Source: Candidatus Brennerbacteria bacterium | GTDB lineage: Bacteria > Patescibacteriota > Minisyncoccia > UBA6257 > GWB1-50-10 | Direction: 5' to 3' | Assembly (NCBI GenBank): GCA_043799565.1 | Contig: JAZDNP010000013.1 | Span: forward strand, 5,847 to 69,846 | DNA: 64,000 bases | In this document: positions 1 to 64,000 of the stretch, piece by piece | Layout of the letters: every line of letters begins with the position of its first letter | Numbering within the stretch: position 1 is the stretch's first letter | Position numbers and translations under genes: made by a program | Notes under the pieces: model-generated | Databases searched by the model: none | Told to the model about the DNA's origin: nothing | What the model saw: only the letters and a program-made list of their open reading frames with translations

Positions 1-111
1 GTGGTCCAAGGGCTTCTCTCAGACGTCGCACCCACAATCCTGGAACTTATGGACATCCCCACCCCACATGAAATGACCGGCACCAGCCTTCTCTCGTACT
101 TTAGGGGTTGA
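1..111 (+). CDS. gpmI: C-terminal fragment of 2,3-bisphosphoglycerate-independent phosphoglycerate mutase (cut by the window start)
   Basis: Frame 1 reads ...LSDVAPTILELMDIPTPHEMTGTSLL... to TGA at 109-111, matching the iPGM C-terminal consensus. Confidence 0.55.
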   Translation: MVQGLLSDVAPTILELMDIPTPHEMTGTSLLSYFRG

Positions 112-133
112 AAGGCATATACTGGAAAAGAAT

Positions 134-496
134 ATGAGATTAGTGGGACGCATTATTTTCTCCGTTGTTTCCAACATGATCGCCCTCTTCGCGGCGGGCG
201 CGTTCATTCCCGAGTTTGCGATCACAAATGAATTCCTACCGCTCGCGGGAGCCGCCGTCATTCTCGCCGCGTTGAACCTCCTTCTTCGCCCCATACTTAA
301 ACTTTTCTTCGGGCCTCTTATGGTGCTCACGTTGGGTCTTTTCTCGGTCGTCGTAAATGGACTTCTTCTCTATGTTCTTGACATCGTGAGCGCTGCCGTT
401 ACCATTCAAGGGTACATGGCGCTCCTTGCGGGGGCGCTTGTCGTAAGTGTCGTGAATGTCGTGCTCCACATGAGCGCAAAACGTATCAGCGACTAA
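134..496 (+). CDS. DUF360/holin-family-4-like small membrane protein
   Basis: 120-aa ORF with about four hydrophobic helices (AGAFIPEF..., LPLAGAAVILAALNLLL...). Confidence 0.45.
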   Translation: MRLVGRIIFSVVSNMIALFAAGAFIPEFAITNEFLPLAGAAVILAALNLLLRPILKLFFGPLMVLTLGLFSVVVNGLLLYVLDIVSAAVTIQGYMALLAGALVVSVVNVVLHMSAKRISD

Positions 497-503
497 CTGC
501 CTT

Positions 504-716
504 ATGCAACCCATACTACAAATCATCACATCGGTTATCGTTATTGGCCTCGTGCTCATTCAGGAGCGTTCTTCCGGCATGTCGGGTATTTTTGGCGGCG
601 GCGGGAGCGGCACCCCTTATTACGCAAGGCGCGGGATGGAGAAGGGAATCTTTTATGGGACCATCGTTGCCGTCGTTCTCTTCGCGGGACTCGCGCTCAT
701 GAGCCTCCTCGCGTAG
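504..716 (+). CDS. secG: preprotein translocase subunit SecG
   Basis: 70 aa with an N-terminal TM helix followed by a Gly-rich GIFGGGGSG segment, then a second TM; typical SecG layout. Confidence 0.55.
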   Translation: MQPILQIITSVIVIGLVLIQERSSGMSGIFGGGGSGTPYYARRGMEKGIFYGTIVAVVLFAGLALMSLLA

Positions 717-735
717 GAGGCTTTGTGCGCACATT

Positions 736-2325
736 ATGAAACTCGTTCGAAGCATCATTGAAGCATGGGGAAGTACCGAGCGCTCTACAGCGCTCGTTTC
801 CGCATTAGTATTCGTAGGGAGCGCGCTCGCGCTCATCACCGTCACGGTTGCCGCTCATTCCACCTTCGTGCCCGTACAAGGAGGTACCTACCGGGAAGGC
901 ATTGTGGGCCAACCAAGCATTGTGAACCCCATTACCTCGGGAAATCCCGCCGATCAGGACCTCTCGGCGCTTCTCTTTGCTCCCATGAAAACGCTCCTCG
1001 CCGCGGCCGAGCAGAGCAAAGACGCCACTACCTACACGTTGAAGCTTTGGGAAAATCTTGTGTGGGAGGATGGGGAACCGCTTACGTCGGACGACCTGAT
1101 CTTCACTATCGGCGTAGCGCAGGAAGCCACAGCCGAATCTTCGTTTGCCGCCGCGCTCCGCGGCGTATCGGTGGAGCGGGTGAGTATGCTTCAAATAAAA
1201 CTCACCTTTCCCACTCCGAACATTTTTTTTAATGACTTCCTTCTCCGTCTCCCGGTGATTCCCGAACACATTTGGGGAAGGATTCCGATAAAGAACTTCC
1301 ATCTCTCCGAATACGCGCTCCAACCTGTGGGGAACGGTCCATATCGCGTCGCTTCATTCTCAAAGGCGAAGGACGGTTTTGTCGGCGAATACCACCTCGT
1401 CCCGAACGAGCGCTACCTCGGCGAAGCGCCTTTCATCACCGATCTCTATATCAAATTCTTTGAAAGTTCCGAAAAGCTTCTTGATGCGTTCCGCTTGAAG
1501 AGGATAAACGGATTCGGATTTCTCCCGCCGTTCCCCGAAGCGCATGAGGTGTTTGAAGGCGCCGGCATTGCGCGTGTTTCGCTCCCCCGATACTACGCGG
1601 TCTTCCTGAACGCCACCGCAAATGACCTGCTCGCCGACTCCAATTTCCGGCTTGCGCTTTCTCGCGCGGTAAACCGCGGCCGCATTGCGGATGAGGTGTT
1701 CCAAGGAGACGCGGAGAGCTATTTCCCTGGGATTACGGCGGAGGATGCGCGGAATATCTTCTCCACCGAGAGCGCCACAAGTGCTCTCGCAAGGGCAAAA
1801 ATCGACGCAGATGCATCGCTCACCCTCACCGTGCCTGACGTACCGTTCCTCGTAAAAGTGGCAGAGATGGTGGTTGCCGATTGGAGCGCCGTGGGCATTC
1901 CTTCGGTAACCATAAAGAAGGTGCCACTCGTCCGTTTCCGCGACGAAGTGCTTGCGCCCCGCGCGTACGAGATGGTACTTGCGCCCCATGCGCTCACCAA
2001 TCCGCAAGACCTCTATCCTTTCTGGCATTCCGTCTCCCGAGGCGCCACGGGAGAGAATTTTTCGCTCTATGCAAACCGCACCACCGACTCGCTCCTTGAG
2101 CGGATACGGAGCGAGGGAGACGCGGAAGCTCGGGCGAATCTCGCGGAACAGGTTGAGACGAACCTCGCGAAGGATCTCCCCGCCGTATTCCTCGTTTCAC
2201 TCCCCTACACGCACGTGCATACCAAAGACCTTGAGGGATTTCCACACGATACTCTCGTTGCACCCTCCGACCGCTTTTTGAATGTCGCTGAGTGGAGTGT
2301 GGCCCGTGTCCGGGTGATTGAGTAG
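736..2325 (+). CDS. extracellular solute-binding protein, ABC transporter family 5 (peptide/nickel type)
   Basis: 529 aa with an N-terminal TM/signal anchor and SBP_bac_5-like composition; the nested overlapping ORFs are GC-frame artefacts. Confidence 0.5.
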   Translation: MKLVRSIIEAWGSTERSTALVSALVFVGSALALITVTVAAHSTFVPVQGGTYREGIVGQPSIVNPITSGNPADQDLSALLFAPMKTLLAAAEQSKDATTYTLKLWENLVWEDGEPLTSDDLIFTIGVAQEATAESSFAAALRGVSVERVSMLQIKLTFPTPNIFFNDFLLRLPVIPEHIWGRIPIKNFHLSEYALQPVGNGPYRVASFSKAKDGFVGEYHLVPNERYLGEAPFITDLYIKFFESSEKLLDAFRLKRINGFGFLPPFPEAHEVFEGAGIARVSLPRYYAVFLNATANDLLADSNFRLALSRAVNRGRIADEVFQGDAESYFPGITAEDARNIFSTESATSALARAKIDADASLTLTVPDVPFLVKVAEMVVADWSAVGIPSVTIKKVPLVRFRDEVLAPRAYEMVLAPHALTNPQDLYPFWHSVSRGATGENFSLYANRTTDSLLERIRSEGDAEARANLAEQVETNLAKDLPAVFLVSLPYTHVHTKDLEGFPHDTLVAPSDRFLNVAEWSVARVRVIE

Positions 2326-2333
2326 CGCCTCTT

Positions 2334-2362
2334 GACTTTTAAAAAGCGTTCTGCTATCATTC
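2334..2362 (+). promoter_or_regulatory. sigma70-like promoter (TTGACT-17-TATCAT)
   Basis: Near-consensus -35 and -10 hexamers with a 17-nt spacer, about 260 nt upstream of tRNA-Leu and the RNase J gene. Confidence 0.35.
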
Positions 2363-2618
2363 TTTTAACGTTTCCTTACTCCTAATTTGTTCATCAAGTA
2401 ATCGATAGGGATCCACAAGTAAGCCCGCACACGAACCTGCGTCTTGTATTCGTACGAATTGATATTGTTAGTGTTCTCGTGTTGTTGGCTTTCTTGTGGA
2501 ATAAATGAGTGATTTGGAGACGTGGCGGAATGGTCCCGATTCGTTCCACGCAAAGCGCGACCACGAATCGAGGATCCACGACTCACGACGTAAGTCGGGG
2601 TCGGGACAGATTAAAAAC

Positions 2619-2702
2619 GGGCAGGTGGCGGAATTGGCAGACGCACAGGCTTCAGGAGCCTGCGGGAGCAATCTCATGAGGGTTCAAGTCCCTCCCTGCC
2701 CA
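2619..2702 (+). tRNA. tRNA-Leu (anticodon CAG), long variable arm
   Basis: Cloverleaf: acceptor GGGCAGG/CCTGCCC, anticodon stem CAGGC/GCCTG with loop TTCAGGA (U33, anticodon CAG), long variable arm, T-arm GAGGG-TTCAAGT-CCCTC, discriminator A; CCA not encoded. Confidence 0.75.
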
Positions 2703-2748
2703 CAGTAGGAAAACAAAAAGTCGAAATATAAGCAAAAACACAGTAAAT

Positions 2749-4626
2749 ATGATGGTAAGTAAAAGTACGGAAGGAAGTCACGGTACCCACCGCGCACCGG
2801 CACATGGGTCTCCTCGCGGAATGGGAGGGGCACGCCTGCCCGCCGATAGGCGCGGTTCGCCGCGCCGTGAGGGCCCCCGGACGCGTGGATTCCACGAAGC
2901 CGCCCGTCCCGCACGGAAAATAACGCACCGCCCTGTTATCACCAATCGCGCGCCTTCGTCGCCCGATGCGGTGCGTTTTGTCGCACTAGGAGGATTGGAG
3001 GAGATCGGAAGGAACATGATGTTCTTTGAGTACAAGGACGAGATCGTGGTCATTGACATGGGGCTCCAGTTCCCCGAGATAGAAACGCCGGGCATTGATT
3101 ACATTATCCCGAACGTCACGTACCTTGAGGAGAAAAAAAAGAATATTAAGGCGGTCATCATCACGCACGGTCACTACGACCACATAGGCGCGATACCTTA
3201 TCTTTTGGAAAAGCTCGGAAACCCTCCGATGTACGCCACGATCCTTACGCGTGAGATTGTGATGAAGCGTCAGGATGATTTCCCGAACTCGCCGAAACCG
3301 AACTTCGTGCTCATTAAGGGCGGCGAAGAGCACAAACTCGGGAACTATTTCTCCGCACGATTTTTTGATGTGGTCCACAACATCCCCGAAGGTATCGGCA
3401 TCATCCTCAAAACGCCTGTGGGGAATGTGCTTCACCCCGGCGAATTTAAGTTTGACTACGACACCGACGGAAAACCAAAAGGTTTGGACACATGGAAGTG
3501 GGCGTGCGAACAGGGCATCCACACCATGATGCTCGATTCCACCGGAGCGGAAACTCCCGGCTACGCGCTCTCGGAGCGCATCGTGGAGGCGGAGCTGGAG
3601 AAGCTATTCAAGACCGCGCCGGGCCGCATCATCGTCGGCACCTTCGCTTCGCTCCTGGACCGCTTGGGCGAAATCGTGAAAATCGCAGAAAAGCTCGGGC
3701 GCAAAGTGGCGCTTTCGGGTTATTCCATGAAATCCAACGTGCAGATCGCTCAGCGGCTCGGCTACTTCAAATTCAACAAGGAAACGATTATTCCGCTTGA
3801 AGAAATAGGGAAATATAAGGACCACGAGATTTTAGTGCTTTCCACGGGCGCGCAGGGTGAACCGAACGCGTCTTTGATGCGTGTCGCGAACGGCGAGCAC
3901 AAACAAATCCGCATCAAGCCGACCGACACGATAGTGCTCTCCTCTTCGGTGGTGCCGGGGAACGAAAAAAGCGTGCAGAACCTGAAAGACAACCTCGCAC
4001 GCTTGGGGGCGACCATCTACCACCACAAAATGTTGGACATCCACTCTTCGGGTCACGCACCGCAGGAAGAGTTGAAAACGGTGATGGGCCTCGTAAAACC
4101 AAAATACTTCCTCCCCATCCACGGGTATTACTTCATGCGGTGGCGGAACGCGAAGCTCGCGCAGGAAGTGATAGGGTTGAAACCCACGGACACGGTGGTG
4201 GCCGACAACGGCCTCGTCGTTGAGATATCGAAAACCGGCATTCGCCTCACCGGCGAAGAGGTGCCTTCGTACTATGTGATGGTGGACGGGCTCGGCGTCG
4301 GCGACGTCGGTGAAGTGGTGCTCCGCGACCGCATTACGCTCGCGCAAGAAGGCATGCTCGTTATCATCATCACGCTCTCTAAGCGCGATGGGCGGATACT
4401 CAAAAACCCCGACATCATCTCACGCGGCTTCATCTACCTTAAAGAGCAACAGGGCCTTTTGGAGGAGATTCGGAAGCACATCCGCGGCATTATCGGACGC
4501 ATTCCCCACTACCAATCGGTGGATGGTGAGTATGTAAAAACGCTCGTCCGCGACCAGATAGGCCAGTTCTTGTTCACCAAGACCAAGCGTAGACCAATGA
4601 TTCTGCCTGTGGTCATAGAGATATAG
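2749..4626 (+). CDS. rnj: ribonuclease J (beta-CASP metallo-beta-lactamase RNase); start uncertain, alternative GTG at 2971
   Basis: HGHYDH motif, beta-CASP and C-terminal domain; the conserved core begins VRFVALGGLEEIGRNMM at 2971. The upstream 74 codons are a GC-rich Arg/Pro/Gly-rich extension. Confidence 0.8.
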   Translation: MMVSKSTEGSHGTHRAPAHGSPRGMGGARLPADRRGSPRREGPRTRGFHEAARPARKITHRPVITNRAPSSPDAVRFVALGGLEEIGRNMMFFEYKDEIVVIDMGLQFPEIETPGIDYIIPNVTYLEEKKKNIKAVIITHGHYDHIGAIPYLLEKLGNPPMYATILTREIVMKRQDDFPNSPKPNFVLIKGGEEHKLGNYFSARFFDVVHNIPEGIGIILKTPVGNVLHPGEFKFDYDTDGKPKGLDTWKWACEQGIHTMMLDSTGAETPGYALSERIVEAELEKLFKTAPGRIIVGTFASLLDRLGEIVKIAEKLGRKVALSGYSMKSNVQIAQRLGYFKFNKETIIPLEEIGKYKDHEILVLSTGAQGEPNASLMRVANGEHKQIRIKPTDTIVLSSSVVPGNEKSVQNLKDNLARLGATIYHHKMLDIHSSGHAPQEELKTVMGLVKPKYFLPIHGYYFMRWRNAKLAQEVIGLKPTDTVVADNGLVVEISKTGIRLTGEEVPSYYVMVDGLGVGDVGEVVLRDRITLAQEGMLVIIITLSKRDGRILKNPDIISRGFIYLKEQQGLLEEIRKHIRGIIGRIPHYQSVDGEYVKTLVRDQIGQFLFTKTKRRPMILPVVIEI

Positions 4627-4635
4627 CCCTCAAAA

Positions 4636-4658
4636 CCCCTCATTTTATGAGGGGTTTT
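4636..4658 (+). terminator. intrinsic terminator after rnj
   Basis: CCCCTCA-TTTTA-TGAGGGG hairpin followed by TTTT. Confidence 0.55.
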
Positions 4659-4664
4659 GGTCTA

Positions 4665-4692
4665 TTGACTTATTTTGTGCATATGGTATACT
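4665..4692 (+). promoter_or_regulatory. strong sigma70-like promoter (TTGACT-16-TATACT)
   Basis: Consensus-like hexamers; drives the ~285-nt untranslated region that ends at the 4945-4983 terminator. Confidence 0.5.
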
Positions 4693-4698
4693 GCAACT

Positions 4699-4983
4699 AG
4701 TAAATTGCTGAGCCAAGACTGTTAGTCCGCCTCCTATCAGCGGAGAGCGCGAAGACACCCGCAGGGAACGAAAATTCCTAATAAGCCGGGCTCCTCATCT
4801 AACCGTCGGATAGAGAACGTTCGGTCCGAACGCAATGGCAATTCTAGACGTTGAGTGGAGCGACAAGTTTTTCAAAGCTCACCGCCTAGGACTCGTCAGA
4901 AACAGACGTCGGCACCGAAGTGTTCTGATGCCTATCATGGAAATGGCCTAGGGAAATCGCTTCCCTAGGCCACTTTGTTTTTA
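4699..4983 (+). ncRNA. unclassified structured RNA of ~285 nt (candidate housekeeping sRNA or leader; family not assignable by eye)
   Basis: No ORF of 60 aa or more. Bounded by a near-consensus promoter and an 11-bp GC-rich terminator hairpin (GGCCTAGGGAA...TTCCCTAGGCC + T-run) with several internal hairpins (CGTTC-GGTCC-GAACG, CTCC-TATCAGC-GGAG). trpS downstream appears to have its own -10 immediately before its ATG. Confidence 0.3.
4945..4983 (+). terminator. intrinsic terminator (11-bp stem, T-run)
   Basis: GGCCTAGGGAA-ATCGC-TTCCCTAGGCC followed by ACTTTGTTTTT. Confidence 0.6.
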
Positions 4984-5020
4984 GTTTTCCGAGGAGGCGA
5001 CTCTGCTCTATACTAACCAT

Positions 5021-6067
5021 ATGAAACCAATCCTAATCTCCGGCATCCAGCCCTCGGGTAAACTCCACCTCGGAAATTACCTTGGGGCATTGAAGCACTT
5101 CGTGGAGCTTCAGAATTCCGGCAAATACCGATGCTTCTTTTTCATCGCGGATCTCCATTCGCTGACCGGAGAATACGCGCCAAAAGAAAAAACGGCACAG
5201 ATTGCGGACCTTATGCGCTCGTACCTCGCCGCAGGCCTCTCTCCAGTTAAGTCCACGCTCTTTCTTCAATCATCCATTCCGGCGCACAGTGAGCTTGCGT
5301 GGATTTTGAATACCATCACGCCAATGGGCGAGCTTCGGCGAATGACACAGTTTAAGGATAAAGCTTCTGATATGGCAAAATCTAAATCAGGAAAAGTGTA
5401 TGAGATTAGTGTTCACGAAAATGCGATGGACCACTGGAAATCATTAATAGATCCGAACGTTGGTCTTTTTAATTACCCCGTCCTCATGGCCGCGGACGTA
5501 CTCCTCTACGACGCGGGTGCGGTGCCGGTGGGCGATGACCAAGACCAACACTTGGAGCTTACACGCACGCTCGCACGGAAATTCAATTCCCGATTTGGCA
5601 AAACCTTTATTGAGCCGAAATCGCTCCACACGGCGGTACCTCGCCTCATGAGCTTGGACGACCCCACAAAAAAGATGTCCAAGTCCCGTCCTGCCGGATG
5701 CCTCTTTATGGACGATTTACCTTTGGTTATACGCGAGAAGCTTGCACATGCGACCACCGATTCGGGACACGAAGTGAAGTATGATGAGAAAAATAAGCCT
5801 GGCATATCCAACCTCCTCACGATTTATTCAGCGCTCACCGACGAGGCGCTACAGTTAACTGTAGCGCGCTATAAGGACAAGGGATACGCGGATTTCAAGC
5901 GCGCCGTGGCGGACGTTGTGGTAAAAGCACTTGCGCCCTACCAAGCTGCAAAGAAAAAACTCTCCTCCCCCACCGCAAAAGCCGCGTTTGCAAAAGGTAA
6001 TAAGGCCGCGATGGTTATCGCGGAAAATAAAATGGTCGAAGTTAAAAAGAAAATTGGGCTAATCTAA
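5021..6067 (+). CDS. trpS: tryptophanyl-tRNA synthetase
   Basis: The class Ic motif QPSGKLHLGNY and KMSKS are both present; 348 aa. TATACT lies 6 nt upstream of the ATG, which makes a leaderless transcript possible. Confidence 0.9.
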   Translation: MKPILISGIQPSGKLHLGNYLGALKHFVELQNSGKYRCFFFIADLHSLTGEYAPKEKTAQIADLMRSYLAAGLSPVKSTLFLQSSIPAHSELAWILNTITPMGELRRMTQFKDKASDMAKSKSGKVYEISVHENAMDHWKSLIDPNVGLFNYPVLMAADVLLYDAGAVPVGDDQDQHLELTRTLARKFNSRFGKTFIEPKSLHTAVPRLMSLDDPTKKMSKSRPAGCLFMDDLPLVIREKLAHATTDSGHEVKYDEKNKPGISNLLTIYSALTDEALQLTVARYKDKGYADFKRAVADVVVKALAPYQAAKKKLSSPTAKAAFAKGNKAAMVIAENKMVEVKKKIGLI

Positions 6068-6068
6068 A

Positions 6069-6308
6069 ATGGAAACTACGAATACAATGGAGATTTCGCC
6101 GAAACTCCGCCTCGCGGCTGCGCTTTTCTGCGGCTTCTTCGGTTTCCTCGGCATCCACCGCTTCTACGTGGGAAAAACCGGCACGGGAATCCTTATGATA
6201 TTGACCGCGGGCGGCTTTGGTATTTGGATCGCCATCGACTTCATCTTCATCGTCCTCGGCCAATTCCGCGACAAAGAGGGCCGCTTGGTTAAGCGTTGGA
6301 TGGACTAG
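6069..6308 (+). CDS. TM2 domain-containing small membrane protein
   Basis: 79 aa with two TM helices and a FLGIHRFYVGKTGTGIL motif typical of the TM2 domain. Confidence 0.55.
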   Translation: METTNTMEISPKLRLAAALFCGFFGFLGIHRFYVGKTGTGILMILTAGGFGIWIAIDFIFIVLGQFRDKEGRLVKRWMD

Positions 6309-7029
6309 ACGGAACGTTTGAACCCGTCAAAAACCACCGAAGCGTATCTGTTGGTACCTCACCTTCCTCGTCGGCGAGGTGTTCTTTTTCTGCGCTCCTC
6401 GTCGCGAGAAATTCGTTGAGCGCGTTCCGTTCTCCTTCCGGAAGGTGCGCGATTTCATCCTCGTCCGCGAGAAGAAATCCTTTGAAAAAGAGCCAGCGTG
6501 GGCTGTGTTCGGCGTTCGGGTCGTTCGGAAGATCGGCAAGCGTAAAATCGGATGAGCTCTTGTCGGTCTCTTGGATATACGCATCAAGCGTTGCGTCTTC
6601 AATACCGTATTCACTCATGTTATCGAATACGTTTTTCAGAAGTTCGTGATGCGCGGTGCGTCCTTCTCCATAGAAAGCCTCGTGAAGACCGGACTCGGGG
6701 TTTGTTTTCTTACGGTCAATAAAAATGACGAAGGCGCGGAATGCCCGCTGTTTCCCTTCGCGCTCGGGCGCAAGATAGCGATGTGCTTCGTCGTCAGGTA
6801 CGCCAAAACTCATACACACATCCTCGCGTGCTTCTTCATACCGCTCGGTCTCGCCACTCGTGTCCATGCGGTGCTCTTTATGGAGCTCGACGTGGAGCGT
6901 CTGCGAAACCTTCGGGATTTCCGCCTCCACAATATGACTGTTCACAATGCGAAGGATGCGGAGTTGCCGCTTCTTTTCCTCCCCTTCTTCCTCTGCAGGC
7001 GCCTTAAATATTTCAAACCTTTTTCCCAT
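6289..7029 (-). CDS. hypothetical acidic protein (no recognisable domain)
   Basis: 246-aa ORF 19 nt downstream of ileS on the same strand. The overlapping 279-aa plus-strand ORF is antisense to ileS and is judged spurious. Confidence 0.4.
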   Translation of the reverse strand: MGKRFEIFKAPAEEEGEEKKRQLRILRIVNSHIVEAEIPKVSQTLHVELHKEHRMDTSGETERYEEAREDVCMSFGVPDDEAHRYLAPEREGKQRAFRAFVIFIDRKKTNPESGLHEAFYGEGRTAHHELLKNVFDNMSEYGIEDATLDAYIQETDKSSSDFTLADLPNDPNAEHSPRWLFFKGFLLADEDEIAHLPEGERNALNEFLATRSAEKEHLADEEGEVPTDTLRWFLTGSNVPSSPSNA

Positions 7030-7047
7030 ATGTTCCGACAGTACCCC

Positions 7048-10000
7048 TTAAACCCTCCTTATCGCAAGCCACGCGGGCCAGTCGCCTATCTTCGTCTGGA
7101 GCTCCACATTATGCTTATGGACACGCCCGAATTCCACCGATTTTGCATTCACCTCGCGCATGAATTCCTTCTCCCGCGAACGGATAACATGGGTAAGCTC
7201 CGGCGGCACCTCGCAATAAACTGTAATAACGTCTTTGGGTGTAAGTTTCGCATCCTGACGCATTCCTTGCACCGTACGAGTGAGTTCGCGGAACCAGCCC
7301 TCTTCCAAAAGTTCATGCGTTATCTTTGTATCAAGCGTGGCGCTTTCTTTCACTTTCGGGTCCACTTTCACTGTTTTCACGTTTACCTCATCCGCAAGTA
7401 TGGAGAGTAGCTCTTTCTTTCCTTTCAACGCCGCTGATTTTACAACCATGAATGCGAGCGGCTGGCGCACTTTGATGCTTGCCTCGGCCCGCCTTGCAAG
7501 ACCCACCGACGCAAGTTGTCTTACTTCATCCATCGCCGCAGCCAGCTTTTTATTAATAAGCTTCTTGTCCGCTTTCGGCCACCATTCAAAATGCACGCTC
7601 TCCACCTCCCCTTTCTTATTGGGCACGAGCGATAGGTAAAGGGCTTCCGCAAAGAACGGAGTGAAGGGCGCCATAAGTTTGGTCAATTCCATAAGTGCAT
7701 ATCCGAGCGTGGCAGACGCGGCACGGTAATCTTTATCTCCGCCAGCCGACGGATCCGGCTTCTGAAGGCGCCGGCGCGAGCGCCTGATGTACCACCGCGA
7801 GAGATCGCCCGCGAACACTTCTATCGTACGCGCCGCGTCCCCCACTTCGTATGATTCAAGCGCCTTCGTTGCCGTATCTTTCGTTTCTTCCAAACGCGAA
7901 ATTATCCACTTGTCCAAAACGCCGTTTGCCGTGGGCCGCTTTCCTATTCCCGCATGTTTCTCCGCATACGTATCGTAGAAAAGATAGGAGTTGTAGACCA
8001 TCATCAAGAATTGGCGAAGTGTTTTCCCGATATCCGCTTCGTCAAATTTCTTCGGCTCGCCCGGCGGATTTACGGAGTAAAGGTACCAGCGCACCGCATC
8101 AATGCCGTATTTCTGTATCATCGCCCACGGATCCACCGTGTTCCCTTTTGACTTGCTCATCTTCTGCCCGTTCTTATCCAACACAAGTCCGAGTGAAATG
8201 ACGTTCTTGTACGAGCGCCCCTTGCCCATCAGCACACCTATCGCAAGAAGTGTATAAAACCATCCGCGCGTTTGGTCCACACCTTCACTGATGTAATCCG
8301 CCGGGTATTCTTTCTTTCCCGCCCCCGCAAACGGCATCGCGCCCGAATCGAACCACACGTCCAACACTTCGGGTATACGTTTCATCGTCCCTTTACACTT
8401 CGCGCATGCGAACGTGACGTCATCCACGTACGGGCGGTGGAGATCCGTTCGGCCTTCGGCGTCGCGCGGCAATGTGCCAGTTCGGACGTTATACCTCTCA
8501 CCTGTTTCCGGGTACACGAGTGAAAGTTGAGCTTCATCTGAAACTCCTTCCAGTGTTCCTTTTAATATCCAAAGTGGGTCCCCGTGGCTTACTACGATGA
8601 TGGTTTTCCTTTGATAGCGCTCGTCAATTGACTGGAACGCCTTCCACATCCGCGCGCGGACGTCATTCCACGTTTCCCCGCCGTGCGGATTTTTATCGAA
8701 CATCTCGTGCTCGCCGTTGAAAAGCTTGTAAAAGTCTTCCGTCGGCTTCCCTGCGACTTTTCCCCCGTCCATGTCCCGAAGGTCCGGCTCAACTGCGAGC
8801 GTACCGCCGAGGACTCCCTGTAGTATCTTCCCCGTTTCTTTGGCGCGCGCGAGATTTGAGGTCACAATATAATCCGGCTTCACTTTTTTCATCGCGAGCG
8901 CGGTGCGCCGCACAGCCACTTCACCTTTTTTGATGAGGTGTGAGGTGAACGCCTTGGTGTCTACCGCCGTTCCGCAAAGGCCGAGGACATTGTGGTCCGC
9001 TTCCCCATGCCGCACGAATATGAAAACATTCCGTCCTCCTGCTCGCTCCTGAACCTCTTCCATACTGCCCAAAACCTCCACATGGTCACATTTTTCGCAC
9101 TGCCAGATAGGCAAAGGCGTTCCCCAGTAGCGGGAACGTGAAATGGCCCAATCCTTAACTTCGCGGAGCCATTCACCGAAGCGACCATCGCGAAGATTTG
9201 CGGGAACCCATTTAATCTTCTTGTTCTCCGAAAGCAATTTTGCACGAAGCTTGGACATCGCGATGAACCATGAGTCACGCGCGTAGTAGAGGAGCGGCGT
9301 TTTACACCTCCAGCAGAAGGGGTACTCGTGCGAGTATTTCTCGGTCTTGAAAAGCAGGCCTTTCTTTTCCAAGTGTCCAAATATCTTCTTCTCGGTCTCA
9401 GACGATTTCACGTAGAGTCCCCAAAACCCTTTCACGTCCACGGTAAATTTCCCCGCCTCGTCCACCGTGTGGCGCGCAGGGAGCCCCACTTTCATGCCTA
9501 GTTGATAATCGTCCTCTCCGTACATCACCGCAGTGTGTACCACGCCCGTGCCGTCCTCCGTCGTCACAAAGTTCGCGGGGTACACCCTGTACGAGGTCTT
9601 TGACTTGAGCGAAGGAACATCAAAAAGCGGCTCATATTCTACACCGATCAAATCTTTCCCTTTCATTTCTCCCACAATCTCGTGCGGCTCGGGAATGACC
9701 GCGATACGTTCTTTTGCGAGAATATAAATCTCCTTCCCCCCCTTCACTTTTACGTACGTCGTTTTCTGGTTGATCGCGAGCGCGACATTGCCCGGCAACG
9801 TCCATGGTGTTGTGGTCCACGAGAGAATAAATGCTTTCAATTTTGGCGCGTAGAATTTCACATAAACCGACGTGTCTTCCACCGTCTCGTATCCAAGCGC
9901 AACTTCATGTGATGCGAGCGTAGTACCGCACCGCGTGCACCAATGCACCACCTTGTGGCCGCGGTAGAGAAGTTTTTTCTTCCATACCTCCTTCAATATC

Positions 10001-10479
10001 CCCCACACCGCCTCCATATAGCGGTTCTCATACGTGATGTACGGGTGGTCCATATCCAGCCAGAACCCCATCCGTTCGGTAAGCTTTTCCCACTCATCTT
10101 TGTATTTCCACACCGACTGCTTGCACTGCGCGTTAAAGGCCGCAATGCCGAACTTTTCAATCTCTTTTTTGGACTTCAGTCCCAGCGCCTTCTCCACTTC
10201 TATTTCCACCGGAAGCCCGTGGGTGTCCCACCCTCCGCGCCGCGGCACGTGGAAACCCTGCATCGTTTTGTACCGGAGCATGATGTCCTTGAACGAGCGC
10301 GCGAGTACATGGTGGAGACCCGGGCGGCCATTCGCGGTAGGAGGGCCTTCGTAGAACACGAACGGTTTTCTCTTCGCGGTCCGCGCCAAACTTTTCTTGA
10401 AAACATCGTTCGCCCGCCAGTACGCAAGTACCTTTTCTTCCACCGCGGGGAGCGAAAATTCCTTGAGATTGCGGAGCAT
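7048..10479 (-). CDS. ileS: isoleucyl-tRNA synthetase (type 2 / eukaryote-like) carrying an inserted histidine-phosphatase (PGAM-like) domain
   Basis: Shows PTANG...LHH, a CP1 editing domain, KMSKS, a WQCEKC...CAKC zinc knuckle and the DVWFDSG block. About 190 aa inserted between the two CxxC pairs carry RHGEADHN and VVSHGD histidine-phosphatase motifs. Confidence 0.9.
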   Translation of the reverse strand: MLRNLKEFSLPAVEEKVLAYWRANDVFKKSLARTAKRKPFVFYEGPPTANGRPGLHHVLARSFKDIMLRYKTMQGFHVPRRGGWDTHGLPVEIEVEKALGLKSKKEIEKFGIAAFNAQCKQSVWKYKDEWEKLTERMGFWLDMDHPYITYENRYMEAVWGILKEVWKKKLLYRGHKVVHWCTRCGTTLASHEVALGYETVEDTSVYVKFYAPKLKAFILSWTTTPWTLPGNVALAINQKTTYVKVKGGKEIYILAKERIAVIPEPHEIVGEMKGKDLIGVEYEPLFDVPSLKSKTSYRVYPANFVTTEDGTGVVHTAVMYGEDDYQLGMKVGLPARHTVDEAGKFTVDVKGFWGLYVKSSETEKKIFGHLEKKGLLFKTEKYSHEYPFCWRCKTPLLYYARDSWFIAMSKLRAKLLSENKKIKWVPANLRDGRFGEWLREVKDWAISRSRYWGTPLPIWQCEKCDHVEVLGSMEEVQERAGGRNVFIFVRHGEADHNVLGLCGTAVDTKAFTSHLIKKGEVAVRRTALAMKKVKPDYIVTSNLARAKETGKILQGVLGGTLAVEPDLRDMDGGKVAGKPTEDFYKLFNGEHEMFDKNPHGGETWNDVRARMWKAFQSIDERYQRKTIIVVSHGDPLWILKGTLEGVSDEAQLSLVYPETGERYNVRTGTLPRDAEGRTDLHRPYVDDVTFACAKCKGTMKRIPEVLDVWFDSGAMPFAGAGKKEYPADYISEGVDQTRGWFYTLLAIGVLMGKGRSYKNVISLGLVLDKNGQKMSKSKGNTVDPWAMIQKYGIDAVRWYLYSVNPPGEPKKFDEADIGKTLRQFLMMVYNSYLFYDTYAEKHAGIGKRPTANGVLDKWIISRLEETKDTATKALESYEVGDAARTIEVFAGDLSRWYIRRSRRRLQKPDPSAGGDKDYRAASATLGYALMELTKLMAPFTPFFAEALYLSLVPNKKGEVESVHFEWWPKADKKLINKKLAAAMDEVRQLASVGLARRAEASIKVRQPLAFMVVKSAALKGKKELLSILADEVNVKTVKVDPKVKESATLDTKITHELLEEGWFRELTRTVQGMRQDAKLTPKDVITVYCEVPPELTHVIRSREKEFMREVNAKSVEFGRVHKHNVELQTKIGDWPAWLAIRRV

Positions 10480-10513
10480 GATTTAATCCAATTGTAGCGA
10501 GAATTGCGCTTCC

Positions 10514-11464
10514 TTGCTACTATTTTTCTATATGGAAACGGCGGGGCTTTCGGTGGCTCTCATCATTCTCTTCTATCTCCTCGGCAAGTCCGCGGACCTT
10601 ATCATCACGAACGTCCGCCGCCTCGGCGAGGCATTGGGGGTGAAAATCTTTGCGTTCGGCATCATTCTCGGCTTCCTTACCTCGTTTCCGGAAATTGCCG
10701 TCGGCATAAACTCGCTTCTTTTGGACGTCCGCGCAATTTCGTTCGGCAATCTCCTGGGAGGCGTTCTCGTAACCTTCGGCCTCATCCTCGGCGCTTCGGC
10801 GATATTGAACCGCTCCATTCAAACCGGCGCGAAGGCGGGAAGTTTTCTCCCCATCGTCATCTTCATCATGGCTCCCCTCCTCTTGGGACTTGATGGCTTC
10901 TTGAGCCGCTTGGATGGCTTCGTGCTCGTCGTAGGATATGCACTGGTGCTCTGGTACCTCCTCGTGCGCGGGCCGCACGAGAAGTTCGAACGCCACGACA
11001 CTATCCGCGGTCTTGCGGAAAAAATACTTTTCATTCTTGTCGGCCTCGGCGCGGTGCTCGTGCTCTCCCACTTCATCATTGATGTCACGTTGCTTCTCAC
11101 AAAAGATTTCGGCATCTCTCCGTTCGTTATCGGCGTGATACTCTTCGGCATCGGCACCAATCTTCCGGAAATCATCGTCGCGTTCCGTGCGTGGAGGCGA
11201 AACGTGGAAGAGCTTTCGCTTTCCAATCTCATCGGGTCAACCATCGCGAACCCCGCGATCGTAGGCATCTTTGCGCTCGTCAAACCCTTCGGCACGGAAG
11301 TGGGCCCCTCCTACTACCTTATTCTCGTGTTCACGCTCGCACTTCTCGCAGTCCTGAACCGCTTCTACGAGACGGACAAAAAACTCACGCGCCTAGAAGG
11401 CGTCGTGCTCGTTGCATTCTATTTTATTTTCGTGGCGTTCGAAGTGGCCTTGTTCAGCCTCTAG
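10514..11464 (+). CDS. Ca2+/cation antiporter (CaCA) family membrane protein
   Basis: Two alpha-repeat-like segments (LTSFPEIAVGI and GIGTNLPEIIVAF) in a ~10-TM protein of 316 aa. Confidence 0.55.
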   Translation: MLLFFYMETAGLSVALIILFYLLGKSADLIITNVRRLGEALGVKIFAFGIILGFLTSFPEIAVGINSLLLDVRAISFGNLLGGVLVTFGLILGASAILNRSIQTGAKAGSFLPIVIFIMAPLLLGLDGFLSRLDGFVLVVGYALVLWYLLVRGPHEKFERHDTIRGLAEKILFILVGLGAVLVLSHFIIDVTLLLTKDFGISPFVIGVILFGIGTNLPEIIVAFRAWRRNVEELSLSNLIGSTIANPAIVGIFALVKPFGTEVGPSYYLILVFTLALLAVLNRFYETDKKLTRLEGVVLVAFYFIFVAFEVALFSL

Positions 11465-11563
11465 CTCTAGCGCTCCAGCTTGTACCTATCGCGAGCCTCA
11501 ATTTTCCGCATATGTTAAAAATTGAGGCGGGGTGAGTCGACCGTATTTTCTCTTCCGAGATGA

Positions 11564-13195
11564 TTACATCTTGGAAGGAGCGGAGATGCCGAGAATGCGG
11601 AAAAGATTTTCAAACACGATGATGCTCCCTTTGACGAGCGCGAGACGTGCAGCGGCGAGCGCGGGGGCTTCTCCTACCACGTGCTCCCTTTCGTAGAAGT
11701 TGTGGAAGGTACGGGCGAGCGTTGACGTGTATTGCGTCAAGCGGTGCACGGCGTAGTCGCTCGCGGCGTCCGAAAGGACCTCGGGGAAGCGTGAGAGCGC
11801 AAAAAGGAGCGCCGCGTCTGCGGGCGTATTCAAGAGCGAGAGGTTGGGTTTCCCTTTTATGTTCTTAGCCTTCACAACCACTGCCTTGGCGCGCACATAG
11901 GCGTATTGGGCATAGTAGACCGGGTTCTTGTTGGAGCGTTCCTTCGCGAGGTCCAGGTTGAAGTCCATATGCGACTCGGGCGCCACGGAGAGGAAGAAGA
12001 AGCGCGCGGCGTCCGCGCCTACTTCCTCCACCACCTCTTCAAACGTCACGAAGTTCCCCTTCCGCTTGGACATTTTCACCTCTTGCCCGCCTCTTAGAAG
12101 GCGGACCGCCTGCGTTATGAGCACGCGGGAGCTCGGGAGGCCTACGAGCTTCGCCGCGGCCTGTATGCGGGCCACGTAGCCGTAGTGGTCGGGGCCCAGG
12201 ATATTTATCTTCGCCTTGAACCCGCGCATCTTCGTCTCAAGGTAGTGGCCGGCATCCGCAAGAAAATAAGTAGGAAATCCACTTTTCGTGATGAGCACAC
12301 GGTCTTTGTCGTCGCCTTCCGCGGTCGTTTTGAGCCACACCCCGCCGTCTTTTTCGTAGACCGCCTTCTTTTTCTTGAACACCGCGAGCGCTTTTTTCGC
12401 GTACCCTTTCGCGTGTATGTTTTTCTCCGACGTGTACCTGTCGAATTTGATGTGCGCTTCTTTTTCCAATGCGCGCTGTATGAGTTTCAGGAAATCCTTC
12501 GCGGCGCGTTCGCCGAGCTTCGCCGGGTCCGCGCGAAGCTTCTTTACGTCCGTTTTATGTTTCGCGGCCCATTCGGAAATATATTCACCTTGGTATAAAT
12601 TTTCATTCTCTGGGCCTTGGGCGACCGTGGAACGGTTTAGCCCGGCGAGAAGCGATTTTCCGAGCGTGAATATCTGGTTCCCTGTGTCGTTCACGTAGTA
12701 TTCGCGCTCCACCGATGCGCCTGCGGCTTGAAGTATGTTCGCAAGCACATCGCCCAAGAATCCGCCGCGGCCGTTCGCGAGCGTGAGAGGTCCGGTGGGA
12801 TTTGCGGAAACAAACTCCACTTGAATTTTCTCACCCTTCCGCGCTTTGGAAGCGCCGTATTTTTTCTTCGCCTTCGCGATAGCGTTCAATTCCTCATGGA
12901 GCGCTTCGGGCGTGAGAAAAAAGTTTATGAAGCCCGGCGCCGCGGCGCGTGCCTCACGGATAACGTCGGACTTAATGGCGGACGCAATCCGCTCCGCAAT
13001 CGCCATCGGCGACTTCCCTTCCTGTTTCGCCAAAGCAAAAGCCACGTTCGTGGCGTAGTGGCCAAATTTGGGGTCTTCAGGAATGGAGAGCGCTACCGCC
13101 ACGTCCTTCGGGACGTGTTTTTCGATGGTTTGGAGAACTTGGTCGCGTATCATTTTACTTGCCATTTCCTTCTTTTTCCATTGTACACCTAACAC
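11564..13195 (-). CDS. argS: arginyl-tRNA synthetase (HIGH motif replaced by TLAN)
   Basis: VEFVSANPTGPL...GRGG block, MSKRKGN and a DALR anticodon-binding C-terminus. The positions where HVGH normally sits read TLAN. Confidence 0.85.
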   Translation of the reverse strand: MLGVQWKKKEMASKMIRDQVLQTIEKHVPKDVAVALSIPEDPKFGHYATNVAFALAKQEGKSPMAIAERIASAIKSDVIREARAAAPGFINFFLTPEALHEELNAIAKAKKKYGASKARKGEKIQVEFVSANPTGPLTLANGRGGFLGDVLANILQAAGASVEREYYVNDTGNQIFTLGKSLLAGLNRSTVAQGPENENLYQGEYISEWAAKHKTDVKKLRADPAKLGERAAKDFLKLIQRALEKEAHIKFDRYTSEKNIHAKGYAKKALAVFKKKKAVYEKDGGVWLKTTAEGDDKDRVLITKSGFPTYFLADAGHYLETKMRGFKAKINILGPDHYGYVARIQAAAKLVGLPSSRVLITQAVRLLRGGQEVKMSKRKGNFVTFEEVVEEVGADAARFFFLSVAPESHMDFNLDLAKERSNKNPVYYAQYAYVRAKAVVVKAKNIKGKPNLSLLNTPADAALLFALSRFPEVLSDAASDYAVHRLTQYTSTLARTFHNFYEREHVVGEAPALAAARLALVKGSIIVFENLFRILGISAPSKM

Positions 13196-13230
13196 AGTAA
13201 ATGCTCGTGGGCTAGGACAAAACTAAAAAC

Positions 13231-13250
13231 GCCGCTTTCAGCGGCGTTTT
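13231..13250. terminator. bidirectional-looking hairpin (GCCGC-TTTCA-GCGGC flanked by A- and T-runs)
   Basis: Sits upstream of the argS start; there is no nearby gene it would obviously terminate. Confidence 0.3.
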
Positions 13251-13395
13251 CGCTGGTGGACATGTCGGAGGCGAACGTCGCTCGCTGCCCTAGCTCCCTT
13301 GCCTTATGGCTGAAATCGTGGTCATATTACTGAAGGAATGGTGGCTGATTTAAAATTGTCTACTCACAAAACCCGACTGAAAGGAGGGACGACCC

Positions 13396-13611
13396 GTGAG
13401 TACCGGCTTGAATCCTGGACAAAATTGTCCTTATTGTGGGGCGAGAATCCCCGAGAACATGTTCGCCAAGCGCCACAGCTGCTCTGCGCTCGAAGAAATG
13501 GGCGATGGATCAGAGAGTAGGCGTGCCGCAGAAAAGAAGCGTCGGGAACGTGAAGACAACAAACCCGGCGGGTACGGCTTGGGGAGTTTCCTACGCGATC
13601 TCTTCAGCTGA
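13396..13611 (+). CDS. small hypothetical protein with a zinc-ribbon-like CPYCG motif
   Basis: 71 aa starting at GTG, 7 nt after a strong SD (AAAGGAGGG), and followed by an intrinsic terminator at 13636-13672. Confidence 0.35.
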   Translation: MSTGLNPGQNCPYCGARIPENMFAKRHSCSALEEMGDGSESRRAAEKKRREREDNKPGGYGLGSFLRDLFS

Positions 13612-13708
13612 AGTATGCTTTCCTTGTTTCACAAGAGCCTATGAGTCAAACTCATGGGCCTTTTTTCGCTCGCGCTGATTTTAGTCACTGTGATACTCTG
13701 AAATTGAT

Positions 13709-14146
13709 ATGGCAACGCTATCGGAAAATAGGCAGGCACGGTTTGACTACGATATACAAGAAACGTATACCGCGGGCGTGGTTTTGACGGGCCACGAGGT
13801 GAAGTCCGCGAAGCTCGGGCGGATGGACCTCGCGGGGGCCAAGGCCATCATCCGGGGCGGGGAGGCGTACCTCGTGGGGGCCTCTATTCACTCATTCCAG
13901 CCCGGGAACGCGCCACAGGGGTACGATGAGGCCCGGACGCGGAAACTGCTCCTCTCGCATGCCGAAATCGCTTACTTGACGGGGAAATTGGAAAGTGGTT
14001 TGACGCTAATTCCCTTGAAGGTGTATACTCACCGCGCGCTTGTGAAAATAGAACTGGGGCTCGGGAAAGTGAGAAAGAAGCACGACAAGCGCGAGGTCAT
14101 TAAAAAGCGTGACGTGGAGCGAGAGCTTCGCCGCGCACATAGCTGA
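13709..14146 (+). CDS. smpB: SsrA-binding protein
   Basis: NRQARFDYDIQETYTAGVVLTGHEVKS... signature; 145 aa. Confidence 0.9.
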   Translation: MATLSENRQARFDYDIQETYTAGVVLTGHEVKSAKLGRMDLAGAKAIIRGGEAYLVGASIHSFQPGNAPQGYDEARTRKLLLSHAEIAYLTGKLESGLTLIPLKVYTHRALVKIELGLGKVRKKHDKREVIKKRDVERELRRAHS

Positions 14147-14147
14147 C

Positions 14148-14466
14148 GGGCATGACGGGCCTTGTTAGCGCGTGAAGTAGAGAGCTTGCAGGCCGAGCCG
14201 ACCATTCGCTCGTAAATCCATGGTCAAACCTAAAACTGCCAACGACAACGTTGCAGCTCCCGCTTACGCTTTCGCGTAAGTAGGACATCGGTTCCCGACG
14301 CCTCATAGGGGTTCACCGGTGTAATAAATGAGGCTCGCCTTCGGTGAGACGGTTCAGTAGCCGAAGGCCAAATTACGAACCATTCGTTCTCGTAAGAGAA
14401 ATAAGCTTGTAGAGGGCTTTTTACCGAAAGCGTTACACTCCGGTTCAACTCCGGACATGTCCACCA
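14148..14466 (+). ncRNA. ssrA: tmRNA (transfer-messenger RNA)
   Basis: The 5' GGGCATG pairs with the 3' CATGTCC (G3-U wobble), followed by a T-arm TCCGG-TTCAACT-CCGGA and ACCA. Internal tag ORF at 14238-14279 encodes ANDNVAAPAYAFA then TAA; terminator hairpin at 14471-14494. Confidence 0.8.
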
Positions 14467-14565
14467 AAAACAAAACCGCCTCTTTGGGCGGTTTTGCACT
14501 TGCGCACTTCCCTCTTCTCCGCTAGAACGAGGGGAGAACTACTCAAACAACTAAAGAGGTGTGCA

Positions 14566-15096
14566 ATGAATGCTGCCGACATTATCACGGAGAAAAAGCT
14601 GACCCCACGCGGTGTGTGGCTCCTCGCCCTTGCGGCCACCATGCTCAACAAGTTGAGACCGGAAGGTGTCCTTAATGAGGACGAGCTGGGAGACCTGGGA
14701 AAGGTGCAGGACCTTCTCCAGACCCTTATCTCCCTTGCACACGTGAAAGAGGGTAAGGAGCATGAGCTCGGAGGTAACGGCCAAGCTTTGGCCGATTCTT
14801 TGTGGCTCCTCGAGCCACTTGAGAAAGCGCTCCAATCCAGTCATGCCCCGGAGTCCACGAACGACCACGGGTCACATTTTCTTGAGCTCCTCTCCCGCAA
14901 GTTTGCGGCCGTCACCGAAGCCGCCGAGCATGGAAAGGCGGTGGTGCAAGAAGACCTGATACAGATCATGGACTTCTTCATCGATCTCGCGAATGAACTG
15001 CAGTCTTTTTCTATAAAGAGTAATGAAGAGGCGGCGGCGGAAGAAGGCCTAATACAGATCAGGAAACTCTTCGTCTGTCCCCCGAATGAACTGTAG
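14566..15096 (+). CDS. hypothetical protein with a tandemly duplicated 3' end
   Basis: 176 aa from an ATG with an AAAGAGG SD. The track ORF begins at 14494 inside the tmRNA terminator, so the later start is preferred. Confidence 0.4.
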   Translation: MNAADIITEKKLTPRGVWLLALAATMLNKLRPEGVLNEDELGDLGKVQDLLQTLISLAHVKEGKEHELGGNGQALADSLWLLEPLEKALQSSHAPESTNDHGSHFLELLSRKFAAVTEAAEHGKAVVQEDLIQIMDFFIDLANELQSFSIKSNEEAAAEEGLIQIRKLFVCPPNEL

Positions 15097-15113
15097 TCTT
15101 TTTCTATGAAGAG
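14950..15113 (+). repeat. imperfect tandem duplication of ~75 bp; its core 30-mers at 14991-15020 and 15084-15113 differ at 2 positions
   Basis: GAATGAACTGCAGTCTTTTTCTATAAAGAG versus GAATGAACTGTAGTCTTTTTCTATGAAGAG. In the second copy CAG has become TAG, creating the stop codon of the ORF. Confidence 0.5.
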
Positions 15114-15120
15114 CGGATGA

Positions 15121-15148
15121 CCAAAGAGCCCGATTTATGGGCTCTTTT
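15121..15148. terminator. hairpin AAAGAGCCC-GATTTAT-GGGCTCTTTT
   Basis: Bidirectional A/T-flanked hairpin after the 14566-15096 ORF. Confidence 0.45.
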
Positions 15149-15531
15149 ATTTCGCCACCACCAACCCCCCACCACAAACATGAGGAATAAGTTTCTGCGA
15201 GCGAATATGGCCGGAGCGGGCGAGAAAATCGTGAGCGAACCGCGTCCCGAGCCAGGACCCCCGCCGACCAGGCGAGTAAGGGTGGCGAGGAGCGAGAGAG
15301 CGAACTTGGATTTTCGCGTGCGAAGGTTTTTGAGCGCGCAGATACTCGTTCCGAAACTTATCCACAGTAGCCGTGAAAGTCGGATGCTATACTAATGTTG
15401 TTCCTTACCAAAGCAATACCGTCCACCGAGTGCTTACAAACACTCGTTTAACTGCAACCCGCAAGGTTGCACAAATGAAACTGTTCATCATGAAGAGGCG
15501 CACCGTTCTACGGAGCGCCTTTTTCTTTTTC

Positions 15532-15852
15532 TTATTTTTGGGCCGCACCCGGCTCGTCGTCCTTGCTTATAATGCGCAAAAGTTCAATGAAGGCGTAAAG
15601 AATGATGGGATACCCCACCATCGCGGAAAACGCATTAAGATCAATGACGCTCCCGTTCCGGAGTATGAAATCGGAGAAAATGCCTGAAAACGGCACCATA
15701 ATGGCGTCCGTAACCGTATAGAGAAGCTCAACAATGGGCGCTATCGCGTTCGCCTCAAGAAATAAAAGAAGCGCCCTGAAACCGAGAAGAAGCTCGGCAA
15801 AGCCGAGGATATATTTCAAATATTTGGCGATAGGGGCGATGGGAAACTGCAT
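15532..15852 (-). CDS. YggT-family small membrane protein (tentative)
   Basis: 106 aa, two or three TM helices, Ycf19/YggT-like size and hydrophobicity pattern. Confidence 0.35.
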   Translation of the reverse strand: MQFPIAPIAKYLKYILGFAELLLGFRALLLFLEANAIAPIVELLYTVTDAIMVPFSGIFSDFILRNGSVIDLNAFSAMVGYPIILYAFIELLRIISKDDEPGAAQK

Positions 15853-15904
15853 AGGGATTTACTTTTCTCAAGTCCTATAATACCATATCCCTATCCGCTA
15901 CCGA

Positions 15905-16396
15905 ATAAATAACCAAATCACCGCGCGGGAACTTAGGGTCATTGACGCGGAGGGGAAAAACCTCGGCGTGCTCTCCTTTGCGGAGGCGCTGAAAAAAGCG
16001 AACGAAGCGGGCCTGGATCTCATTGAGATTACCGCAACCGCGAACCCCCCTATCGCCCGTATCCTCTCCTACGACAAGTTCCGCTATCAGAAGGAAAAGG
16101 AGGAGAAGAAACAGCGGCAGGCGGAGAAGGTGGTGGAACTGAAGCACGTTCGGATAACCCCTCGCGCCGGAAAGAACGACCTTGAGATAAAGGCGAAGAA
16201 GACGGCGGATTTTTTGGAAGAGGGGCACAAAGTGGAACTTATGATATTTTTGCGGGGACGGGAAAAGGGCAAGAAGGAATGGGGGCTCATGAAGCTGAAA
16301 GCGTTCCTCCCTATGATAACCGTGCCGCACGTGATAACGATGGAACCGAAGTTCGCGGGACGAGGATTTGTGATGCAAGTGGAGAAGAAGAAATAA
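15905..16396 (+). CDS. infC: translation initiation factor IF-3 with a non-AUG (ATA) start
   Basis: The in-frame upstream extension reads INNQITARELRVIDAEGKNLGVLSFAEAL..., matching the IF3 N-terminus. The first sense codon is ATA; atypical IF3 starts are the known autoregulatory feature. Confidence 0.75.
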   Translation: MNNQITARELRVIDAEGKNLGVLSFAEALKKANEAGLDLIEITATANPPIARILSYDKFRYQKEKEEKKQRQAEKVVELKHVRITPRAGKNDLEIKAKKTADFLEEGHKVELMIFLRGREKGKKEWGLMKLKAFLPMITVPHVITMEPKFAGRGFVMQVEKKK

Positions 16397-16400
16397 TATT

Positions 16401-16580
16401 ATGACCAAAACAAGGAAAAGCGTCCGCGACCGTGTGCGGGTGACGAAGAACGGAAAGGTGATGCGCCGCGCCATGGCGCTCGGCCACTCGCGCGGAAACA
16501 AAAGTTCAAAGCAAATGCGCCGGAAAAGTTTGGCGCGCGGATTGGACGACGGCGCAAAGATAGTGAGAAAATACCTCTAA
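16401..16580 (+). CDS. rpmI: 50S ribosomal protein L35 (59 aa, below the ORF-track cutoff)
   Basis: MTKTRKSVRDRVRVTKNGKVMRRAMALGHSRGNKSSKQMRRKSLARGLDDGAKIVRKYL, in the conserved infC-rpmI-rplT order. Confidence 0.8.
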   Translation: MTKTRKSVRDRVRVTKNGKVMRRAMALGHSRGNKSSKQMRRKSLARGLDDGAKIVRKYL

Positions 16581-16581
16581 C

Positions 16582-16926
16582 ATGACACGCGTAAAACGGG
16601 GAAAAATTGCACATAAGAAGCGCGAGCAGCTCCTGAAGTTCACTAAGGGATTTAAGTGGGGACGGAAAGCGAAGGAACGCGCCGCAAAGGAAGCGCTCCT
16701 CCACGCGTGGAGCCGGAGCTTTAAGGGAAGAAAAGAAAAGAAACGGGAGTACCGCGCGCTCTGGAATGTCCGGGTAAACGCAGGTGCAAGGGCAGAGGGA
16801 ATGAAGTACAGCACCCTTATCGCCGCATTGAAGAAGAAGGGAGTGAAGTTGGACCGTAAGATACTCGCCATGCTCGCAAAGGACCATCCGGCAGTATTTA
16901 AGAAGGTGGTTGAGTCGGTAAAGTAA
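16582..16926 (+). CDS. rplT: 50S ribosomal protein L20
   Basis: MTRVKRGKIAHKKREQLLKFTKGF... signature; a terminator hairpin follows at 16933-16960. Confidence 0.9.
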   Translation: MTRVKRGKIAHKKREQLLKFTKGFKWGRKAKERAAKEALLHAWSRSFKGRKEKKREYRALWNVRVNAGARAEGMKYSTLIAALKKKGVKLDRKILAMLAKDHPAVFKKVVESVK

Positions 16927-16960
16927 CAGAACAAAAACGCCCCATTTAGGGGCGTTTTTG

Positions 16961-17263
16961 TCACTTTCCAAAGCGTTTCAAATCCACCTTCCCTCTCTCC
17001 ACTACCACTCCTTCCTTTCGAAGGAGTTTAATTTTCGTGTTCGTGCCGCCCGCAAATCCACCGACCGAACCATCGCTTCTCACCACGCGGTGGCACGGCA
17101 CCCTCGGCATCCCAGGGCTTTTGTTCAGCGCATTCCCCACCGCGCGCACGGCGCGGGGGTTATGCAGTAGTTGGGCCAGCTTTTGGTATGTTACGACCCT
17201 GCCGCGGGGAATTTTGGTCGTGAGAGTGTGTACTCTTTCGGTGAACGACGGTGTCGTATGCAC
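16961..17263 (-). CDS. methylated-DNA-protein-cysteine methyltransferase, DNA-binding domain only
   Basis: 100 aa with the PCHRVV active-site motif of Ogt/MGMT; it lacks the N-terminal domain. Confidence 0.6.
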   Translation of the reverse strand: MHTTPSFTERVHTLTTKIPRGRVVTYQKLAQLLHNPRAVRAVGNALNKSPGMPRVPCHRVVRSDGSVGGFAGGTNTKIKLLRKEGVVVERGKVDLKRFGK

Positions 17264-17690
17264 TTTTTACATGACGCTTAAGATTCGGCGCCCGCACGAC
17301 TTTGAGCGCTTCCTTGAGCGCAAACCATCCATATCCTTCGTGGCGCTCTCCTTGGTGATTTGGCGGAACGATTTTCAGCTTCACTTCGGCTTTCTTCGTC
17401 TCCGCGAGATAATAGGTTACCGTTTTCCGTATTTTCTGGCGGTCTCTGACATACGTGAAATGGTCGGCGACGCGGAACCAGCTCCGGAATTGAAGATCCC
17501 GGATGGAGAGCCCCGTTTCTTCTTCCACCTCGCGCAGCGCCGCCTTAAAATTTTTTTCCCCTTCGTTCAGCTTGCCTTTGGGAAAATTCCAATAGGAGCC
17601 GCCGCTGTAGAGGAGTAAAAACTTCGGCCCCTCTTTCGTGCGCCGATAAATAATCATCCCCGCGGATATTTCTCGCTTTTCTTCGGTCAT
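17160..17690 (-). CDS. NUDIX hydrolase
   Basis: Nudix box GKLNEGEKNFKAALREVEEETGL. Start taken at MTEEKREISAGMIIYRR, 2 nt after the upstream gene's stop; its 3' end overlaps the MGMT-like gene by ~104 nt. Confidence 0.6.
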   Translation of the reverse strand: MTEEKREISAGMIIYRRTKEGPKFLLLYSGGSYWNFPKGKLNEGEKNFKAALREVEEETGLSIRDLQFRSWFRVADHFTYVRDRQKIRKTVTYYLAETKKAEVKLKIVPPNHQGERHEGYGWFALKEALKVVRAPNLKRHVKSAYDTVVHRKSTHSHDQNSPRQGRNIPKAGPTTA

Positions 17691-17694
17691 ACGG

Positions 17695-18327
17695 CTATCG
17701 ATGGTGTGCTCCCCGCTCGGGAATGGCATTTTCCGCGGACTCCTTCCTAAACACATAATTCCGAAGCGGGAGAAGAAGAAGTGACGCAAATATGCCGAAA
17801 CATCCCGCGCCGATAAAGATCGCGCGGAATCCGAACGCGTCCACCACGAACCCTCCCACCGCCGCGGCAAACGCATAGGCCATGCCTACCGCAAAAACGC
17901 TCTGCAAACTCCACTCAAACCCTATGCGCCACTTGTCCACGTGGCGGGTAAAGATGGCATACCACCCCGGTACTGCAAATGCCATCGTGAGTCCGAGAAA
18001 TCCCTGGAGTACGTAGATGTGCCACGCTTCGGTCGCAAAAAGATATCCGAACGGAACGAACGCAGAGAAAAAGTATCCGAAGAAAAGCGCCCAAAAATCG
18101 TCCCGCTCTCCGTCGGTTTTATCAAGAAATCGCGCGATGGGAAGTTGCACCAACGACTTCACCACCCAGTAGGTGGTGGTCGCGAGCCCTGCAACCGCCG
18201 CCGAACCCCCCTCAATGCTTCCCATGATGAAGATGGCGAATACCGGACCGAACGAGCCGAATGCGCTGTTGTAGAAGAAATCCACAGCCACAAGTGTTTT
18301 CACTACCCGATTGATGTTGGTGAACAT
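17695..18327 (-). CDS. 6-TM membrane protein resembling half of an MFS transporter
   Basis: 210 aa, about six hydrophobic helices with Gly/Ala-rich helices typical of MFS. Confidence 0.4.
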   Translation of the reverse strand: MFTNINRVVKTLVAVDFFYNSAFGSFGPVFAIFIMGSIEGGSAAVAGLATTTYWVVKSLVQLPIARFLDKTDGERDDFWALFFGYFFSAFVPFGYLFATEAWHIYVLQGFLGLTMAFAVPGWYAIFTRHVDKWRIGFEWSLQSVFAVGMAYAFAAAVGGFVVDAFGFRAIFIGAGCFGIFASLLLLPLRNYVFRKESAENAIPERGAHHR

Positions 18328-18330
18328 AAT

Positions 18331-20832
18331 TTAAGAATGATTTTGGAAAACGAATGCCTCGCCTTCATACACGAGTGAGATCTTCATACCTCGCACCAGC
18401 TCACGCCTCAGTATCTTCTCCGCAAGCACTCCTTTCACGTGCTCCGAAATCGCCTGTCGCAAGGGACGCGCGCCGAACACGGGGCTCCATCCGCGCCGTG
18501 CAACTTCCGCTACCGCGCTTTCATGAATGGTAAGGTTGATGCCGTGGGCCTCCCGCAACGTATCCGAAACCTCCTGGATAAGAATCGCGGCAATCTTCTC
18601 TACCTCGCTTTGCATAAGATTCCGAAAAACAATGATATCAGAAAAACGATTGATAAGCTCCGGCTTGAAATAGGTGGTAAGCCGCTTTTTCAGCTCCAGC
18701 GCAATATCCTCGCTTTTATTCCCTTTTTCTATTTCTTCTTTGATGAAATCCGAGTGGGCGTTGGACGTCGCGATGATGATGGTATTCGTAAAATCCGCGG
18801 TGCGCCCCAAGCTGTCGGTGAGCCGCCCGTCGTCAAACACCTGGAGGAAGAGATTCAAAATGTCCGGGTGTGCCTTTTCAAACTCGTCCAAAAGGATGAG
18901 CGAATAGGGAAGCGCGCGCACCGCATCGGTCAACGCACCCGTCCGTGAACCGTCCGGATTCCCGATAAAACGCTGGATGGAGTCCTTCGTCTGAAACTCC
19001 GACATATCAAAGCGGTGCATCGCGGATGCGGTGTTAAATTGAACTTTGGTAAGTATCTTCGCAAGCTCCGTTTTCCCGACACCCGTCGGTCCCACGAAAA
19101 GGAATGTGGCAATGGGTCCTCCTTTTCGCGTAAGACCGCTCCGATATTCCCGAAGCGCGCGGGATACCGCTTTCACCGCCGCTTCCTGGTTCACAAGGCG
19201 CTCATGAATGATGGATTCAAGATTCAAAAGCTTCTCGGCCTCTTTCTCGCTCGCCGCTTCTATCGGCACCTTGCTTTGCCTCTCCGCTACCGCGATGATA
19301 TGCGACTCGCCAAGTTCGCGCGCATCCTCCGCTGAAGCTTTCGCGAGCGCCTGCTTCAAAAGGTCCAAAGCGCTTCCGGGAAGTATCCGCGTTGCGAAAT
19401 AGCGGTGTGCGAGTTCAACCGCTTTTCTCACCGCACGGAACGTTACCGTTATGTTGAATTCGCGCTCCAAAAGAAGTGAGGTGTAGGTGAGAAAACGCGT
19501 TGCCTCCGCCGGAGTGATTTCGTCCACTTCCACCTTTTCAAACTGCTCCATAAAGTCGGAGCGGGATTCTATAATCTGCTTGAACTCCTTCGGGAACGTT
19601 TCCGCGATAACGGGGATGCTCTCGCTCCCGAGGATGGGAAGGAGCATGTTGATGGGGTCGATGCCTCTTTTTTCCTTGGTGTAAAAAAGTTCGTGCACGT
19701 TCGGTATGGAAAGCACGACATTCCCCGCCGCGAGCACTTCTTCCACGATTTTCTTCATACGTCCCGCCGCTTCCTCCGGCGCTACGTCCCCCACCAGTGC
19801 CCCCACGTGGAGCTCCACGAGGCGCCTATCAAAAAGCGCGGGCGGTACACGGTCTTTGATGATGCGGAACGCGAGGTGTGCGACCATGGTGGACTTTCCG
19901 ACGCCCGGTTCACCCACGAGAAGCGCATTCGGCTTCCCTGGTCTCGCGAGCACTTGGAGTAAATGCTCAAATTCTTTCTCGTGGCCTATAAGGAATCCGA
20001 CCTCCTCGGCCCGCGCAAGGTTGGTAAGGTCAATGCTGTACTGGTCAAGAGTCGGCGTAGGACGAGCGGTCCATGCCCGATTCATGGCACGTTTGCGGAG
20101 CGTGCGTGAGTGATGCGCAAAACCTCCGAGAACCGCGGGGATGCGCCGAAGTCCGGAAAATGTTCTCCGAAATCGGCCAAACACGACCGCTTCAATCGCA
20201 TCTTCCGAACTTATCTCGTGGAGCCCAAAAAGGTTCGGGAGGGGCGCTTTGGGATGTGCGGCAAGCGCGGCAAAAAAGCTCCTCGGCTCCACGAACCGTT
20301 CCTCCGTTCCAAGAGCAACGTAGTACGCACGCACCGCAAGCGTTTCGGCTTCCTTCAAAAGTTCCTCCTTGGACTCATTCCCCTTCCCTTCTTCCGACGA
20401 GAGAAGCGTACCTACTTCCTTCGCAAACACGTCCGGGCGCACGCCAAGCCGGCGAAGCGACTCCTTGATATCCGAGCGATGGGAAAGGTTTGAAAGAAAC
20501 ACGAGCGAGAAATTCTTTCCCGCGCCGAGGGCGTACCGGAACGAACGTTGGAACACGCGGTATGCGGCGGGCGTGAGCGCCTGACGCACATTTACCGAAC
20601 CTTCTTTGAATTCCGCGAGTGTCCGCTCCCCCTCGCGCAAATGGAACACACGGTCAATAAGAAAAAGCGCAATAAATACTCCGAGTGCACGGGCTGAAAC
20701 GGCATCGGTGGTGAGAAGCACCACGGCCGCCCCGATGAGTGCCGCGTACGATACCGCGGTAAACAGACGCACTAGGAATTCTCCTCCCGTACTGAATCCA
20801 AAACGTGCGTCGCGAAAGAAAATGTTCGTCAT
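18331..20832 (-). CDS. Clp-family double-AAA+ ATPase (ClpA/ClpC-like) with an N-terminal membrane anchor
   Basis: D1 Walker A LVGEPGVGKST; D2 Walker A FVGPTGVGKTE, Walker B ILLDEFEKAHPD, sensor GARPLRQAI. Two TM helices replace the Clp N-domain. The D1 Walker B region reads VVLSIPNVHE, with no hhhhDE. Start taken at MTNIFF (20832), whose ATG overlaps the upstream gene's stop (ATGA). Confidence 0.8.
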   Translation of the reverse strand: MTNIFFRDARFGFSTGGEFLVRLFTAVSYAALIGAAVVLLTTDAVSARALGVFIALFLIDRVFHLREGERTLAEFKEGSVNVRQALTPAAYRVFQRSFRYALGAGKNFSLVFLSNLSHRSDIKESLRRLGVRPDVFAKEVGTLLSSEEGKGNESKEELLKEAETLAVRAYYVALGTEERFVEPRSFFAALAAHPKAPLPNLFGLHEISSEDAIEAVVFGRFRRTFSGLRRIPAVLGGFAHHSRTLRKRAMNRAWTARPTPTLDQYSIDLTNLARAEEVGFLIGHEKEFEHLLQVLARPGKPNALLVGEPGVGKSTMVAHLAFRIIKDRVPPALFDRRLVELHVGALVGDVAPEEAAGRMKKIVEEVLAAGNVVLSIPNVHELFYTKEKRGIDPINMLLPILGSESIPVIAETFPKEFKQIIESRSDFMEQFEKVEVDEITPAEATRFLTYTSLLLEREFNITVTFRAVRKAVELAHRYFATRILPGSALDLLKQALAKASAEDARELGESHIIAVAERQSKVPIEAASEKEAEKLLNLESIIHERLVNQEAAVKAVSRALREYRSGLTRKGGPIATFLFVGPTGVGKTELAKILTKVQFNTASAMHRFDMSEFQTKDSIQRFIGNPDGSRTGALTDAVRALPYSLILLDEFEKAHPDILNLFLQVFDDGRLTDSLGRTADFTNTIIIATSNAHSDFIKEEIEKGNKSEDIALELKKRLTTYFKPELINRFSDIIVFRNLMQSEVEKIAAILIQEVSDTLREAHGINLTIHESAVAEVARRGWSPVFGARPLRQAISEHVKGVLAEKILRRELVRGMKISLVYEGEAFVFQNHS

Positions 20833-21182
20833 TGGCTTTGGGGTACAAATGCGAGCACGAGAAGGAGCGGAGGGATGAGAAGCCATACTATGTACGCACC
20901 AAGCGCCACCACCAAGAAAACCGCGTAAATCGCGCTCGCGACGAGAAAACGGAGGCTCCGGAACATAAACCCGAGTACGTACCCGACGATAGAATAGTCG
21001 CCGTAGAGCGGATGGAAAAGATGCCGCGCGGTGATACGCCACGCGAAAAAGTAGTCCAACCGCTCAAGACGGTTCAGCACAAAATTGAAGTAGATCTTTG
21101 CGCTCTTTACGTACCAATGACGGAGAAATTCCGCTATTCGGTATACCGCTCGGCGGAACACATATATAAGTGCCGCACTCAT
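20829..21182 (-). CDS. small membrane protein translationally coupled to the Clp-like ATPase
   Basis: 117 aa with two C-terminal TM helices; the stop/start overlap is caATGAcg. Confidence 0.4.
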   Translation of the reverse strand: MSAALIYVFRRAVYRIAEFLRHWYVKSAKIYFNFVLNRLERLDYFFAWRITARHLFHPLYGDYSIVGYVLGFMFRSLRFLVASAIYAVFLVVALGAYIVWLLIPPLLLVLAFVPQSQ

Positions 21183-21190
21183 CCCGCTTA

Positions 21191-21817
21191 TTATGGCGAG
21201 AATAAGGTCTTTTGAGAAGAAGGTGATTTGCTTTCGGAAGGCACCGCCCCGCCCCGAGAAAGCTCTTCGTAGCGGGTAAGGATGTCGGGCAATTTCGTGA
21301 AACTTCCGCGAAGGAGCGTGAGCGTTCCCGTGCCCCGAAGTGCTGCCGCAGGATGGAACATGGGATATACGAGATAATCCCCTACCCTGAAAAGTTTCCC
21401 TTGGTCACGACTTATCTTCCCGGTTGGCAAAAAATAGTTCATGGAAAAGCGGCCAAGCGGCGCAATAATCTTCGGCCTCAAAATTTCCAGCTGGCGTGCA
21501 AGATACGGACGGTACGCCTCGATTTCTTCAGGGCTCGGGTCGCGGTTGTCGGGCGGGCGGCGCTTCACGATGTTCGTGATGTACACCTCGCTGCGCTTCC
21601 AGCCGAGTTCCTCAATGAGTTTATTCAAAAGTTGTCCTGCGCGCCCCACGAAAGGACGTTTTTGTAGATCTTCGTTCATCCCCGGTGCTTCGCCGATGAA
21701 ACACACCGCCGCATCGGGGCTCCCCTCGCCAAACACGAGGTTTGCACCCCGCAACGGAAGCTCGGCTTCGCGTTCCATTTCCACTTCCAACGCCTTCAGT
21801 GCTTCAACCTTATTCAT
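21191..21817 (-). CDS. uracil-DNA glycosylase, family 4
   Basis: GEAPGMNEDLQKRPFVGRAGQLL motif and the HPAAALR-type C-terminal motif. Confidence 0.8.
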   Translation of the reverse strand: MNKVEALKALEVEMEREAELPLRGANLVFGEGSPDAAVCFIGEAPGMNEDLQKRPFVGRAGQLLNKLIEELGWKRSEVYITNIVKRRPPDNRDPSPEEIEAYRPYLARQLEILRPKIIAPLGRFSMNYFLPTGKISRDQGKLFRVGDYLVYPMFHPAAALRGTGTLTLLRGSFTKLPDILTRYEELSRGGAVPSESKSPSSQKTLFSP

Positions 21818-21821
21818 AGTG

Positions 21822-21893
21822 TGCCCTCATGAGGAGTCGAACCTCAATTTCCAGCTTCGGAGGCCAGCGTCCTATCCATTGAACGATGAGGGC
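21822..21893 (-). tRNA. tRNA-Arg (anticodon CCG)
   Basis: Reverse complement folds as acceptor GCCCUCA/UGAGGGC, anticodon loop CUCCGAA (U33, CCG, A37), T-arm UGAGG-UUCGACU-CCUCA, discriminator A. Confidence 0.7.
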
Positions 21894-23151
21894 CTTGCGC
21901 CCATAGTATCCCCAAAACGCCCCACAACATCAACCTCCCCGCGGGAAGCGTCCAGAGAAAATGATCAAAGAGACCGGCAATGAGAAGCGCAACGAAAAGC
22001 GCGCCGATCGCTCCCCGCTCAAGTGTCGGCATGCCGCTCCGGAGAAGTATGAGCACAGAACTCGCGATAATTGCGAGGAAGAGTACGAGTCCCACGATGC
22101 CGGTCTCCGCGCCGATTAAAAGATAAAGATTGTGAATGGGTTGCACTTCGTACGCGCGCACGAGACCGCGTGCCCGATACAATCCTTCAGCCTCCGCCTG
22201 CCCCATCGCATTCCCTATCCCCACCCCTTCGGGATGCCGGAGCATGAGAGAAAGCGCGATGCCGTTATATGCAAGGCGTGAACTCACCGATGGCTCGGAA
22301 AACGAAACGGACGCCCGGGGCATAACCACCCACGAAAACATTCCAAAAAGCGCGAATGCCGATATAGCGAGCGTAAGTAAAAGAGAAACCGCGCGCCGCC
22401 GAAATACCTTATCGGAATATCCCACGAAAAGGAGGAACGCGAGACCGAAGAAGGCCGCAAGCCATCCCGACCGCGAGAAGGTGAGCGTGAGACCAAGAAG
22501 TAAGACGAATAAAATACCTCCCAACGCTCCGCGGAGAAGCGGGCGCTCCTGCTTCAGGAAAAGGAACCCTGAAGCACACGAAGCGAGCGCGAGGAAAAGC
22601 GCCAATATATTCGCGTGCGCCATGGTGCCGTAGGCACGGAGGAAACGCGAACCTTCGGCCGCGATGCGCGCCACCCCTGTCGTTTCCGCCGTAATGGCCG
22701 ACTCGCCAAGATAGCGGAGTCCTACACTCTCGCCGGTCAAAAACTGAAGCGTGCCGACCGCGGCCTGAAAAAGTCCGCTCCCCACAAGCGCCCATGCAAC
22801 ATCACGCCACGAAACAAGCCCTCGTTCAAATCCCGCACGGACAGCCGCCCACGCAAGAAGTCCGAACGCAAAACGTCCCGCATGGAGAAGCGAAAGCGGT
22901 GCAAGACCCGAAAGCGCAGGTGAAAGAAACGCGAGCGCGGCGAATGCGCCGAGCACCACGGGAATTTCATACTTCACATTCTTCAAAAAGAGTGCGAGGA
23001 GGATAAGAAGGAGGTCCGTCCCATAGAGAAACACACTTCCATATTCCGAGATGCCCCCACCTCCATCGCCGATAAACTTTCTCGTTCCGAGTGGTATTGC
23101 AATAAAAAGACCTATGAGGAGGGTGCGCGTAATGATATTTCTAGTATTCAT
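21844..23151 (-). CDS. O-antigen ligase / Wzy-family polytopic membrane protein
   Basis: About 10 TM helices and an HNLYLLIGAETGIVG Wzy_C-like block. Start taken at MNTRNI (23151); the 3' end overlaps tRNA-Arg by ~50 nt. Confidence 0.55.
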   Translation of the reverse strand: MNTRNIITRTLLIGLFIAIPLGTRKFIGDGGGGISEYGSVFLYGTDLLLILLALFLKNVKYEIPVVLGAFAALAFLSPALSGLAPLSLLHAGRFAFGLLAWAAVRAGFERGLVSWRDVAWALVGSGLFQAAVGTLQFLTGESVGLRYLGESAITAETTGVARIAAEGSRFLRAYGTMAHANILALFLALASCASGFLFLKQERPLLRGALGGILFVLLLGLTLTFSRSGWLAAFFGLAFLLFVGYSDKVFRRRAVSLLLTLAISAFALFGMFSWVVMPRASVSFSEPSVSSRLAYNGIALSLMLRHPEGVGIGNAMGQAEAEGLYRARGLVRAYEVQPIHNLYLLIGAETGIVGLVLFLAIIASSVLILLRSGMPTLERGAIGALFVALLIAGLFDHFLWTLPAGRLMLWGVLGILWAQGPHRSMDRTLASEAGN

Positions 23152-23305
23152 ATGAGTTCGAAATGCACCACGATAAAATAAAAAAGGCCCGTTCCCGCGC
23201 CTATTCGCGTCACCACGTACGGCAACGCAAATACTCCTCCATAATGACGACCCCCGCGAGCGTACTCGCGGCGAGCGCGACCCGGTGCACGCATAGCGCA
23301 AAACC

Positions 23306-23596
23306 TTACGCCTCGTACACGTGGTCGCCCTCTCTGACCTTTCCTTCCACCTTAATGCCTACTTCCTGGCCCTTCTTCGCTTCAGGAATATCTTGGTGGT
23401 CATATTGCATTGAGCGGATGGATTCCGAAAAGTCGGTGGTAGCGCCCTTGAAGCGTACCTTGGTTCCTACCGCAACGGTTTTCGCAAATCGCACAATCGC
23501 GACGTTGATACCGCCGAAGTAGTGAGTCACTTCACCGATAGGCTTCCCTTCTGGTGCAGAATTTTTCTTTGAGAAAAGTGATGAAAAAAATCCCAT
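23306..23596 (-). CDS. small hypothetical protein (beta-barrel-like, unassigned)
   Basis: 96-aa ORF with no recognisable family. Confidence 0.3.
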   Translation of the reverse strand: MGFFSSLFSKKNSAPEGKPIGEVTHYFGGINVAIVRFAKTVAVGTKVRFKGATTDFSESIRSMQYDHQDIPEAKKGQEVGIKVEGKVREGDHVYEA

Positions 23597-23606
23597 TGAT
23601 TGTTAT

Positions 23607-24230
23607 TTACAGTATTCGACCTTTGACTCCATATTTCTCCTCCTCTGATTCTACGAGGTCTAGGAGGCGAGTAACAAGTGTCTCAGAATCCTTCGCAAAT
23701 ACCACCTTTCCCATCCCGCGGTGGGATTTCATAAGGAGCTCACGGATAAGGTCCGCAGTGCCTCCCGAGCCCTCAAGAACTCCGACCGGCTTCTGGTCCT
23801 CAAAAGCGATGGTGAACTCGTTCAGGGTTCCGATGCGCCCACATACCACGATGATTGCGTCCGAAGAGCGCGTGAGAAGCAGGTTTCGCCCCGAGTAATC
23901 AAACCCCGTGTAAACCACCACGTCGTGGTAATCCAGTGGCAATCGGTAGGTTTTCACATGCGCCACCTTGGATGACGCGGGCGAAAGCCCTATCACGGTG
24001 CCTCCCGCCGCTTTTGCTCCCTTCGCCGCCCAGTAAGGAATGCCCGTCGTAGCTCCTGTCATGAGCACGAGCCCATGTTGCGCAATAATCTTCCCCAATT
24101 CCTCCGCGCGTTCAAGCGCATCGGGAGGGCAGTGTCCGGTTTCCGCTGCACCCGAAACACAAAACTTGTACTTCAAACTGTGCCGGTGATTTCCGTGGTT
24201 CCGTTCGGGAACCGCTTTCTTTGTCGCCAT
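23607..24230 (-). CDS. LOG/TIGR00725-family Rossmann-fold nucleotide-binding protein
   Basis: GATTGIPYWAAKGAKAAGGTVIGLSP and VVCGRIGTLNEF blocks resemble the LOG-family PGGxGTxxE region. Start taken at MATKK (24230). Confidence 0.5.
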   Translation of the reverse strand: MATKKAVPERNHGNHRHSLKYKFCVSGAAETGHCPPDALERAEELGKIIAQHGLVLMTGATTGIPYWAAKGAKAAGGTVIGLSPASSKVAHVKTYRLPLDYHDVVVYTGFDYSGRNLLLTRSSDAIIVVCGRIGTLNEFTIAFEDQKPVGVLEGSGGTADLIRELLMKSHRGMGKVVFAKDSETLVTRLLDLVESEEEKYGVKGRIL

Positions 24231-24237
24231 GAAGAGA

Positions 24238-25596
24238 TTATAACACCGCCACTTCTCCCGGTGAGGGAATATACGCGGCGATAGCGAGTTCATCACGCAT
24301 TTTTTGCGAAAGCGCGTTCGCCTCCTCCTCTTCTCCTTGCACCACGAACGCTCTCCGGAGTTTCCCGCGCGCATCATGGAGCCAAGCAAGAAGTTGCGGC
24401 TGGTCGGCATGCGCGGAATATCCAGAAATCTGCATCGTGTGTGCACGCGCGGGAATTTTTACGCCATTGATAGTCACCTCCTTTGCGCCGTCCAAAATGA
24501 TACGCCCTAAAGAACCCTTCGCCTGGTATCCCACAAAAAATATCGTGCTCTTCGGATCGGGGAGATAGCGCATCTCATGGCGCAGGATGCGGCCTCCTTG
24601 CGACATTCCCGAGCCCGCAATTATCACTTTCGGCGCAGGTACATCATTAATGGCAATGGATTGCTCCCGCGTAAGCGTCATGGCTAACCCAGGAAAATTG
24701 AATATTGCATCCCCTCCTTTCGCCGCCGCGATCGACTCACGGCTAAAATAAAGCGGATCGCGCGAATATTTTTCGTAGACGGCGGTTACCCTTATCGCAA
24801 GGGGGCTGTCAATGAAAATAGGGATGCGGGGAATGCGCCCCTCTTCCACCAATGTATTCAGCTCGTAGAGAAGTTCCTGGGTACGCTCCAGCGCGAACGC
24901 AGGGATCATCAGCACTCCCTTGTTTGCTGAGGTCTCTTCAATGAGGTTTTCCAATGTTTCGCGCCGCGTATCAACGGAATCGTGAATCCGGCCTCCATAC
25001 GCCGACTCCACAAGAACAAAATCCGTATCCGCAGGAAGCGGCTCCCGGGGAAGGATGAAAGGCGCGGGGCTATTTCCAAGGTCCCCCGAAAATACCACCC
25101 TCTTTCCTTCCGCATTGATTGCAATGAACGACGAACCGAGAATATGACCCGCGTCAAAAAATTCAATAGTGAAGGGACCTACTTTGAACGGCTCGTGGTA
25201 GCGCATTCCCCGCCAAAGCCCCACCGCGCGCGCCACGTCCTCCGCGGTGTAGAGCGGAGGGCGGTGCTTATCCTCCGCTTCCTCGCCGAGAATATGTTCG
25301 GAATCCAAAAGGAGCGTTTCCGCAAAGTCGCGGGTCGGCGGCGTGGAAAATATTGGGCACGCGAGGCCGTCACGCACGAGCTTCGGGATGCGTCCCACGT
25401 GGTCAATGTGCGCGTGAGTGACGAGGAGCGCCGACAATTCTTTCGGCTCATACGCGAAGGGCTTCCAGTTTGCCTCCTCCGCATACCGACCACCTTGAGA
25501 AAGCCCGCAGTCAATGAGAATTTTTGCCCCGCCGGATTCCAACATGTATTCCGCACCGGTCACTGACTTTGCGCCTCCGAAGAACGTAAGGGTCAT
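24238..25596 (-). CDS. beta-CASP metallo-beta-lactamase-fold RNA/DNA nuclease (second paralog in the window)
   Basis: LVTHAHIDHVGRIP HxHxDH motif and beta-CASP C-terminal region. Start taken at MTLTFFGG. Confidence 0.65.
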   Translation of the reverse strand: MTLTFFGGAKSVTGAEYMLESGGAKILIDCGLSQGGRYAEEANWKPFAYEPKELSALLVTHAHIDHVGRIPKLVRDGLACPIFSTPPTRDFAETLLLDSEHILGEEAEDKHRPPLYTAEDVARAVGLWRGMRYHEPFKVGPFTIEFFDAGHILGSSFIAINAEGKRVVFSGDLGNSPAPFILPREPLPADTDFVLVESAYGGRIHDSVDTRRETLENLIEETSANKGVLMIPAFALERTQELLYELNTLVEEGRIPRIPIFIDSPLAIRVTAVYEKYSRDPLYFSRESIAAAKGGDAIFNFPGLAMTLTREQSIAINDVPAPKVIIAGSGMSQGGRILRHEMRYLPDPKSTIFFVGYQAKGSLGRIILDGAKEVTINGVKIPARAHTMQISGYSAHADQPQLLAWLHDARGKLRRAFVVQGEEEEANALSQKMRDELAIAAYIPSPGEVAVL

Positions 25597-26786
25597 AGTT
25601 TGAGTATACTTTTTATTTCGTTCTTTTCGTTCCAAGGTATCACCTCCTCTCCCGCCATATGAATGGTGGTTTCGCTCCCTTTCCCCGTGGCAACCACCGC
25701 GTCGCCTGCGCGCGCTCCGGAGAGCGCCTCTTTGAGCGCCTCGCGCCTATCAAGCACGATGCGTGCCTTCCCCCGCTCGGCCTTCGGAATGCCTTCCATG
25801 ATTTCCCTCACAATTCCCTCGGGCGATTCGTCGTAAGGGTCTTCGTTCGTGAGAATTATTTCGTCACAAAACGTTGCGGCCACCCGTCCCATCTCCGGAC
25901 GCTTCCATTTGTCCCTTCCCCCCCCGGCGGCTCCCAAAACACAAATAAGGCGTCCGCTATGTTCACTCTTCAAAAATTCATACGCGCGCGTAAGCGAGTC
26001 GGGAGTATGCGCATAGTCCACCATCGCCGCGAATGGTTCTCGCACTATATATTCGAGCCGCCCGGGAATTCCGGGGAATGCGTTGAGCGCTTCTCGAATA
26101 ATGTGCCGGGGTATATTTTTCGCCTCGGCATACGCGGTAGCAAGCGCCGCGTTTTCAAGGTTCACCGGCGCAGAAATCCAACCTTTCTCCAATTGAAGCT
26201 CGGCCCCAAGTGTTTTTGCGGAAACGGAAATTTCCCTTACTCCCCCACTCCGCGCTGCTTCAAGAAATAGGAACGAAGCGGCATCGTCCTTGTTTGCCAC
26301 CGCAATTTTTTGACGCTTGGGAGATGCGGCAAGCATGCGGAAAAACCCTAATTTGGCTTCACGGTACGCTTCGAACGACCCATGCGATTCAATATGCTCG
26401 GGAGCAAGGTTTGTAAAAACGCCTCCGTCCCACTCAATAAAGCGCGCACGGTGTTGAATTATCCCCTGCGAAGTTACTTCAACAAAGGCGTAGCGACACC
26501 CTTGGTCGGCAGCTTTTCTCAAAAACCGCTGGAGCTGCCCGCGTCCGGGCATGCTATTCCCCGTTCGATTTATTTCAACCGCTCCTCCTATTTTCATCCG
26601 CACGGAGGAAATGAAAGCGGTTTTTTTGCCCGCCGCGTCAAACACGGCGGCCAAAAGTTCCACGGTAGTAGACTTCCCCTTCGTGCCCGTCACACCCACA
26701 ACGGTAAGTTCGCGGCTTGGATTTCTATAGAGCAGGTTTGCGAGGTGTGCAAACGCAAAATGATACTTTTCCTTAATCAACATCAT
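25593..26786 (-). CDS. murE: Mur ligase, MurE-like (UDP-MurNAc-L-Ala-D-Glu:diamino acid ligase) lacking the N-terminal domain
   Basis: P-loop VTGTKGKST, NLAPEHIESHGSFEAY and a DYAHTPDSL signature. Only 397 aa. Confidence 0.55.
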   Translation of the reverse strand: MMLIKEKYHFAFAHLANLLYRNPSRELTVVGVTGTKGKSTTVELLAAVFDAAGKKTAFISSVRMKIGGAVEINRTGNSMPGRGQLQRFLRKAADQGCRYAFVEVTSQGIIQHRARFIEWDGGVFTNLAPEHIESHGSFEAYREAKLGFFRMLAASPKRQKIAVANKDDAASFLFLEAARSGGVREISVSAKTLGAELQLEKGWISAPVNLENAALATAYAEAKNIPRHIIREALNAFPGIPGRLEYIVREPFAAMVDYAHTPDSLTRAYEFLKSEHSGRLICVLGAAGGGRDKWKRPEMGRVAATFCDEIILTNEDPYDESPEGIVREIMEGIPKAERGKARIVLDRREALKEALSGARAGDAVVATGKGSETTIHMAGEEVIPWNEKNEIKSILKL

Positions 26787-27373
26787 GATGACCTGCGCGC
26801 GAGCGCTTTCAGGGCGTCCCGGATGCGCGTCTCGGCGGTAATTCCCTGGGGAGAGGCGGGGAGCGATGAGAGAACGTTCTTAACACTGTCGCGCGCGTAC
26901 CCGAGATTCACGAGTACCTCCTCCACTTCATGGTCACGGTCCATGGCCGCGGTGCGCTCTTTTGACGCGGGGGCTGCAATTTTCGTCGAAAGCTCCAGTA
27001 CGATGCGTTCCGCGGTCTTCTTCCCTATCCCCGGCGTTTTGGTAAGGAGGTCGGTGCGCCGTTCAAAAATCGCTGCCATAAGATTCTCCGGCGTCTCGGC
27101 GTCCAATACCCCGAGCGCGGTTTTCGGCCCCACGCCCGCCACGGAGTTCAGAAGCTCAAAAAGCGCGAGCGATTGCGCTTCCAAAAATCCGAAAAGTTCC
27201 ACTCGTTCTTCACGAAGGTAGAAATGCGTATATAACATAACCTCCTCGCCAGTTTTTGGAAGCGCGGCAAGCGCACGCGGATTCATTTGAACAAGAAGCC
27301 CGATGCCGTGGCAATCCACCACTGCGGCGTGTTCGTGACGTGCGGTAAGTATTCCCCGAAGTGTGTGTATCAT
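26783..27373 (-). CDS. ruvA: Holliday junction DNA helicase RuvA
   Basis: MIHTLRGIL...GIGLLV..., HhH motifs GVGPKTALGVLD; 196 aa. Confidence 0.8.
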   Translation of the reverse strand: MIHTLRGILTARHEHAAVVDCHGIGLLVQMNPRALAALPKTGEEVMLYTHFYLREERVELFGFLEAQSLALFELLNSVAGVGPKTALGVLDAETPENLMAAIFERRTDLLTKTPGIGKKTAERIVLELSTKIAAPASKERTAAMDRDHEVEEVLVNLGYARDSVKNVLSSLPASPQGITAETRIRDALKALARRSS

Positions 27374-27434
27374 TCCGCTTCATTATAATCCGAAAAAGTT
27401 GACTTCGCTCCCCTCGTCCGCTTTAATGAACCGT

Positions 27435-27695
27435 ATGCCACGAACGAAATCCGCGAAGAAAGCGCTTCGCCAGAATGCACGGCGCCGCACCCAAAATGTC
27501 ACGCGCCGCACCCACATACGCGATGCGGTAAAGCTGTACAAGAAAGCGGCGGGGGGCAAGGATACCGCCGAAGCGCTTGCCGCGCTTTCCCGCGCCTATC
27601 AGGCCCTGGATAAGATGGCGAAAGTGGGCCTCATCAAAAAAGGCAAAGCGCGCCGGCTTAAATCACGTCTTGCAAAAAAACTTCCGCGCGGCTAA
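27435..27695 (+). CDS. rpsT: 30S ribosomal protein S20
   Basis: MPRTKSAKKALRQNARRRTQNVTRRTHIR... signature. The track ORF start at 27363 is an upstream over-extension. Confidence 0.8.
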   Translation: MPRTKSAKKALRQNARRRTQNVTRRTHIRDAVKLYKKAAGGKDTAEALAALSRAYQALDKMAKVGLIKKGKARRLKSRLAKKLPRG

Positions 27696-28518
27696 CCGCC
27701 GGACTCCCTGAAGCGCTCACCGCAAAATCGGTGAGCGCTTCTTCATATTCCAGTTTCCCGCTCTTTACGGCGATATCGTACGCCGCAAGTGCAACCACGG
27801 AAGCCCCCGAAATCGCGTATGCAACGGTGTTGAAAATCCTCGCCGCGGGCTCGGGCCCCAAGAAGAGACGCTCAAGCGCGGTGAGGCGCTCCAATGGGCT
27901 TACCCCCGCATAAACAGGCCGAAGGCCACTATAGAGTTCTTCCGAGGGGAGCCATGCGGTAAGGCGTTCAAGATTTTCCCTCGTCACGGGAGAAGGAAAT
28001 GACGCGAGCGCTATGCGGTCCAGCTCCGAGGACGCACGCGCGCTCCGCAACGGCAGCGACTCTAAATAGTTCAGAAAAAAACTAAAGGCGGCGGGTTCAA
28101 ATGCGATTCCCCGCGTCTTCGCCTCACGCATCACAAAAACTTCCAAAATTCGCCCCGCAAGCTCATTAAATTCCTGCCGCCCCACGCCTTCATGCGCGAG
28201 AAACGGAAATGTTTCGGTAGGGTCTTTCTCCGCCGAAAGTATCACCACAACTCCCTTCGTTTCTGCCGCCTCTTTCAACGCTTCGCCCCATCCTTTTTCT
28301 TCGGCTGCGACCGGTTCGCGCACGAAGAGCACTTTGGAGTCCACGAATATGGACGGCTGGCGAAGAAAGTCCCGCGCATTCGTCCACTCTTCGGGATTTT
28401 CCTCAAGGTCTATTGAGAGCAAGTCCGCGAGCGGATACTTCGCGCGATAGGTCGCGATGAGCGCTTTCGCCTTTTCCATGCGGCGGTAGGAATCGGGGCC
28501 GAAAAGAAGAATGACCAT
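27658..28518 (-). CDS. holA: DNA polymerase III delta subunit (tentative)
   Basis: About 287 aa with a clamp-loader delta-like N-terminus (VILLFGPDSYRR...). Start taken at MVILLFG. Confidence 0.45.
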   Translation of the reverse strand: MVILLFGPDSYRRMEKAKALIATYRAKYPLADLLSIDLEENPEEWTNARDFLRQPSIFVDSKVLFVREPVAAEEKGWGEALKEAAETKGVVVILSAEKDPTETFPFLAHEGVGRQEFNELAGRILEVFVMREAKTRGIAFEPAAFSFFLNYLESLPLRSARASSELDRIALASFPSPVTRENLERLTAWLPSEELYSGLRPVYAGVSPLERLTALERLFLGPEPAARIFNTVAYAISGASVVALAAYDIAVKSGKLEYEEALTDFAVSASGSPAVSRAEVFLQDVI

Positions 28519-28591
28519 AACGCCTCCATTATAAATGACAAAAGAGAAACCCGCTTCAATCTGAAGCGGGCTCCCGAACATATGAATCCAT

Positions 28592-29047
28592 CTACTGCCC
28601 CACTCGAAAGATAAGCCTGTTCGTCTTCGCCTTCGGATCCAGATTCTGGAGTTCCAGTATCGCGTGGACCTCTCTCCCTTGAACTAATTGGCCAGTATTC
28701 AGGGAGTGACCGTTGTTGTGGAAATTCCAGACCATGGTCGCCGAACGAACCGCAGGCTCAAACGGCATCATGGATGCGGTGACCGGTATGCGCCGATGCG
28801 TCTGCGAAAAAACGGGATAGCGTCCGGGGATCGTCAGTGTGGCGTCCGGCGGAATCATATAGGTCGTGGGATCACCCCCGACCACGATCTTTGCCGAATG
28901 CGGCACGTCATTCCGGATTACGAGCGTTGCGTCTTCGCAGTACCCGTACACCCAGAATTCTTTCGAGGTCGCCATCTTTCCGACCCCACATCCGCCAAGC
29001 ATCGTCGCGAAAGCGACAAGCGCAAACAGCACAGTGAGTTGTTTCAT
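28592..29047 (-). CDS. hypothetical lipoprotein
   Basis: Signal peptide with lipobox MLGGCG; 151 aa. Confidence 0.45.
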   Translation of the reverse strand: MKQLTVLFALVAFATMLGGCGVGKMATSKEFWVYGYCEDATLVIRNDVPHSAKIVVGGDPTTYMIPPDATLTIPGRYPVFSQTHRRIPVTASMMPFEPAVRSATMVWNFHNNGHSLNTGQLVQGREVHAILELQNLDPKAKTNRLIFRVGQ

Positions 29048-29153
29048 GACACATCTCCTTTAATTGTTCTGTTTGTATTATATCACCAAATAGCGAAAAA
29101 GTCAAATGTTCCTCGTTTCTGCCCCGTTAAAACGCTACAATATAGAGGAACTC

Positions 29154-30833
29154 ATGCTCCAAACAAAGGCACTTGAAGAAAAACTCGCCAAGCAGCGGAA
29201 GGTGGCCGAAGAAGCGGACGCCAAACGCCGGGCAGAAGCCCTGAAACTTCCCTATTTGGACCTCATATCGGTGAAGGTACCGACCGAGATAAAGGCGATG
29301 CAGTTGGTGCCCGAGGCGGAGGCGAAGGAGGCACTTCTTGTCCCTATCCAGCTTGCACGGAAAAAGCTTATTGTCGCCGCGTTCAATCCGGAAAAGCCGG
29401 AGGCAAAAGCCATACTTGAGCGTCTCAAAAAGACGTACACCGTAGAAACGGTGGTGTCCTCGCTTTCGTCCCTCACGCACGGATGGAGTTACTACAAGTA
29501 TGTCGCCGCAGAAGAAAAGGAGATAAGCGGGAGGGTACAGATCGACCACGCGCGGCTTGGCGATCTCATGGGCCAGATGAAAAACCTTGAGGACGTGAAG
29601 CGCGCCATCGCGGAATTCAAAAGCCCTCTCACTTCTGAAATGCTAGAAATCGTCATCGCGGGCGCTATGGCACTCCGCGCTTCCGACATCAACCTGGAAC
29701 CGCGCGAAGGCGGAGGCACGCTCCGCTACCGCATTGACGGCCTCCTCTATATTGCCTACGACGGATTTGCGGCACATGTGTACCACTCGCTCGTCACGCG
29801 CGTAAAACTTCTCTCCAACCTGAAACTGAACGTCGCAGACGAACCGCAGGACGGTCGCTTCACCATAGACCTTGAAGACCGCGACATTGAGGTGCGTACC
29901 TCGCTCATCCCCTCCGAATACGGGGAGACATCCGTGATGCGGATACTGGACCCGAACGCACTTAAGGTAAACCTGGAAGACCTCGGCTGGCGGGCGGACG
30001 ACCTCGCAATTGTGCAGGGAGAAATAAAAAAACCGAACGGTTTGGTGTTGAATACCGGTCCTACCGGGAGCGGAAAAACCACCACACTCTACGCGTTCCT
30101 CAAACACGTGTGGAAACCTGAAATAAAGGTGATTACGGTAGAAGACCCCATCGAATACCACCTCCAAGGAATATCACAAACCCAGGTGGACCCCGAAGCG
30201 AACTACACCTTCGCGTCTGGCCTTCGCGCGATACTGCGACAGGACCCGAATATCATCCTCGTCGGCGAGATACGCGACAAAGAGACCGCGGAGATAGCTT
30301 TGAATGCTTCGCTTACGGGCCACATCGTGTTTTCCACGCTCCACACGAACGACGCGGTAGGCGCGGTCCCCCGCCTTTTGGATCTTGGCATCCAACCACA
30401 AATATTGGGCCCTTCACTTACCCTCATCATCGCGCAACGACTCGTTCGCATACTTTGCAAGCACTGCCGCGTGCCCTCACCGCTTGGCAAAGAGGACGCG
30501 GAACGAATTAAAAAACTTCTCGCGGAACTTCCCGCACGCGTGGACCGCACCCCATACGCAAAACCTACGGTCTTCCAACCGAAAGGATGCGCTGAATGTA
30601 AGAATCTCGGTTACCACGGGCGAACGTCCATATTCGAACTTTTCGCCATCACGAAAGAAATAGAGGAAATGATATATAAAAATCCGACCGAAATAGACCT
30701 CGCGCGCTTGGCACGCGAGGGGGGAATGACTACAATGCAGGAAGACGGCACACTCAAAGTTCTCCAAGGTATCACCTCTTTTGACGAGGTGGAGCGTGTC
30801 ACCGGACCACTTTTGTGGCGCGGCGCAAAATAA
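29154..30833 (+). CDS. pilB: GspE/PilB-family type II/IV secretion ATPase
   Basis: Walker A GPTGSGKTTT, Asp/His boxes, C-terminal CxxC...CxxC. Start taken at MLQTKALEE, preceded by an AGAGGA SD. Confidence 0.8.
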   Translation: MLQTKALEEKLAKQRKVAEEADAKRRAEALKLPYLDLISVKVPTEIKAMQLVPEAEAKEALLVPIQLARKKLIVAAFNPEKPEAKAILERLKKTYTVETVVSSLSSLTHGWSYYKYVAAEEKEISGRVQIDHARLGDLMGQMKNLEDVKRAIAEFKSPLTSEMLEIVIAGAMALRASDINLEPREGGGTLRYRIDGLLYIAYDGFAAHVYHSLVTRVKLLSNLKLNVADEPQDGRFTIDLEDRDIEVRTSLIPSEYGETSVMRILDPNALKVNLEDLGWRADDLAIVQGEIKKPNGLVLNTGPTGSGKTTTLYAFLKHVWKPEIKVITVEDPIEYHLQGISQTQVDPEANYTFASGLRAILRQDPNIILVGEIRDKETAEIALNASLTGHIVFSTLHTNDAVGAVPRLLDLGIQPQILGPSLTLIIAQRLVRILCKHCRVPSPLGKEDAERIKKLLAELPARVDRTPYAKPTVFQPKGCAECKNLGYHGRTSIFELFAITKEIEEMIYKNPTEIDLARLAREGGMTTMQEDGTLKVLQGITSFDEVERVTGPLLWRGAK

Positions 30834-30847
30834 AAATCGCACCGTAA

Positions 30848-30985
30848 GATCTGTGGGCGTAAACCAGGGAATGGCTCACAAAACTCCTTATGCTACGCAT
30901 AAAGAGGAAGGATCTTCCTGAGGAGTGCTCCCGCCTGAGCCGAAGCGTCCTAGGACTACAGAAGTATCCGTATACCCACAGGTCT
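30848..30985 (+). ncRNA. unexplained structured intergenic element (candidate small RNA)
   Basis: AAGATCTGTGGG at 30848-30859 is complementary to CCCACAGGTCTC at 30973-30984, closing ~125 nt that holds several small hairpins (ATGC-TAC-GCAT, GGAAG-GAT-CTTCC). There is no credible ORF. Confidence 0.25.
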
Positions 30986-31030
30986 CATAGTGCGATCTTC
31001 TAACTAGGATACTAGCATAAAGAAAATAAA

Positions 31031-32053
31031 ATGTCAATCCCCACCTCTTCCCCAGCTTCTCCACAGGAGAATACATCGCCGGACGATGCGGCGCTTGAGC
31101 TTACCCTCCGCCCCACAAAATGGGACGAATATGTAGGCCAGGAGAAGGTAAAACGGAATCTCCGCCTTATTATTGATGCGGCAAAAAACCGCGATGAGGC
31201 GCCCGATCACCTCCTTTTCTACGGTCAGGCGGGATTGGGAAAAACCACACTTGCACACCTCATCGGCCACGAGACGGGCGCCCACATCCACACGACTGCG
31301 GGTCCCGCGCTTGAGAAGGCGGGCGACATCGCCGCCATTCTCTCCAACCTTGAACCGCGCGACATCCTTTTCATCGACGAGGCACACCGCCTCAACAAGC
31401 TCGCCGAAGAAATACTTTACCCCGCGATGGAAGCGCGTAAACTCCATCTCGTGATGGGAAAGGGACCTTCCGCACGCGCGTTCTCGCTCGACCTTCCTCC
31501 GTTCACCGTCATCGCCGCAACCACGCGCGTGAATCTTCTTTCTTCGCCGTTTCGCTCGCGTTTCGGCGCAACCTTCCGGCTCGATTACTATCAACCCAAA
31601 GATATTGAGCAAATCCTTGCGCGCTCCGCGAACATACTCGGCGTCACACTCACCGAAGAAGGCCGCGCGCTCCTTGCGCGTGCTGCACGCTTCACTCCAC
31701 GCACCGCGAACCGTCTTTTGAAACGCGCACGCGATTATGCGGAGGTGCACGGTACAGGGATGGTGGACGGGGCCGCCGTTACTGCAATGCTTGGAATGTT
31801 TGAAATTGACCCAATAGGACTCGAAGAAGCGGATCGCGAGCTCCTCCGCATACTTATCACAAAATGGAACGGAGGTCCGGTGGGCCTCAAAGCGCTCGCC
31901 ACTGCTATGAACGAGGACCCGGGGACAGTTGAGGACGTCTACGAGCCGTTTCTCATGAAAATGGGGTTCCTCCACAGGACCCCCGCAGGACGGGTGGCGA
32001 CGAAAGACGCGTATACACACCTCGGACTTCCCCCGCACCCTTCCCTTATTTAG
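31031..32053 (+). CDS. ruvB: Holliday junction DNA helicase RuvB
   Basis: AAA+ Walker A GQAGLGKTTLAH, Walker B FIDEAHRL and a winged-helix C-terminus. Confidence 0.9.
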   Translation: MSIPTSSPASPQENTSPDDAALELTLRPTKWDEYVGQEKVKRNLRLIIDAAKNRDEAPDHLLFYGQAGLGKTTLAHLIGHETGAHIHTTAGPALEKAGDIAAILSNLEPRDILFIDEAHRLNKLAEEILYPAMEARKLHLVMGKGPSARAFSLDLPPFTVIAATTRVNLLSSPFRSRFGATFRLDYYQPKDIEQILARSANILGVTLTEEGRALLARAARFTPRTANRLLKRARDYAEVHGTGMVDGAAVTAMLGMFEIDPIGLEEADRELLRILITKWNGGPVGLKALATAMNEDPGTVEDVYEPFLMKMGFLHRTPAGRVATKDAYTHLGLPPHPSLI

Positions 32054-32060
32054 TAATTTC

Positions 32061-32522
32061 ATGCGTATCGTCTCCCCTTCGCTTCGCACTACCCATCTCC
32101 TCGCGGGGGCGCTCGCAAAAGAACTCGCACTCCGCCCTCCCCGCCTCCCCCACGCCACCGCAATCGCGCTTGAGGGCCCTTTGGGCGGCGGGAAGACCAC
32201 ATTTGCGCAGGGGTTCGCACGCGCACTTGGTGTAAAACGAAATCTCCCGAGCCCAACATTCACGCTCATCCGTCGATACGCGATAAAGAAGGGCCACTAC
32301 CGCCACCTCTTCCATATAGACGCGTACCGGTTAAAGGATGGAAGCGTAAAAAATCTCGCGCCACTCGGCATCAAGGAGGAATTTTTGGACCCCAAGAATC
32401 TTTTCGTTATCGAATGGGCTGACCGCATCACGCGGGCGCTTCCCAAGAACTTTATGCGCGTTACGTTCCGCCACGTGCGGACCGACCCGGCGTCCCGCAT
32501 ACTCACATTCAAATCAGTATGA
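32061..32522 (+). CDS. tsaE: tRNA t6A biosynthesis ATPase TsaE (YjeE)
   Basis: GPLGGGKTTFAQG P-loop and the PSPTFTL motif. Confidence 0.7.
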   Translation: MRIVSPSLRTTHLLAGALAKELALRPPRLPHATAIALEGPLGGGKTTFAQGFARALGVKRNLPSPTFTLIRRYAIKKGHYRHLFHIDAYRLKDGSVKNLAPLGIKEEFLDPKNLFVIEWADRITRALPKNFMRVTFRHVRTDPASRILTFKSV

Positions 32523-35008
32523 AGAATACAAACTGCGTTTTATTGATAGACTCGCATGCGCTCATCCATCGCGCGTTCCACGCACTTCCGCCGCTTACCG
32601 GACCGAGCGGCGAACCGACGGGAGCGCTCTACGGCCTTGCGCGCATTCTTCTCAAGGTGGTGGGGCGGGGAGAGTTTACGCATATTTTTGCTGCATTCGA
32701 CCGTCCAGAACCGACCCACCGCAAGGATGCGTTCGCTGATTACAAAGCTCACCGCCCCAAAGCCGCCGACGAGCTCGTAACCCAATTGATTGAAGCTAGA
32801 GAACTCTTCCGTACATTCGGCATTCCCGTGGTGGAAGTTCCGAAGATGGAGGCGGACGATATCATCGGCACGCTTGCAACACGCTTTGCGAAAGAAGGCA
32901 ACCACGTGAAAATCCTCACAGGCGACCTTGATGCGCTGCAGCTCGTAAAAGACCCAGTAATCGCGGTAGAAACCTTTAAAAAGGGGGTATCGGAAACCTT
33001 TATCTATGATGAAGCGGCGGTGCGGGAACGCTACGGTTTTGGCCCCGAACACGTTACCGACCTTAAAGGAATCATGGGGGATGCCTCCGACAACATTAAA
33101 GGCGTCCCGGGAGTCGGCGAAGGAAGCGCGTTGAAACTCGTAAGCACGTATGGTGGTCTGGAGGATATATATAAAGCATTGGGGAAAGAAGGAACGGAGG
33201 CGGCCGCGAAACACGCGGGCATTCAGACACGCTTCACAAAAATAATGGCCAAACACGAAAAAGAAGCGTTTTTTTCGAGAAAGCTCGCGACCATCGATAC
33301 CGCCGTTCCGATTAAAATCGCGCTCCAAGAAGGAAGGTTTACGGAAGTCCCGAAGCTCGCGGTCACGGCATATTTTTCTCGCATGGGGTTTGAAAGCCTT
33401 GTAAAAAGTTTTGCTGACGAAGCTATGCACCAACCAACAGCACCTGATACGGACGGAGTAGAAAATCCTGCTTTCCCTCCCGGCACGGTATTCGTAAAAA
33501 ACGCGGAAGATGCGAAAAAACACATTAAGCTTCTCTCCCAAGAAGAGGAGAAGGTCGCGTACGGATGGAAGGAAATATTGAAGGCGCTCAGGAACGATTC
33601 AATAAAGATACGCGGCCCCCTTTTTGACCTCTCCGTTGCGGGCTGGATGTTGGAGCCCGAAGGAACGGACTTTTCCCGCGAAGCGCTCATACCACGCTTC
33701 CTTCGGTCCGATGAGCCATCCGATGCCGCGCTTTACCGCCTCCTCAAGAAAAAACTTTCCACGTATGGGCTTGCGTACGTGTTTGAGGAAATTGAGATGC
33801 CGCTCGTGCCAATTCTTGCGGAAATGGAACGTACGGGAATCTCCGTAAACGAGAAAAGGCTGCAGGAACTCGGCCGCACCATGCGCACGGAATTAAAAGA
33901 TTTGGAACAGCGCATCTACCGGGAAGCGGGGGGTCCTTTCAATGTGAACTCTCCCCGTCAGGTTGCCGAAGTGCTTTTTGAGCGTCTTAAACTAGGAACC
34001 GAGAAAAAACGAAGAACACGCACCGGTCAGCGTCGCACCGGAAAGGATATCCTTTTGGAACTCGGGAACGCCCACCCTCTCATACCGCTCCTTTTGGAAT
34101 ATCGAGAGACGTTCAAAATATTTTCAAGTTTTGTGGAGCCGCTCTCCGCGGCGAGAGCAGACGACGGGAGGGTTCATACTACCTTTCTCCAAACCGGCAC
34201 CGCGACCGGCCGGCTCTCCTCGGAACGCCCCAACCTCCAAAATATTCCCCAAGGATCAAAGTGGGCCACTTCGCTCCGAAGTTCGTTCATAGCACCAAAA
34301 GACCACATATTTGCTTCATTTGATTATTCCCAACTCGAACTTCGACTCCTTGCGCACACATCGGGCGATGAGGCCTTGAGGCGCGCCTTCAAAGAAGGGC
34401 AGGACATTCACCGACTGACTGCCGCCAAGGTTTTTTCCGTCCCACCTTCCGATGTCACTCCCTCCATGCGCCGCACCGCAAAAACGCTCAATTTCGGCAT
34501 CGTGTACGGCATGGGAGCGCGCGCATTTGCAGCATCAAGCGGCCTTCCTCTTTCCGAGGCAAAACGTTTTATGGAGGAATACTTCCGCCAATTCCCCGGC
34601 GTGAGAAAATGGCAAGAGCGTGTAAAGGAGGAGGCGAAGACGCAAGGGTACGTGACAAATGAAAACGGGCGACGAAGATGGTTCTCCGCCGCGGGAAAAC
34701 GCGGATATATGGGAGAAGTGGAACGCGCCGCCATTAATATGCCTCTCCAATCGTTCGGCGCTGACATCATTAAGCTTGCGATGATACAAGCCTCAATTCT
34801 TACCTCCTCTCCCGGATACCACGATGCACGTATGGTGCTCTCCATCCACGACGAATTGCTCTTCGAAATGCCGCGCGGTATGCTAAACACGCTCGGCCCC
34901 ATCATTCGTGAACATATGGAGTCGGTCGCAAAGCTTTCCATACCGCTCCGCGTGGATATACAGACAGGACTCGATTGGGGAACGATGGAATCTTGGCGGC
35001 AAAAATAA
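32519..35008 (+). CDS. polA: DNA polymerase I
   Basis: 5' nuclease N-terminus (LIDSHALIHRAFHAL), motif A DYSQLELRLLAH, motif B RRTAKTLNFGIVYG, motif C HDELLFE. Confidence 0.9.
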   Translation: MKNTNCVLLIDSHALIHRAFHALPPLTGPSGEPTGALYGLARILLKVVGRGEFTHIFAAFDRPEPTHRKDAFADYKAHRPKAADELVTQLIEARELFRTFGIPVVEVPKMEADDIIGTLATRFAKEGNHVKILTGDLDALQLVKDPVIAVETFKKGVSETFIYDEAAVRERYGFGPEHVTDLKGIMGDASDNIKGVPGVGEGSALKLVSTYGGLEDIYKALGKEGTEAAAKHAGIQTRFTKIMAKHEKEAFFSRKLATIDTAVPIKIALQEGRFTEVPKLAVTAYFSRMGFESLVKSFADEAMHQPTAPDTDGVENPAFPPGTVFVKNAEDAKKHIKLLSQEEEKVAYGWKEILKALRNDSIKIRGPLFDLSVAGWMLEPEGTDFSREALIPRFLRSDEPSDAALYRLLKKKLSTYGLAYVFEEIEMPLVPILAEMERTGISVNEKRLQELGRTMRTELKDLEQRIYREAGGPFNVNSPRQVAEVLFERLKLGTEKKRRTRTGQRRTGKDILLELGNAHPLIPLLLEYRETFKIFSSFVEPLSAARADDGRVHTTFLQTGTATGRLSSERPNLQNIPQGSKWATSLRSSFIAPKDHIFASFDYSQLELRLLAHTSGDEALRRAFKEGQDIHRLTAAKVFSVPPSDVTPSMRRTAKTLNFGIVYGMGARAFAASSGLPLSEAKRFMEEYFRQFPGVRKWQERVKEEAKTQGYVTNENGRRRWFSAAGKRGYMGEVERAAINMPLQSFGADIIKLAMIQASILTSSPGYHDARMVLSIHDELLFEMPRGMLNTLGPIIREHMESVAKLSIPLRVDIQTGLDWGTMESWRQK

Positions 35009-35013
35009 AAACT

Positions 35014-36165
35014 ATGTGGGAAAAAATACATTCACTATTCCGCTCGTTCCGGTCTTTAAAAAATGAGCGCGCGGAAACCGGAACACTTTTCCAAACTCCC
35101 ATTGAGGAGGTCCTTTCGGGCTTCCCCGACGCAGCGATGCTTTACGATGCAAATTTCAGCATTCTTTCGTTCAACGGCGCGGCGGAAAAACTTTTTGGCG
35201 TCAGCCGTGAAGAGGTGCGGGGCGTTCACATTGACCCGGGGTGGGTAGAGCGTCCTCACTATCGCCTCCTCGCGCAAATTCTCTTTCCTTCACTCGCTCC
35301 CGCAAGCGTGGAACGCTCCGAAACGGGCACGTGGCCGCAGATTGTGGCACTCACTTTTGAAGATCCGCATCGAGAGCTTATTGCGCACACCATCCGCATC
35401 GCCGACTCGTCGGGAAATCCGACTGCATTCGTGAAGCTCGTTCGCGATGAAACCCGCTCAAAAGAGGTTCTTTCCACACGGAATGAGTTCGTCGGCATTG
35501 CCGCGCACCAACTTCGCACTCCACTCACCGCACTAAAATGGTCCCTGGAGAGTATTGGGGGGGCAGCGGAGAAAAACGAAGGAACGGGAACGCTGGTGAA
35601 GGATTCTCTTTCGCTCGTCGATAGATGCCTTAAGATCGTCAATGATTTTCTTGATGCCGCAAAAATTGAAGAGGGAAAGTTTGGATTTGAATATGAAGAA
35701 ACCGACCTCGTGAACCTCCTTGAGACTCTCATCGGCATTATTACGCCCATCGCGAAGCAGTACGGGGTCTCCGTCTATTTCGACCACGAAGGACTTGCGA
35801 CTCTCCCCCTTTCCCTTGACCCCTCCCGCCTCGGTACCGCGTTCTTGAACCTCCTTGATAACGCCGTTCGCTATAACGTGAAAGGAGGAAAAGTGACCGT
35901 AGGGATCAAAAAAGGAGCGGAATCAGTAAGGATATCAGTTTCGGATACCGGCATCGGCATCCCCAAAGGAGAAGAACGGAAATTGTTCCAAAAATTGGAG
36001 CGCGGGACGAACGCCATCCAAGTTGAGCCGAACGGAAGTGGTCTCGGACTCTACATTGCGAAGAATATTGTGGAGGGCCACGGGGGTACGATAGAGGTGG
36101 CCTCCGAGGCGGAACGCGGTACCACATTTGTGGTGACGCTCCCTCTCCGAAAAAAGAACGCCTGA
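35014..36165 (+). CDS. sensor histidine kinase (PAS + HisKA + HATPase_c), no adjacent response regulator
   Basis: H-box AAHQLRTPL, N-box LLDNAVRYN, G-boxes DTGIGIP and GSGLGLYIAK. Confidence 0.75.
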   Translation: MWEKIHSLFRSFRSLKNERAETGTLFQTPIEEVLSGFPDAAMLYDANFSILSFNGAAEKLFGVSREEVRGVHIDPGWVERPHYRLLAQILFPSLAPASVERSETGTWPQIVALTFEDPHRELIAHTIRIADSSGNPTAFVKLVRDETRSKEVLSTRNEFVGIAAHQLRTPLTALKWSLESIGGAAEKNEGTGTLVKDSLSLVDRCLKIVNDFLDAAKIEEGKFGFEYEETDLVNLLETLIGIITPIAKQYGVSVYFDHEGLATLPLSLDPSRLGTAFLNLLDNAVRYNVKGGKVTVGIKKGAESVRISVSDTGIGIPKGEERKLFQKLERGTNAIQVEPNGSGLGLYIAKNIVEGHGGTIEVASEAERGTTFVVTLPLRKKNA

Positions 36166-36174
36166 ACAACCTCA

Positions 36175-36648
36175 ATGAGAATCGTCGGCATTGATCCGGG
36201 GTATGCACGCATCGGATACGCGCTCATTACCGCAAACGGAAACGCGCTTCGTTGTGAAACTATGGGAACGTGGGAGATTCCACCCGCCGCGTCACCTAAG
36301 CGCCTCGCCGAACTCGAATCGGCTCTTTCAGCGTTCCTAAAAGACGCGCATGCAGACCGCATCGGTATAGAGCGCCTCTTCTTTTCCGCGAACAAGCGCA
36401 CCGCGATGGCAGTATCCGAAGCGCGGGGGGTCATCCTTCTCGCGGCGGGAAAGATGGGAGTACCCATCATTGAACTTACCCCCAATGAAGTGAAGCGCGC
36501 CGTTACGGGCGACGGCACCGCTCCCAAGCCCGCAGTCGCGAAAATGGCGAGATGGATACTTCAACTTACCGATACGAAAGGTTTGGACGACACGACCGAC
36601 GCGCTTGCAATAGCCATCGCCACCGCAAAGCCGAATTTGAAGTATTGA
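36175..36648 (+). CDS. ruvC: crossover junction endodeoxyribonuclease RuvC
   Basis: MRIVGIDPGYARIGYAL...; 157 aa with an RNase H-like fold signature. Confidence 0.85.
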   Translation: MRIVGIDPGYARIGYALITANGNALRCETMGTWEIPPAASPKRLAELESALSAFLKDAHADRIGIERLFFSANKRTAMAVSEARGVILLAAGKMGVPIIELTPNEVKRAVTGDGTAPKPAVAKMARWILQLTDTKGLDDTTDALAIAIATAKPNLKY

Positions 36649-36987
36649 CACGCGTTCATCTCTGGCTATACTAGTCACGCATTTATAAAAAGGTCGCTTA
36701 TCATGCTTCTTTTCACATGACCGACACATTGCTCCGCATGACCTACCTCGGCGACGGCATTTCCACCGACGAGGAGGGGACAGAAGACGAAACTGAAAAG
36801 GACGGGGAAGGTCCGTTCTCTCCCCTTCCTGTAGAGGAGGAAATCCCGGAAGTAAAAGACCCCTTAGAAAGTCCCGACGAAGTATAATGGCGGGAGCATT
36901 CCCACGTGCGGCTTTGTGCCTCCGCGAAAGCGCGGAGGCTTTCTGTTTGTTTCTTTCAAGCAGAAAAATCGTTACTATTGAGAAGAC

Positions 36988-39519
36988 ATGATGGGAATCT
37001 TCCAAAAAGCACAAAAGCGGCGCAAGAAGGTTTCGTGGTTGGTTTTTTGGGGATCTTCACTCCTTCTCGCGATGGCAGTAGGCAGTGTGGTATGGGCATT
37101 TTTCACGGTTCAATCCCTCCCCTCGCCCGACAATTTCCGCGAACGCCAAATTAGCCAGTCCACCAAGCTTTACGACCGGACTGGTGAGCACCTTCTCTAT
37201 GAAATCCACGGCAACGAGAAACGCACGGTAATCGCTTTTGAAGAGGTTCCTCTTCACGTTAAAAATGCCACGCTCGCCGCAGAAGATGCGGAATTCTACC
37301 ACCAACCCGCGTTCGACTGGCGCGGTATTCTCCGTGCTTTTATTGCCAACATCCAGGAGGGTCGCACCGTACAGGGCGGCTCGACTATTACCCAGCAGCT
37401 TGCGAAGAACGCGTTTCTCACGTCCGAAAAAACTTACATCCGAAAGATTAAAGAACTTATCCTCGCGCTGGAGTTTGAGGATCAATATTCCAAGGATGAG
37501 ATTTTCGGATTTTATCTGAACCAGATCCCTTACGGCTCCAACGCCTACGGGGTTGAAGCGGCAAGTCAAACCTACTTCGGTAAATCGGTGCGCGCTCTCT
37601 CGCTCGCGGAAGCAGCCACGCTTGCGGCGCTTCTCAAAGCTCCTTCGTATTATTCTCCCTGGGGTTCGCATATCGCCGACCTCATGGCGCGCAAGGACTA
37701 CGTACTGGACCGCATGGCCGAGCTCGGGTTAGTCTCCATGAAAGAGCGCGATGAAACGAAAAAGGTGACGCTCGTATTCGCGCCTCCTTCGCTCGGCACC
37801 ATCGCCGCCCCCCATTTCGCGCTCGCAGTGAAGGAATACCTCGTGGGCCGTTATGGGGAGCAAGTTATTGAGGGTGGGGGACTTAAAGTTATCACCACTC
37901 TTGACGTCGAGCTCCAAAACCTCGCGGAGATCGCGGTAAAAGACGGCTCCGCAAGAAACGTGGAGCTTTATGGAAGCGCAAACGCGTCATTGGTCGCGCA
38001 AGACCCAAAAACTGGCCAGGTACTTGCCGTCGCCGGCTCCAAAGACTACTTTTCACCGCCAGAACCGGAAGGGTGCGCTCCGGGTTCTATCGGCGAAACG
38101 AGCTGCCAATTTGAGGGGAACTTCAATGTCGCGACTCAAGGTCTCCGCCAACCAGGCTCCGCGTTGAAGCCTTTCGTCTACCTTACCGCGTTCGAAAAGG
38201 GATACACGCCGGACACCATACTCTTTGACGTTTCTACGGAATTTGATGTTCGCGATGATCCAGAAACGAGCTATCGGCCCGTAAACTTCGACGGCGCCAC
38301 AAGGGGTCCCGTAAAGATGCAGGACGCGCTCGCGCAATCACTCAACATCCCCGCGGTAAAAACATTGTACCTTGCGGGCTTTGACGATGTTTTAAAAAAA
38401 TTGCACGCGTACGGCATCACTACACTTCAGGAACGTTGGCGCTACGGGCTTTCCCTCACGTTGGGCGGCGGTGAAGTAAAACTTATCGACCTCGTGAATG
38501 CTTACGCTACCCTTTCACAAAGCGGGGTTCGCCACGAACAAGCTCTCGTGCTCCGCGTGGAAGATTCGTCGGGGCGGGTAATCGAAGAATATCACGACAC
38601 CACCAAGCGGGTGGACGATGGGAGCGCCGCAAACCTTATCACGCGTATTCTCTCCGACTCTGACCTCCGCTATCCTATTTTCCGAAGCTCGAATGCTCTC
38701 ACCGTATTCCCCGACTACGAGGTTGCGCTTAAAACCGGCACCAGCGAGGACCATCGCGACGCGTGGACGGTTGGATACACTCCATTTCTTACCGTAGGCG
38801 TCTGGGCAGGAAACAACAACAACCAGGCAATGATACGCCAAGGTTCCAGCATTCTCGCTGCAGTCCCAGTATGGAATGCGTTTATGAAAGAGGCCCTCTT
38901 AAAATACCCTCCCGAACCTTTTACGCGCCCCGCACCGCTCTCTACCCCTTCCAAACCAATGCTTGATGGGAAGTGGAACGTGGTTGCCTCCGGACCGGGC
39001 GGCTCCTTCCCACAGATACACTCGATTCTCTACTACGTGGACCGAAAAAATCCGTTAGGGCCTATCCCGGAGAATCCCGGGAACGATTCACAATTCAAGA
39101 ACTGGGAAGAGTCCGTCATCTCATGGGCAAGTGTCAACATGCCAAATTTCTCCCTATATAACGCCCCACTCCCGGAGGGTGCGGCATTCTCCGGGTCTTC
39201 TTCTCAGATCGCCCCTACCAGAACAACACAACAGGGAGAGTTGTCGGTGGAAAGCTTAACCCCCGCAAATGGCACGTTTTTGGATGGCCCCCTTTCGGTT
39301 GGTGCGACCATACGCGCACGAGACGAAGACCTCTCAAAAGTGGAGCTGTATTTCAATAGGCGCCTGATCCACTCGGTTAATGTGTGGGGAAATACATATC
39401 ACTATCAGTACACCATTCCAATACCGCTCGAACTCCAAAATTCCGTGGAAGTTCGCGCATATACGAGAAGCGGTGTGAGCGCTTCTCGAACCAATGTCTT
39501 CTTCAAATCTGGAGAGTAG
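36988..39519 (+). CDS. class A penicillin-binding protein (glycosyltransferase + transpeptidase)
   Basis: GT51 motifs EDAEFYHQ and GGSTITQQLAKN; transpeptidase GSALKP (SxxK), SxN and KTG. Confidence 0.85.
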   Translation: MMGIFQKAQKRRKKVSWLVFWGSSLLLAMAVGSVVWAFFTVQSLPSPDNFRERQISQSTKLYDRTGEHLLYEIHGNEKRTVIAFEEVPLHVKNATLAAEDAEFYHQPAFDWRGILRAFIANIQEGRTVQGGSTITQQLAKNAFLTSEKTYIRKIKELILALEFEDQYSKDEIFGFYLNQIPYGSNAYGVEAASQTYFGKSVRALSLAEAATLAALLKAPSYYSPWGSHIADLMARKDYVLDRMAELGLVSMKERDETKKVTLVFAPPSLGTIAAPHFALAVKEYLVGRYGEQVIEGGGLKVITTLDVELQNLAEIAVKDGSARNVELYGSANASLVAQDPKTGQVLAVAGSKDYFSPPEPEGCAPGSIGETSCQFEGNFNVATQGLRQPGSALKPFVYLTAFEKGYTPDTILFDVSTEFDVRDDPETSYRPVNFDGATRGPVKMQDALAQSLNIPAVKTLYLAGFDDVLKKLHAYGITTLQERWRYGLSLTLGGGEVKLIDLVNAYATLSQSGVRHEQALVLRVEDSSGRVIEEYHDTTKRVDDGSAANLITRILSDSDLRYPIFRSSNALTVFPDYEVALKTGTSEDHRDAWTVGYTPFLTVGVWAGNNNNQAMIRQGSSILAAVPVWNAFMKEALLKYPPEPFTRPAPLSTPSKPMLDGKWNVVASGPGGSFPQIHSILYYVDRKNPLGPIPENPGNDSQFKNWEESVISWASVNMPNFSLYNAPLPEGAAFSGSSSQIAPTRTTQQGELSVESLTPANGTFLDGPLSVGATIRARDEDLSKVELYFNRRLIHSVNVWGNTYHYQYTIPIPLELQNSVEVRAYTRSGVSASRTNVFFKSGE

Positions 39520-40629
39520 CTATTCTTTAATGGGCATCACCACGTAGGTAAGGTGGGTGGCGCTTGGATCTTTTATCACCACCGGACGATCGGATGTGTT
39601 TACACCCAACACCACATTCGCACCGTTATAAATTTTCAATCCGTCAAAAAGGTAGCGCCAGTTGAATGCGGCGGAAAACTTTTCTCCTTTCATCTTCAAG
39701 GGAATATGATATTTATTCTCTCCGAGCGTTGCATCACTTGAGGAAAGCTCTAAAGATTTTTTATTTTCCGAAACGGTAAGTGTAATGTCGTTTGCGCGTC
39801 CGGAAAATGAACTGGTCAGTTTGATTGCTTGCATAAGCTCTTCGCGGCCGATGGTTGCCTCATTCTTTACTTCCTTCGGAATGATCGCGTGATACTCGGG
39901 AAATCTCCCATCAACGAGGCGCGAGATGATACGCGTCGTGGCAGTTTTGAAAAGCACCTGGTTCACGTCCACCGTAACTTCCACCAAGGCGTCTTTCCCT
40001 TTTCCTTGAACAATGCGGAGAACTTCTTCGGTTGTTTTAAGAGGCACGATGGCATCCATTCCGTGCACCGCAAGCTCCTTACTCACTAAAACATATTCGG
40101 ATAGACGGAAACTGTCTGTCGCAACGAACGTAACGCCGTTTTCGTGAAACCGGAAAAGAACTCCGCTTATTTCAGGGCGAATATCGGTGTACTGGGTCGC
40201 CACTACTACGCTTTCCAGTGCATCCGCAAGCACGCTCGCGTTGAACACTGCCGTTTTCGCACTCTCAGCCACAGAGGGAATGAGGGGGTATTCTTTCGGA
40301 TCCTGCGCTTGAATTTGCGCCTCGTAATTGTCGGTGGTCAGAATAAGCTTTCTCCCGCTTCGCTCCAGGGTTATCCGTTCTGCCCCTACATTTTTCACGA
40401 TGGTGTTCAGGATGCCGAACGGGCATGTCACCTCTCCGGTCTCAAGAACCTTGCCTGAAACTTCGTGCGTAATTGCAAGCTCAAGATTGGTCGCGGTAAG
40501 CGTTACATTCCCTTCACGCGCTGAGATGAGCATATTTTTTAAGATAGGGAGGTTTACGCTTCCTCCCACTGCGCGCTCTACCGCAGCAAGTCCGGAAAGA
40601 AGGTTGTCTCTGAGTACTACTATTTTCAT
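39520..40629 (-). CDS. dnaN: DNA polymerase III beta sliding clamp
   Basis: 369 aa with a three-domain clamp signature, MKIVVLRDNLLSGL... Confidence 0.85.
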   Translation of the reverse strand: MKIVVLRDNLLSGLAAVERAVGGSVNLPILKNMLISAREGNVTLTATNLELAITHEVSGKVLETGEVTCPFGILNTIVKNVGAERITLERSGRKLILTTDNYEAQIQAQDPKEYPLIPSVAESAKTAVFNASVLADALESVVVATQYTDIRPEISGVLFRFHENGVTFVATDSFRLSEYVLVSKELAVHGMDAIVPLKTTEEVLRIVQGKGKDALVEVTVDVNQVLFKTATTRIISRLVDGRFPEYHAIIPKEVKNEATIGREELMQAIKLTSSFSGRANDITLTVSENKKSLELSSSDATLGENKYHIPLKMKGEKFSAAFNWRYLFDGLKIYNGANVVLGVNTSDRPVVIKDPSATHLTYVVMPIKE

Positions 40630-40779
40630 ATTAATAAGAAGAGTAGGAGAAGAAGTAGAGGATGTGGATATGTGGAAAGCTCCTTAATTCGTTTACCTTA
40701 CTTGGGTTTTCTTTAGTGATGATACTGGATAAAAGGGGGAAGAAAAATATTTTGCGGGGATAACTTCCGAAAAGTTTGT
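40630..40779. promoter_or_regulatory. candidate oriC DnaA-box cluster (dnaA-dnaN intergenic)
   Basis: Several DnaA-box-like 9-mers (TGTGGATAT, TGTGGAAAG, GGATAAAAG, GTTATCCCC) in 150 bp between dnaA and dnaN. Confidence 0.3.
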
Positions 40780-42167
40780 TTACTTGTACACACGTTCCTT
40801 AATAAGCATTATCTTTTGATTCAACGCGGGGTTCTGATTAATCTCACGATTTATTTTCTCATATGCATGAATTGCTGTCGTGTGGTCCCTTTTCCCCAGC
40901 TTCTCCCCAATGTGAGGGTAAGAAAGTTTTAATACATCACGGAGAAGAAACATGGCAATTTGGCGTGGTTCCACCACTTCTTGTTTACGGCACCGATTGA
41001 TAAGGTCGGAAACCGGAACCTCGAAGAATTCCGCAACGGTCCTTATCACATCTGTAGCGCTCACGTTTTTTGACGTTACTTGCGTAGTTTCATTTATAAT
41101 TTCATCCAATTTTTTTGGATCCAAAATTCCTCCTCTGTGCTGATGGAGGAAAAGAACTTTATTCAGCACCCCTTCAAGCTCGCGAATGTTTTTTGAACTT
41201 TCGCCGCAATGTGGGTGAGAATTTTATCATCCAACTGAACGCCTAATTCCTGAACTTTTGCCCGTAGAATAGCGAGGCGCATCTCGTAATCCGGGTAGGT
41301 AACGTCCGCAATCATACCGCCCTCAAAGCGCGACCTGAGCCGTTCTTCAAGTGTGGGAATTGCCGCAGGGGGCCTATCGGAGGATATGATTATTTGCTTC
41401 GAGTGTTCGTAAAGGGCGTTAAATGTATAGAAAAACTCAAGTTCTGTGGTGGTTTTTCCTCCAATAAACTGGATGTCATCGATAATAAGCACGTCCACGT
41501 CCCGGTATTTTTTCTTCATATCCTCCATCCGTTTGTTGCGGACTGACCAGACTACGTCGTTGATAAATTTTTCGGAAGAAACATATAACACGCGGTTTCT
41601 TCCACCTGTGTGTTTTGCGATGGCGTTGCCGGCCGCTTGGAGGAGATGGGTTTTCCCGAGCCCCACCCCGCCGTAGAGGAACAGCGGGTTATATTTTTTC
41701 CCTACCGCACCAATGATTGCTTGAACCGCGGCATACGCGAGCTCGTTGGAAGAGCCGACAATAAAATTTTCAAACGTATAGCGCGGATTAAGGTTTGTGA
41801 CCGGATCCACTTTCAATTCAGTAATGGGAAGTTGTGACCGCTCCTCGGTCAAAGGAGTTGCGGAAGGGATTTTAGTGGTTGCCACGCGCGCGGGGACTTC
41901 GCGTGCGCCCGTCAAAACCACATAATCAACATTTCGGATGGAGCTGTCTAAATTGCGGAGCGATCCCAAAATTAGTTTGTGGTAACGATTCCTTACCCAC
42001 TCCTTGGCGAAGTTGTTGGGGAGGCCCACCAGCGCCACTCCCTCGCGCTCATTTCGTTCTACCAACTCGCTATTCTTTAACCAGGTGATAAAGTTCGGTT
42101 TGGAGATTTGGAGCTCTATCTCCCCCAAAGTCGCCTTCCAGAGTTCTTTCGGGTTCATGGTACCCAC
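40780..42167 (-). pseudogene. dnaA: chromosomal replication initiator DnaA, frameshifted at an A6 homopolymer (T-run at plus 41189-41194)
   Basis: Domains I-III sit in ORF 41163-42167 (Walker A GGVGLGKTHLL) and domain IV in ORF 40780-41169 (DHTTAIHA). Adding one A restores ...KVQKNIRELEGVLNKVL.... Confidence 0.8.
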
Positions 42168-42304
42168 ATAATACTCGCGACCTACACGTGGAGCAAGACG
42201 TTCGCGTCAATGCGAATGTGCGTGGGAGGTGCATAGTGTGTTGATAATTTTTCAAACGTATCAAACGTTGAATTTTCCGGAATTCCATAGTACCATTCCC
42301 TCAT

Positions 42305-42442
42305 ATGAGCGTTACCTACCAACCTAACCGCCGAAAGCGAAAGAAAACCCACGGGTTTCTTGTTCGCACTAAGACCTCAAGCGGACGTGCATTGCTGCGC
42401 CGGCGGAGGAGAAAGGGGCGGCGGCGCCTCTCCCCACGCTAA
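42305..42442 (+). CDS. rpmH: 50S ribosomal protein L34 (45 aa, below the ORF-track cutoff)
   Basis: [45 protein letters not shown], in the conserved rpmH-rnpA-yidC order. Confidence 0.8.
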
Positions 42443-42443
42443 A

Positions 42444-42737
42444 ATGGTCATCCCCCCTCCGCTCCTTAGGGTGCGGAGCGCCAGCTCCGACTCGCGCGGA
42501 GCGAGGCGAGTGCCTCGCGGCAAGAAGGGAAGAATAGTGATCATCACGGTGTCGCGGAAGGCGGCACCTCTCGCGGTCACGAGGAACCGTATTCGGAGAC
42601 GGATACGGGCAGGGCTCGCGAAGGCGGGTATAACGCCGAAAAACGCGATAATGATAGTCGGGACCGCACAGGTAGCGGAGGCCCCATTTCCTAGGTTGGT
42701 AGAAGAAATAAAGAACGTCCTTCACCCTTATGAGTAA
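42444..42737 (+). CDS. rnpA: ribonuclease P protein component
   Basis: RVRSASSD..., VSRKAAPLAVTRNRIRRRIR signature. Start taken at MVIPPP, immediately after the rpmH stop. Confidence 0.75.
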   Translation: MVIPPPLLRVRSASSDSRGARRVPRGKKGRIVIITVSRKAAPLAVTRNRIRRRIRAGLAKAGITPKNAIMIVGTAQVAEAPFPRLVEEIKNVLHPYE

Positions 42738-43410
42738 TCTTTTTCACGCATACATCTACAACCCCGTTTTTGAGGTGTTGGTGTGGATATACCAAACCGT
42801 GCCACTCCACGACCTCGGTATTTCCATCATCCTTCTCACGTTCGCGGTTCGGATAGTCCTTCTCCCTCTTTTTTGGAAGAGCGCGAAAGATCAGAGTATT
42901 CTTCAAACGCTTCAACCAAAGGTAAAAGAGATCCAAGACAACCACAAAGGTGACCACGAAGCGCAGGGGCGCGCACTTATGGCGCTCTACAAAGAACACC
43001 GTGTAAACCCCCTCTCCGGTATATTTTTTCTCATTCTCCAATTGCCGGTGTTCATCGCCCTTTTTCAGATATTTACCAGAGAGCTCGGGAATGTGTTATT
43101 TGACTCGCATACCTTTCTTGGGTTAATAAATCTAGATGAGAAGAGCATTGTAATAGCGCTTCTCGCCGCAGGGTTGCAGTATGTGCAGGCGCGGCTTATG
43201 CCGCAGGGTAAGGGGACGGAAGGGTCCTCGGCAAAGATGACAAAGTTTTTTGGGCTTGTGATGGGCCCCGCTATCTCACTCATCGTGCTTACCTCACTCC
43301 CTTCCGCGCTCGGCATCTACTGGGTCGCGTCAACAGTATTTTCCATCGGCCAACAACTCGTTATCAATAAAAGCATCAAGAAAGAAATTCCCGAAACTAT
43401 CGCTAAATAA
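42730..43410 (+). CDS. yidC: membrane protein insertase YidC/Oxa1 (short form)
   Basis: 226 aa with five TM helices and a conserved YidC core. Confidence 0.8.
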   Translation: MSNLFHAYIYNPVFEVLVWIYQTVPLHDLGISIILLTFAVRIVLLPLFWKSAKDQSILQTLQPKVKEIQDNHKGDHEAQGRALMALYKEHRVNPLSGIFFLILQLPVFIALFQIFTRELGNVLFDSHTFLGLINLDEKSIVIALLAAGLQYVQARLMPQGKGTEGSSAKMTKFFGLVMGPAISLIVLTSLPSALGIYWVASTVFSIGQQLVINKSIKKEIPETIAK

Positions 43411-43411
43411 T

Positions 43412-43840
43412 ATGGAACAAATTGTGGAAAAAGTAACAATGCTACTCACCCGGATGGGATTTTCCGAGGTACGAGTAGAGGTGGAGGAGGAACACCGGAA
43501 AATCGGCACCCATATTGGCGATGGTCTTACGCGTGAGGAAATCGGGTTCATGCTTCCCGCGCTGGAGCATGTGGTGAATCTTATGATGCGGCACGAAAAA
43601 CTCCCTCCGTATGTGGTGGATGTAAACTACTACCGAAAAGAGCGTGAACGTCTCATTGCGGAACTTGCGCGTGCGGCGGCGCGAAAAGCAGTCGCGACAA
43701 AGACGGAGGTGGAACTTCCGCCGATGAACGGATACGAGAGGCGATTGGTGCACGTAGAAATTGCCACTCACCCCGAGCTTGTTACGGAGAGCGTGGGAAC
43801 GGGGAAAGAGCGCCGCGTAATTATCAAGCGGATTCCTTAA
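43412..43840 (+). CDS. Jag/KhpB-type R3H RNA-binding protein
   Basis: C-terminal R3H block PMNGYERRLVHVEIATHPELVTESVG. Confidence 0.7.
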   Translation: MEQIVEKVTMLLTRMGFSEVRVEVEEEHRKIGTHIGDGLTREEIGFMLPALEHVVNLMMRHEKLPPYVVDVNYYRKERERLIAELARAAARKAVATKTEVELPPMNGYERRLVHVEIATHPELVTESVGTGKERRVIIKRIP

Positions 43841-43846
43841 TTTCCG

Positions 43847-44980
43847 CTAATCAAGTTCAAGCCGGTAGAGGAGGTCGGTGTAGCGGTCTATAAAATAGAC
43901 CGCGTTTTCGTTCGCGCGAACGCGCGAGGCATCAAATGTCGTTTCACCCACACTTCCCCACGGAGATGAGACGTCCTCAATTGAACGGGTTGAGGTTGCG
44001 ATGCTACCGAGCACAAAAACGTCCTCCGACCTAGTTTTTTGCATAAGGTAACTGTTCAATATGGCGTCGGTGTGCTCTGGCGGACCTTCTTTCGGTACGA
44101 AGCAGAAAAGCTTCATGTTATTTACCGCGCATTTGTCGGGGAATGTATAAAAAGGGAAAGCTACGGATCCTCCGAACGAACTATCAAGAAGCGAAGTTCC
44201 CTGTTCGCTTGTGAATTTCAAAAACGAATCGCGCGCTGTGGAAGCAGGGACAATCCACAGGTCCTGTGTGGGAGTGAAAAGCACGTTCAACGCGCGAGAA
44301 GACGGCTCCAGTTTCCATACGCGATTTTCAAAAAGCGAAGAAGGGCGCTCAAGGATAAACGTGTCTCCAGTTTTGGAGGTCACGAATATTACATCTTCCA
44401 TGCGGAAATCGCGTACCACCACCATATAAATAAGAGGTGTTTTTGATATGTCCACGAAGGAGAGGTTTGCGTCGTTCCCGCTCCGCACCGTTGCGATAAG
44501 CTCGTTCGGGTTCCTTCCCCACCCTGCATTTGTTATCTCTCGAGCAAGCGGACGCCATACCGAATCAACGGTATCAAAAATGGCCCATTGGGGAGAGGAA
44601 GGATTTCCGAAGGAAACAAGGAGACGACGTCCATCGGCGGACGGCTCTGTGCGGTTCAGAGCAGTGATGGCTTGGCGGGATATCTCAAGGTCCGGTCCGT
44701 CTTTTACCGCGTAGACGTAACCTTCAGGAGTGATGTAATAAACTTCCCCGGTTTCCGGGACAAGCCAGTAATCAAACGCCGTATGGTCGGATATCACGGT
44801 CGGCGTAGAAAGCGAGGAAGAGTTATTAGTTTCAGTTGATGTGGAAGTTGGAGCGCCGCCATTCCCCGGTGGGACGTTAGCTGGAGGTTCGGCAATAAAA
44901 AGCCACCAGAGGAAATAGATTACTACGCCGACCACTATTGCGATTCCGATTACGGTGAGAATTTTGTAAAGCGGTTTCAT
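43847..44980 (-). CDS. hypothetical membrane-anchored extracytoplasmic protein (last gene of the T4SS-like operon)
   Basis: N-terminal TM followed by a 340-aa extracytoplasmic domain with no recognisable family. Confidence 0.4.
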   Translation of the reverse strand: MKPLYKILTVIGIAIVVGVVIYFLWWLFIAEPPANVPPGNGGAPTSTSTETNNSSSLSTPTVISDHTAFDYWLVPETGEVYYITPEGYVYAVKDGPDLEISRQAITALNRTEPSADGRRLLVSFGNPSSPQWAIFDTVDSVWRPLAREITNAGWGRNPNELIATVRSGNDANLSFVDISKTPLIYMVVVRDFRMEDVIFVTSKTGDTFILERPSSLFENRVWKLEPSSRALNVLFTPTQDLWIVPASTARDSFLKFTSEQGTSLLDSSFGGSVAFPFYTFPDKCAVNNMKLFCFVPKEGPPEHTDAILNSYLMQKTRSEDVFVLGSIATSTRSIEDVSSPWGSVGETTFDASRVRANENAVYFIDRYTDLLYRLELD

Positions 44981-44986
44981 GATGAG

Positions 44987-46051
44987 CTATGGGCAACTCT
45001 TGGCGCTGAGGTGGAGGTGTCCCGCGCCGGCTTCATACCGCGCGCCATTACACTGTTGGTATCCGTTCGTGACTGCGAATCCCGCCGCGTCCGCCGCAGA
45101 GGTGAACTGCGCGAGGTATTGGCAATCCGTGCCAGAAAGGTATCTCCGGTTATCAATAATGACGGTCACATCCACGCTACACCCGTTGTAATGACCCGCC
45201 GACTCAAAAGAAGCTGTGGGCGGGTATGCCTCAATGATTCGCCATTTCATGACAATATCTCTCCCGAACAACCCCGCATCCGCAACCTTGATACCACTTG
45301 CTCCCGATATCGTTGTGTTTAATCGTGCTAGAGCGGAGTTGGTTTTCGGATTCACGATGCAATTTGATGGCTCTCCGCCCCATCGACACTTCCCCGGTTG
45401 CATAGGGAAAACTCCGTTAAGCTCGGCGCAGTTCGTGCAACTGGCGCGAATGATGCACGCGCGTAGTTGCGCGGGAGACGGTGCGGGCACGAGGGTGGTG
45501 CAGTATGCAAACTCACGCGCTCTTGTGGTTGACGCGTTTTGGAGTTCCTCGTCGGTGATTGGGAGTGTTTGATTCTCGCCGGGGATAAGTTGGTCAGCGG
45601 ACACGCCTTCTTTTTCAATGCCGCCGAGCTGGATTCTTTCTGGTCCCGCAATTTCTCCAAATCTTTGGGTAATCCGCGGGTTTACGGTGTTGAGAATGAG
45701 ATAGGAGCCAAAAAGAAGTACGATACCCCACATCGCCGACGTAATCATGTCTTTTCCTTCTTGCTGGCGGGTGGTGCTTCCTCCCGCGAATGTGTAAAAA
45801 AGCGAGCCGACGACGATAATACCTACCGCAAGTACGCCGGCAATGGCGAGTGCTATCTGATATACACGAGCGATATAAGCTGCGGGATTTGCCTCAATCC
45901 CAATATTGTTGTCGGAAACGCAGGAAATCCCTGTCGGGCACTGAATATCGGGCAAATCAAAGGATGCCGCAAGCGCGGGCAAATTTCCCGCAAGAAAGGC
46001 GACCGCAAAAACTATCGCAAAAACTATCGGAAAAAAAGGTTGATATTTCAT
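44987..46051 (-). CDS. VirB2/TrbC-like pilin candidate with a Cys-rich C-terminal domain
   Basis: Signal peptide, two adjacent hydrophobic helices as in T4SS pilins, then a ~200-aa tail carrying about 12 Cys. Confidence 0.4.
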   Translation of the reverse strand: MKYQPFFPIVFAIVFAVAFLAGNLPALAASFDLPDIQCPTGISCVSDNNIGIEANPAAYIARVYQIALAIAGVLAVGIIVVGSLFYTFAGGSTTRQQEGKDMITSAMWGIVLLFGSYLILNTVNPRITQRFGEIAGPERIQLGGIEKEGVSADQLIPGENQTLPITDEELQNASTTRAREFAYCTTLVPAPSPAQLRACIIRASCTNCAELNGVFPMQPGKCRWGGEPSNCIVNPKTNSALARLNTTISGASGIKVADAGLFGRDIVMKWRIIEAYPPTASFESAGHYNGCSVDVTVIIDNRRYLSGTDCQYLAQFTSAADAAGFAVTNGYQQCNGARYEAGAGHLHLSAKSCP

Positions 46052-46743
46052 GGTTCAATAGAAAATTGTGCACGCGTAGCCGCGATTTCTTGAAGGTTTC
46101 TCTGGTTTTGCGCTTCTAGAGAGACTGAGAATGTTCGCGGGGCGAGGTTGGAGCTTCCGGAGACGGTAAGTTCCGTGTCGCTTCCGACGCTTTGACGCAT
46201 TCCATCCACGGTCCATGCGAAAGAAAGGTCCGAAAGCGAGGAAAGGTTGAAAAAGAATGGCACGGCACGGAGCGTCATCGTGCCGCCGCTCCCTCTCCCT
46301 CCACGGTAAGGCGCATCGATAACCAGGATGGGTTGTACAGTCGGGATGCGGAGCGAGGTTTCGATTGTTTCCGCGCCGTGGAAAGCGGAAACGTGTACAA
46401 AGTGCGCATCACCGGGCCCTTTTGTCGCAGTAAATGTCGCCTGTTTCACACCGCGGCCGCCACCAATGAACTTTCCATCAACTTCCCACAATATCTCCGT
46501 CTGCGAAAGGTCCAACAACACCCCGTTCTTTGTCGCTTCCACTGCGACTGAAATGGGAGAGGTAAGCGAAGGGAGCGCTTTTCCTTTGAAAAAGGCCGGA
46601 TAGAAGTTGGAAGCTTTCCATGTAATGAACGCTTGGCTTAATGATGTCTGCGCGGAGACTCCCGCGTACCAGATTGCAATGGAAACGAGAACAGCTAAAG
46701 TGATGATAATGTTTTTTTTCATGCCGCTTTCTTTGCTCCCCAT
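46048..46743 (-). CDS. hypothetical secreted/anchored protein (T4SS-like operon)
   Basis: N-terminal TM; 231 aa; overlaps its neighbours by 4 nt and ~25 nt, consistent with operon packing. Confidence 0.4.
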   Translation of the reverse strand: MGSKESGMKKNIIITLAVLVSIAIWYAGVSAQTSLSQAFITWKASNFYPAFFKGKALPSLTSPISVAVEATKNGVLLDLSQTEILWEVDGKFIGGGRGVKQATFTATKGPGDAHFVHVSAFHGAETIETSLRIPTVQPILVIDAPYRGGRGSGGTMTLRAVPFFFNLSSLSDLSFAWTVDGMRQSVGSDTELTVSGSSNLAPRTFSVSLEAQNQRNLQEIAATRAQFSIEP

Positions 46744-47258
46744 TTTTCCTGAATCCTTTTACTTTGCGCTTCATGTTCTTCCTTCGTTAGCCCTTTTTTC
46801 TCATCGTTTCCCTCAACCTCTTCCCGCGCGGTGCGGTACATGGTACGCGCTTCCTTCGCCGCCGCGAATGTACCTCGTGTTTCCTTCACATCCTTCAGCT
46901 TTTTCACGTCCATTTTACCCAATGTAACTGCGGTAGTCACGAGGCCGAACTTCTCCGGGTGGTTTTCCATGTAGACCGAGGCAAGGAAAGTGAATATTTG
47001 GGTGGGAACGAACGGTATGATTTGCGTTGCAATTGGTACAAGGAATCGGCGAACAAGATTTGCGCTCGCAGTTGCGCCTTTTAGCTGGAACCAGAGCGTA
47101 AAGAGAAGCCAGGAGAGGGATTGGATGACGAACCCCCCCACGCCCGCGAGAAGATCGGCGAAGGCGCTTACAATATCAATGAGGAGCGCAATCATGCTCC
47201 CGAATATAATTTCCACTAGATTGAATTTTGGTCCGTCCATAAAATGATTATTGATCAA
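46719..47258 (-). CDS. small polytopic membrane protein (T4SS-like operon)
   Basis: 179 aa with three or four TM helices and a charged C-terminus. Confidence 0.4.
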   Translation of the reverse strand: MINNHFMDGPKFNLVEIIFGSMIALLIDIVSAFADLLAGVGGFVIQSLSWLLFTLWFQLKGATASANLVRRFLVPIATQIIPFVPTQIFTFLASVYMENHPEKFGLVTTAVTLGKMDVKKLKDVKETRGTFAAAKEARTMYRTAREEVEGNDEKKGLTKEEHEAQSKRIQEKWGAKKAA

Positions 47259-47261
47259 TGA

Positions 47262-49019
47262 TCATTGATTACTTTTCAACCCCTTTATCTCCAACATTTG
47301 CTCGGGGTTCGTGGTAATAATCTGATCCTCGGTGTAGGAGGCGATGATCTTGACCGCGACGTGTTTGAGTCCCGCAAAGAAGAGCCCCTCCCCCACCCCC
47401 GCCTCAAGGAGAAGCATCTTTTCTCCGTCGGTGAGGTCAAATGCGCCCGCTACCGCATCAATTGAGGTTGGCGATTGTTTCATAAGGAGCTGGATGGACG
47501 AGTTGGTGACGATGGGGCGCCCATATTCTGACCGGAGGAAATCCTCCACGTCCTGCGTAATGGTGGTGATGCCGAGGTAGTATTTCCTGGCGCGCTTTAC
47601 GAGGCCGAAGAGGAAAGACGCGGAGTCCTTATATTTCATCATCCACCACGCCTCATCAATGATGAGGAGGCGGCGCTTAAGTTCGGAGCGCACCAGATTC
47701 CACACGAAGTTCAGCACGATGTACATTGCGATAGGGCGAAGTTCCTCTTCTAGGTCGCGGATGGAGAAAACGATAAGGCGGTTTTTTACGTCAATGTTGG
47801 TCGGCGCGTTTGTGAATCCGGCGTAAGATCCCTTCACAAACTTTTCCAAACGTTGGCCAATACCGCGTCCGCCATCCGTGTTCGTCAGCACCGTTTGAAG
47901 ATCTCCCAAAAGCGGAGGATTCAATTCTTTGATACTGCCGAAGTTTTCCGCAGTGATGTCGCGGGATGCGTAGGTTTCGGTGATGGCGCGGTCCAAAAGT
48001 GAGTCCTCTTCGGGCGTTACCGCGCCGAGCATGAGTTTCACGAGGCCGGTAAGGTTTAGAACATGCGATTTGAAAACGTCCGCAGGCTCTTCCCCTTCCG
48101 GAATAAGCGGAATATCAAAAGGATTTATGTGGTTTGGTGAAGTGAGGGAAATCTTAAAATAGCTTCCGCCGACCGCGTTCGCAAGGTTTTGATACTCGTT
48201 CTCCGGGTCTATAACGATCACGTCGGTGCCGAGCATCATGGTGCGGAGGATCTCTAGTTTTGTTGCATACGACTTGCCGGAACCTGATTTTGCAAAAACC
48301 ACCGCGTTCGCATTTTCCAGCGAGAAGCGGTCAAAAATGATGAGCGATTGGTTGTGGAGATTAATGCCGTAGAGAATACCCTTGTCGGAGGTAAGATCGG
48401 GCGAGACGAACGGAAAAAGCGAAGAAACAGGGCCGGAATTCATCGGCGTATTAATGGAAAGCTTGTCCAGTCCGGTAGGGAGCGCCGAAAGGAAGGCCTC
48501 ATCCTGCCGGAAGAGCGCCGGTTTCACGTTCACAAGCCGTGATTCAAGAGTAGATTGTATTTTGTCCTCCAGTTTTGTAAGCTCCTCCACGGATTTCCCG
48601 TAGAGCGTGATGTAAACGCCAACCTTAAAGAGTTTTTCCTGCGCTTGTTGGAGCGTGTCGCGGAGGCTTTCTAGGTCACGGTATGCCGTTTCAAGCATGG
48701 GGTCCCGCACGAGCCCCTTCTCTTCCCGCTCCATTGTTTCCGCCTGCACTTGCGCCACTTTTTTGCGTAGGTTCTTAAGCGCCGTACCGGTGTCGGTTGG
48801 ATGGATGAAGATGGCGATATCAAGCATCTCCGGCATGTTGATTAGTGGAGAGAACCAGCCGCTCGCGACGTAACGTGGATAGGTGAAGAGAAAAAGAGTT
48901 TTTGTATAGTAGTCGCCCAACTTCAGATAATTGGACGACACTTCAGCGCCGGCAGGAGCAATAACACTTCCCATATCCTCGGAAGACGGTTCGTACGCTT
49001 TCGGTGTTTTTATCTCCAT
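47262..49019 (-). CDS. virB4: VirB4/TrbE-family T4SS ATPase, C-terminal NTPase part
   Basis: Walker A AKSGSGKS, Walker B/DEAW block LLIIDEAWWMM, and C-terminal TQDVEDF. Confidence 0.8.
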   Translation of the reverse strand: MEIKTPKAYEPSSEDMGSVIAPAGAEVSSNYLKLGDYYTKTLFLFTYPRYVASGWFSPLINMPEMLDIAIFIHPTDTGTALKNLRKKVAQVQAETMEREEKGLVRDPMLETAYRDLESLRDTLQQAQEKLFKVGVYITLYGKSVEELTKLEDKIQSTLESRLVNVKPALFRQDEAFLSALPTGLDKLSINTPMNSGPVSSLFPFVSPDLTSDKGILYGINLHNQSLIIFDRFSLENANAVVFAKSGSGKSYATKLEILRTMMLGTDVIVIDPENEYQNLANAVGGSYFKISLTSPNHINPFDIPLIPEGEEPADVFKSHVLNLTGLVKLMLGAVTPEEDSLLDRAITETYASRDITAENFGSIKELNPPLLGDLQTVLTNTDGGRGIGQRLEKFVKGSYAGFTNAPTNIDVKNRLIVFSIRDLEEELRPIAMYIVLNFVWNLVRSELKRRLLIIDEAWWMMKYKDSASFLFGLVKRARKYYLGITTITQDVEDFLRSEYGRPIVTNSSIQLLMKQSPTSIDAVAGAFDLTDGEKMLLLEAGVGEGLFFAGLKHVAVKIIASYTEDQIITTNPEQMLEIKGLKSNQ

Positions 49020-49023
49020 ATTG

Positions 49024-49671
49024 TTATTCTTTACTTACCACCCGCTTTCCCTCCACGAGTTCGGGATTATACAGGTTATAAAAGAGTTCCACCAAAGCAT
49101 CATTTTCCAACGGTGCCGCGCGAAGTCCTATTTGAGAAAGTCCATCTATCACCTGGTTTACGCGCCGTTCAAGTTGAGAAAGAGTTTCCTGCGAGCTTTC
49201 TTCGTGCAACGTTGAGCCAGGAGCAGCTTTCCTGAAGAGGGACAAAAGCCCTCCTGCCTTACCGGCGGGAATTATGGATTCGTACGGCACTACGGTAAAA
49301 AAAGTTTTTGAGATAATGGCATTTTCCTCCACAAACGTGCGGATGAATTCCACGTACTCGCCTATCTGTATCTTTAAAAGTTCGCTTGGTTCCTTCTCCA
49401 TATGTGTGCGCATGGAAGCAAGGTACGCGTCCACATTCACTTTGCGCGAGTGGATAAAGAACTGGACCGAAAAATCCAAGGTGTTGAGAAAACTTTGGAA
49501 ACTTCCGAGAATAAGTCCCTGTTCCGCCTCGGATTTCAGGTCAAAGTTTACACCGCTCACAATGAGTACACGGCGCACCCCCCCACTTTTTAAATACAGT
49601 ACGCCATCTCGTATCTCCTTTATATCAACGAGCGCTTGGGTCGGCGTGGTGGGTTCCTTCTGCATAGACAC
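49024..49671 (-). CDS. VirB4 N-terminal domain encoded as a separate ORF (split VirB4)
   Basis: The pattern LVDIKEIRDGVLYLKSGGVRRVLIVSGVNFDLKSEAEQ...FLNTLDFSVQFFIHSRK is typical of the VirB4/TrbE N-terminus. A stop and 11 nt separate it from the ATPase ORF, which is in a different frame. Confidence 0.55.
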   Translation of the reverse strand: MSMQKEPTTPTQALVDIKEIRDGVLYLKSGGVRRVLIVSGVNFDLKSEAEQGLILGSFQSFLNTLDFSVQFFIHSRKVNVDAYLASMRTHMEKEPSELLKIQIGEYVEFIRTFVEENAIISKTFFTVVPYESIIPAGKAGGLLSLFRKAAPGSTLHEESSQETLSQLERRVNQVIDGLSQIGLRAAPLENDALVELFYNLYNPELVEGKRVVSKE

Positions 49672-49683
49672 AGTTTATAGGCG

Positions 49684-50187
49684 TTACGTCTTATAATCCA
49701 CCCGCTTCGCGACTTTTTTCTCTCCCGTGAGATAGGTAACGACCTCGTATTGTTTTTCCTGTTTTTTCATTTCGGGAAGGCGAGAAAAAATCTTTCCCGT
49801 TGTGATTTGAAGTGCGAGAGATCTCAACGTTTCTTCTATCCCCATTTTCCTCCGAAGCGCTTCAATTTTTTGGAGCTCTGCGACCCCGGGAAGCGTAGTT
49901 TCGGGGAGCATGCGCGACCATGTGTACACGCGCGGTTTCCAGTAATACGCAAGCGCAGAGCGGAGCACTGCCGGGAGCGGTTGGGCATTGATTTTTATGA
50001 ATGCCAATCCGATAGCTATTGCGGCTACGAGAAGCGTGATAAGGAGCCAAAGAAAGAACGTGAAGACGTAGAAGGAGGCGAAGCTTATCCCCACCGCGGC
50101 GGCGAGATAGAGAAATTGGGGGAGCGTGAGGAACCCCACCACCTTTGGTTGTTCATCAATGAACTGCGGAATTTGGAATGTTGCCAT
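49684..50187 (-). CDS. PrgI/VirB3-like small membrane protein
   Basis: FLTLPQFLYLAAAVGISF followed by two TM helices; this layout immediately upstream of VirB4 is classic. Confidence 0.5.
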   Translation of the reverse strand: MATFQIPQFIDEQPKVVGFLTLPQFLYLAAAVGISFASFYVFTFFLWLLITLLVAAIAIGLAFIKINAQPLPAVLRSALAYYWKPRVYTWSRMLPETTLPGVAELQKIEALRRKMGIEETLRSLALQITTGKIFSRLPEMKKQEKQYEVVTYLTGEKKVAKRVDYKT

Positions 50188-50193
50188 AACGCA

Positions 50194-51138
50194 TTAACGA
50201 AGGTCTACCACATTTCCTTCTACATTAGGTAGCCCGCCTGTTCCTGAGGACAGCGGACTTATTTTGGGAAGAGGCGGAAGGGACTCGCTCTTTTTTATCT
50301 GAAGTGGCGTTTCTTTAGTCTGGGTAGAGGGTTGCTCAGGAATAAGCGGCGACATTGCGACTTTAGGTGCCACCAAAGTTTTCCCGAACGTTTCCAGATT
50401 GATGAATTCTCCGCCCGTACCGGGCGAGAGATTGGTGCGGTATTCGCTGTAATGTACCACCTTCCCCTCCTCTTTGGTTGGTTTGCTCGCTGGAGCTTTA
50501 GCGTCGGAGGGCGTTTCTATGGTTGCACGAGGTGCCGGGGCGAACTCCCCTTGTTTTGGTTTGAAAAGCCCGAAGGGAAGCGAAAATCCCCTCATTGATT
50601 CCTTTCTCGTTTCACCCGAGAGTGCCTTTTCTTCATGAAGGACGAACGGTGCGTTTGAGGGAGATGCCCCTTTTCCTGCCGAGGCGGGAATCAATACGGA
50701 GGAGGGGCGGTCCTTGAATCTGAGAAATGAAGGAGTCCCTAAGCCCCTGGGTTTTGATTCAGGAGATGACGATTCCCTCGTTTCGCGCACATCTTCTCCC
50801 GCAAGGGCAGGCTGGTAGAACTCATCGAGTTCTGTTTCAACTCGGGAGAACACCTTTCTCCCTATTTCCTCGGTGATAGATTGAGCGATCTTTGTATCGA
50901 GGTTCGCGCCTTGTTCGATCTCTCGCGCAAGGTCGGTGCGGTGGATGAACCCGAAGAACACCGCGGCGGTGAGCGCCAAAACTTTATCGGTTTTTTTTTG
51001 GTCAAGATGGTGAGCATCCGCGATTGACTGCAACACCCCGCCTATTTCAAGAGAAAATGCAAGGTTGCGGATTGACTCCGGCAGAGCATCAAGCCGTTCA
51101 AGAAATTTATTTTTCGATACGGTAAACATTCTCTGCAT
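50194..51138 (-). CDS. hypothetical protein with a disordered Pro/Ser-rich C-terminus (T4SS-like operon)
   Basis: 314-aa ORF with no recognisable motifs. Confidence 0.35.
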   Translation of the reverse strand: MQRMFTVSKNKFLERLDALPESIRNLAFSLEIGGVLQSIADAHHLDQKKTDKVLALTAAVFFGFIHRTDLAREIEQGANLDTKIAQSITEEIGRKVFSRVETELDEFYQPALAGEDVRETRESSSPESKPRGLGTPSFLRFKDRPSSVLIPASAGKGASPSNAPFVLHEEKALSGETRKESMRGFSLPFGLFKPKQGEFAPAPRATIETPSDAKAPASKPTKEEGKVVHYSEYRTNLSPGTGGEFINLETFGKTLVAPKVAMSPLIPEQPSTQTKETPLQIKKSESLPPLPKISPLSSGTGGLPNVEGNVVDLR

Positions 51139-51143
51139 TTCTT

Positions 51144-53114
51144 TTACGGCGTGCTAGGAGGTGGTGATGGTGGTGGAGGCGGTGCGGCTGCCGGTGTTGC
51201 GGGCGCCGCCGCGGTCCCTGTGTCGTAGAGACGGAGCGAAGCAATTTGGTTTTGCACTTTAGCGAGCTTGTCTGCTGCTTTCACATTCCCTTCAGCGATA
51301 AGTTGCGCTCCGACCGCATCAATCGTCACATCGAGTCGTTCAAACCCTGCGCCTTTGACGTTCCGGAAGAGCTTTGCGACGTCGGCAGGTACATTCACTG
51401 CGATTCCATGTACGAGCGCTTGGCGGAAGGCATCGCTCATTTCTTTCGTCGTGCCCGCCCCTAACTGTTCGATGATCGCTTTTCCAAAAGTGTCGTTTGT
51501 TGGGAGCTTCGGGATTTCATCCGGTTTGAGTTTCTCGATCCACGCCGCCATTGCATCGTCGAGTTTCTTTTTATCCTCCGGCTTTGACATATCACCAGAT
51601 CTCAATATATCGGCAGATGCGAGATCCATACCTGCGGCGACCTCAAACCCTTTCCACTGCCGCGATTCCTTTCCATAGTACGACTCGAAAACCTCCTTGT
51701 TCTTTTGCGTCACATTACCCAGTACATCAGGTTTCCCAGTAGTGCGATTTTGAATGAGTCCCACCGTGCCATTTTTCGCGAGGCGCTCCATAGCGGCGAC
51801 TTTCTCTGGAGCGGAAAGCGTATCCAGGTTTTTAGCAAGATGCGCATCCCCGTATTTCTTGAGCCGTTTGTCGGCATCATCGACAAGCCCGCGTCGCAGA
51901 ACGTCTGCCTGACCGCCTAACGCCATTCCCATGCGCTTAAAGCCTGGAATCCGCTGCAGCCTGCCTGCAAGGCCGGTTCCAAGCTTGGACTCGAGCGCTC
52001 GAGCGCCAGCTTGTTTTGCCTGTCTACCTGCCCACGCTTGGGCACCAGTCTTAGCTTTGTTTGCGATGGCCATACCAATATTTGCTCCCGCAACTCCCAT
52101 TTTCTGCGCAACGATGAGTCCACCAAGCATAATGCCAGCGAGTACAAACATTTGAACACCTTGGGACATGATGCTTATGAGGCCCGCATCAAAAAAATTG
52201 GAACCATCTGCAACGGGCGCAGGTTTTCCTCCCATAGCTTCCAGTGCCGCGAATGCGAGGTAGATGAAAAACGTTGCGATGGGTGCAAAAGTGGCCCACT
52301 TAATAAAATCTTTCCACCAATCTTGGAAGTAGTTTCCGAGGTTCGGCATGACCCAGAAGAGCCATATGATGGGTGCGGTAATACCGAGGAAGGTGAGATG
52401 CAGGTAGCGGAGCAGCAGCATAATAGCAAAAGTGCCGACGACCACAACGCTCAAAAATACGAATACGACATTAAAAATTTGGCCGGCGATGAGATTGAAA
52501 AGTCCTGCGCCGAAAGTACTGATGGCGCCTGCGGCACTTTCGAAGTTTTGCGGGTCGTTTAATCGCTGGGGATTGAATGCGCCTGCGAGCGCGGCGCCGA
52601 GGCCGTTAGGACTCGGAATCCGGTTGAGGAAAAATGCGGTAAAAACGTTCGTGAACTGAAGCACCGCGCCTGCGATCGCAAGCGAGAAATTCACTAGAAT
52701 TGCCGCCGCAATGAGCCGGACCAAAAGCTTCTGGCTTCCATATTTTTCAACGCGAAACATTACACCGAAAGCGATGACGATAATAATAAGCACGAACCCG
52801 AGATTTGCGAGGTCGCGCATAATCTCCCATCCGATTTCAACAAGCTTGTTCTGCGGGTCGAACACTTGGAGGTTCAGATCCATCATGATCCCCGCGATCC
52901 ACGAAAAAAGATTCAGCACGAGTCCTCCGAGGAACCCAATGATGTATGCAACCACGCCAAACGCTTTCCCTATGACGTAACCGGCAATATCACCGATATT
53001 AAAAAGATCGCCGAGGAAGGATGTTTGTGCGTGGGCTGCGAGTGGAAACGCAAGTATTCCTCCTGCAATAAGGAGGAAGAAGAACACGCGAGAATATGAG
53101 GAAAACAATTTCAT
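51144..53114 (-). CDS. VirB6/TrbL-like polytopic membrane protein
   Basis: Signal peptide, then about eight TM helices and a large C-terminal soluble region. Start taken at MKLFSSY; the track ORF extends 36 codons upstream. Confidence 0.5.
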   Translation of the reverse strand: MKLFSSYSRVFFFLLIAGGILAFPLAAHAQTSFLGDLFNIGDIAGYVIGKAFGVVAYIIGFLGGLVLNLFSWIAGIMMDLNLQVFDPQNKLVEIGWEIMRDLANLGFVLIIIVIAFGVMFRVEKYGSQKLLVRLIAAAILVNFSLAIAGAVLQFTNVFTAFFLNRIPSPNGLGAALAGAFNPQRLNDPQNFESAAGAISTFGAGLFNLIAGQIFNVVFVFLSVVVVGTFAIMLLLRYLHLTFLGITAPIIWLFWVMPNLGNYFQDWWKDFIKWATFAPIATFFIYLAFAALEAMGGKPAPVADGSNFFDAGLISIMSQGVQMFVLAGIMLGGLIVAQKMGVAGANIGMAIANKAKTGAQAWAGRQAKQAGARALESKLGTGLAGRLQRIPGFKRMGMALGGQADVLRRGLVDDADKRLKKYGDAHLAKNLDTLSAPEKVAAMERLAKNGTVGLIQNRTTGKPDVLGNVTQKNKEVFESYYGKESRQWKGFEVAAGMDLASADILRSGDMSKPEDKKKLDDAMAAWIEKLKPDEIPKLPTNDTFGKAIIEQLGAGTTKEMSDAFRQALVHGIAVNVPADVAKLFRNVKGAGFERLDVTIDAVGAQLIAEGNVKAADKLAKVQNQIASLRLYDTGTAAAPATPAAAPPPPPSPPPSTP

Positions 53115-53118
53115 GCGG

Positions 53119-55209
53119 TTATGAAGACGGTGGCGGCGTCCAACTGCATGAGTAGGAACCGAGCTGGCAGGCTTGGCGGGCCTGGCCGGTCGTTGTGAGC
53201 TGCTGGGTAAGGAGCGTTTCAAGCTCTAGCTGGCTCACGATGGTGGTCGCAAGGTAGCTCTGTGTGGTACCAAGCGCGCTCACAAATGACTGAAGCTCGG
53301 ATTCCAAAAGATTGGAATTAGCATTGAATTCCCGCTCAATATCTGCCGTTCCTTCAAGCGTTTTTGTGAGATTGGTCCGGTTGGTAGTGAACTGGACGGA
53401 ACGAATTTGAGCGAGAATGAGCGTGGAGGAAGTGCTGCCGCATGCCGCGCCGGAGTTTATATTGTGAGGAATTTCACAATCTACTGAAAGGGCCGTGGAA
53501 GTCGCAATAAGTTCTTTATTGAGCGCAATGAGGCGAGTGAGTGTTGTACTTGCGGACGCCACTTTGGTGCGTATGTCGGGAATTTGCCGTCGGATTTCGG
53601 TTTTGAGCTGTGCGGTGAAGTTTGTAGAAGATGTGAACTCGGAACCGTAGCCGCTGAATGGATCAGCGTCGGTGTATTGTGTCGGGGCCCGTCCCGTGGT
53701 GGTTTCACTGCGCAATCTGGTCGGGCTTCCACGGAGCCCCTTCACCCCCTCTTTGATGATGCGGTTTATTGCGGCATCAAATACCGCATTGGAGTATTTT
53801 GAAAGGTCATTTGCACTTGCGAGGTGTTGAGTGTCGGCGATGAGCGCTACGCCTGCAATTTGCTGCGTGCCTGCGGGTGGAATGGTAATTTCCTCACGAG
53901 AGCATGTGAAGACGACGGAGCCGCCTCCCAAGGCGCTCGCAACACTTTCGTACGCCGCACTTCCCGACGCCGGAGGAAAGAGTGGGTTGGGATAGTCGAA
54001 ATCACTACTGTTCACAGCTCGCCTAGTTTCCTTTGAGCGGCCGCTTAACGTAAGCGCAAAACTTGTCGCGGTCCATTCCAAACACTGGACGACTGGTTTG
54101 TAGCCACCACCCGCGGATGCAAGAAGGGCCGCTTCCCCTTTTTTCTTTGCGGTTTGGCGCATAACCTCGTCCTGCGTGGCAAAGAGTGAACCAGCGAAAT
54201 TATTGTTAGGACTGAACGATTCTGCGTATGCAAGCGGTCCACCCGCAGAAAAGTCGTCATAAAATCCTTGGATATTTTCTACAATATCATCCAACGTGCA
54301 GCTCGCACTTTCCGAAAATTTTGGGATGGGAGCGAGAAGTGGGGGTATGCGAGCGCGGAGCGGCGAGCAGAGTTCCGCAAGGCCAAGTTCACGTGCGGTG
54401 TCGCCGACCGCCGCCTGCCCCGCTTCCTCAAGAAAGTCGCCGAAGTTTGTGATGAATTTGGGGTCGCGTCCATCCGATATCCAACCGACAATGTCGTCGG
54501 TCATGCGATCCAAAAGGCGCTTCCGGAATTTTCCAAGCGCGATTTTAAATGCCTCATCTTTAATCGCCTTCATGCAGTTTCCAAACTGTATCTTTTCCGT
54601 TTCTTTAAGTTGCTTGCCCGTTTCCTCCACTTGCTGTGGCCCCCCTCCTCCCCCGCCGAAGATGTCGCCAAGCCCGAGCGCATCTCCAATACCGCTAAGT
54701 GCGCTACCCAAGCCAGGAATGGCCAAATCAAGCCCCAAACTCGCTAAATTTTTAATCCCGAGCTCTTTCCCCAGTAATTTAACCGCACCTTTTCCTAAAT
54801 CCTTAACCGCGCCTAAGGCCTTATCTCCTATTTGGTCAACCGCTGCGTCCACAGTGCATTGCTTCACCGCATTTGCAGTAGATGGAGTTTCGCCGGTGCT
54901 TATAGGAGCAGGGGCAACCGGAGATACGCGGCGGTTACAAGCGAAAATGGGGAACGTAAAGATTCTCTTGTAATACTCAAAGTCCGGAGAGCCGATCGCT
55001 GGAGGAACTTCAGGGTCTTCGTACGGGAAAAGAAAATTTACCGGCACTACAATTTCCGAAAAAATCCCATCGCTCTTTCTTGTGCCGCTTATTTTCCAAT
55101 CAAGGCAAGTGTCACCCGCCGTTTGTGCAAAAACTGAGGGAATGGTGCCAAAAGGCGCAATGAGCATCGCGGCTACGAGTAGGGATAAAATTTTGAAGAA
55201 AATACGCAT
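53119..55209 (-). CDS. large secreted protein (T4SS-like operon), unknown function
   Basis: Signal peptide; 696 aa with Gly-rich linkers and a coiled-coil-like C-terminus. Confidence 0.4.
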   Translation of the reverse strand: MRIFFKILSLLVAAMLIAPFGTIPSVFAQTAGDTCLDWKISGTRKSDGIFSEIVVPVNFLFPYEDPEVPPAIGSPDFEYYKRIFTFPIFACNRRVSPVAPAPISTGETPSTANAVKQCTVDAAVDQIGDKALGAVKDLGKGAVKLLGKELGIKNLASLGLDLAIPGLGSALSGIGDALGLGDIFGGGGGGPQQVEETGKQLKETEKIQFGNCMKAIKDEAFKIALGKFRKRLLDRMTDDIVGWISDGRDPKFITNFGDFLEEAGQAAVGDTARELGLAELCSPLRARIPPLLAPIPKFSESASCTLDDIVENIQGFYDDFSAGGPLAYAESFSPNNNFAGSLFATQDEVMRQTAKKKGEAALLASAGGGYKPVVQCLEWTATSFALTLSGRSKETRRAVNSSDFDYPNPLFPPASGSAAYESVASALGGGSVVFTCSREEITIPPAGTQQIAGVALIADTQHLASANDLSKYSNAVFDAAINRIIKEGVKGLRGSPTRLRSETTTGRAPTQYTDADPFSGYGSEFTSSTNFTAQLKTEIRRQIPDIRTKVASASTTLTRLIALNKELIATSTALSVDCEIPHNINSGAACGSTSSTLILAQIRSVQFTTNRTNLTKTLEGTADIEREFNANSNLLESELQSFVSALGTTQSYLATTIVSQLELETLLTQQLTTTGQARQACQLGSYSCSWTPPPSS

Positions 55210-55212
55210 GAA

Positions 55213-55983
55213 TTAAAGATTCGCGCTTTTCAGATTTGCTACCAGAGTTACCATAAGCGCATCTTCCTCGTCCGCGGTTATGGAAAGCGAATCTACCGCG
55301 GCTACAACCTTCAACGGGTCCTCCCCGCTTTGAAGGATGTGGCTTGCAATCGTCGCGCGCTTTTGCCATAAGTTCATGAGTCCAAGGTGAAATGGAACGA
55401 GCGGCGAAGGGACGGTAATGGTAAGAAGGTCGCCCGCGTAGGCGGCCATTGCGTTGCGATGTAGTCGGAGCGGTGTTTCATCCCCCTCGCTTACAAACTT
55501 TGCGACCGCAGTCAGAAGAAACTCATTCACATTCCGAAAACGTTCGGCTTGAATTTGCGCGAGAGCGACGAAGTAACGTGCAAGCTCCTCTTTGTCTTTG
55601 AGCGGCGCGGTGCGGAGATCCTGTACCGTGTATGTCTTGAAAATTAAAGGAATCTCCACAACTTTTGCGATGATGGACTCCACCGTGCCTTCCGGCGGGA
55701 GCGCAATAGCTCTAGCGTCGCTTCCTGGCTGGTTCAGCTTGAGTATTTCTTCGCCGTAGCGCTGTGCAACGAGTTCGGTAAGATTCGTATCAGCGCCCTC
55801 TCCCAAAAAGCCCTGGAGGGCGGAGCCGCTTTCTCCGTAGGCGAATGCGGAACCGTTCCCTCCTCCCGCAGAAATAGTGAGAGCTTCGTTGCTGCTAACT
55901 GAAGTGGCAGCAAGCCGAGTAATAGAAAATGCACCAACCAATCCTCCCGCGAGGACGAGTATCGCGATGGTTTTCCTTCTCAT
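55213..55983 (-). CDS. secreted hypothetical protein (first visible gene of the T4SS-like operon)
   Basis: Signal peptide; 256-aa ORF. Confidence 0.4.
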   Translation of the reverse strand: MRRKTIAILVLAGGLVGAFSITRLAATSVSSNEALTISAGGGNGSAFAYGESGSALQGFLGEGADTNLTELVAQRYGEEILKLNQPGSDARAIALPPEGTVESIIAKVVEIPLIFKTYTVQDLRTAPLKDKEELARYFVALAQIQAERFRNVNEFLLTAVAKFVSEGDETPLRLHRNAMAAYAGDLLTITVPSPLVPFHLGLMNLWQKRATIASHILQSGEDPLKVVAAVDSLSITADEEDALMVTLVANLKSANL

Positions 55984-55989
55984 TTCCCA

Positions 55990-56805
55990 TCAATTATACA
56001 CCATTTTTACGAGCATTTTGACGTGTTCGGGTGTGAGAAGAGCGGCGCGCGCATTTTCTTTGACTCCGAGTGCGCGTACAAGTGTTTTTGCGTGCTCTTC
56101 CGTGGTTGAAAATCCCTCACGGATATTGTTCAAAAGTGTTTTTCTGGGATGTCGGAACGCGATTTTTGCAATTTCAAAGCAATGAGGTGTCCACGCCGGC
56201 AAAATATTGGAATTTGGTGTGAGAGTAAGGAGCGCAGATGTAACTTTTGGAGGTGGCGAAAAGGCTCCGCGCGGGACAGTAAAGACAATTTTCGGCTTTG
56301 CCCACCCTTGGAGCGTCATCGCAAGAAGATTCATTTGAGGCGGTGCCGTGCAGGCACGTTCTGCGACCTCTTTTTGAATAAGGAGAGCGATTTTTGCGAC
56401 TGATAGGCCGCCACTGACCACTAGGTCGCCGATGAGGCGGAGAAGAAAACCGGTGAGATAGTAAGGAATATTTCCGGTAATAGAACAACCCGCCACAAGG
56501 GACGGGTGGCTAGCGGCGAGCGGAGCAAGAACCTTGCGAACGTCGCCTTCAATGATTTCAATATTTTTTTGCCCTTCGTATTTTGTGCGGAGGAACGAAA
56601 CAAGTGTGCGGTCCCGCTCAATCGCGATTATCTGCTTTGCGCCCGCGCCAAGAAGCGCGTCGGTTAGCTCTCCATGCCCTGGGCCAATCTCGACTACGCA
56701 GTCGCTCGTTACTAGTTTTTCGCCATCAGTCGCTAAGACCTCGCGCGCGATGTGAGCGAGTATGTCTTTGTCTTTTAGAAAATGTTGTCCGAGCCGAGTC
56801 CCCAT
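55990..56805 (-). CDS. rsmA: 16S rRNA (adenine1518/1519-N6)-dimethyltransferase
   Basis: HFLKDKDILAHIA and the SAM-binding VVEIGPGHGELT motif. Confidence 0.85.
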   Translation of the reverse strand: MGTRLGQHFLKDKDILAHIAREVLATDGEKLVTSDCVVEIGPGHGELTDALLGAGAKQIIAIERDRTLVSFLRTKYEGQKNIEIIEGDVRKVLAPLAASHPSLVAGCSITGNIPYYLTGFLLRLIGDLVVSGGLSVAKIALLIQKEVAERACTAPPQMNLLAMTLQGWAKPKIVFTVPRGAFSPPPKVTSALLTLTPNSNILPAWTPHCFEIAKIAFRHPRKTLLNNIREGFSTTEEHAKTLVRALGVKENARAALLTPEHVKMLVKMVYN

Positions 56806-56806
56806 A

Positions 56807-58347
56807 TTATTCCTGTTTTACACGATATTGGAGTGCTTCAGCGAGGTGAGGTGCTGAAACCTGCGCGGCACGGTCGAGGTCAGCGATAGTGCGCGCGACC
56901 TTGAGAACGCGGTAGTAACCGCGCGGTGAGAGAAGAGAGCGATCGAGCGCGCGTTTCAAAAGAATATCGGCATCATTTTCCAACGTTACGAATTGTTCCA
57001 CCTCTTTTGAGCTCATCTCGCTATTTGAGAAGAGCGGGCGCTCATTACCCTTGAATCGTTCCGCTTGGAAATCGCGTGCGGCATGGACGCGCGCGCGGAA
57101 ACGTTCATCGTTCCCTCTCTCGCTGCCGCTCGACGCATGAAGCTCTTCGGTGCTTATGCGCGGTACCTGAAGTTGGATATCAATCCGGTCTAAAAGTGGT
57201 CCCGAAATTTTACGCTGATAGCGGAAAACTTCCGCGGCGCTACAACGGCATTCATGGACTGGATCTTCAAAGTATCCGCACGGGCATGGGTTCATTGCGG
57301 CAATGAGCGCAAAACGTGCAGGAAATATCAGTGTTTTTTTCGCTCGCGCAATCTGAATTTCTCCGTTTTCCAAAGGCTGACGAAGTCCTTCCAAAACATC
57401 GCGATGGAATTCTGGGAATTCATCCATAAAAAGCACTCCACGATGCGCAAGAGAAACTTCTCCGGGACGCGGAGATGTGCCTCCTCCGAGTATTGCGACT
57501 GCGGAAGCGGTGTGATGCGGCGCTCGGAACGGGCGAAAGTTCACGAGCGGATTTTGTGCGGTGAGGCCCGCAGCGCTCCATATTCTTGTGGTATGGAGCA
57601 TTTCCTCGTCGGTAGGTGGAGGGAGAATCCCTGCGAACGCCTCCGCGAGCATCGTCTTCCCGGTGCCCGGAGGACCCGAGAGGAGCACGTTATGACCTCC
57701 CGCCGCTGCGACGAGGAGTGCGCGCTTTGCCGTTTCGTGGCCGCGAATATCTGCGAATGATGTTTTGCTCTGGTTTGCGCGTGGGATGAGCTGAGTTTTG
57801 GGAAGCGGTTGAATAAGCACACTCCCCTCAAGGTGCGCCACCACATCGCGGAGCGTAGCGACGGGGAATACGCGTATATCCGGAATGGCGGCGGCCTCTG
57901 GAGCGTTTTCTTGCGGAACAAAAAGTTCTTTGAACCCGTGTTCTTTCGCGAAGAGCGCAATATTCAAAGCGCCCGTGACCGCGCGCAGTGCGCCGTCAAG
58001 TGACAGCTCTCCGATAAATAGTTTGCGAGAAGCATCAAACGGTTTTATTTGTTCGCTCGCGAGAAGATACGCGAGCGCAATCGCGAGATCAAAGTGTGAG
58101 CCAGTTTTCTTTATATCGGCAGGAGCGAGATTTATGGTGATGCGCCGGTTCTCGCGCGTGGGAGGGCGAACGCCGATATGTTTGAGTGCCGAATTCACTC
58201 GTTCCTTTGATTCCGCTACCGCCTTGTCGGCAAGTCCGACGATGGTGAATGAATGGAGGCCGACGTTCAGGTCGGCCTCCACCTCGATCGCGTTCGCATC
58301 GATGCCATCCAGCTCCGCAGTGAAGAGCTTAGGAACTGTGGTCACAC
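56807..58347 (-). CDS. YifB/ComM-family Mg-chelatase-like AAA+ ATPase
   Basis: Lon-like N-terminal domain and AAA+ Walker A LLSGPPGTGKTMLA. A probable GTG start overlaps the dksA-like stop (GTGTGA); the track ORF extends upstream to 58522. Confidence 0.7.
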
Positions 58348-58677
58348 TTTCTTTTGCTTGCAGGTCTTGCAGTGAGATGATTCCGGATCCACCGCAAGGA
58401 GTTCCGGTTCCATCTCTTTGCCGCACGACTCGCAGACGCCGTAGGTTCCAATGTTGATTTTCGCGAGCGCAAGCCGCACACGCGCAAGTTGGCGGCCAAG
58501 GACACGCTTCAGCCCTATCCATGTTCCAAACTCTTCCGCCTCATCCGCCTCCTCCTCAAAGTGGTCGGTTTCGTCGCCGAAATTCAAATCCTTTTTGAAG
58601 TCCGCGAGTTGCACCTCAAGCTTCTCTTCTTTCTCCTTCAGCTTCGCTTCCAATTTTTTGCGATCATCTCCTTTCAT
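58342..58677 (-). CDS. DksA/TraR-family C4 zinc-finger protein
   Basis: Coiled-coil N-terminus and a CESCGKEMEPELLAVDPESSHCKTC C4 finger. Confidence 0.6.
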   Translation of the reverse strand: MKGDDRKKLEAKLKEKEEKLEVQLADFKKDLNFGDETDHFEEEADEAEEFGTWIGLKRVLGRQLARVRLALAKINIGTYGVCESCGKEMEPELLAVDPESSHCKTCKQKKV

Positions 58678-58843
58678 CCCGTTTAGAAATAATAGAGCAT
58701 GCTCGACCGCTTTGTGTTTGCGAGTTTCTGCTTTTGGAGGTTCATAAACATTATGGTAATGCTACCAAGATTTCTAACGGGATTCATGTCGTTAAAAATA
58801 GTCCGCCGAGAGGCGGATGTCAAAGCCCGTATTATGGCGTTCC

Positions 58844-59977
58844 CTAGAAACCGAGCAGTTCCGCCGCGGCTTCGGCACCGGTGAGGTTCGTAGAGAGGAG
58901 GAGATTCCGACCAAACCATGTGTAGGAAAAAGTAGCTCCGGGGGCCTCAAATGACACCTGGGATGCCGGTTTTTCGCGCACGCTCCCATCAACCCACACC
59001 CCCTTCTCACCCGGGTCCTCAAGGAAGAAGTTCGCTAGGTCGGGGTTTGCTTGAAGCGTGCCCATCCCGTCCTGTACTGGTCCTATGGGCGCACCCGCTC
59101 TGAGCTGGACCACCATGCCGAACCAGGTACCGCTGGGCTCCGCATAGGTGAAATACGTGGCATCCTCGTCGAATGAAGAAAGGAGAGAGGAGGTAAAGAA
59201 GGTCGGCGCAATGAGGGTTGCGAGTTTTGAGAATGGAAGTATGTTCCCGGACGGCATCTTAACGACCACTTCGCTCATGAGAGGCGTGGCGACAGAGCCG
59301 GAAGGAAGCGCGGATTTAAAAGCCTGAAGCGTTGGCGCGGTAAGGATAACTTCGGTGACAGTGTCGGCTCTTGTCGTGAAAAGTGAATCGTGAGAAGAGA
59401 CGCCTTGAATGCCGCTCCATGGATCTACCACAGGCGTTTCGGGAGCTTCTCCGGTGGAAGTCGCTGATTCTTCAAACGGGTGGATTCCCGAAGTTCCGGA
59501 ATTTTCCGGCTCGGGAAGAACGGGAGCCGCGGGTGGAGGCGTTACTGCCGGAACTTCTCCCATAAAAAGTGGATAGACGAAGAAATATCCGATGGCACCG
59601 AGTGCGACCACAATGAGAAACGAAAGAACCGCAACAAAGATTTTTTTACCTCCCGTTTTAGGCGTTGCGGGCGGAATGATCGGCGAAGACGGGATGCTTA
59701 AAGATGGGGGCATGCCACCTACCGGTGGGACCGGAGGGGCGCCGCCTACCCTTGGGAATGTCCCACTCACCGCAATACCGGGAGGAGGAACAATGGGTTT
59801 TACGGGCGATGGCGTGTAAGGAGCAGGTTCGGAACCTCCCGTGCTTCGAATTGAGCCGAGGTCGGAAGAGAACGTGCGCGTTTCAAGCGACGGAGAAGGA
59901 GGTGTCACGGGACGGGGTGCGAGCGGTGACTCCCCCTCTCCAGTCCCTATTTGTGGCTTAAATGAGGATCCTTCCAT
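58844..59977 (-). CDS. hypothetical membrane protein with a Pro-rich cytoplasmic N-terminus
   Basis: Single TM near residue 115, then a 250-aa extracytoplasmic domain. Confidence 0.4.
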   Translation of the reverse strand: MEGSSFKPQIGTGEGESPLAPRPVTPPSPSLETRTFSSDLGSIRSTGGSEPAPYTPSPVKPIVPPPGIAVSGTFPRVGGAPPVPPVGGMPPSLSIPSSPIIPPATPKTGGKKIFVAVLSFLIVVALGAIGYFFVYPLFMGEVPAVTPPPAAPVLPEPENSGTSGIHPFEESATSTGEAPETPVVDPWSGIQGVSSHDSLFTTRADTVTEVILTAPTLQAFKSALPSGSVATPLMSEVVVKMPSGNILPFSKLATLIAPTFFTSSLLSSFDEDATYFTYAEPSGTWFGMVVQLRAGAPIGPVQDGMGTLQANPDLANFFLEDPGEKGVWVDGSVREKPASQVSFEAPGATFSYTWFGRNLLLSTNLTGAEAAAELLGF

Positions 59978-60028
59978 ATGGAGGGATTATAGCACGTTCT
60001 GAATTCGGCGCTTCTGTGGAAAACTTTT

Positions 60029-62077
60029 TTACTTTCCCTCAAGCCGCTTCAGGGAAAGCGCGATGCGGTCGCCTTCCACCCTCACCACGAGCGCTTTCAC
60101 CTTGTCGCCCATATGTACTACGTCTTCTACCTGTTTTACGAATCCTTCGCGAAGCTCGGAAACGTGTATCATGCCGTCACGCCCACCCCCGAGGTCCACA
60201 ATGGCGCCGAATTCCAGTATTTTCACAATGTTGCCCTCCACCACATCGCCGGGCTCATAGTCCTTTACCAGACTTGAGACCATTTCATATGCGGCTTTTG
60301 CGTGCTCCGCATTCACGCTTGCGATGAACACGCTCCCGTCGTCTTCAATGGAGATTTCCACGTCGCCGCCCGCGGTCTCCACCATGCCGTTGATGGTTTT
60401 CCCGCCCGGTCCTATGACGAGCCCGATCTTTTCTACCGGAACGGTGAGAGTAAGAATGCGGGGCGCGAACGATGAAAGTTCCGCGCGGGGCGCCGCAAGC
60501 GCGCCGGTAACCGTTTTCAAAATATGAAGACGTGCCTTCTTTGCATCCGCGATTGTCGCCTTAAATATGTCTTCGGTGATGCCCACTATCTTCGTGTCCA
60601 TTTGTATCGCGGTCACGCCGTTTTCGGTCCCGGCAACTTTAAGATCCATGTCACCGTAGTGATCCTCCGGTCCTTGAATGTCGGTCAAAACCTTGAAAGC
60701 ACCTTTTCCGTCCGTCATAAGACCCATCGCGATGCCCGCCACATGCTTTTTCATCGGCACTCCCGCATCCATGAGTGCAAGACATGTTGCGCACGCCGAA
60801 GCCATGGAGGACGAGCCGTTGGAAGAAAGGGTTTCGGCAACCACGCGAATGGTGTACGGGAATTCCGTCTTCGGAGGAATTAGGTTTCTTACCGCCTTTG
60901 AGGCAAGATTGCCGTGTCCTATCTCGCGCCTTCCGGGGCCGCGCGAGCGCTTTGCTTCACCTGTGGAAAATCCAGGGAAATTGTAGTGGAGCATAAAGCG
61001 CTGATGGGTGATGCCTTCCATACTTTCCACGAGTTGTTCACCTGCGGGGCTTGCGAGCGTGACCACCGCAAGCACTTGCGTATCACCGCGCATGAAAAGC
61101 GCGGAACCGTGCGTACGTTTGAAAAGTCCGACTTCCGCATACAGAGGTCGCACTTCGTCCAGTTTTCTCCCGTCAGGACGTTCATCACGCGCCATTATTC
61201 CTTCGCGCACGTGGGCGTCCACCGCATCCTCAAATATTTGGTCGGCGTTTCCGATATGCGGTGCGGTTGTCTCGTTCTCGGCGAGCGCCGCCATGAGCAA
61301 CTGTTTCAACTCTTCAAGCTTCTTTTCTTTTATCGCCGCTGCGAGTTTGTCTTTCAGGAACTCATGCACCGCGCGAACGGTTTCGCCGTCGTGCTCGGAA
61401 ACGAGGTTCTCCATTTTCGGCTTTCCGATTTCGCCCACAATTTTCTCCTGGAATGCGATAAGCCGATCTATCTCGCGCTGTCCTTTTACAAAAAGCTCCG
61501 CTGCTTTGTCTTCCGCGATTTCAACTCCCTCAAACTCAATCATATTCACCTTTGCCTTCGGACCCGCGAAGAGCGCGTGGTAGCGGAGCGAGCCGTCTTC
61601 GTTTTTTTCGATGAAAGGAACGCCTGCTACGGGGCCATTCCAGGGAATGTCGGAAATGGAAAGCGCCGCGGAGGTCGCAAGGAGCGAGAGCGCATCGGGG
61701 TCGTGCACTTCGTCGTATGAAAGAATGGTAATGGTTACCTGCACTTCGCGGCGAAGACGGGCGTCAAAAAGGGGACGAATGGTGCGGTCAATGAGGCGTG
61801 CGGAAAGCGTGGCCTCGTCCGTAGCTCTCCCTTCGCGGCGCACAAAACGGCTTCCGAGTATCTTCCCTGCCGCATAGAAACGTTCCTCGTAATCCACCGT
61901 GAGCGGGAAATAATCGCCGGACGTTTCCTTGTTTCCTAAGACGACGGTAGCGAGCACTATCGTGTCGCCATGCTTTCCGATGACTGCACCGTTCGCCTGG
62001 TGTGCAATTTCCGAAACCTCCAATGTAACGAGGTCTCCTCCGAGCTCTGTTTCAAATATTTTCCTGTTGAGTTTCAT
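60029..62077 (-). CDS. pnp: polyribonucleotide nucleotidyltransferase (PNPase)
   Basis: Two RNase PH domains, KH and a C-terminal S1 domain (GDVVEGNIVKILEFGAIVDLGGG). Confidence 0.9.
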   Translation of the reverse strand: MKLNRKIFETELGGDLVTLEVSEIAHQANGAVIGKHGDTIVLATVVLGNKETSGDYFPLTVDYEERFYAAGKILGSRFVRREGRATDEATLSARLIDRTIRPLFDARLRREVQVTITILSYDEVHDPDALSLLATSAALSISDIPWNGPVAGVPFIEKNEDGSLRYHALFAGPKAKVNMIEFEGVEIAEDKAAELFVKGQREIDRLIAFQEKIVGEIGKPKMENLVSEHDGETVRAVHEFLKDKLAAAIKEKKLEELKQLLMAALAENETTAPHIGNADQIFEDAVDAHVREGIMARDERPDGRKLDEVRPLYAEVGLFKRTHGSALFMRGDTQVLAVVTLASPAGEQLVESMEGITHQRFMLHYNFPGFSTGEAKRSRGPGRREIGHGNLASKAVRNLIPPKTEFPYTIRVVAETLSSNGSSSMASACATCLALMDAGVPMKKHVAGIAMGLMTDGKGAFKVLTDIQGPEDHYGDMDLKVAGTENGVTAIQMDTKIVGITEDIFKATIADAKKARLHILKTVTGALAAPRAELSSFAPRILTLTVPVEKIGLVIGPGGKTINGMVETAGGDVEISIEDDGSVFIASVNAEHAKAAYEMVSSLVKDYEPGDVVEGNIVKILEFGAIVDLGGGRDGMIHVSELREGFVKQVEDVVHMGDKVKALVVRVEGDRIALSLKRLEGK

Positions 62078-62084
62078 GAAATGT

Positions 62085-62630
62085 TTATTTCGCCTGCCGC
62101 GCCGTTCCTTTCTCCTTCCGCTCCCGGATCTTCAAAAGAATACGTGGAATGGTTTCAATGTCGGTGAATCGGTCGACCGATTCTTTGAGTTTCGCCGAGG
62201 CACTTCTCCGAAACGCGACTGCCTCCACCTGGCGCCCGAGTCCCCACTTCAGGTATTCCACGAGCGGCACAAAATCGCCGTCGCCGGTAACAAGAATGAT
62301 GGCGTCAACGCTGGAAGCCAAACGTACCGCATCTATCGCCATGCCGATGTCCCAATCCGCTTTTTTGGACCCATCGGGATAGATTTGAAGGTCCTTCAAG
62401 CGAAGCTCAAATCCCGTCTGTTTCAGCGCTTCAAAAAACGATTCCTCACCGAGCGCGGTGTCGCTTTTCACCACGTACGCGACGGCGCGAAGCAAAGGAC
62501 GGTTTCCCACCGCCACCCGGAGGAGTTCTTTGAAATTTACGCGCGCGTGATAAAGATTTTTCGCGGAATGATAGACATTCTGGACATCCACGAATATCGC
62601 TACCCGCTGATCGGAGTATGGAACGGCCAT
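62085..62630 (-). CDS. NYN-domain (LabA-like) putative nuclease
   Basis: IFVDVQNVY... and LVTGDGDF motifs. It sits between rpsO and pnp. Confidence 0.6.
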   Translation of the reverse strand: MAVPYSDQRVAIFVDVQNVYHSAKNLYHARVNFKELLRVAVGNRPLLRAVAYVVKSDTALGEESFFEALKQTGFELRLKDLQIYPDGSKKADWDIGMAIDAVRLASSVDAIILVTGDGDFVPLVEYLKWGLGRQVEAVAFRRSASAKLKESVDRFTDIETIPRILLKIRERKEKGTARQAK

Positions 62631-62632
62631 TT

Positions 62633-62896
62633 TCAGGCGAGCTCGAGCTTTTTCACGAGCTTCGTATAAACCGGCTCATTCTCCCGCTTCACATATGCGA
62701 GGAATTTACGGCGTTTTCCCACCATCATAAGGAGCCCTCGGCGAGAATGGTGGTCCTTCTGGTGCTTCTTCAAATGGTCGGCAAGCGCCTTGATTTGGCG
62801 CGTCAAAAGGGCGACCTGAACCTCGGCCGAACCTGTATCCGTGTCGTGCCGCTGGTGTTCCTTCACCGACGTTTGTTTTTGTCTCTTTGAGAGCAT
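62633..62896 (-). CDS. rpsO: 30S ribosomal protein S15
   Basis: 87 aa with an S15 signature (...[16 protein letters not shown]...). Confidence 0.85.
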
Positions 62897-63050
62897 GCGA
62901 AAGGCATTCTAGCAGTGATTTTTTGAGGTGTCAATAATTACCGCCCGTTTTCCGATAGAAATTTCTGTTGGAAAACGGACGAGTGATTTTTAGTCGGATT
63001 TTTCCGATTGAAAATCATTGTTTTGCGACAGGAGAAGGTATACTGGTTCT

Positions 63051-63932
63051 ATGACCGAGATGGAAAAACTGGTGAAAGAATACCTGGACTACCTTGAAAT
63101 AGAAAAGGGACACTCAAGAAAAACACAGGAAAACTACGGTCGGTATCTTGCTGTATTCATTAAAGAGGCGGGAGTGAAAACGGCCCGCGCCATTACGCAG
63201 GATGTGGTTCGGAAGTTCCGACTTACCCTTGCGCGGAAGGACTTGAAGAAGGTGACGCAGAGCTATTATGTCATCGCGCTCCGTAATTTCCTAAAATATC
63301 TCATTCGACGGGGAATGGAAGTGCTGTCGCCCGAGACCATAGAGTTGCCAAAGATAGCGCGGCGCGATATCAAGGTGCTTTCTTACGACGAGCTGGAGCG
63401 GCTTCTCGCTTCTCCGAAAGGGAACGACCTCCGTGCGTTCCGTGACCGCGCGATATTGGAAACATTTTTCTCCACCGGACTCCGGCTTTCGGAACTCTGC
63501 GCACTCCCCCGCTACCTTGACCTTACCCGGGGAGAACTTTCCGTACGCGGGAAGGGCGAAAAAGTGCGCATGGTGTTTATATCCGAGCGTGCGAAGAAAA
63601 CATTGAAAGAATATTTGGATAAGCGTCCCGACACTGAGGAAAAACTTTTTGTGAGTTTGAGCCGTGCGGGGAAAGTGTTGGGTCCCATCACTCCGCGCGC
63701 GGTAGAACGTCTTGTGGAACTTCATGCGAGAAAGGCGGGCATCGCGGAACGCGTCCATCCGCACGAACTGCGGCACTCATTTGCCACCGACCTTCTTGTG
63801 AACGGCGCCGACCTTCGTTCGGTGCAGGAACTTTTGGGGCATGCGAACGTTGCGACGACGCAGATCTACACTCACTTGACCAACAAAGAGCTTCGCGAGG
63901 TACACAAATCGTTCCACGGTCGCCGGCGCTAG
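63051..63932 (+). CDS. xerC: tyrosine recombinase XerC/XerD
   Basis: C-terminal catalytic HELRHSFATDLL...GH...Y block. ATG at 63051 lies 6 nt after a TATACT -10; the track TTG start at 63018 and ATG at 63060 are alternatives. Confidence 0.8.
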   Translation: MTEMEKLVKEYLDYLEIEKGHSRKTQENYGRYLAVFIKEAGVKTARAITQDVVRKFRLTLARKDLKKVTQSYYVIALRNFLKYLIRRGMEVLSPETIELPKIARRDIKVLSYDELERLLASPKGNDLRAFRDRAILETFFSTGLRLSELCALPRYLDLTRGELSVRGKGEKVRMVFISERAKKTLKEYLDKRPDTEEKLFVSLSRAGKVLGPITPRAVERLVELHARKAGIAERVHPHELRHSFATDLLVNGADLRSVQELLGHANVATTQIYTHLTNKELREVHKSFHGRRR

Positions 63933-64000
63933 TTGACCTTGCGGCACGCGGGGCGTACGGTGGAGTCATCTCTTTCACAAATTGACCAAGGGAGGCCATA

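What the first reader, a model, noticed from the sequence alone, without database searches (positions are those of the whole stretch)
43847..55983. Eleven-gene T4SS-like membrane apparatus operon without relaxase or coupling protein
Eleven co-directional, tightly packed or overlapping genes on the minus strand encode the following.
- A VirB4/TrbE ATPase split into two ORFs.
- A PrgI/VirB3-like protein directly upstream of VirB4.
- A VirB6/TrbL-like 8-TM protein.
- A pilin-like protein.
- Five further secreted or membrane proteins with no recognisable family.
No VirD4 coupling ATPase, relaxase, VirB11 or oriT-like region is present in the window. That composition suggests a DNA-uptake or cell-contact apparatus rather than a conjugative element, and half of its components are uncharacterised.
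Basis: partly seen in the sequence, partly recalled or inferred. Interest (0 to 1): 0.65.

Follow-up and report, generated by a model that had tools for sequence, protein, structure and literature searches.

The report
Known Patescibacteria chromosomal type IV secretion system
This is the chromosomal, relaxase-free type IV secretion gene cluster that nearly all ultrasmall Patescibacteria (CPR) carry next to their replication origin; it was described in 2023 and 2025, so the cluster is real and correctly read but is not a new kind of system.

Summary
Eleven minus-strand genes (43847-55983) are packed with gaps of -25 to +12 nt.

**Assigned components**
- VirB4 ATPase (NCBIfam CD1110 family, above its cutoff).
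- A separate TrsD-like protein that corresponds to the VirB4 N-terminus.
- PrgI/VirB3.
- A TrbL/VirB6-type polytopic protein.
- One VirB2-like pilin.

**Unassigned components**
Six further proteins have no family.

**Context**
- The window comes from a Candidatus Brennerbacteria MAG (Parcubacteria).
- The arrangement comM-ksgA-[11 genes]-jag/yidC-dnaA-dnaN recurs in dozens of related genomes.
- VirB4 has a median identity of 75% to relatives, which is more conserved than DnaA.
- No coupling protein, relaxase or VirB1 prototype was found in the window or within 10 kb of virB4 in 80 related loci.

**Match to the literature**
This is the "Patescibacteria-clade T4SS" of Quiñonero-Coronel et al. 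2025. Its Saccharibacteria counterpart is essential for epibiotic growth (Wang et al. 2023). DNA uptake is the less favoured option.

**Details I add**
- The "split" VirB4 is a stable gene fission: separate in 70 of 75 relatives and fused in 5.
- The pilin carries a C-terminal Hedgehog/DD-peptidase (LAS)-like zinc-peptidase domain. Orthologues carry other variable domains at that position.
- g10 belongs to a very large family with no Pfam model.

Interest is low to moderate.

The parts
55213..55983 (-). g11: 256-aa protein with one N-terminal hydrophobic segment (signal or anchor); no family assigned
   Evidence: ORF. One TM-like segment at residues 6-24. Homologues at the same position in 32 related loci, median identity 26%. 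No Pfam, NCBIfam or PDB-sequence match.
53119..55209 (-). g10: 696-aa secreted, Cys-rich (12 Cys) protein; member of a very large uncharacterised family found directly upstream of VirB6
   Evidence: Signal-like N-terminus. Homologues are hypothetical proteins, almost all from Patescibacteria, with no Pfam domain. A profile search found 4,884 cluster representatives at E<=1e-3 and 1,247 at <=1e-30. The AF2 model is poor (pLDDT 59, pTM 0.32); only the C-terminal three-helix bundle 531-682 is confident. Foldseek against PDB returned only generic helical bundles.
51144..53114 (-). g9: VirB6/TrbL-type polytopic membrane protein (656 aa) with about 7-8 hydrophobic helices followed by a hydrophilic C-terminal extension of about 320 aa
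   Evidence: Identical NCBI protein P0052 (V1885_02915) and most of 120 homologues carry precomputed PF19590, which names TrbL_3. PF04610 TrbL hits 4 of 31 orthologues, best E 1.1e-6. pGO1 TrsL is the top hhalign target out of 25 (probability 15%). Hydropathy.
50194..51138 (-). g8: 314-aa protein without hydrophobic segments; helical N-terminal domain of about 110 aa plus a Pro/Ser-rich tail with short conserved motifs; unassigned
   Evidence: conserved motifs include VHYSE and EGNxIDLR. No Pfam or PDB match. Present between VirB6 and PrgI in 56 related loci.
49684..50187 (-). g7: PrgI/VirB3-family small membrane protein (167 aa, two hydrophobic helices)
   Evidence: Pfam PF12666 PrgI: 30.2 bits, above the gathering score of 27. 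Weak TraL hit, E 0.0056. Two TM-like segments. Directly upstream of TrsD/VirB4 in 72 related loci.
49024..49671 (-). g6: TrsD-like protein (215 aa), equivalent to the detached N-terminal part of VirB4
   Evidence: NCBIfam: VirB4_plasma positions 99-219 (E 4.5e-9), TrsD NF041427 (E 2e-6, 27.8 bits, below its cutoff of 200), CD1110 VirB4 positions 5-118 (E 6e-5). hhalign against pGO1 TrsD is the best of 25 targets (probability 44.5%). It is a separate ORF in 70 of 75 relatives and fused to VirB4 in 5, where it aligns to residues 1-215. The Jorgensenbacteria orthologue carries PF26593 TraC-like.
47262..49019 (-). g5: VirB4-family ATPase body (585 aa) with Walker A (AKSGSGKS) and Walker B (LLIIDE) motifs
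   Evidence: NF045971 conju_CD1110: 371.8 bits against cutoff 325. Pfam P-loop_TraG 98.7 bits and AAA_10. 26% identity to pCF10 PrgJ residues 226-772. Motifs read from the sequence. 64-92% identical to more than 534 Patescibacteria relatives.
46719..47258 (-). g4: small membrane protein (179 aa, 2-3 hydrophobic helices, charged C-terminal tail); unassigned
   Evidence: No family. A homologue of about 115-175 aa sits directly after virB4 in 28 related loci. This is the position of trsF/traF in pGO1-type systems, but no sequence similarity was detected.
46048..46743 (-). g3: 231-aa membrane-anchored or secreted protein with a beta-rich, probably Ig-like ectodomain
   Evidence: One N-terminal hydrophobic segment. 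Six of 39 orthologues hit Pfam BiPBP_C (best E 3e-4) and a few hit PKD-like families. No PDB-sequence match. Present in 68 related loci.
44987..46051 (-). g2: signal peptide, VirB2-like pilin hairpin (helices 56-88 and 93-123), Cys-rich linker, and a C-terminal Hedgehog/DD-peptidase (LAS)-like zinc-peptidase domain (about 230-354; invariant E274, H287, D294, H347)
   Evidence: PF18895 T4SS_pilin at 24.1 bits, below the 26.6 cutoff; homologues carry PF18895 and are named 'pilin'. AF2 model mean pLDDT 77, with the C-domain at 76-97. Foldseek, all hits sub-threshold: Aeropyrum conjugative pilin 8dfu (TMt 0.71), and the M15 peptidases ChiX 5opz (probability 0.75) and LysB4 6akv. The C-domain profile hits Sonic/Indian hedgehog N-domains at E about 2e-3, aligning EAFPP..HYNGCxVD with Shh TEGW..HYEGRAVD. 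It is the only pilin hairpin in the window.
43847..44980 (-). g1: 377-aa membrane-anchored protein with a low-complexity linker and a beta-rich (possibly beta-propeller) ectodomain; unassigned
   Evidence: One N-terminal TM segment. Only scattered sub-threshold propeller hits (PD40, WDR5, Kelch). It is the last gene of the row in 54 related loci.

Best explanation
**What it is.** This is the vertically inherited, chromosomal 'Patescibacteria-clade' type IV secretion system, derived from the Gram-positive MPF_FATA conjugation machinery. Here it lies in a Candidatus Brennerbacteria (Parcubacteria/Paceibacteria) genome, at the conserved site beside ksgA and the dnaA/dnaN origin region.

**Shown here.**
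- The cluster encodes a cytoplasmic-membrane core: PrgI/VirB3 (g7), a two-piece VirB4 ATPase (TrsD-like g6 plus g5) and a TrbL/VirB6-type channel protein (g9).
- It encodes one VirB2-like pilin-hairpin protein (g2) and six lineage-specific proteins.
- Four of those six (g1, g3, g10, g11) have signal or anchor sequences.
- No relaxase, coupling protein or canonical VirB1 is nearby.

**Inferred mechanism.**
- VirB4, held at the membrane by VirB3 and VirB6, uses ATP to pull the pilin hairpin out of the membrane. This builds a short surface filament or conduit at the contact site with the host cell on which these epibionts depend.
- The zinc-peptidase-like head on the pilin protein, together with the Cys-rich, Ig-like and beta-rich exported proteins, opens cell wall and holds the contact.
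- The apparatus serves host-dependent growth, through exchange of proteins or other macromolecules with the host. It does not serve conjugation.
- The cargo and the direction of transport are not known.
For: **Component assignments.**

**Source organism.** P0001, P0033 and P0052 are 100% identical NCBI proteins V1885_02880, V1885_02920 and V1885_02915 of a Candidatus Brennerbacteria MAG. Its lineage is Patescibacteria / Parcubacteria.

**Relatives.** More than 534 VirB4 relatives were found. The best 80 are 64-92% identical, and almost all come from MAGs named as Patescibacteria/Parcubacteria lineages or left unclassified.

**Synteny.** The order comM-ksgA-g11..g1 | jag,yidC | dnaA,dnaN,PBP1A is conserved across Jorgensen-, Brenner-, Wolfe-, Lipton-, Harrison- and Colwellbacteria loci.

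**Conservation.** VirB4 median identity is 75%, higher than DnaA (66-68%), DnaN (49%) and YidC (48%). The exported accessory proteins are at 26-36%.

**No island signal.** GC content is 0.49-0.53 in the cluster and 0.52-0.55 in the flanks.

**Missing conjugation genes.** VirD4, relaxase and VirB1 prototypes are absent from the window and all 80 loci, with VirB4 positive controls hitting 81 of 81.

**Literature.**
- PMC12102498 describes exactly this system: TrsD as the most frequent VirB4 partner, PrgI, VirB6, VirB2-like pilins, no relaxase, and proximity to dnaA/dnaN/ksgA in Paceibacteria.
- The Southlakia T4SS and its pilins are essential for epibiotic growth and lack coupling and relaxase proteins (PMC10633639; PMC12857230).
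- Tubular structures at a host interface were interpreted as possible T4SS pili (bioRxiv 10.64898/2026.06.21.733656).
Against: - No function has been tested in any Parcubacteria member. Essentiality is known only for a Saccharibacteria system with a different accessory gene set (a six-pilin array and lysozyme/peptidase genes).
- The VirB6 assignment rests on a precomputed TrbL_3 hit and on orthologues. My own hmmscan of the window protein found nothing.
- The pilin Pfam score is below its cutoff.
- The peptidase-like domain is supported only by borderline scores: Hedgehog E about 2e-3, with the 1.5e-4 top hit inflated by a His-tag, and Foldseek E above 0.1.
- No VirB8-like component was found.
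- A pilus has never been shown for this clade.
- A T4CP-like gene elsewhere in the genome cannot be excluded. The 2025 survey finds VirD4-profile hits in most CPR genomes, far from virB4.
Confidence: 0.85

Rival explanations
1. It is a nucleic-acid uptake machine, analogous to the H. pylori ComB T4SS or the archaeal Ced system. The T4SS would run inward to import host DNA or RNA, for recombination or as a nucleotide source.
For: - It lacks a T4CP and a relaxase, as ComB does.
- g5 gives weak NCBIfam hits to CedB (E 3e-13) and CedD.
- comM, which by general knowledge encodes a transformation-associated helicase, lies upstream, separated from g11 only by ksgA (gaps of 1 and 6 nt). It is syntenic in at least 25 relatives.
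- pnp lies 4 kb upstream.
- The 2025 survey notes comF, recG and radA near the T4SS in class ABY1.
- A 2026 preprint links VirB4 and PNPase to host-RNA feeding.
Against: - In Southlakia, competence needs T4P and ComEC. A comEC deletion abolishes competence but not viability, while the T4SS is essential. T4SS essentiality is therefore not explained by transformation.
- The CedB and CedD hits are generic VirB4/HerA ATPase similarity, far below their cutoffs (49 bits against 700).
- comM is separated from ksgA by 388 nt in Jorgensenbacteria GWA1_48_11. The adjacency may therefore be only origin-proximal housekeeping synteny.
Confidence: 0.15
2. It is part of a conjugative or integrative mobile element, or a decaying remnant of one. 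The relaxase, T4CP and oriT would lie outside the window.
For: - VirB4 is closest to the CD1110 family of Gram-positive conjugative transposons.
- The PrgI-TrsD-VirB4 gene order mirrors trsC-trsD-trsE of pGO1.
- A tyrosine recombinase gene lies at 63018-63932.
Against: - Both flanks are housekeeping genes.
- The same insertion site and gene order occur across several candidate phyla-level Parcubacteria lineages.
- VirB4 is more conserved than DnaA, the opposite of a decaying remnant.
- GC content shows no shift.
- No T4CP or relaxase lies within 10 kb in any of 80 relatives.
- Only 109 relaxases were found in 3,035 CPR genomes, and 15 of them lie near virB4.
Confidence: 0.03
3. It is a Ptl-like, T4CP-independent protein export system. 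Its main job would be to release or inject Sec-exported effector proteins, such as the Cys-rich g10 and the peptidase-headed g2, into or onto the host.
For: - Five of the eleven proteins have signal or anchor sequences, and two of them have 12 cysteines each.
- T4CP-less effector translocators exist: Bordetella Ptl and Brucella VirB (PMC12857230 section 20; PMC12102498).
- Wang 2023 suggests the system 'may instead export proteins'.
Against: - In a monoderm, Sec-exported proteins are already outside the membrane, so a T4SS is not obviously needed to release them.
- No toxin or effector domain was recognised apart from the peptidase-like domain.
- This rival overlaps with, rather than excludes, the best explanation.
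Confidence: 0.25

Closest known systems
Patescibacteria-clade T4SS, Paceibacteria arrangement (Quiñonero-Coronel et al. 2025, Microb Genom, PMC12102498)
   Same: - It has VirB4 with a separate TrsD-like partner, PrgI/VirB3, VirB6 and a VirB2-like pilin (PF18895) next to virB4.
- It has no relaxase and no nearby T4CP.
- It is chromosomal and sits next to dnaA, dnaN and ksgA (searches compared).
   Different: Nothing essential differs. Details not mentioned in that paper's main text:
- the pilin hairpin is fused to a Hedgehog/DD-peptidase-like domain;
- TrsD-VirB4 fusions occur in some relatives;
- a conserved set of six unassigned neighbours is present.
Southlakia epibionticum ML1 T4SS, SEML1_0006-0019 (Wang et al. 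2023, Cell, PMC10633639)
   Same: - It is a monoderm-type T4SS with VirB3, VirB4, VirB6, TrsD and VirB2-like pilins.
- It has no recognisable coupling protein or relaxase in the cluster.
- It is thought to act at the epibiont-host interface.
   Different: - Southlakia has an array of six divergent pilins, plus lysozyme and peptidase genes downstream of virB4. This locus has a single pilin gene, with the peptidase-like domain on the same polypeptide.
- Essentiality was shown only there.
Gram-positive conjugative MPF_FATA systems: pGO1 trs (TrsC-TrsD-TrsE...TrsL) and pCF10 prg/pcf (PrgH-PrgI-PrgJ)
   Same: - The gene order VirB3-like, TrsD-like, VirB4 is the same as in pGO1.
- VirB4 belongs to the CD1110 family.
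- g6 resembles TrsD and g9 resembles TrsL as the top hhalign targets.
- No outer-membrane core components are present.
   Different: - No T4CP (TrsK/PcfC), relaxase, topoisomerase, SLT/CHAP VirB1 (TrsG/PrgK), VirB8-like protein (PrgL, TrsH-type) or LPXTG adhesin is present.
- The location is chromosomal and fixed, not on a plasmid or ICE.
- It has a VirB2-like pilin, which Gram-positive systems generally lack.
T4CP-less T4SSs: Bordetella Ptl, Brucella VirB, Helicobacter ComB (DNA uptake)
   Same: They work without a coupling protein and a relaxase and serve non-conjugative functions. Ptl and Brucella VirB are cited from the reviews read here. ComB is cited from general knowledge.
   Different: These are diderm MPF_T systems with a VirB7/9/10 outer-membrane core and VirB8, and their VirB4 proteins belong to another clade.
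LAS (Hedgehog/DD-peptidase, MEROPS M15-type) cell-wall peptidases such as ChiX and the phage endolysin LysB4 (comparison applies to the g2 C-terminal domain only)
   Same: - The H-x6-D and H-x-H zinc-ligand motifs are conserved.
- The Hedgehog N-domain is hit with the motif aligned.
- ChiX and LysB4 are the best low-rmsd Foldseek hits.
   Different: - All scores are sub-threshold.
- The domain is fused to a T4SS pilin hairpin through a Cys-rich linker.
- Activity and substrate are untested.

Membership tests
Type IV secretion system (VirB4-based), Patescibacteria clade within MPF_FATA | VirB4-family ATPase with intact nucleotide-binding motifs | tested here: met
   NF045971 scores 371.8 bits against a cutoff of 325. 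P-loop_TraG scores 98.7 bits. Walker A is AKSGSGKS and Walker B is LLIIDE.
Type IV secretion system (VirB4-based), Patescibacteria clade within MPF_FATA | VirB4 groups with Patescibacteria VirB4 proteins rather than with other T4SS classes | tested here: inconclusive
   No tree was built. Indirect support: more than 534 relatives, of which the best 80 are 64-92% identical and almost all from Patescibacteria-named or unclassified MAGs. Identity to pCF10 PrgJ and pGO1 TrsE is only 24-26%. The best curated family is the Gram-positive CD1110 type.
Type IV secretion system (VirB4-based), Patescibacteria clade within MPF_FATA | Separate TrsD-like protein (VirB4 N-terminal homologue) next to virB4 | tested here: met
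   g6 matches TrsD (E 2e-6, below the curated cutoff), VirB4_plasma (E 4.5e-9) and CD1110 positions 5-118. It is colinear with residues 1-215 of fused orthologues. It is a separate ORF in 70 of 75 relatives.
Type IV secretion system (VirB4-based), Patescibacteria clade within MPF_FATA | VirB3/PrgI-type small membrane protein adjacent to virB4 | tested here: met
   PF12666 scores 30.2 bits against a gathering score of 27. Two TM segments are present.
Type IV secretion system (VirB4-based), Patescibacteria clade within MPF_FATA | VirB6/TrbL-type polytopic membrane protein | tested here: met
   Precomputed PF19590 (TrbL_3) is recorded on the identical protein P0052 and on most homologues. PF04610 hits 4 of 31 orthologues. 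There are about 7-8 hydrophobic helices. Caveat: direct hmmscan of the window protein against the Pfam copy at hand gave no hit.
Type IV secretion system (VirB4-based), Patescibacteria clade within MPF_FATA | VirB2-like pilin near virB4 | tested here: inconclusive
   PF18895 scores 24.1 bits, below the 26.6 cutoff, for the window protein. Homologues carry PF18895. The model shows a two-helix hairpin, and Foldseek finds the Aeropyrum conjugative pilin with TMt 0.71 but E 3.2.
Type IV secretion system (VirB4-based), Patescibacteria clade within MPF_FATA | Chromosomal location near dnaA/dnaN/ksgA, as reported for Paceibacteria | tested here: met
   ksgA lies 6 nt upstream. jag/yidC, dnaA and dnaN are immediately downstream. 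The arrangement is syntenic in dozens of relatives.
Type IV secretion system (VirB4-based), Patescibacteria clade within MPF_FATA | VirB8-like (NTF2-fold) bitopic protein. This is typical of monoderm T4SSs and is rarely detected in CPR. | tested here: not met
   Profiles of g3, g11 and g1 gave no VirB8, TraM or PrgL hit in PDB sequences or Pfam. hhalign against PrgL, TrsH and PrgD was negative. Structures of these three proteins were not predicted, so a fold-level match is not excluded.
Conjugative element (plasmid or ICE mating-pair formation plus DNA processing) | Relaxase (MOB) gene with oriT | tested here: not met
   No relaxase domain was seen among the window genes, either in the ORFs scanned against Pfam or in the rest read by eye. 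tblastn with PcfG, Nes and MobV gave 0 hits in the window and 80 loci. oriT itself cannot be tested without a relaxase family.
Conjugative element (plasmid or ICE mating-pair formation plus DNA processing) | VirD4/TcpA-type coupling protein | tested here: not met
   None is present in the window. PcfC and TrsK tblastn gave 0 hits in the window and 80 loci. The rest of the genome was not available.
Conjugative element (plasmid or ICE mating-pair formation plus DNA processing) | Mobility signatures: variable insertion site, composition shift, integrase at the border | tested here: not met
   The site is fixed between ksgA and jag across lineages. GC content is 0.49-0.53 in the cluster and 0.52-0.55 in the flanks. 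The nearest recombinase gene is 7 kb away, beyond pnp.
LAS / Hedgehog-DD-peptidase zinc peptidases (g2 C-terminal domain) | H-x(3-6)-D and (H-x-)H zinc ligands on the Hh/DD-peptidase fold | tested here: inconclusive

The most novel reading that the evidence does not exclude
**Reading.** The apparatus is a housekeeping-grade feeding organelle rather than a secretion system.
- The VirB4/VirB3/VirB6 core would assemble a filament from pilin-hairpin proteins.
- The lineage-variable C-terminal heads of these proteins (here a Hedgehog/DD-peptidase-like wall peptidase, in relatives SLT-like or other Cys-rich domains) would cut through the host's wall.
- The conduit would then be used to import host macromolecules, such as RNA or DNA, that these biosynthetically deficient cells need.

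**Observations this would account for.**
- VirB4 is more conserved than DnaA.
- No coupling protein is needed.
- The cluster sits at the origin beside comM and near pnp.
Probability: 0.15. Interest if true: 0.75.

Novelty: already known. Interest (0 to 1): 0.3.

Why it matters
- **The system.** The Patescibacteria T4SS is one of the few conserved envelope machines of a lineage estimated at about a quarter of bacterial diversity. It is essential in the one member where it could be tested. What it transports is an open question.
- **This locus.** It adds no new kind of system. It is a clean Parcubacteria example, with all eleven genes and their orthologues delimited.
- **Three usable details.**
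  1. The TrsD/VirB4 pair is a true fission of one VirB4, because fused orthologues exist.
  2. The pilin-hairpin protein is modular. Its C-terminal domain varies, and here it looks like a zinc wall-peptidase. This offers a candidate for the 'missing VirB1' and a biochemically testable handle.
  3. The protein upstream of VirB6 belongs to a family of at least 4,884 sequence clusters that has no Pfam model.

Tried and rejected
**Exact-sequence look-ups.** Look-ups of g5 and g9 in the contig index found nothing. The source was identified from identical NCBI proteins instead.

**Profile against pCF10/pGO1 proteins.** I ran hhalign of each family profile against 25 pCF10/pGO1 transfer proteins.
- Only g6-TrsD (44.5%) and g9-TrsL (15%) stood out.
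- There was no signal for g1, g2, g3, g4, g8, g10 or g11 against PrgC-M, PcfA-C, TrsA-L, or the VirB8-like and VirB1-like prototypes.

**Profile searches of PDB sequences.**
- g9, g3, g11, g1 and g8 gave only chance-level hits.
- The g9 hits were low-complexity coiled-coil matches to its C-terminal tail.

**Pfam scans of all orthologues.**
- g1: scattered propeller repeats, one member each.
- g3: BiPBP_C/PKD-like in a few members.
- g11 and g8: nothing.

**g10 structure.** The model was too poor (pLDDT 59) and Foldseek returned generic helical bundles. Ten long members of its family showed no informative fusion domains, apart from one fn3.

**Promoter and terminator scan.** Counts were at chance level. 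The best promoter-like site (58823-58795, minus strand) lies upstream of comM.

**Rejected ideas.**
- A frameshifted VirB4 pseudogene, because the split is conserved in 70 of 75 relatives.
- A pilin array, because the window has only one hairpin gene.
- An unannotated 2-kb region at 15-17 kb. It turned out to be infC, rpmI and rplT read in the wrong frame by my greedy ORF picker.

Full report

Yes. Eleven ORFs occupy 43847-55983 on the minus strand. Gaps between neighbours range from -25 to +12 nt.

One boundary needs correcting. The VirB6-like gene starts at the ATG at 53114, not at the TTG at 53222.
- That start gives the 656-aa protein NCBI annotates (P0052, 100% identical).
- It leaves a 4-nt gap to the upstream gene instead of a 100-nt overlap.

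The tight packing does not stop at 55983.
- ksgA (55990-56805) follows after 6 nt, and comM (56807-58522) after 1 nt.
- The 'eleven-gene operon' is therefore delimited by function, not by spacing.
- The best promoter-like site lies upstream of comM, but the scan as a whole is at chance level.

**2. Where does the window come from?**

Three cluster proteins are 100% identical to NCBI proteins V1885_02880, V1885_02915 and V1885_02920. These belong to a 'Candidatus Brennerbacteria bacterium' MAG, on a contig of 120,775 bp. The lineage is Patescibacteria group / Parcubacteria group.

The rest of the window is ordinary housekeeping:
- aminoacyl-tRNA synthetases, RNase J, ClpB-like, Pol I, PBP1A;
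- tmRNA with smpB, and infC-rpmI-rplT.

The cluster sits between ksgA/comM/pnp on one side and jag/yidC, dnaA and dnaN on the other, that is, at the replication-origin region. GC content shows no island signature.

**3. Components with a family**

*g5, VirB4 (47262-49019)*
- NCBIfam NF045971 'VirB4-like conjugal transfer ATPase, CD1110 family' scores 371.8 bits against a cutoff of 325.
- Pfam P-loop_TraG scores 98.7 bits.
- Walker A and B motifs are intact.
- The match covers only profile positions 183-732.

*g6, TrsD-like (49024-49671)*
- It supplies the missing N-terminus of VirB4: positions 5-118 of the same profile.
- It also matches TrsD/TraD (E 2e-6) and VirB4_plasma (E 4.5e-9).
- pGO1 TrsD is its best hhalign target.
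- The split is not a sequencing frameshift. The two parts are separate ORFs in 70 of 75 related loci.
- In 5 relatives they form a single ORF of 716-793 aa. There g6 aligns to residues 1-215, and g5 follows colinearly from about residue 154-230 to the C-terminal end.

*g7, PrgI/VirB3 (49684-50187)*
- It passes the Pfam PrgI gathering score (30.2 against 27).
- It has two hydrophobic helices.

*g9, VirB6/TrbL*
- It has about 7-8 hydrophobic helices and a hydrophilic tail of about 320 aa.
- The identical database protein and most of 120 homologues carry PF19590. Another tool output names this TrbL_3.
- Four of 31 orthologues also hit PF04610 TrbL.
- pGO1 TrsL is the top hhalign target.
- My own hmmscan of the window protein was negative, so this assignment rests on the precomputed hit and on orthology.

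*g2, VirB2-like pilin*
- It has a signal peptide and a two-helix hairpin.
- PF18895 T4SS_pilin scores just below its cutoff (24.1 against 26.6), but homologues carry it.
- The AF2 model is of fair quality, with mean pLDDT 77.
- The hairpin resembles an archaeal conjugative pilin in Foldseek (TMt 0.71, not significant).
- It is the only pilin hairpin in the window.

**4. The unassigned six**

| Gene | What the sequence shows | Search results |
|---|---|---|
| g1 | N-terminal anchor, beta-rich ectodomain | Scattered sub-threshold propeller hits only |
| g3 | N-terminal anchor, beta-rich | BiPBP_C/PKD-like hits in a minority of orthologues |
| g4 | Small membrane protein, 2-3 helices, directly after virB4 | None |
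| g8 | No hydrophobic segment; mostly low complexity with short conserved motifs | None |
| g10 | Secreted, Cys-rich | See below |
| g11 | N-terminal hydrophobic segment | None |

For g10:
- Its family has 4,884 representatives at E<=1e-3 among 1.84 billion cluster representatives, and no Pfam model.
- Its model was too poor to interpret.

All six have positional orthologues in the related loci. No VirB8-like protein was detected by sequence methods.

**5. A detail worth recording: the pilin has an enzyme-like head**

After the hairpin and a Cys-rich linker, g2 carries a well-modelled domain (pLDDT 76-97).

- **Motifs.** E274, H287-x6-D294 and H347 are invariant (EAFPP...HYNGCxVD...HLH) in 14 homologues. 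H-x6-D together with H-x-H is the zinc-ligand pattern of LAS (Hedgehog/DD-peptidase, M15-type) enzymes; this point is from general knowledge.
- **Profile search.** A profile of the domain hits about 20 Sonic/Indian hedgehog N-domain entries at E about 2e-3, with the motif aligned to the Shh zinc site. The best E-value, 1.5e-4, is inflated by alignment to a His-tag.
- **Fold search.** The best low-rmsd Foldseek hits are two M15 L-Ala-D-Glu peptidases, ChiX and LysB4, both sub-threshold.

I rate the assignment 'probable, not proven'.

Only 12 of 56 positional orthologues keep this motif. The others have different Cys-rich C-terminal domains. Some database homologues have three tandem hairpins followed by an SLT-like CES...GLFQ domain.

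Canonical VirB1 prototypes (PrgK, TrsG) are absent from the window and all related loci. This head is therefore a candidate functional substitute for VirB1, or a tool against the host wall.

**6. Comparative genomics**

- VirB4 has more than 534 relatives in GTDB species genomes. The 80 best are 64-92% identical.
- The order comM-ksgA-g11-g10-g9-g8-g7-g6-g5-g4-g3-g2-g1, then jag/yidC on the other strand, then dnaA-dnaN-PBP1A, recurs in loci named Jorgensen-, Brenner-, Wolfe-, Lipton-, Harrison- and Colwellbacteria.
- Median identity of VirB4 to these relatives is 75%. That is higher than DnaA (66-68%), PBP1A (55%), DnaN (49%) and YidC (48%). The exported accessory proteins are at 26-36%.

This pattern indicates a vertically inherited core function with fast-evolving surface parts. 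It is not the pattern of a mobile element.

**7. Conjugation genes**

- None of the window's genes is a relaxase or a coupling protein.
- tblastn with pCF10/pGO1 coupling proteins (PcfC, TrsK) and relaxases (PcfG, Nes, MobV) gave no hit in the window or the 80 loci. The VirB4 controls hit 81 of 81.
- The one VirB11-superfamily ATPase is a PilB-type T2SSE+MshEN protein, 13 kb away.
- I could not inspect the rest of the genome.

**8. What is known**

This is the system described by Quiñonero-Coronel et al. 2025 (PMC12102498):
- VirB4 is present in 2,417 of 3,035 CPR genomes.
- Nearly all form a monophyletic clade nested in MPF_FATA.
- TrsD is the most frequent partner. PrgI, VirB6 and VirB2-like pilins lie nearby.
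- Relaxases are almost absent, and T4CP hits are rarely nearby.
- In Paceibacteria and Microgenomatia the cluster lies close to dnaA, dnaN and ksgA.

Wang et al. 2023 (PMC10633639) showed by Tn-seq that the Southlakia T4SS and its pilins are essential for epibiotic growth and lack coupling and relaxase proteins.

A 2025 review (PMC12857230) stresses two points:
- A comEC deletion abolishes competence but not viability.
- The review speculates about a pilus conduit for signal exchange or uptake.

A 2026 preprint reports tubular structures at a host interface that may be T4SS pili.

**9. Most likely mechanism**

*Shown:* the membrane core (VirB3, two-piece VirB4, VirB6), one pilin-hairpin protein and several exported proteins are co-encoded and co-conserved. 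DNA-processing parts are absent.

*Inferred:*
- VirB4 extracts the hairpin protein from the membrane to build a surface filament or conduit at the host contact. This follows the established role of VirB4 in pilus biogenesis.
- The peptidase-like head and the Ig-like, beta-rich and Cys-rich proteins open wall and stabilise the contact.
- The structure supports host-dependent growth.

Cargo and direction are unknown.

I put identity and general role at about 0.85. I put the pilus-assembly-centred mechanism at roughly 0.4-0.5.

*Rivals:*

| Rival | Confidence | Basis |
|---|---|---|
| Inward nucleic-acid transport | 0.15 | Hinted by comM/pnp proximity and the preprint; weakened by the comEC result |
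| Ptl-like protein export | 0.25 | Overlaps with the best explanation |
| Mobile-element remnant | 0.03 | Contradicted by synteny and conservation |

**10. Verdict**

- Novelty: already known.
- Interest: 0.3.

The residual value lies in three details: the evidence that TrsD/VirB4 is a gene fission, the modular pilin with an enzyme-like head, and the large unmodelled g10 family.

Noticed in passing
window 40780-42167 (-), frameshift at the T6 run 41189-41194 (+ strand): dnaA is split into two ORFs (334 aa and 129 aa). Relatives read ...KVQKNIRELEG... through this point, and the window has an A6 run on the coding strand where seven A's are needed. DnaA is a single ORF of 450-523 aa in all 44 related loci. 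This is most likely a homopolymer assembly error rather than a pseudogene.
   Followed up: yes
window 44987-46051 (-), residues about 150-354 of g2; homologues P0002-P0028: The T4SS pilin-hairpin protein carries a C-terminal Hedgehog/DD-peptidase (LAS)-like domain with invariant E274, H287-x6-D294 and H347. Only 12 of 56 positional orthologues keep the motif, and the others have unrelated Cys-rich C-domains. The pilin therefore looks like a modular carrier of variable extracellular heads.
   Followed up: partly
proteins P0010, P0011, P0012 (homologues of g2): These proteins have three tandem pilin hairpins in one polypeptide, followed by a domain with lytic-transglycosylase-like motifs (CES...GLFQ). 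This is another pilin-hydrolase fusion. It was not verified by profile search.
   Followed up: no
loci L065, L066, L069, L079, L080 (VirB4 ORFs of 716-793 aa): In five more distant Parcubacteria relatives (for example Colwellbacteria and GWA2_47_8b), the TrsD-like part and VirB4 form one ORF. The window's g6 and g5 align colinearly to it. This shows that TrsD plus VirB4 is a fission, or fusion, of a single VirB4.
   Followed up: yes
window 53119-55209 (-), g10: The family of this secreted Cys-rich protein has 4,884 cluster representatives at E<=1e-3 (1,247 at <=1e-30) among 1.84 billion, and no Pfam model. The window copy has an extra N-terminal stretch of about 100 aa that includes a small beta domain.
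   Followed up: partly
window 47262-49019 compared with neighbours, across 78 related loci: VirB4 (median identity 75%) is more conserved than DnaA (66-68%), DnaN (49%), YidC (48%), PBP1A (55%) and KsgA (38%) in the same loci.
   Followed up: yes
window 29106-30833 (+): A PilB-type ATPase (T2SSE 377.7 bits, plus an MshEN N-domain) stands alone. I saw no obvious pilC, pilM or pilin genes next to it.
   Followed up: no
window 56807-58522 (-) and 58340-58843: The comM ORF as listed has an N-terminal extension of about 60-80 aa before the ChlI domain, which starts at residue 81. The real start is probably further downstream, which would leave up to about 500 bp of apparently non-coding DNA before the next gene. 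This stretch holds the best promoter-like site (58823-58795), overlapped by a terminator-like hairpin (58817-58802).
   Followed up: partly
window 58844-59977 (-): A 377-aa Pro-rich protein with one hydrophobic segment has no Pfam family. A tblastn match was found in only one of the 80 related loci (L001).
   Followed up: no
window 13709-14466 (+): smpB is directly followed by the tmRNA gene (tag peptide ANDNVAAPAYAFA). This is an ordinary arrangement.
   Followed up: yes
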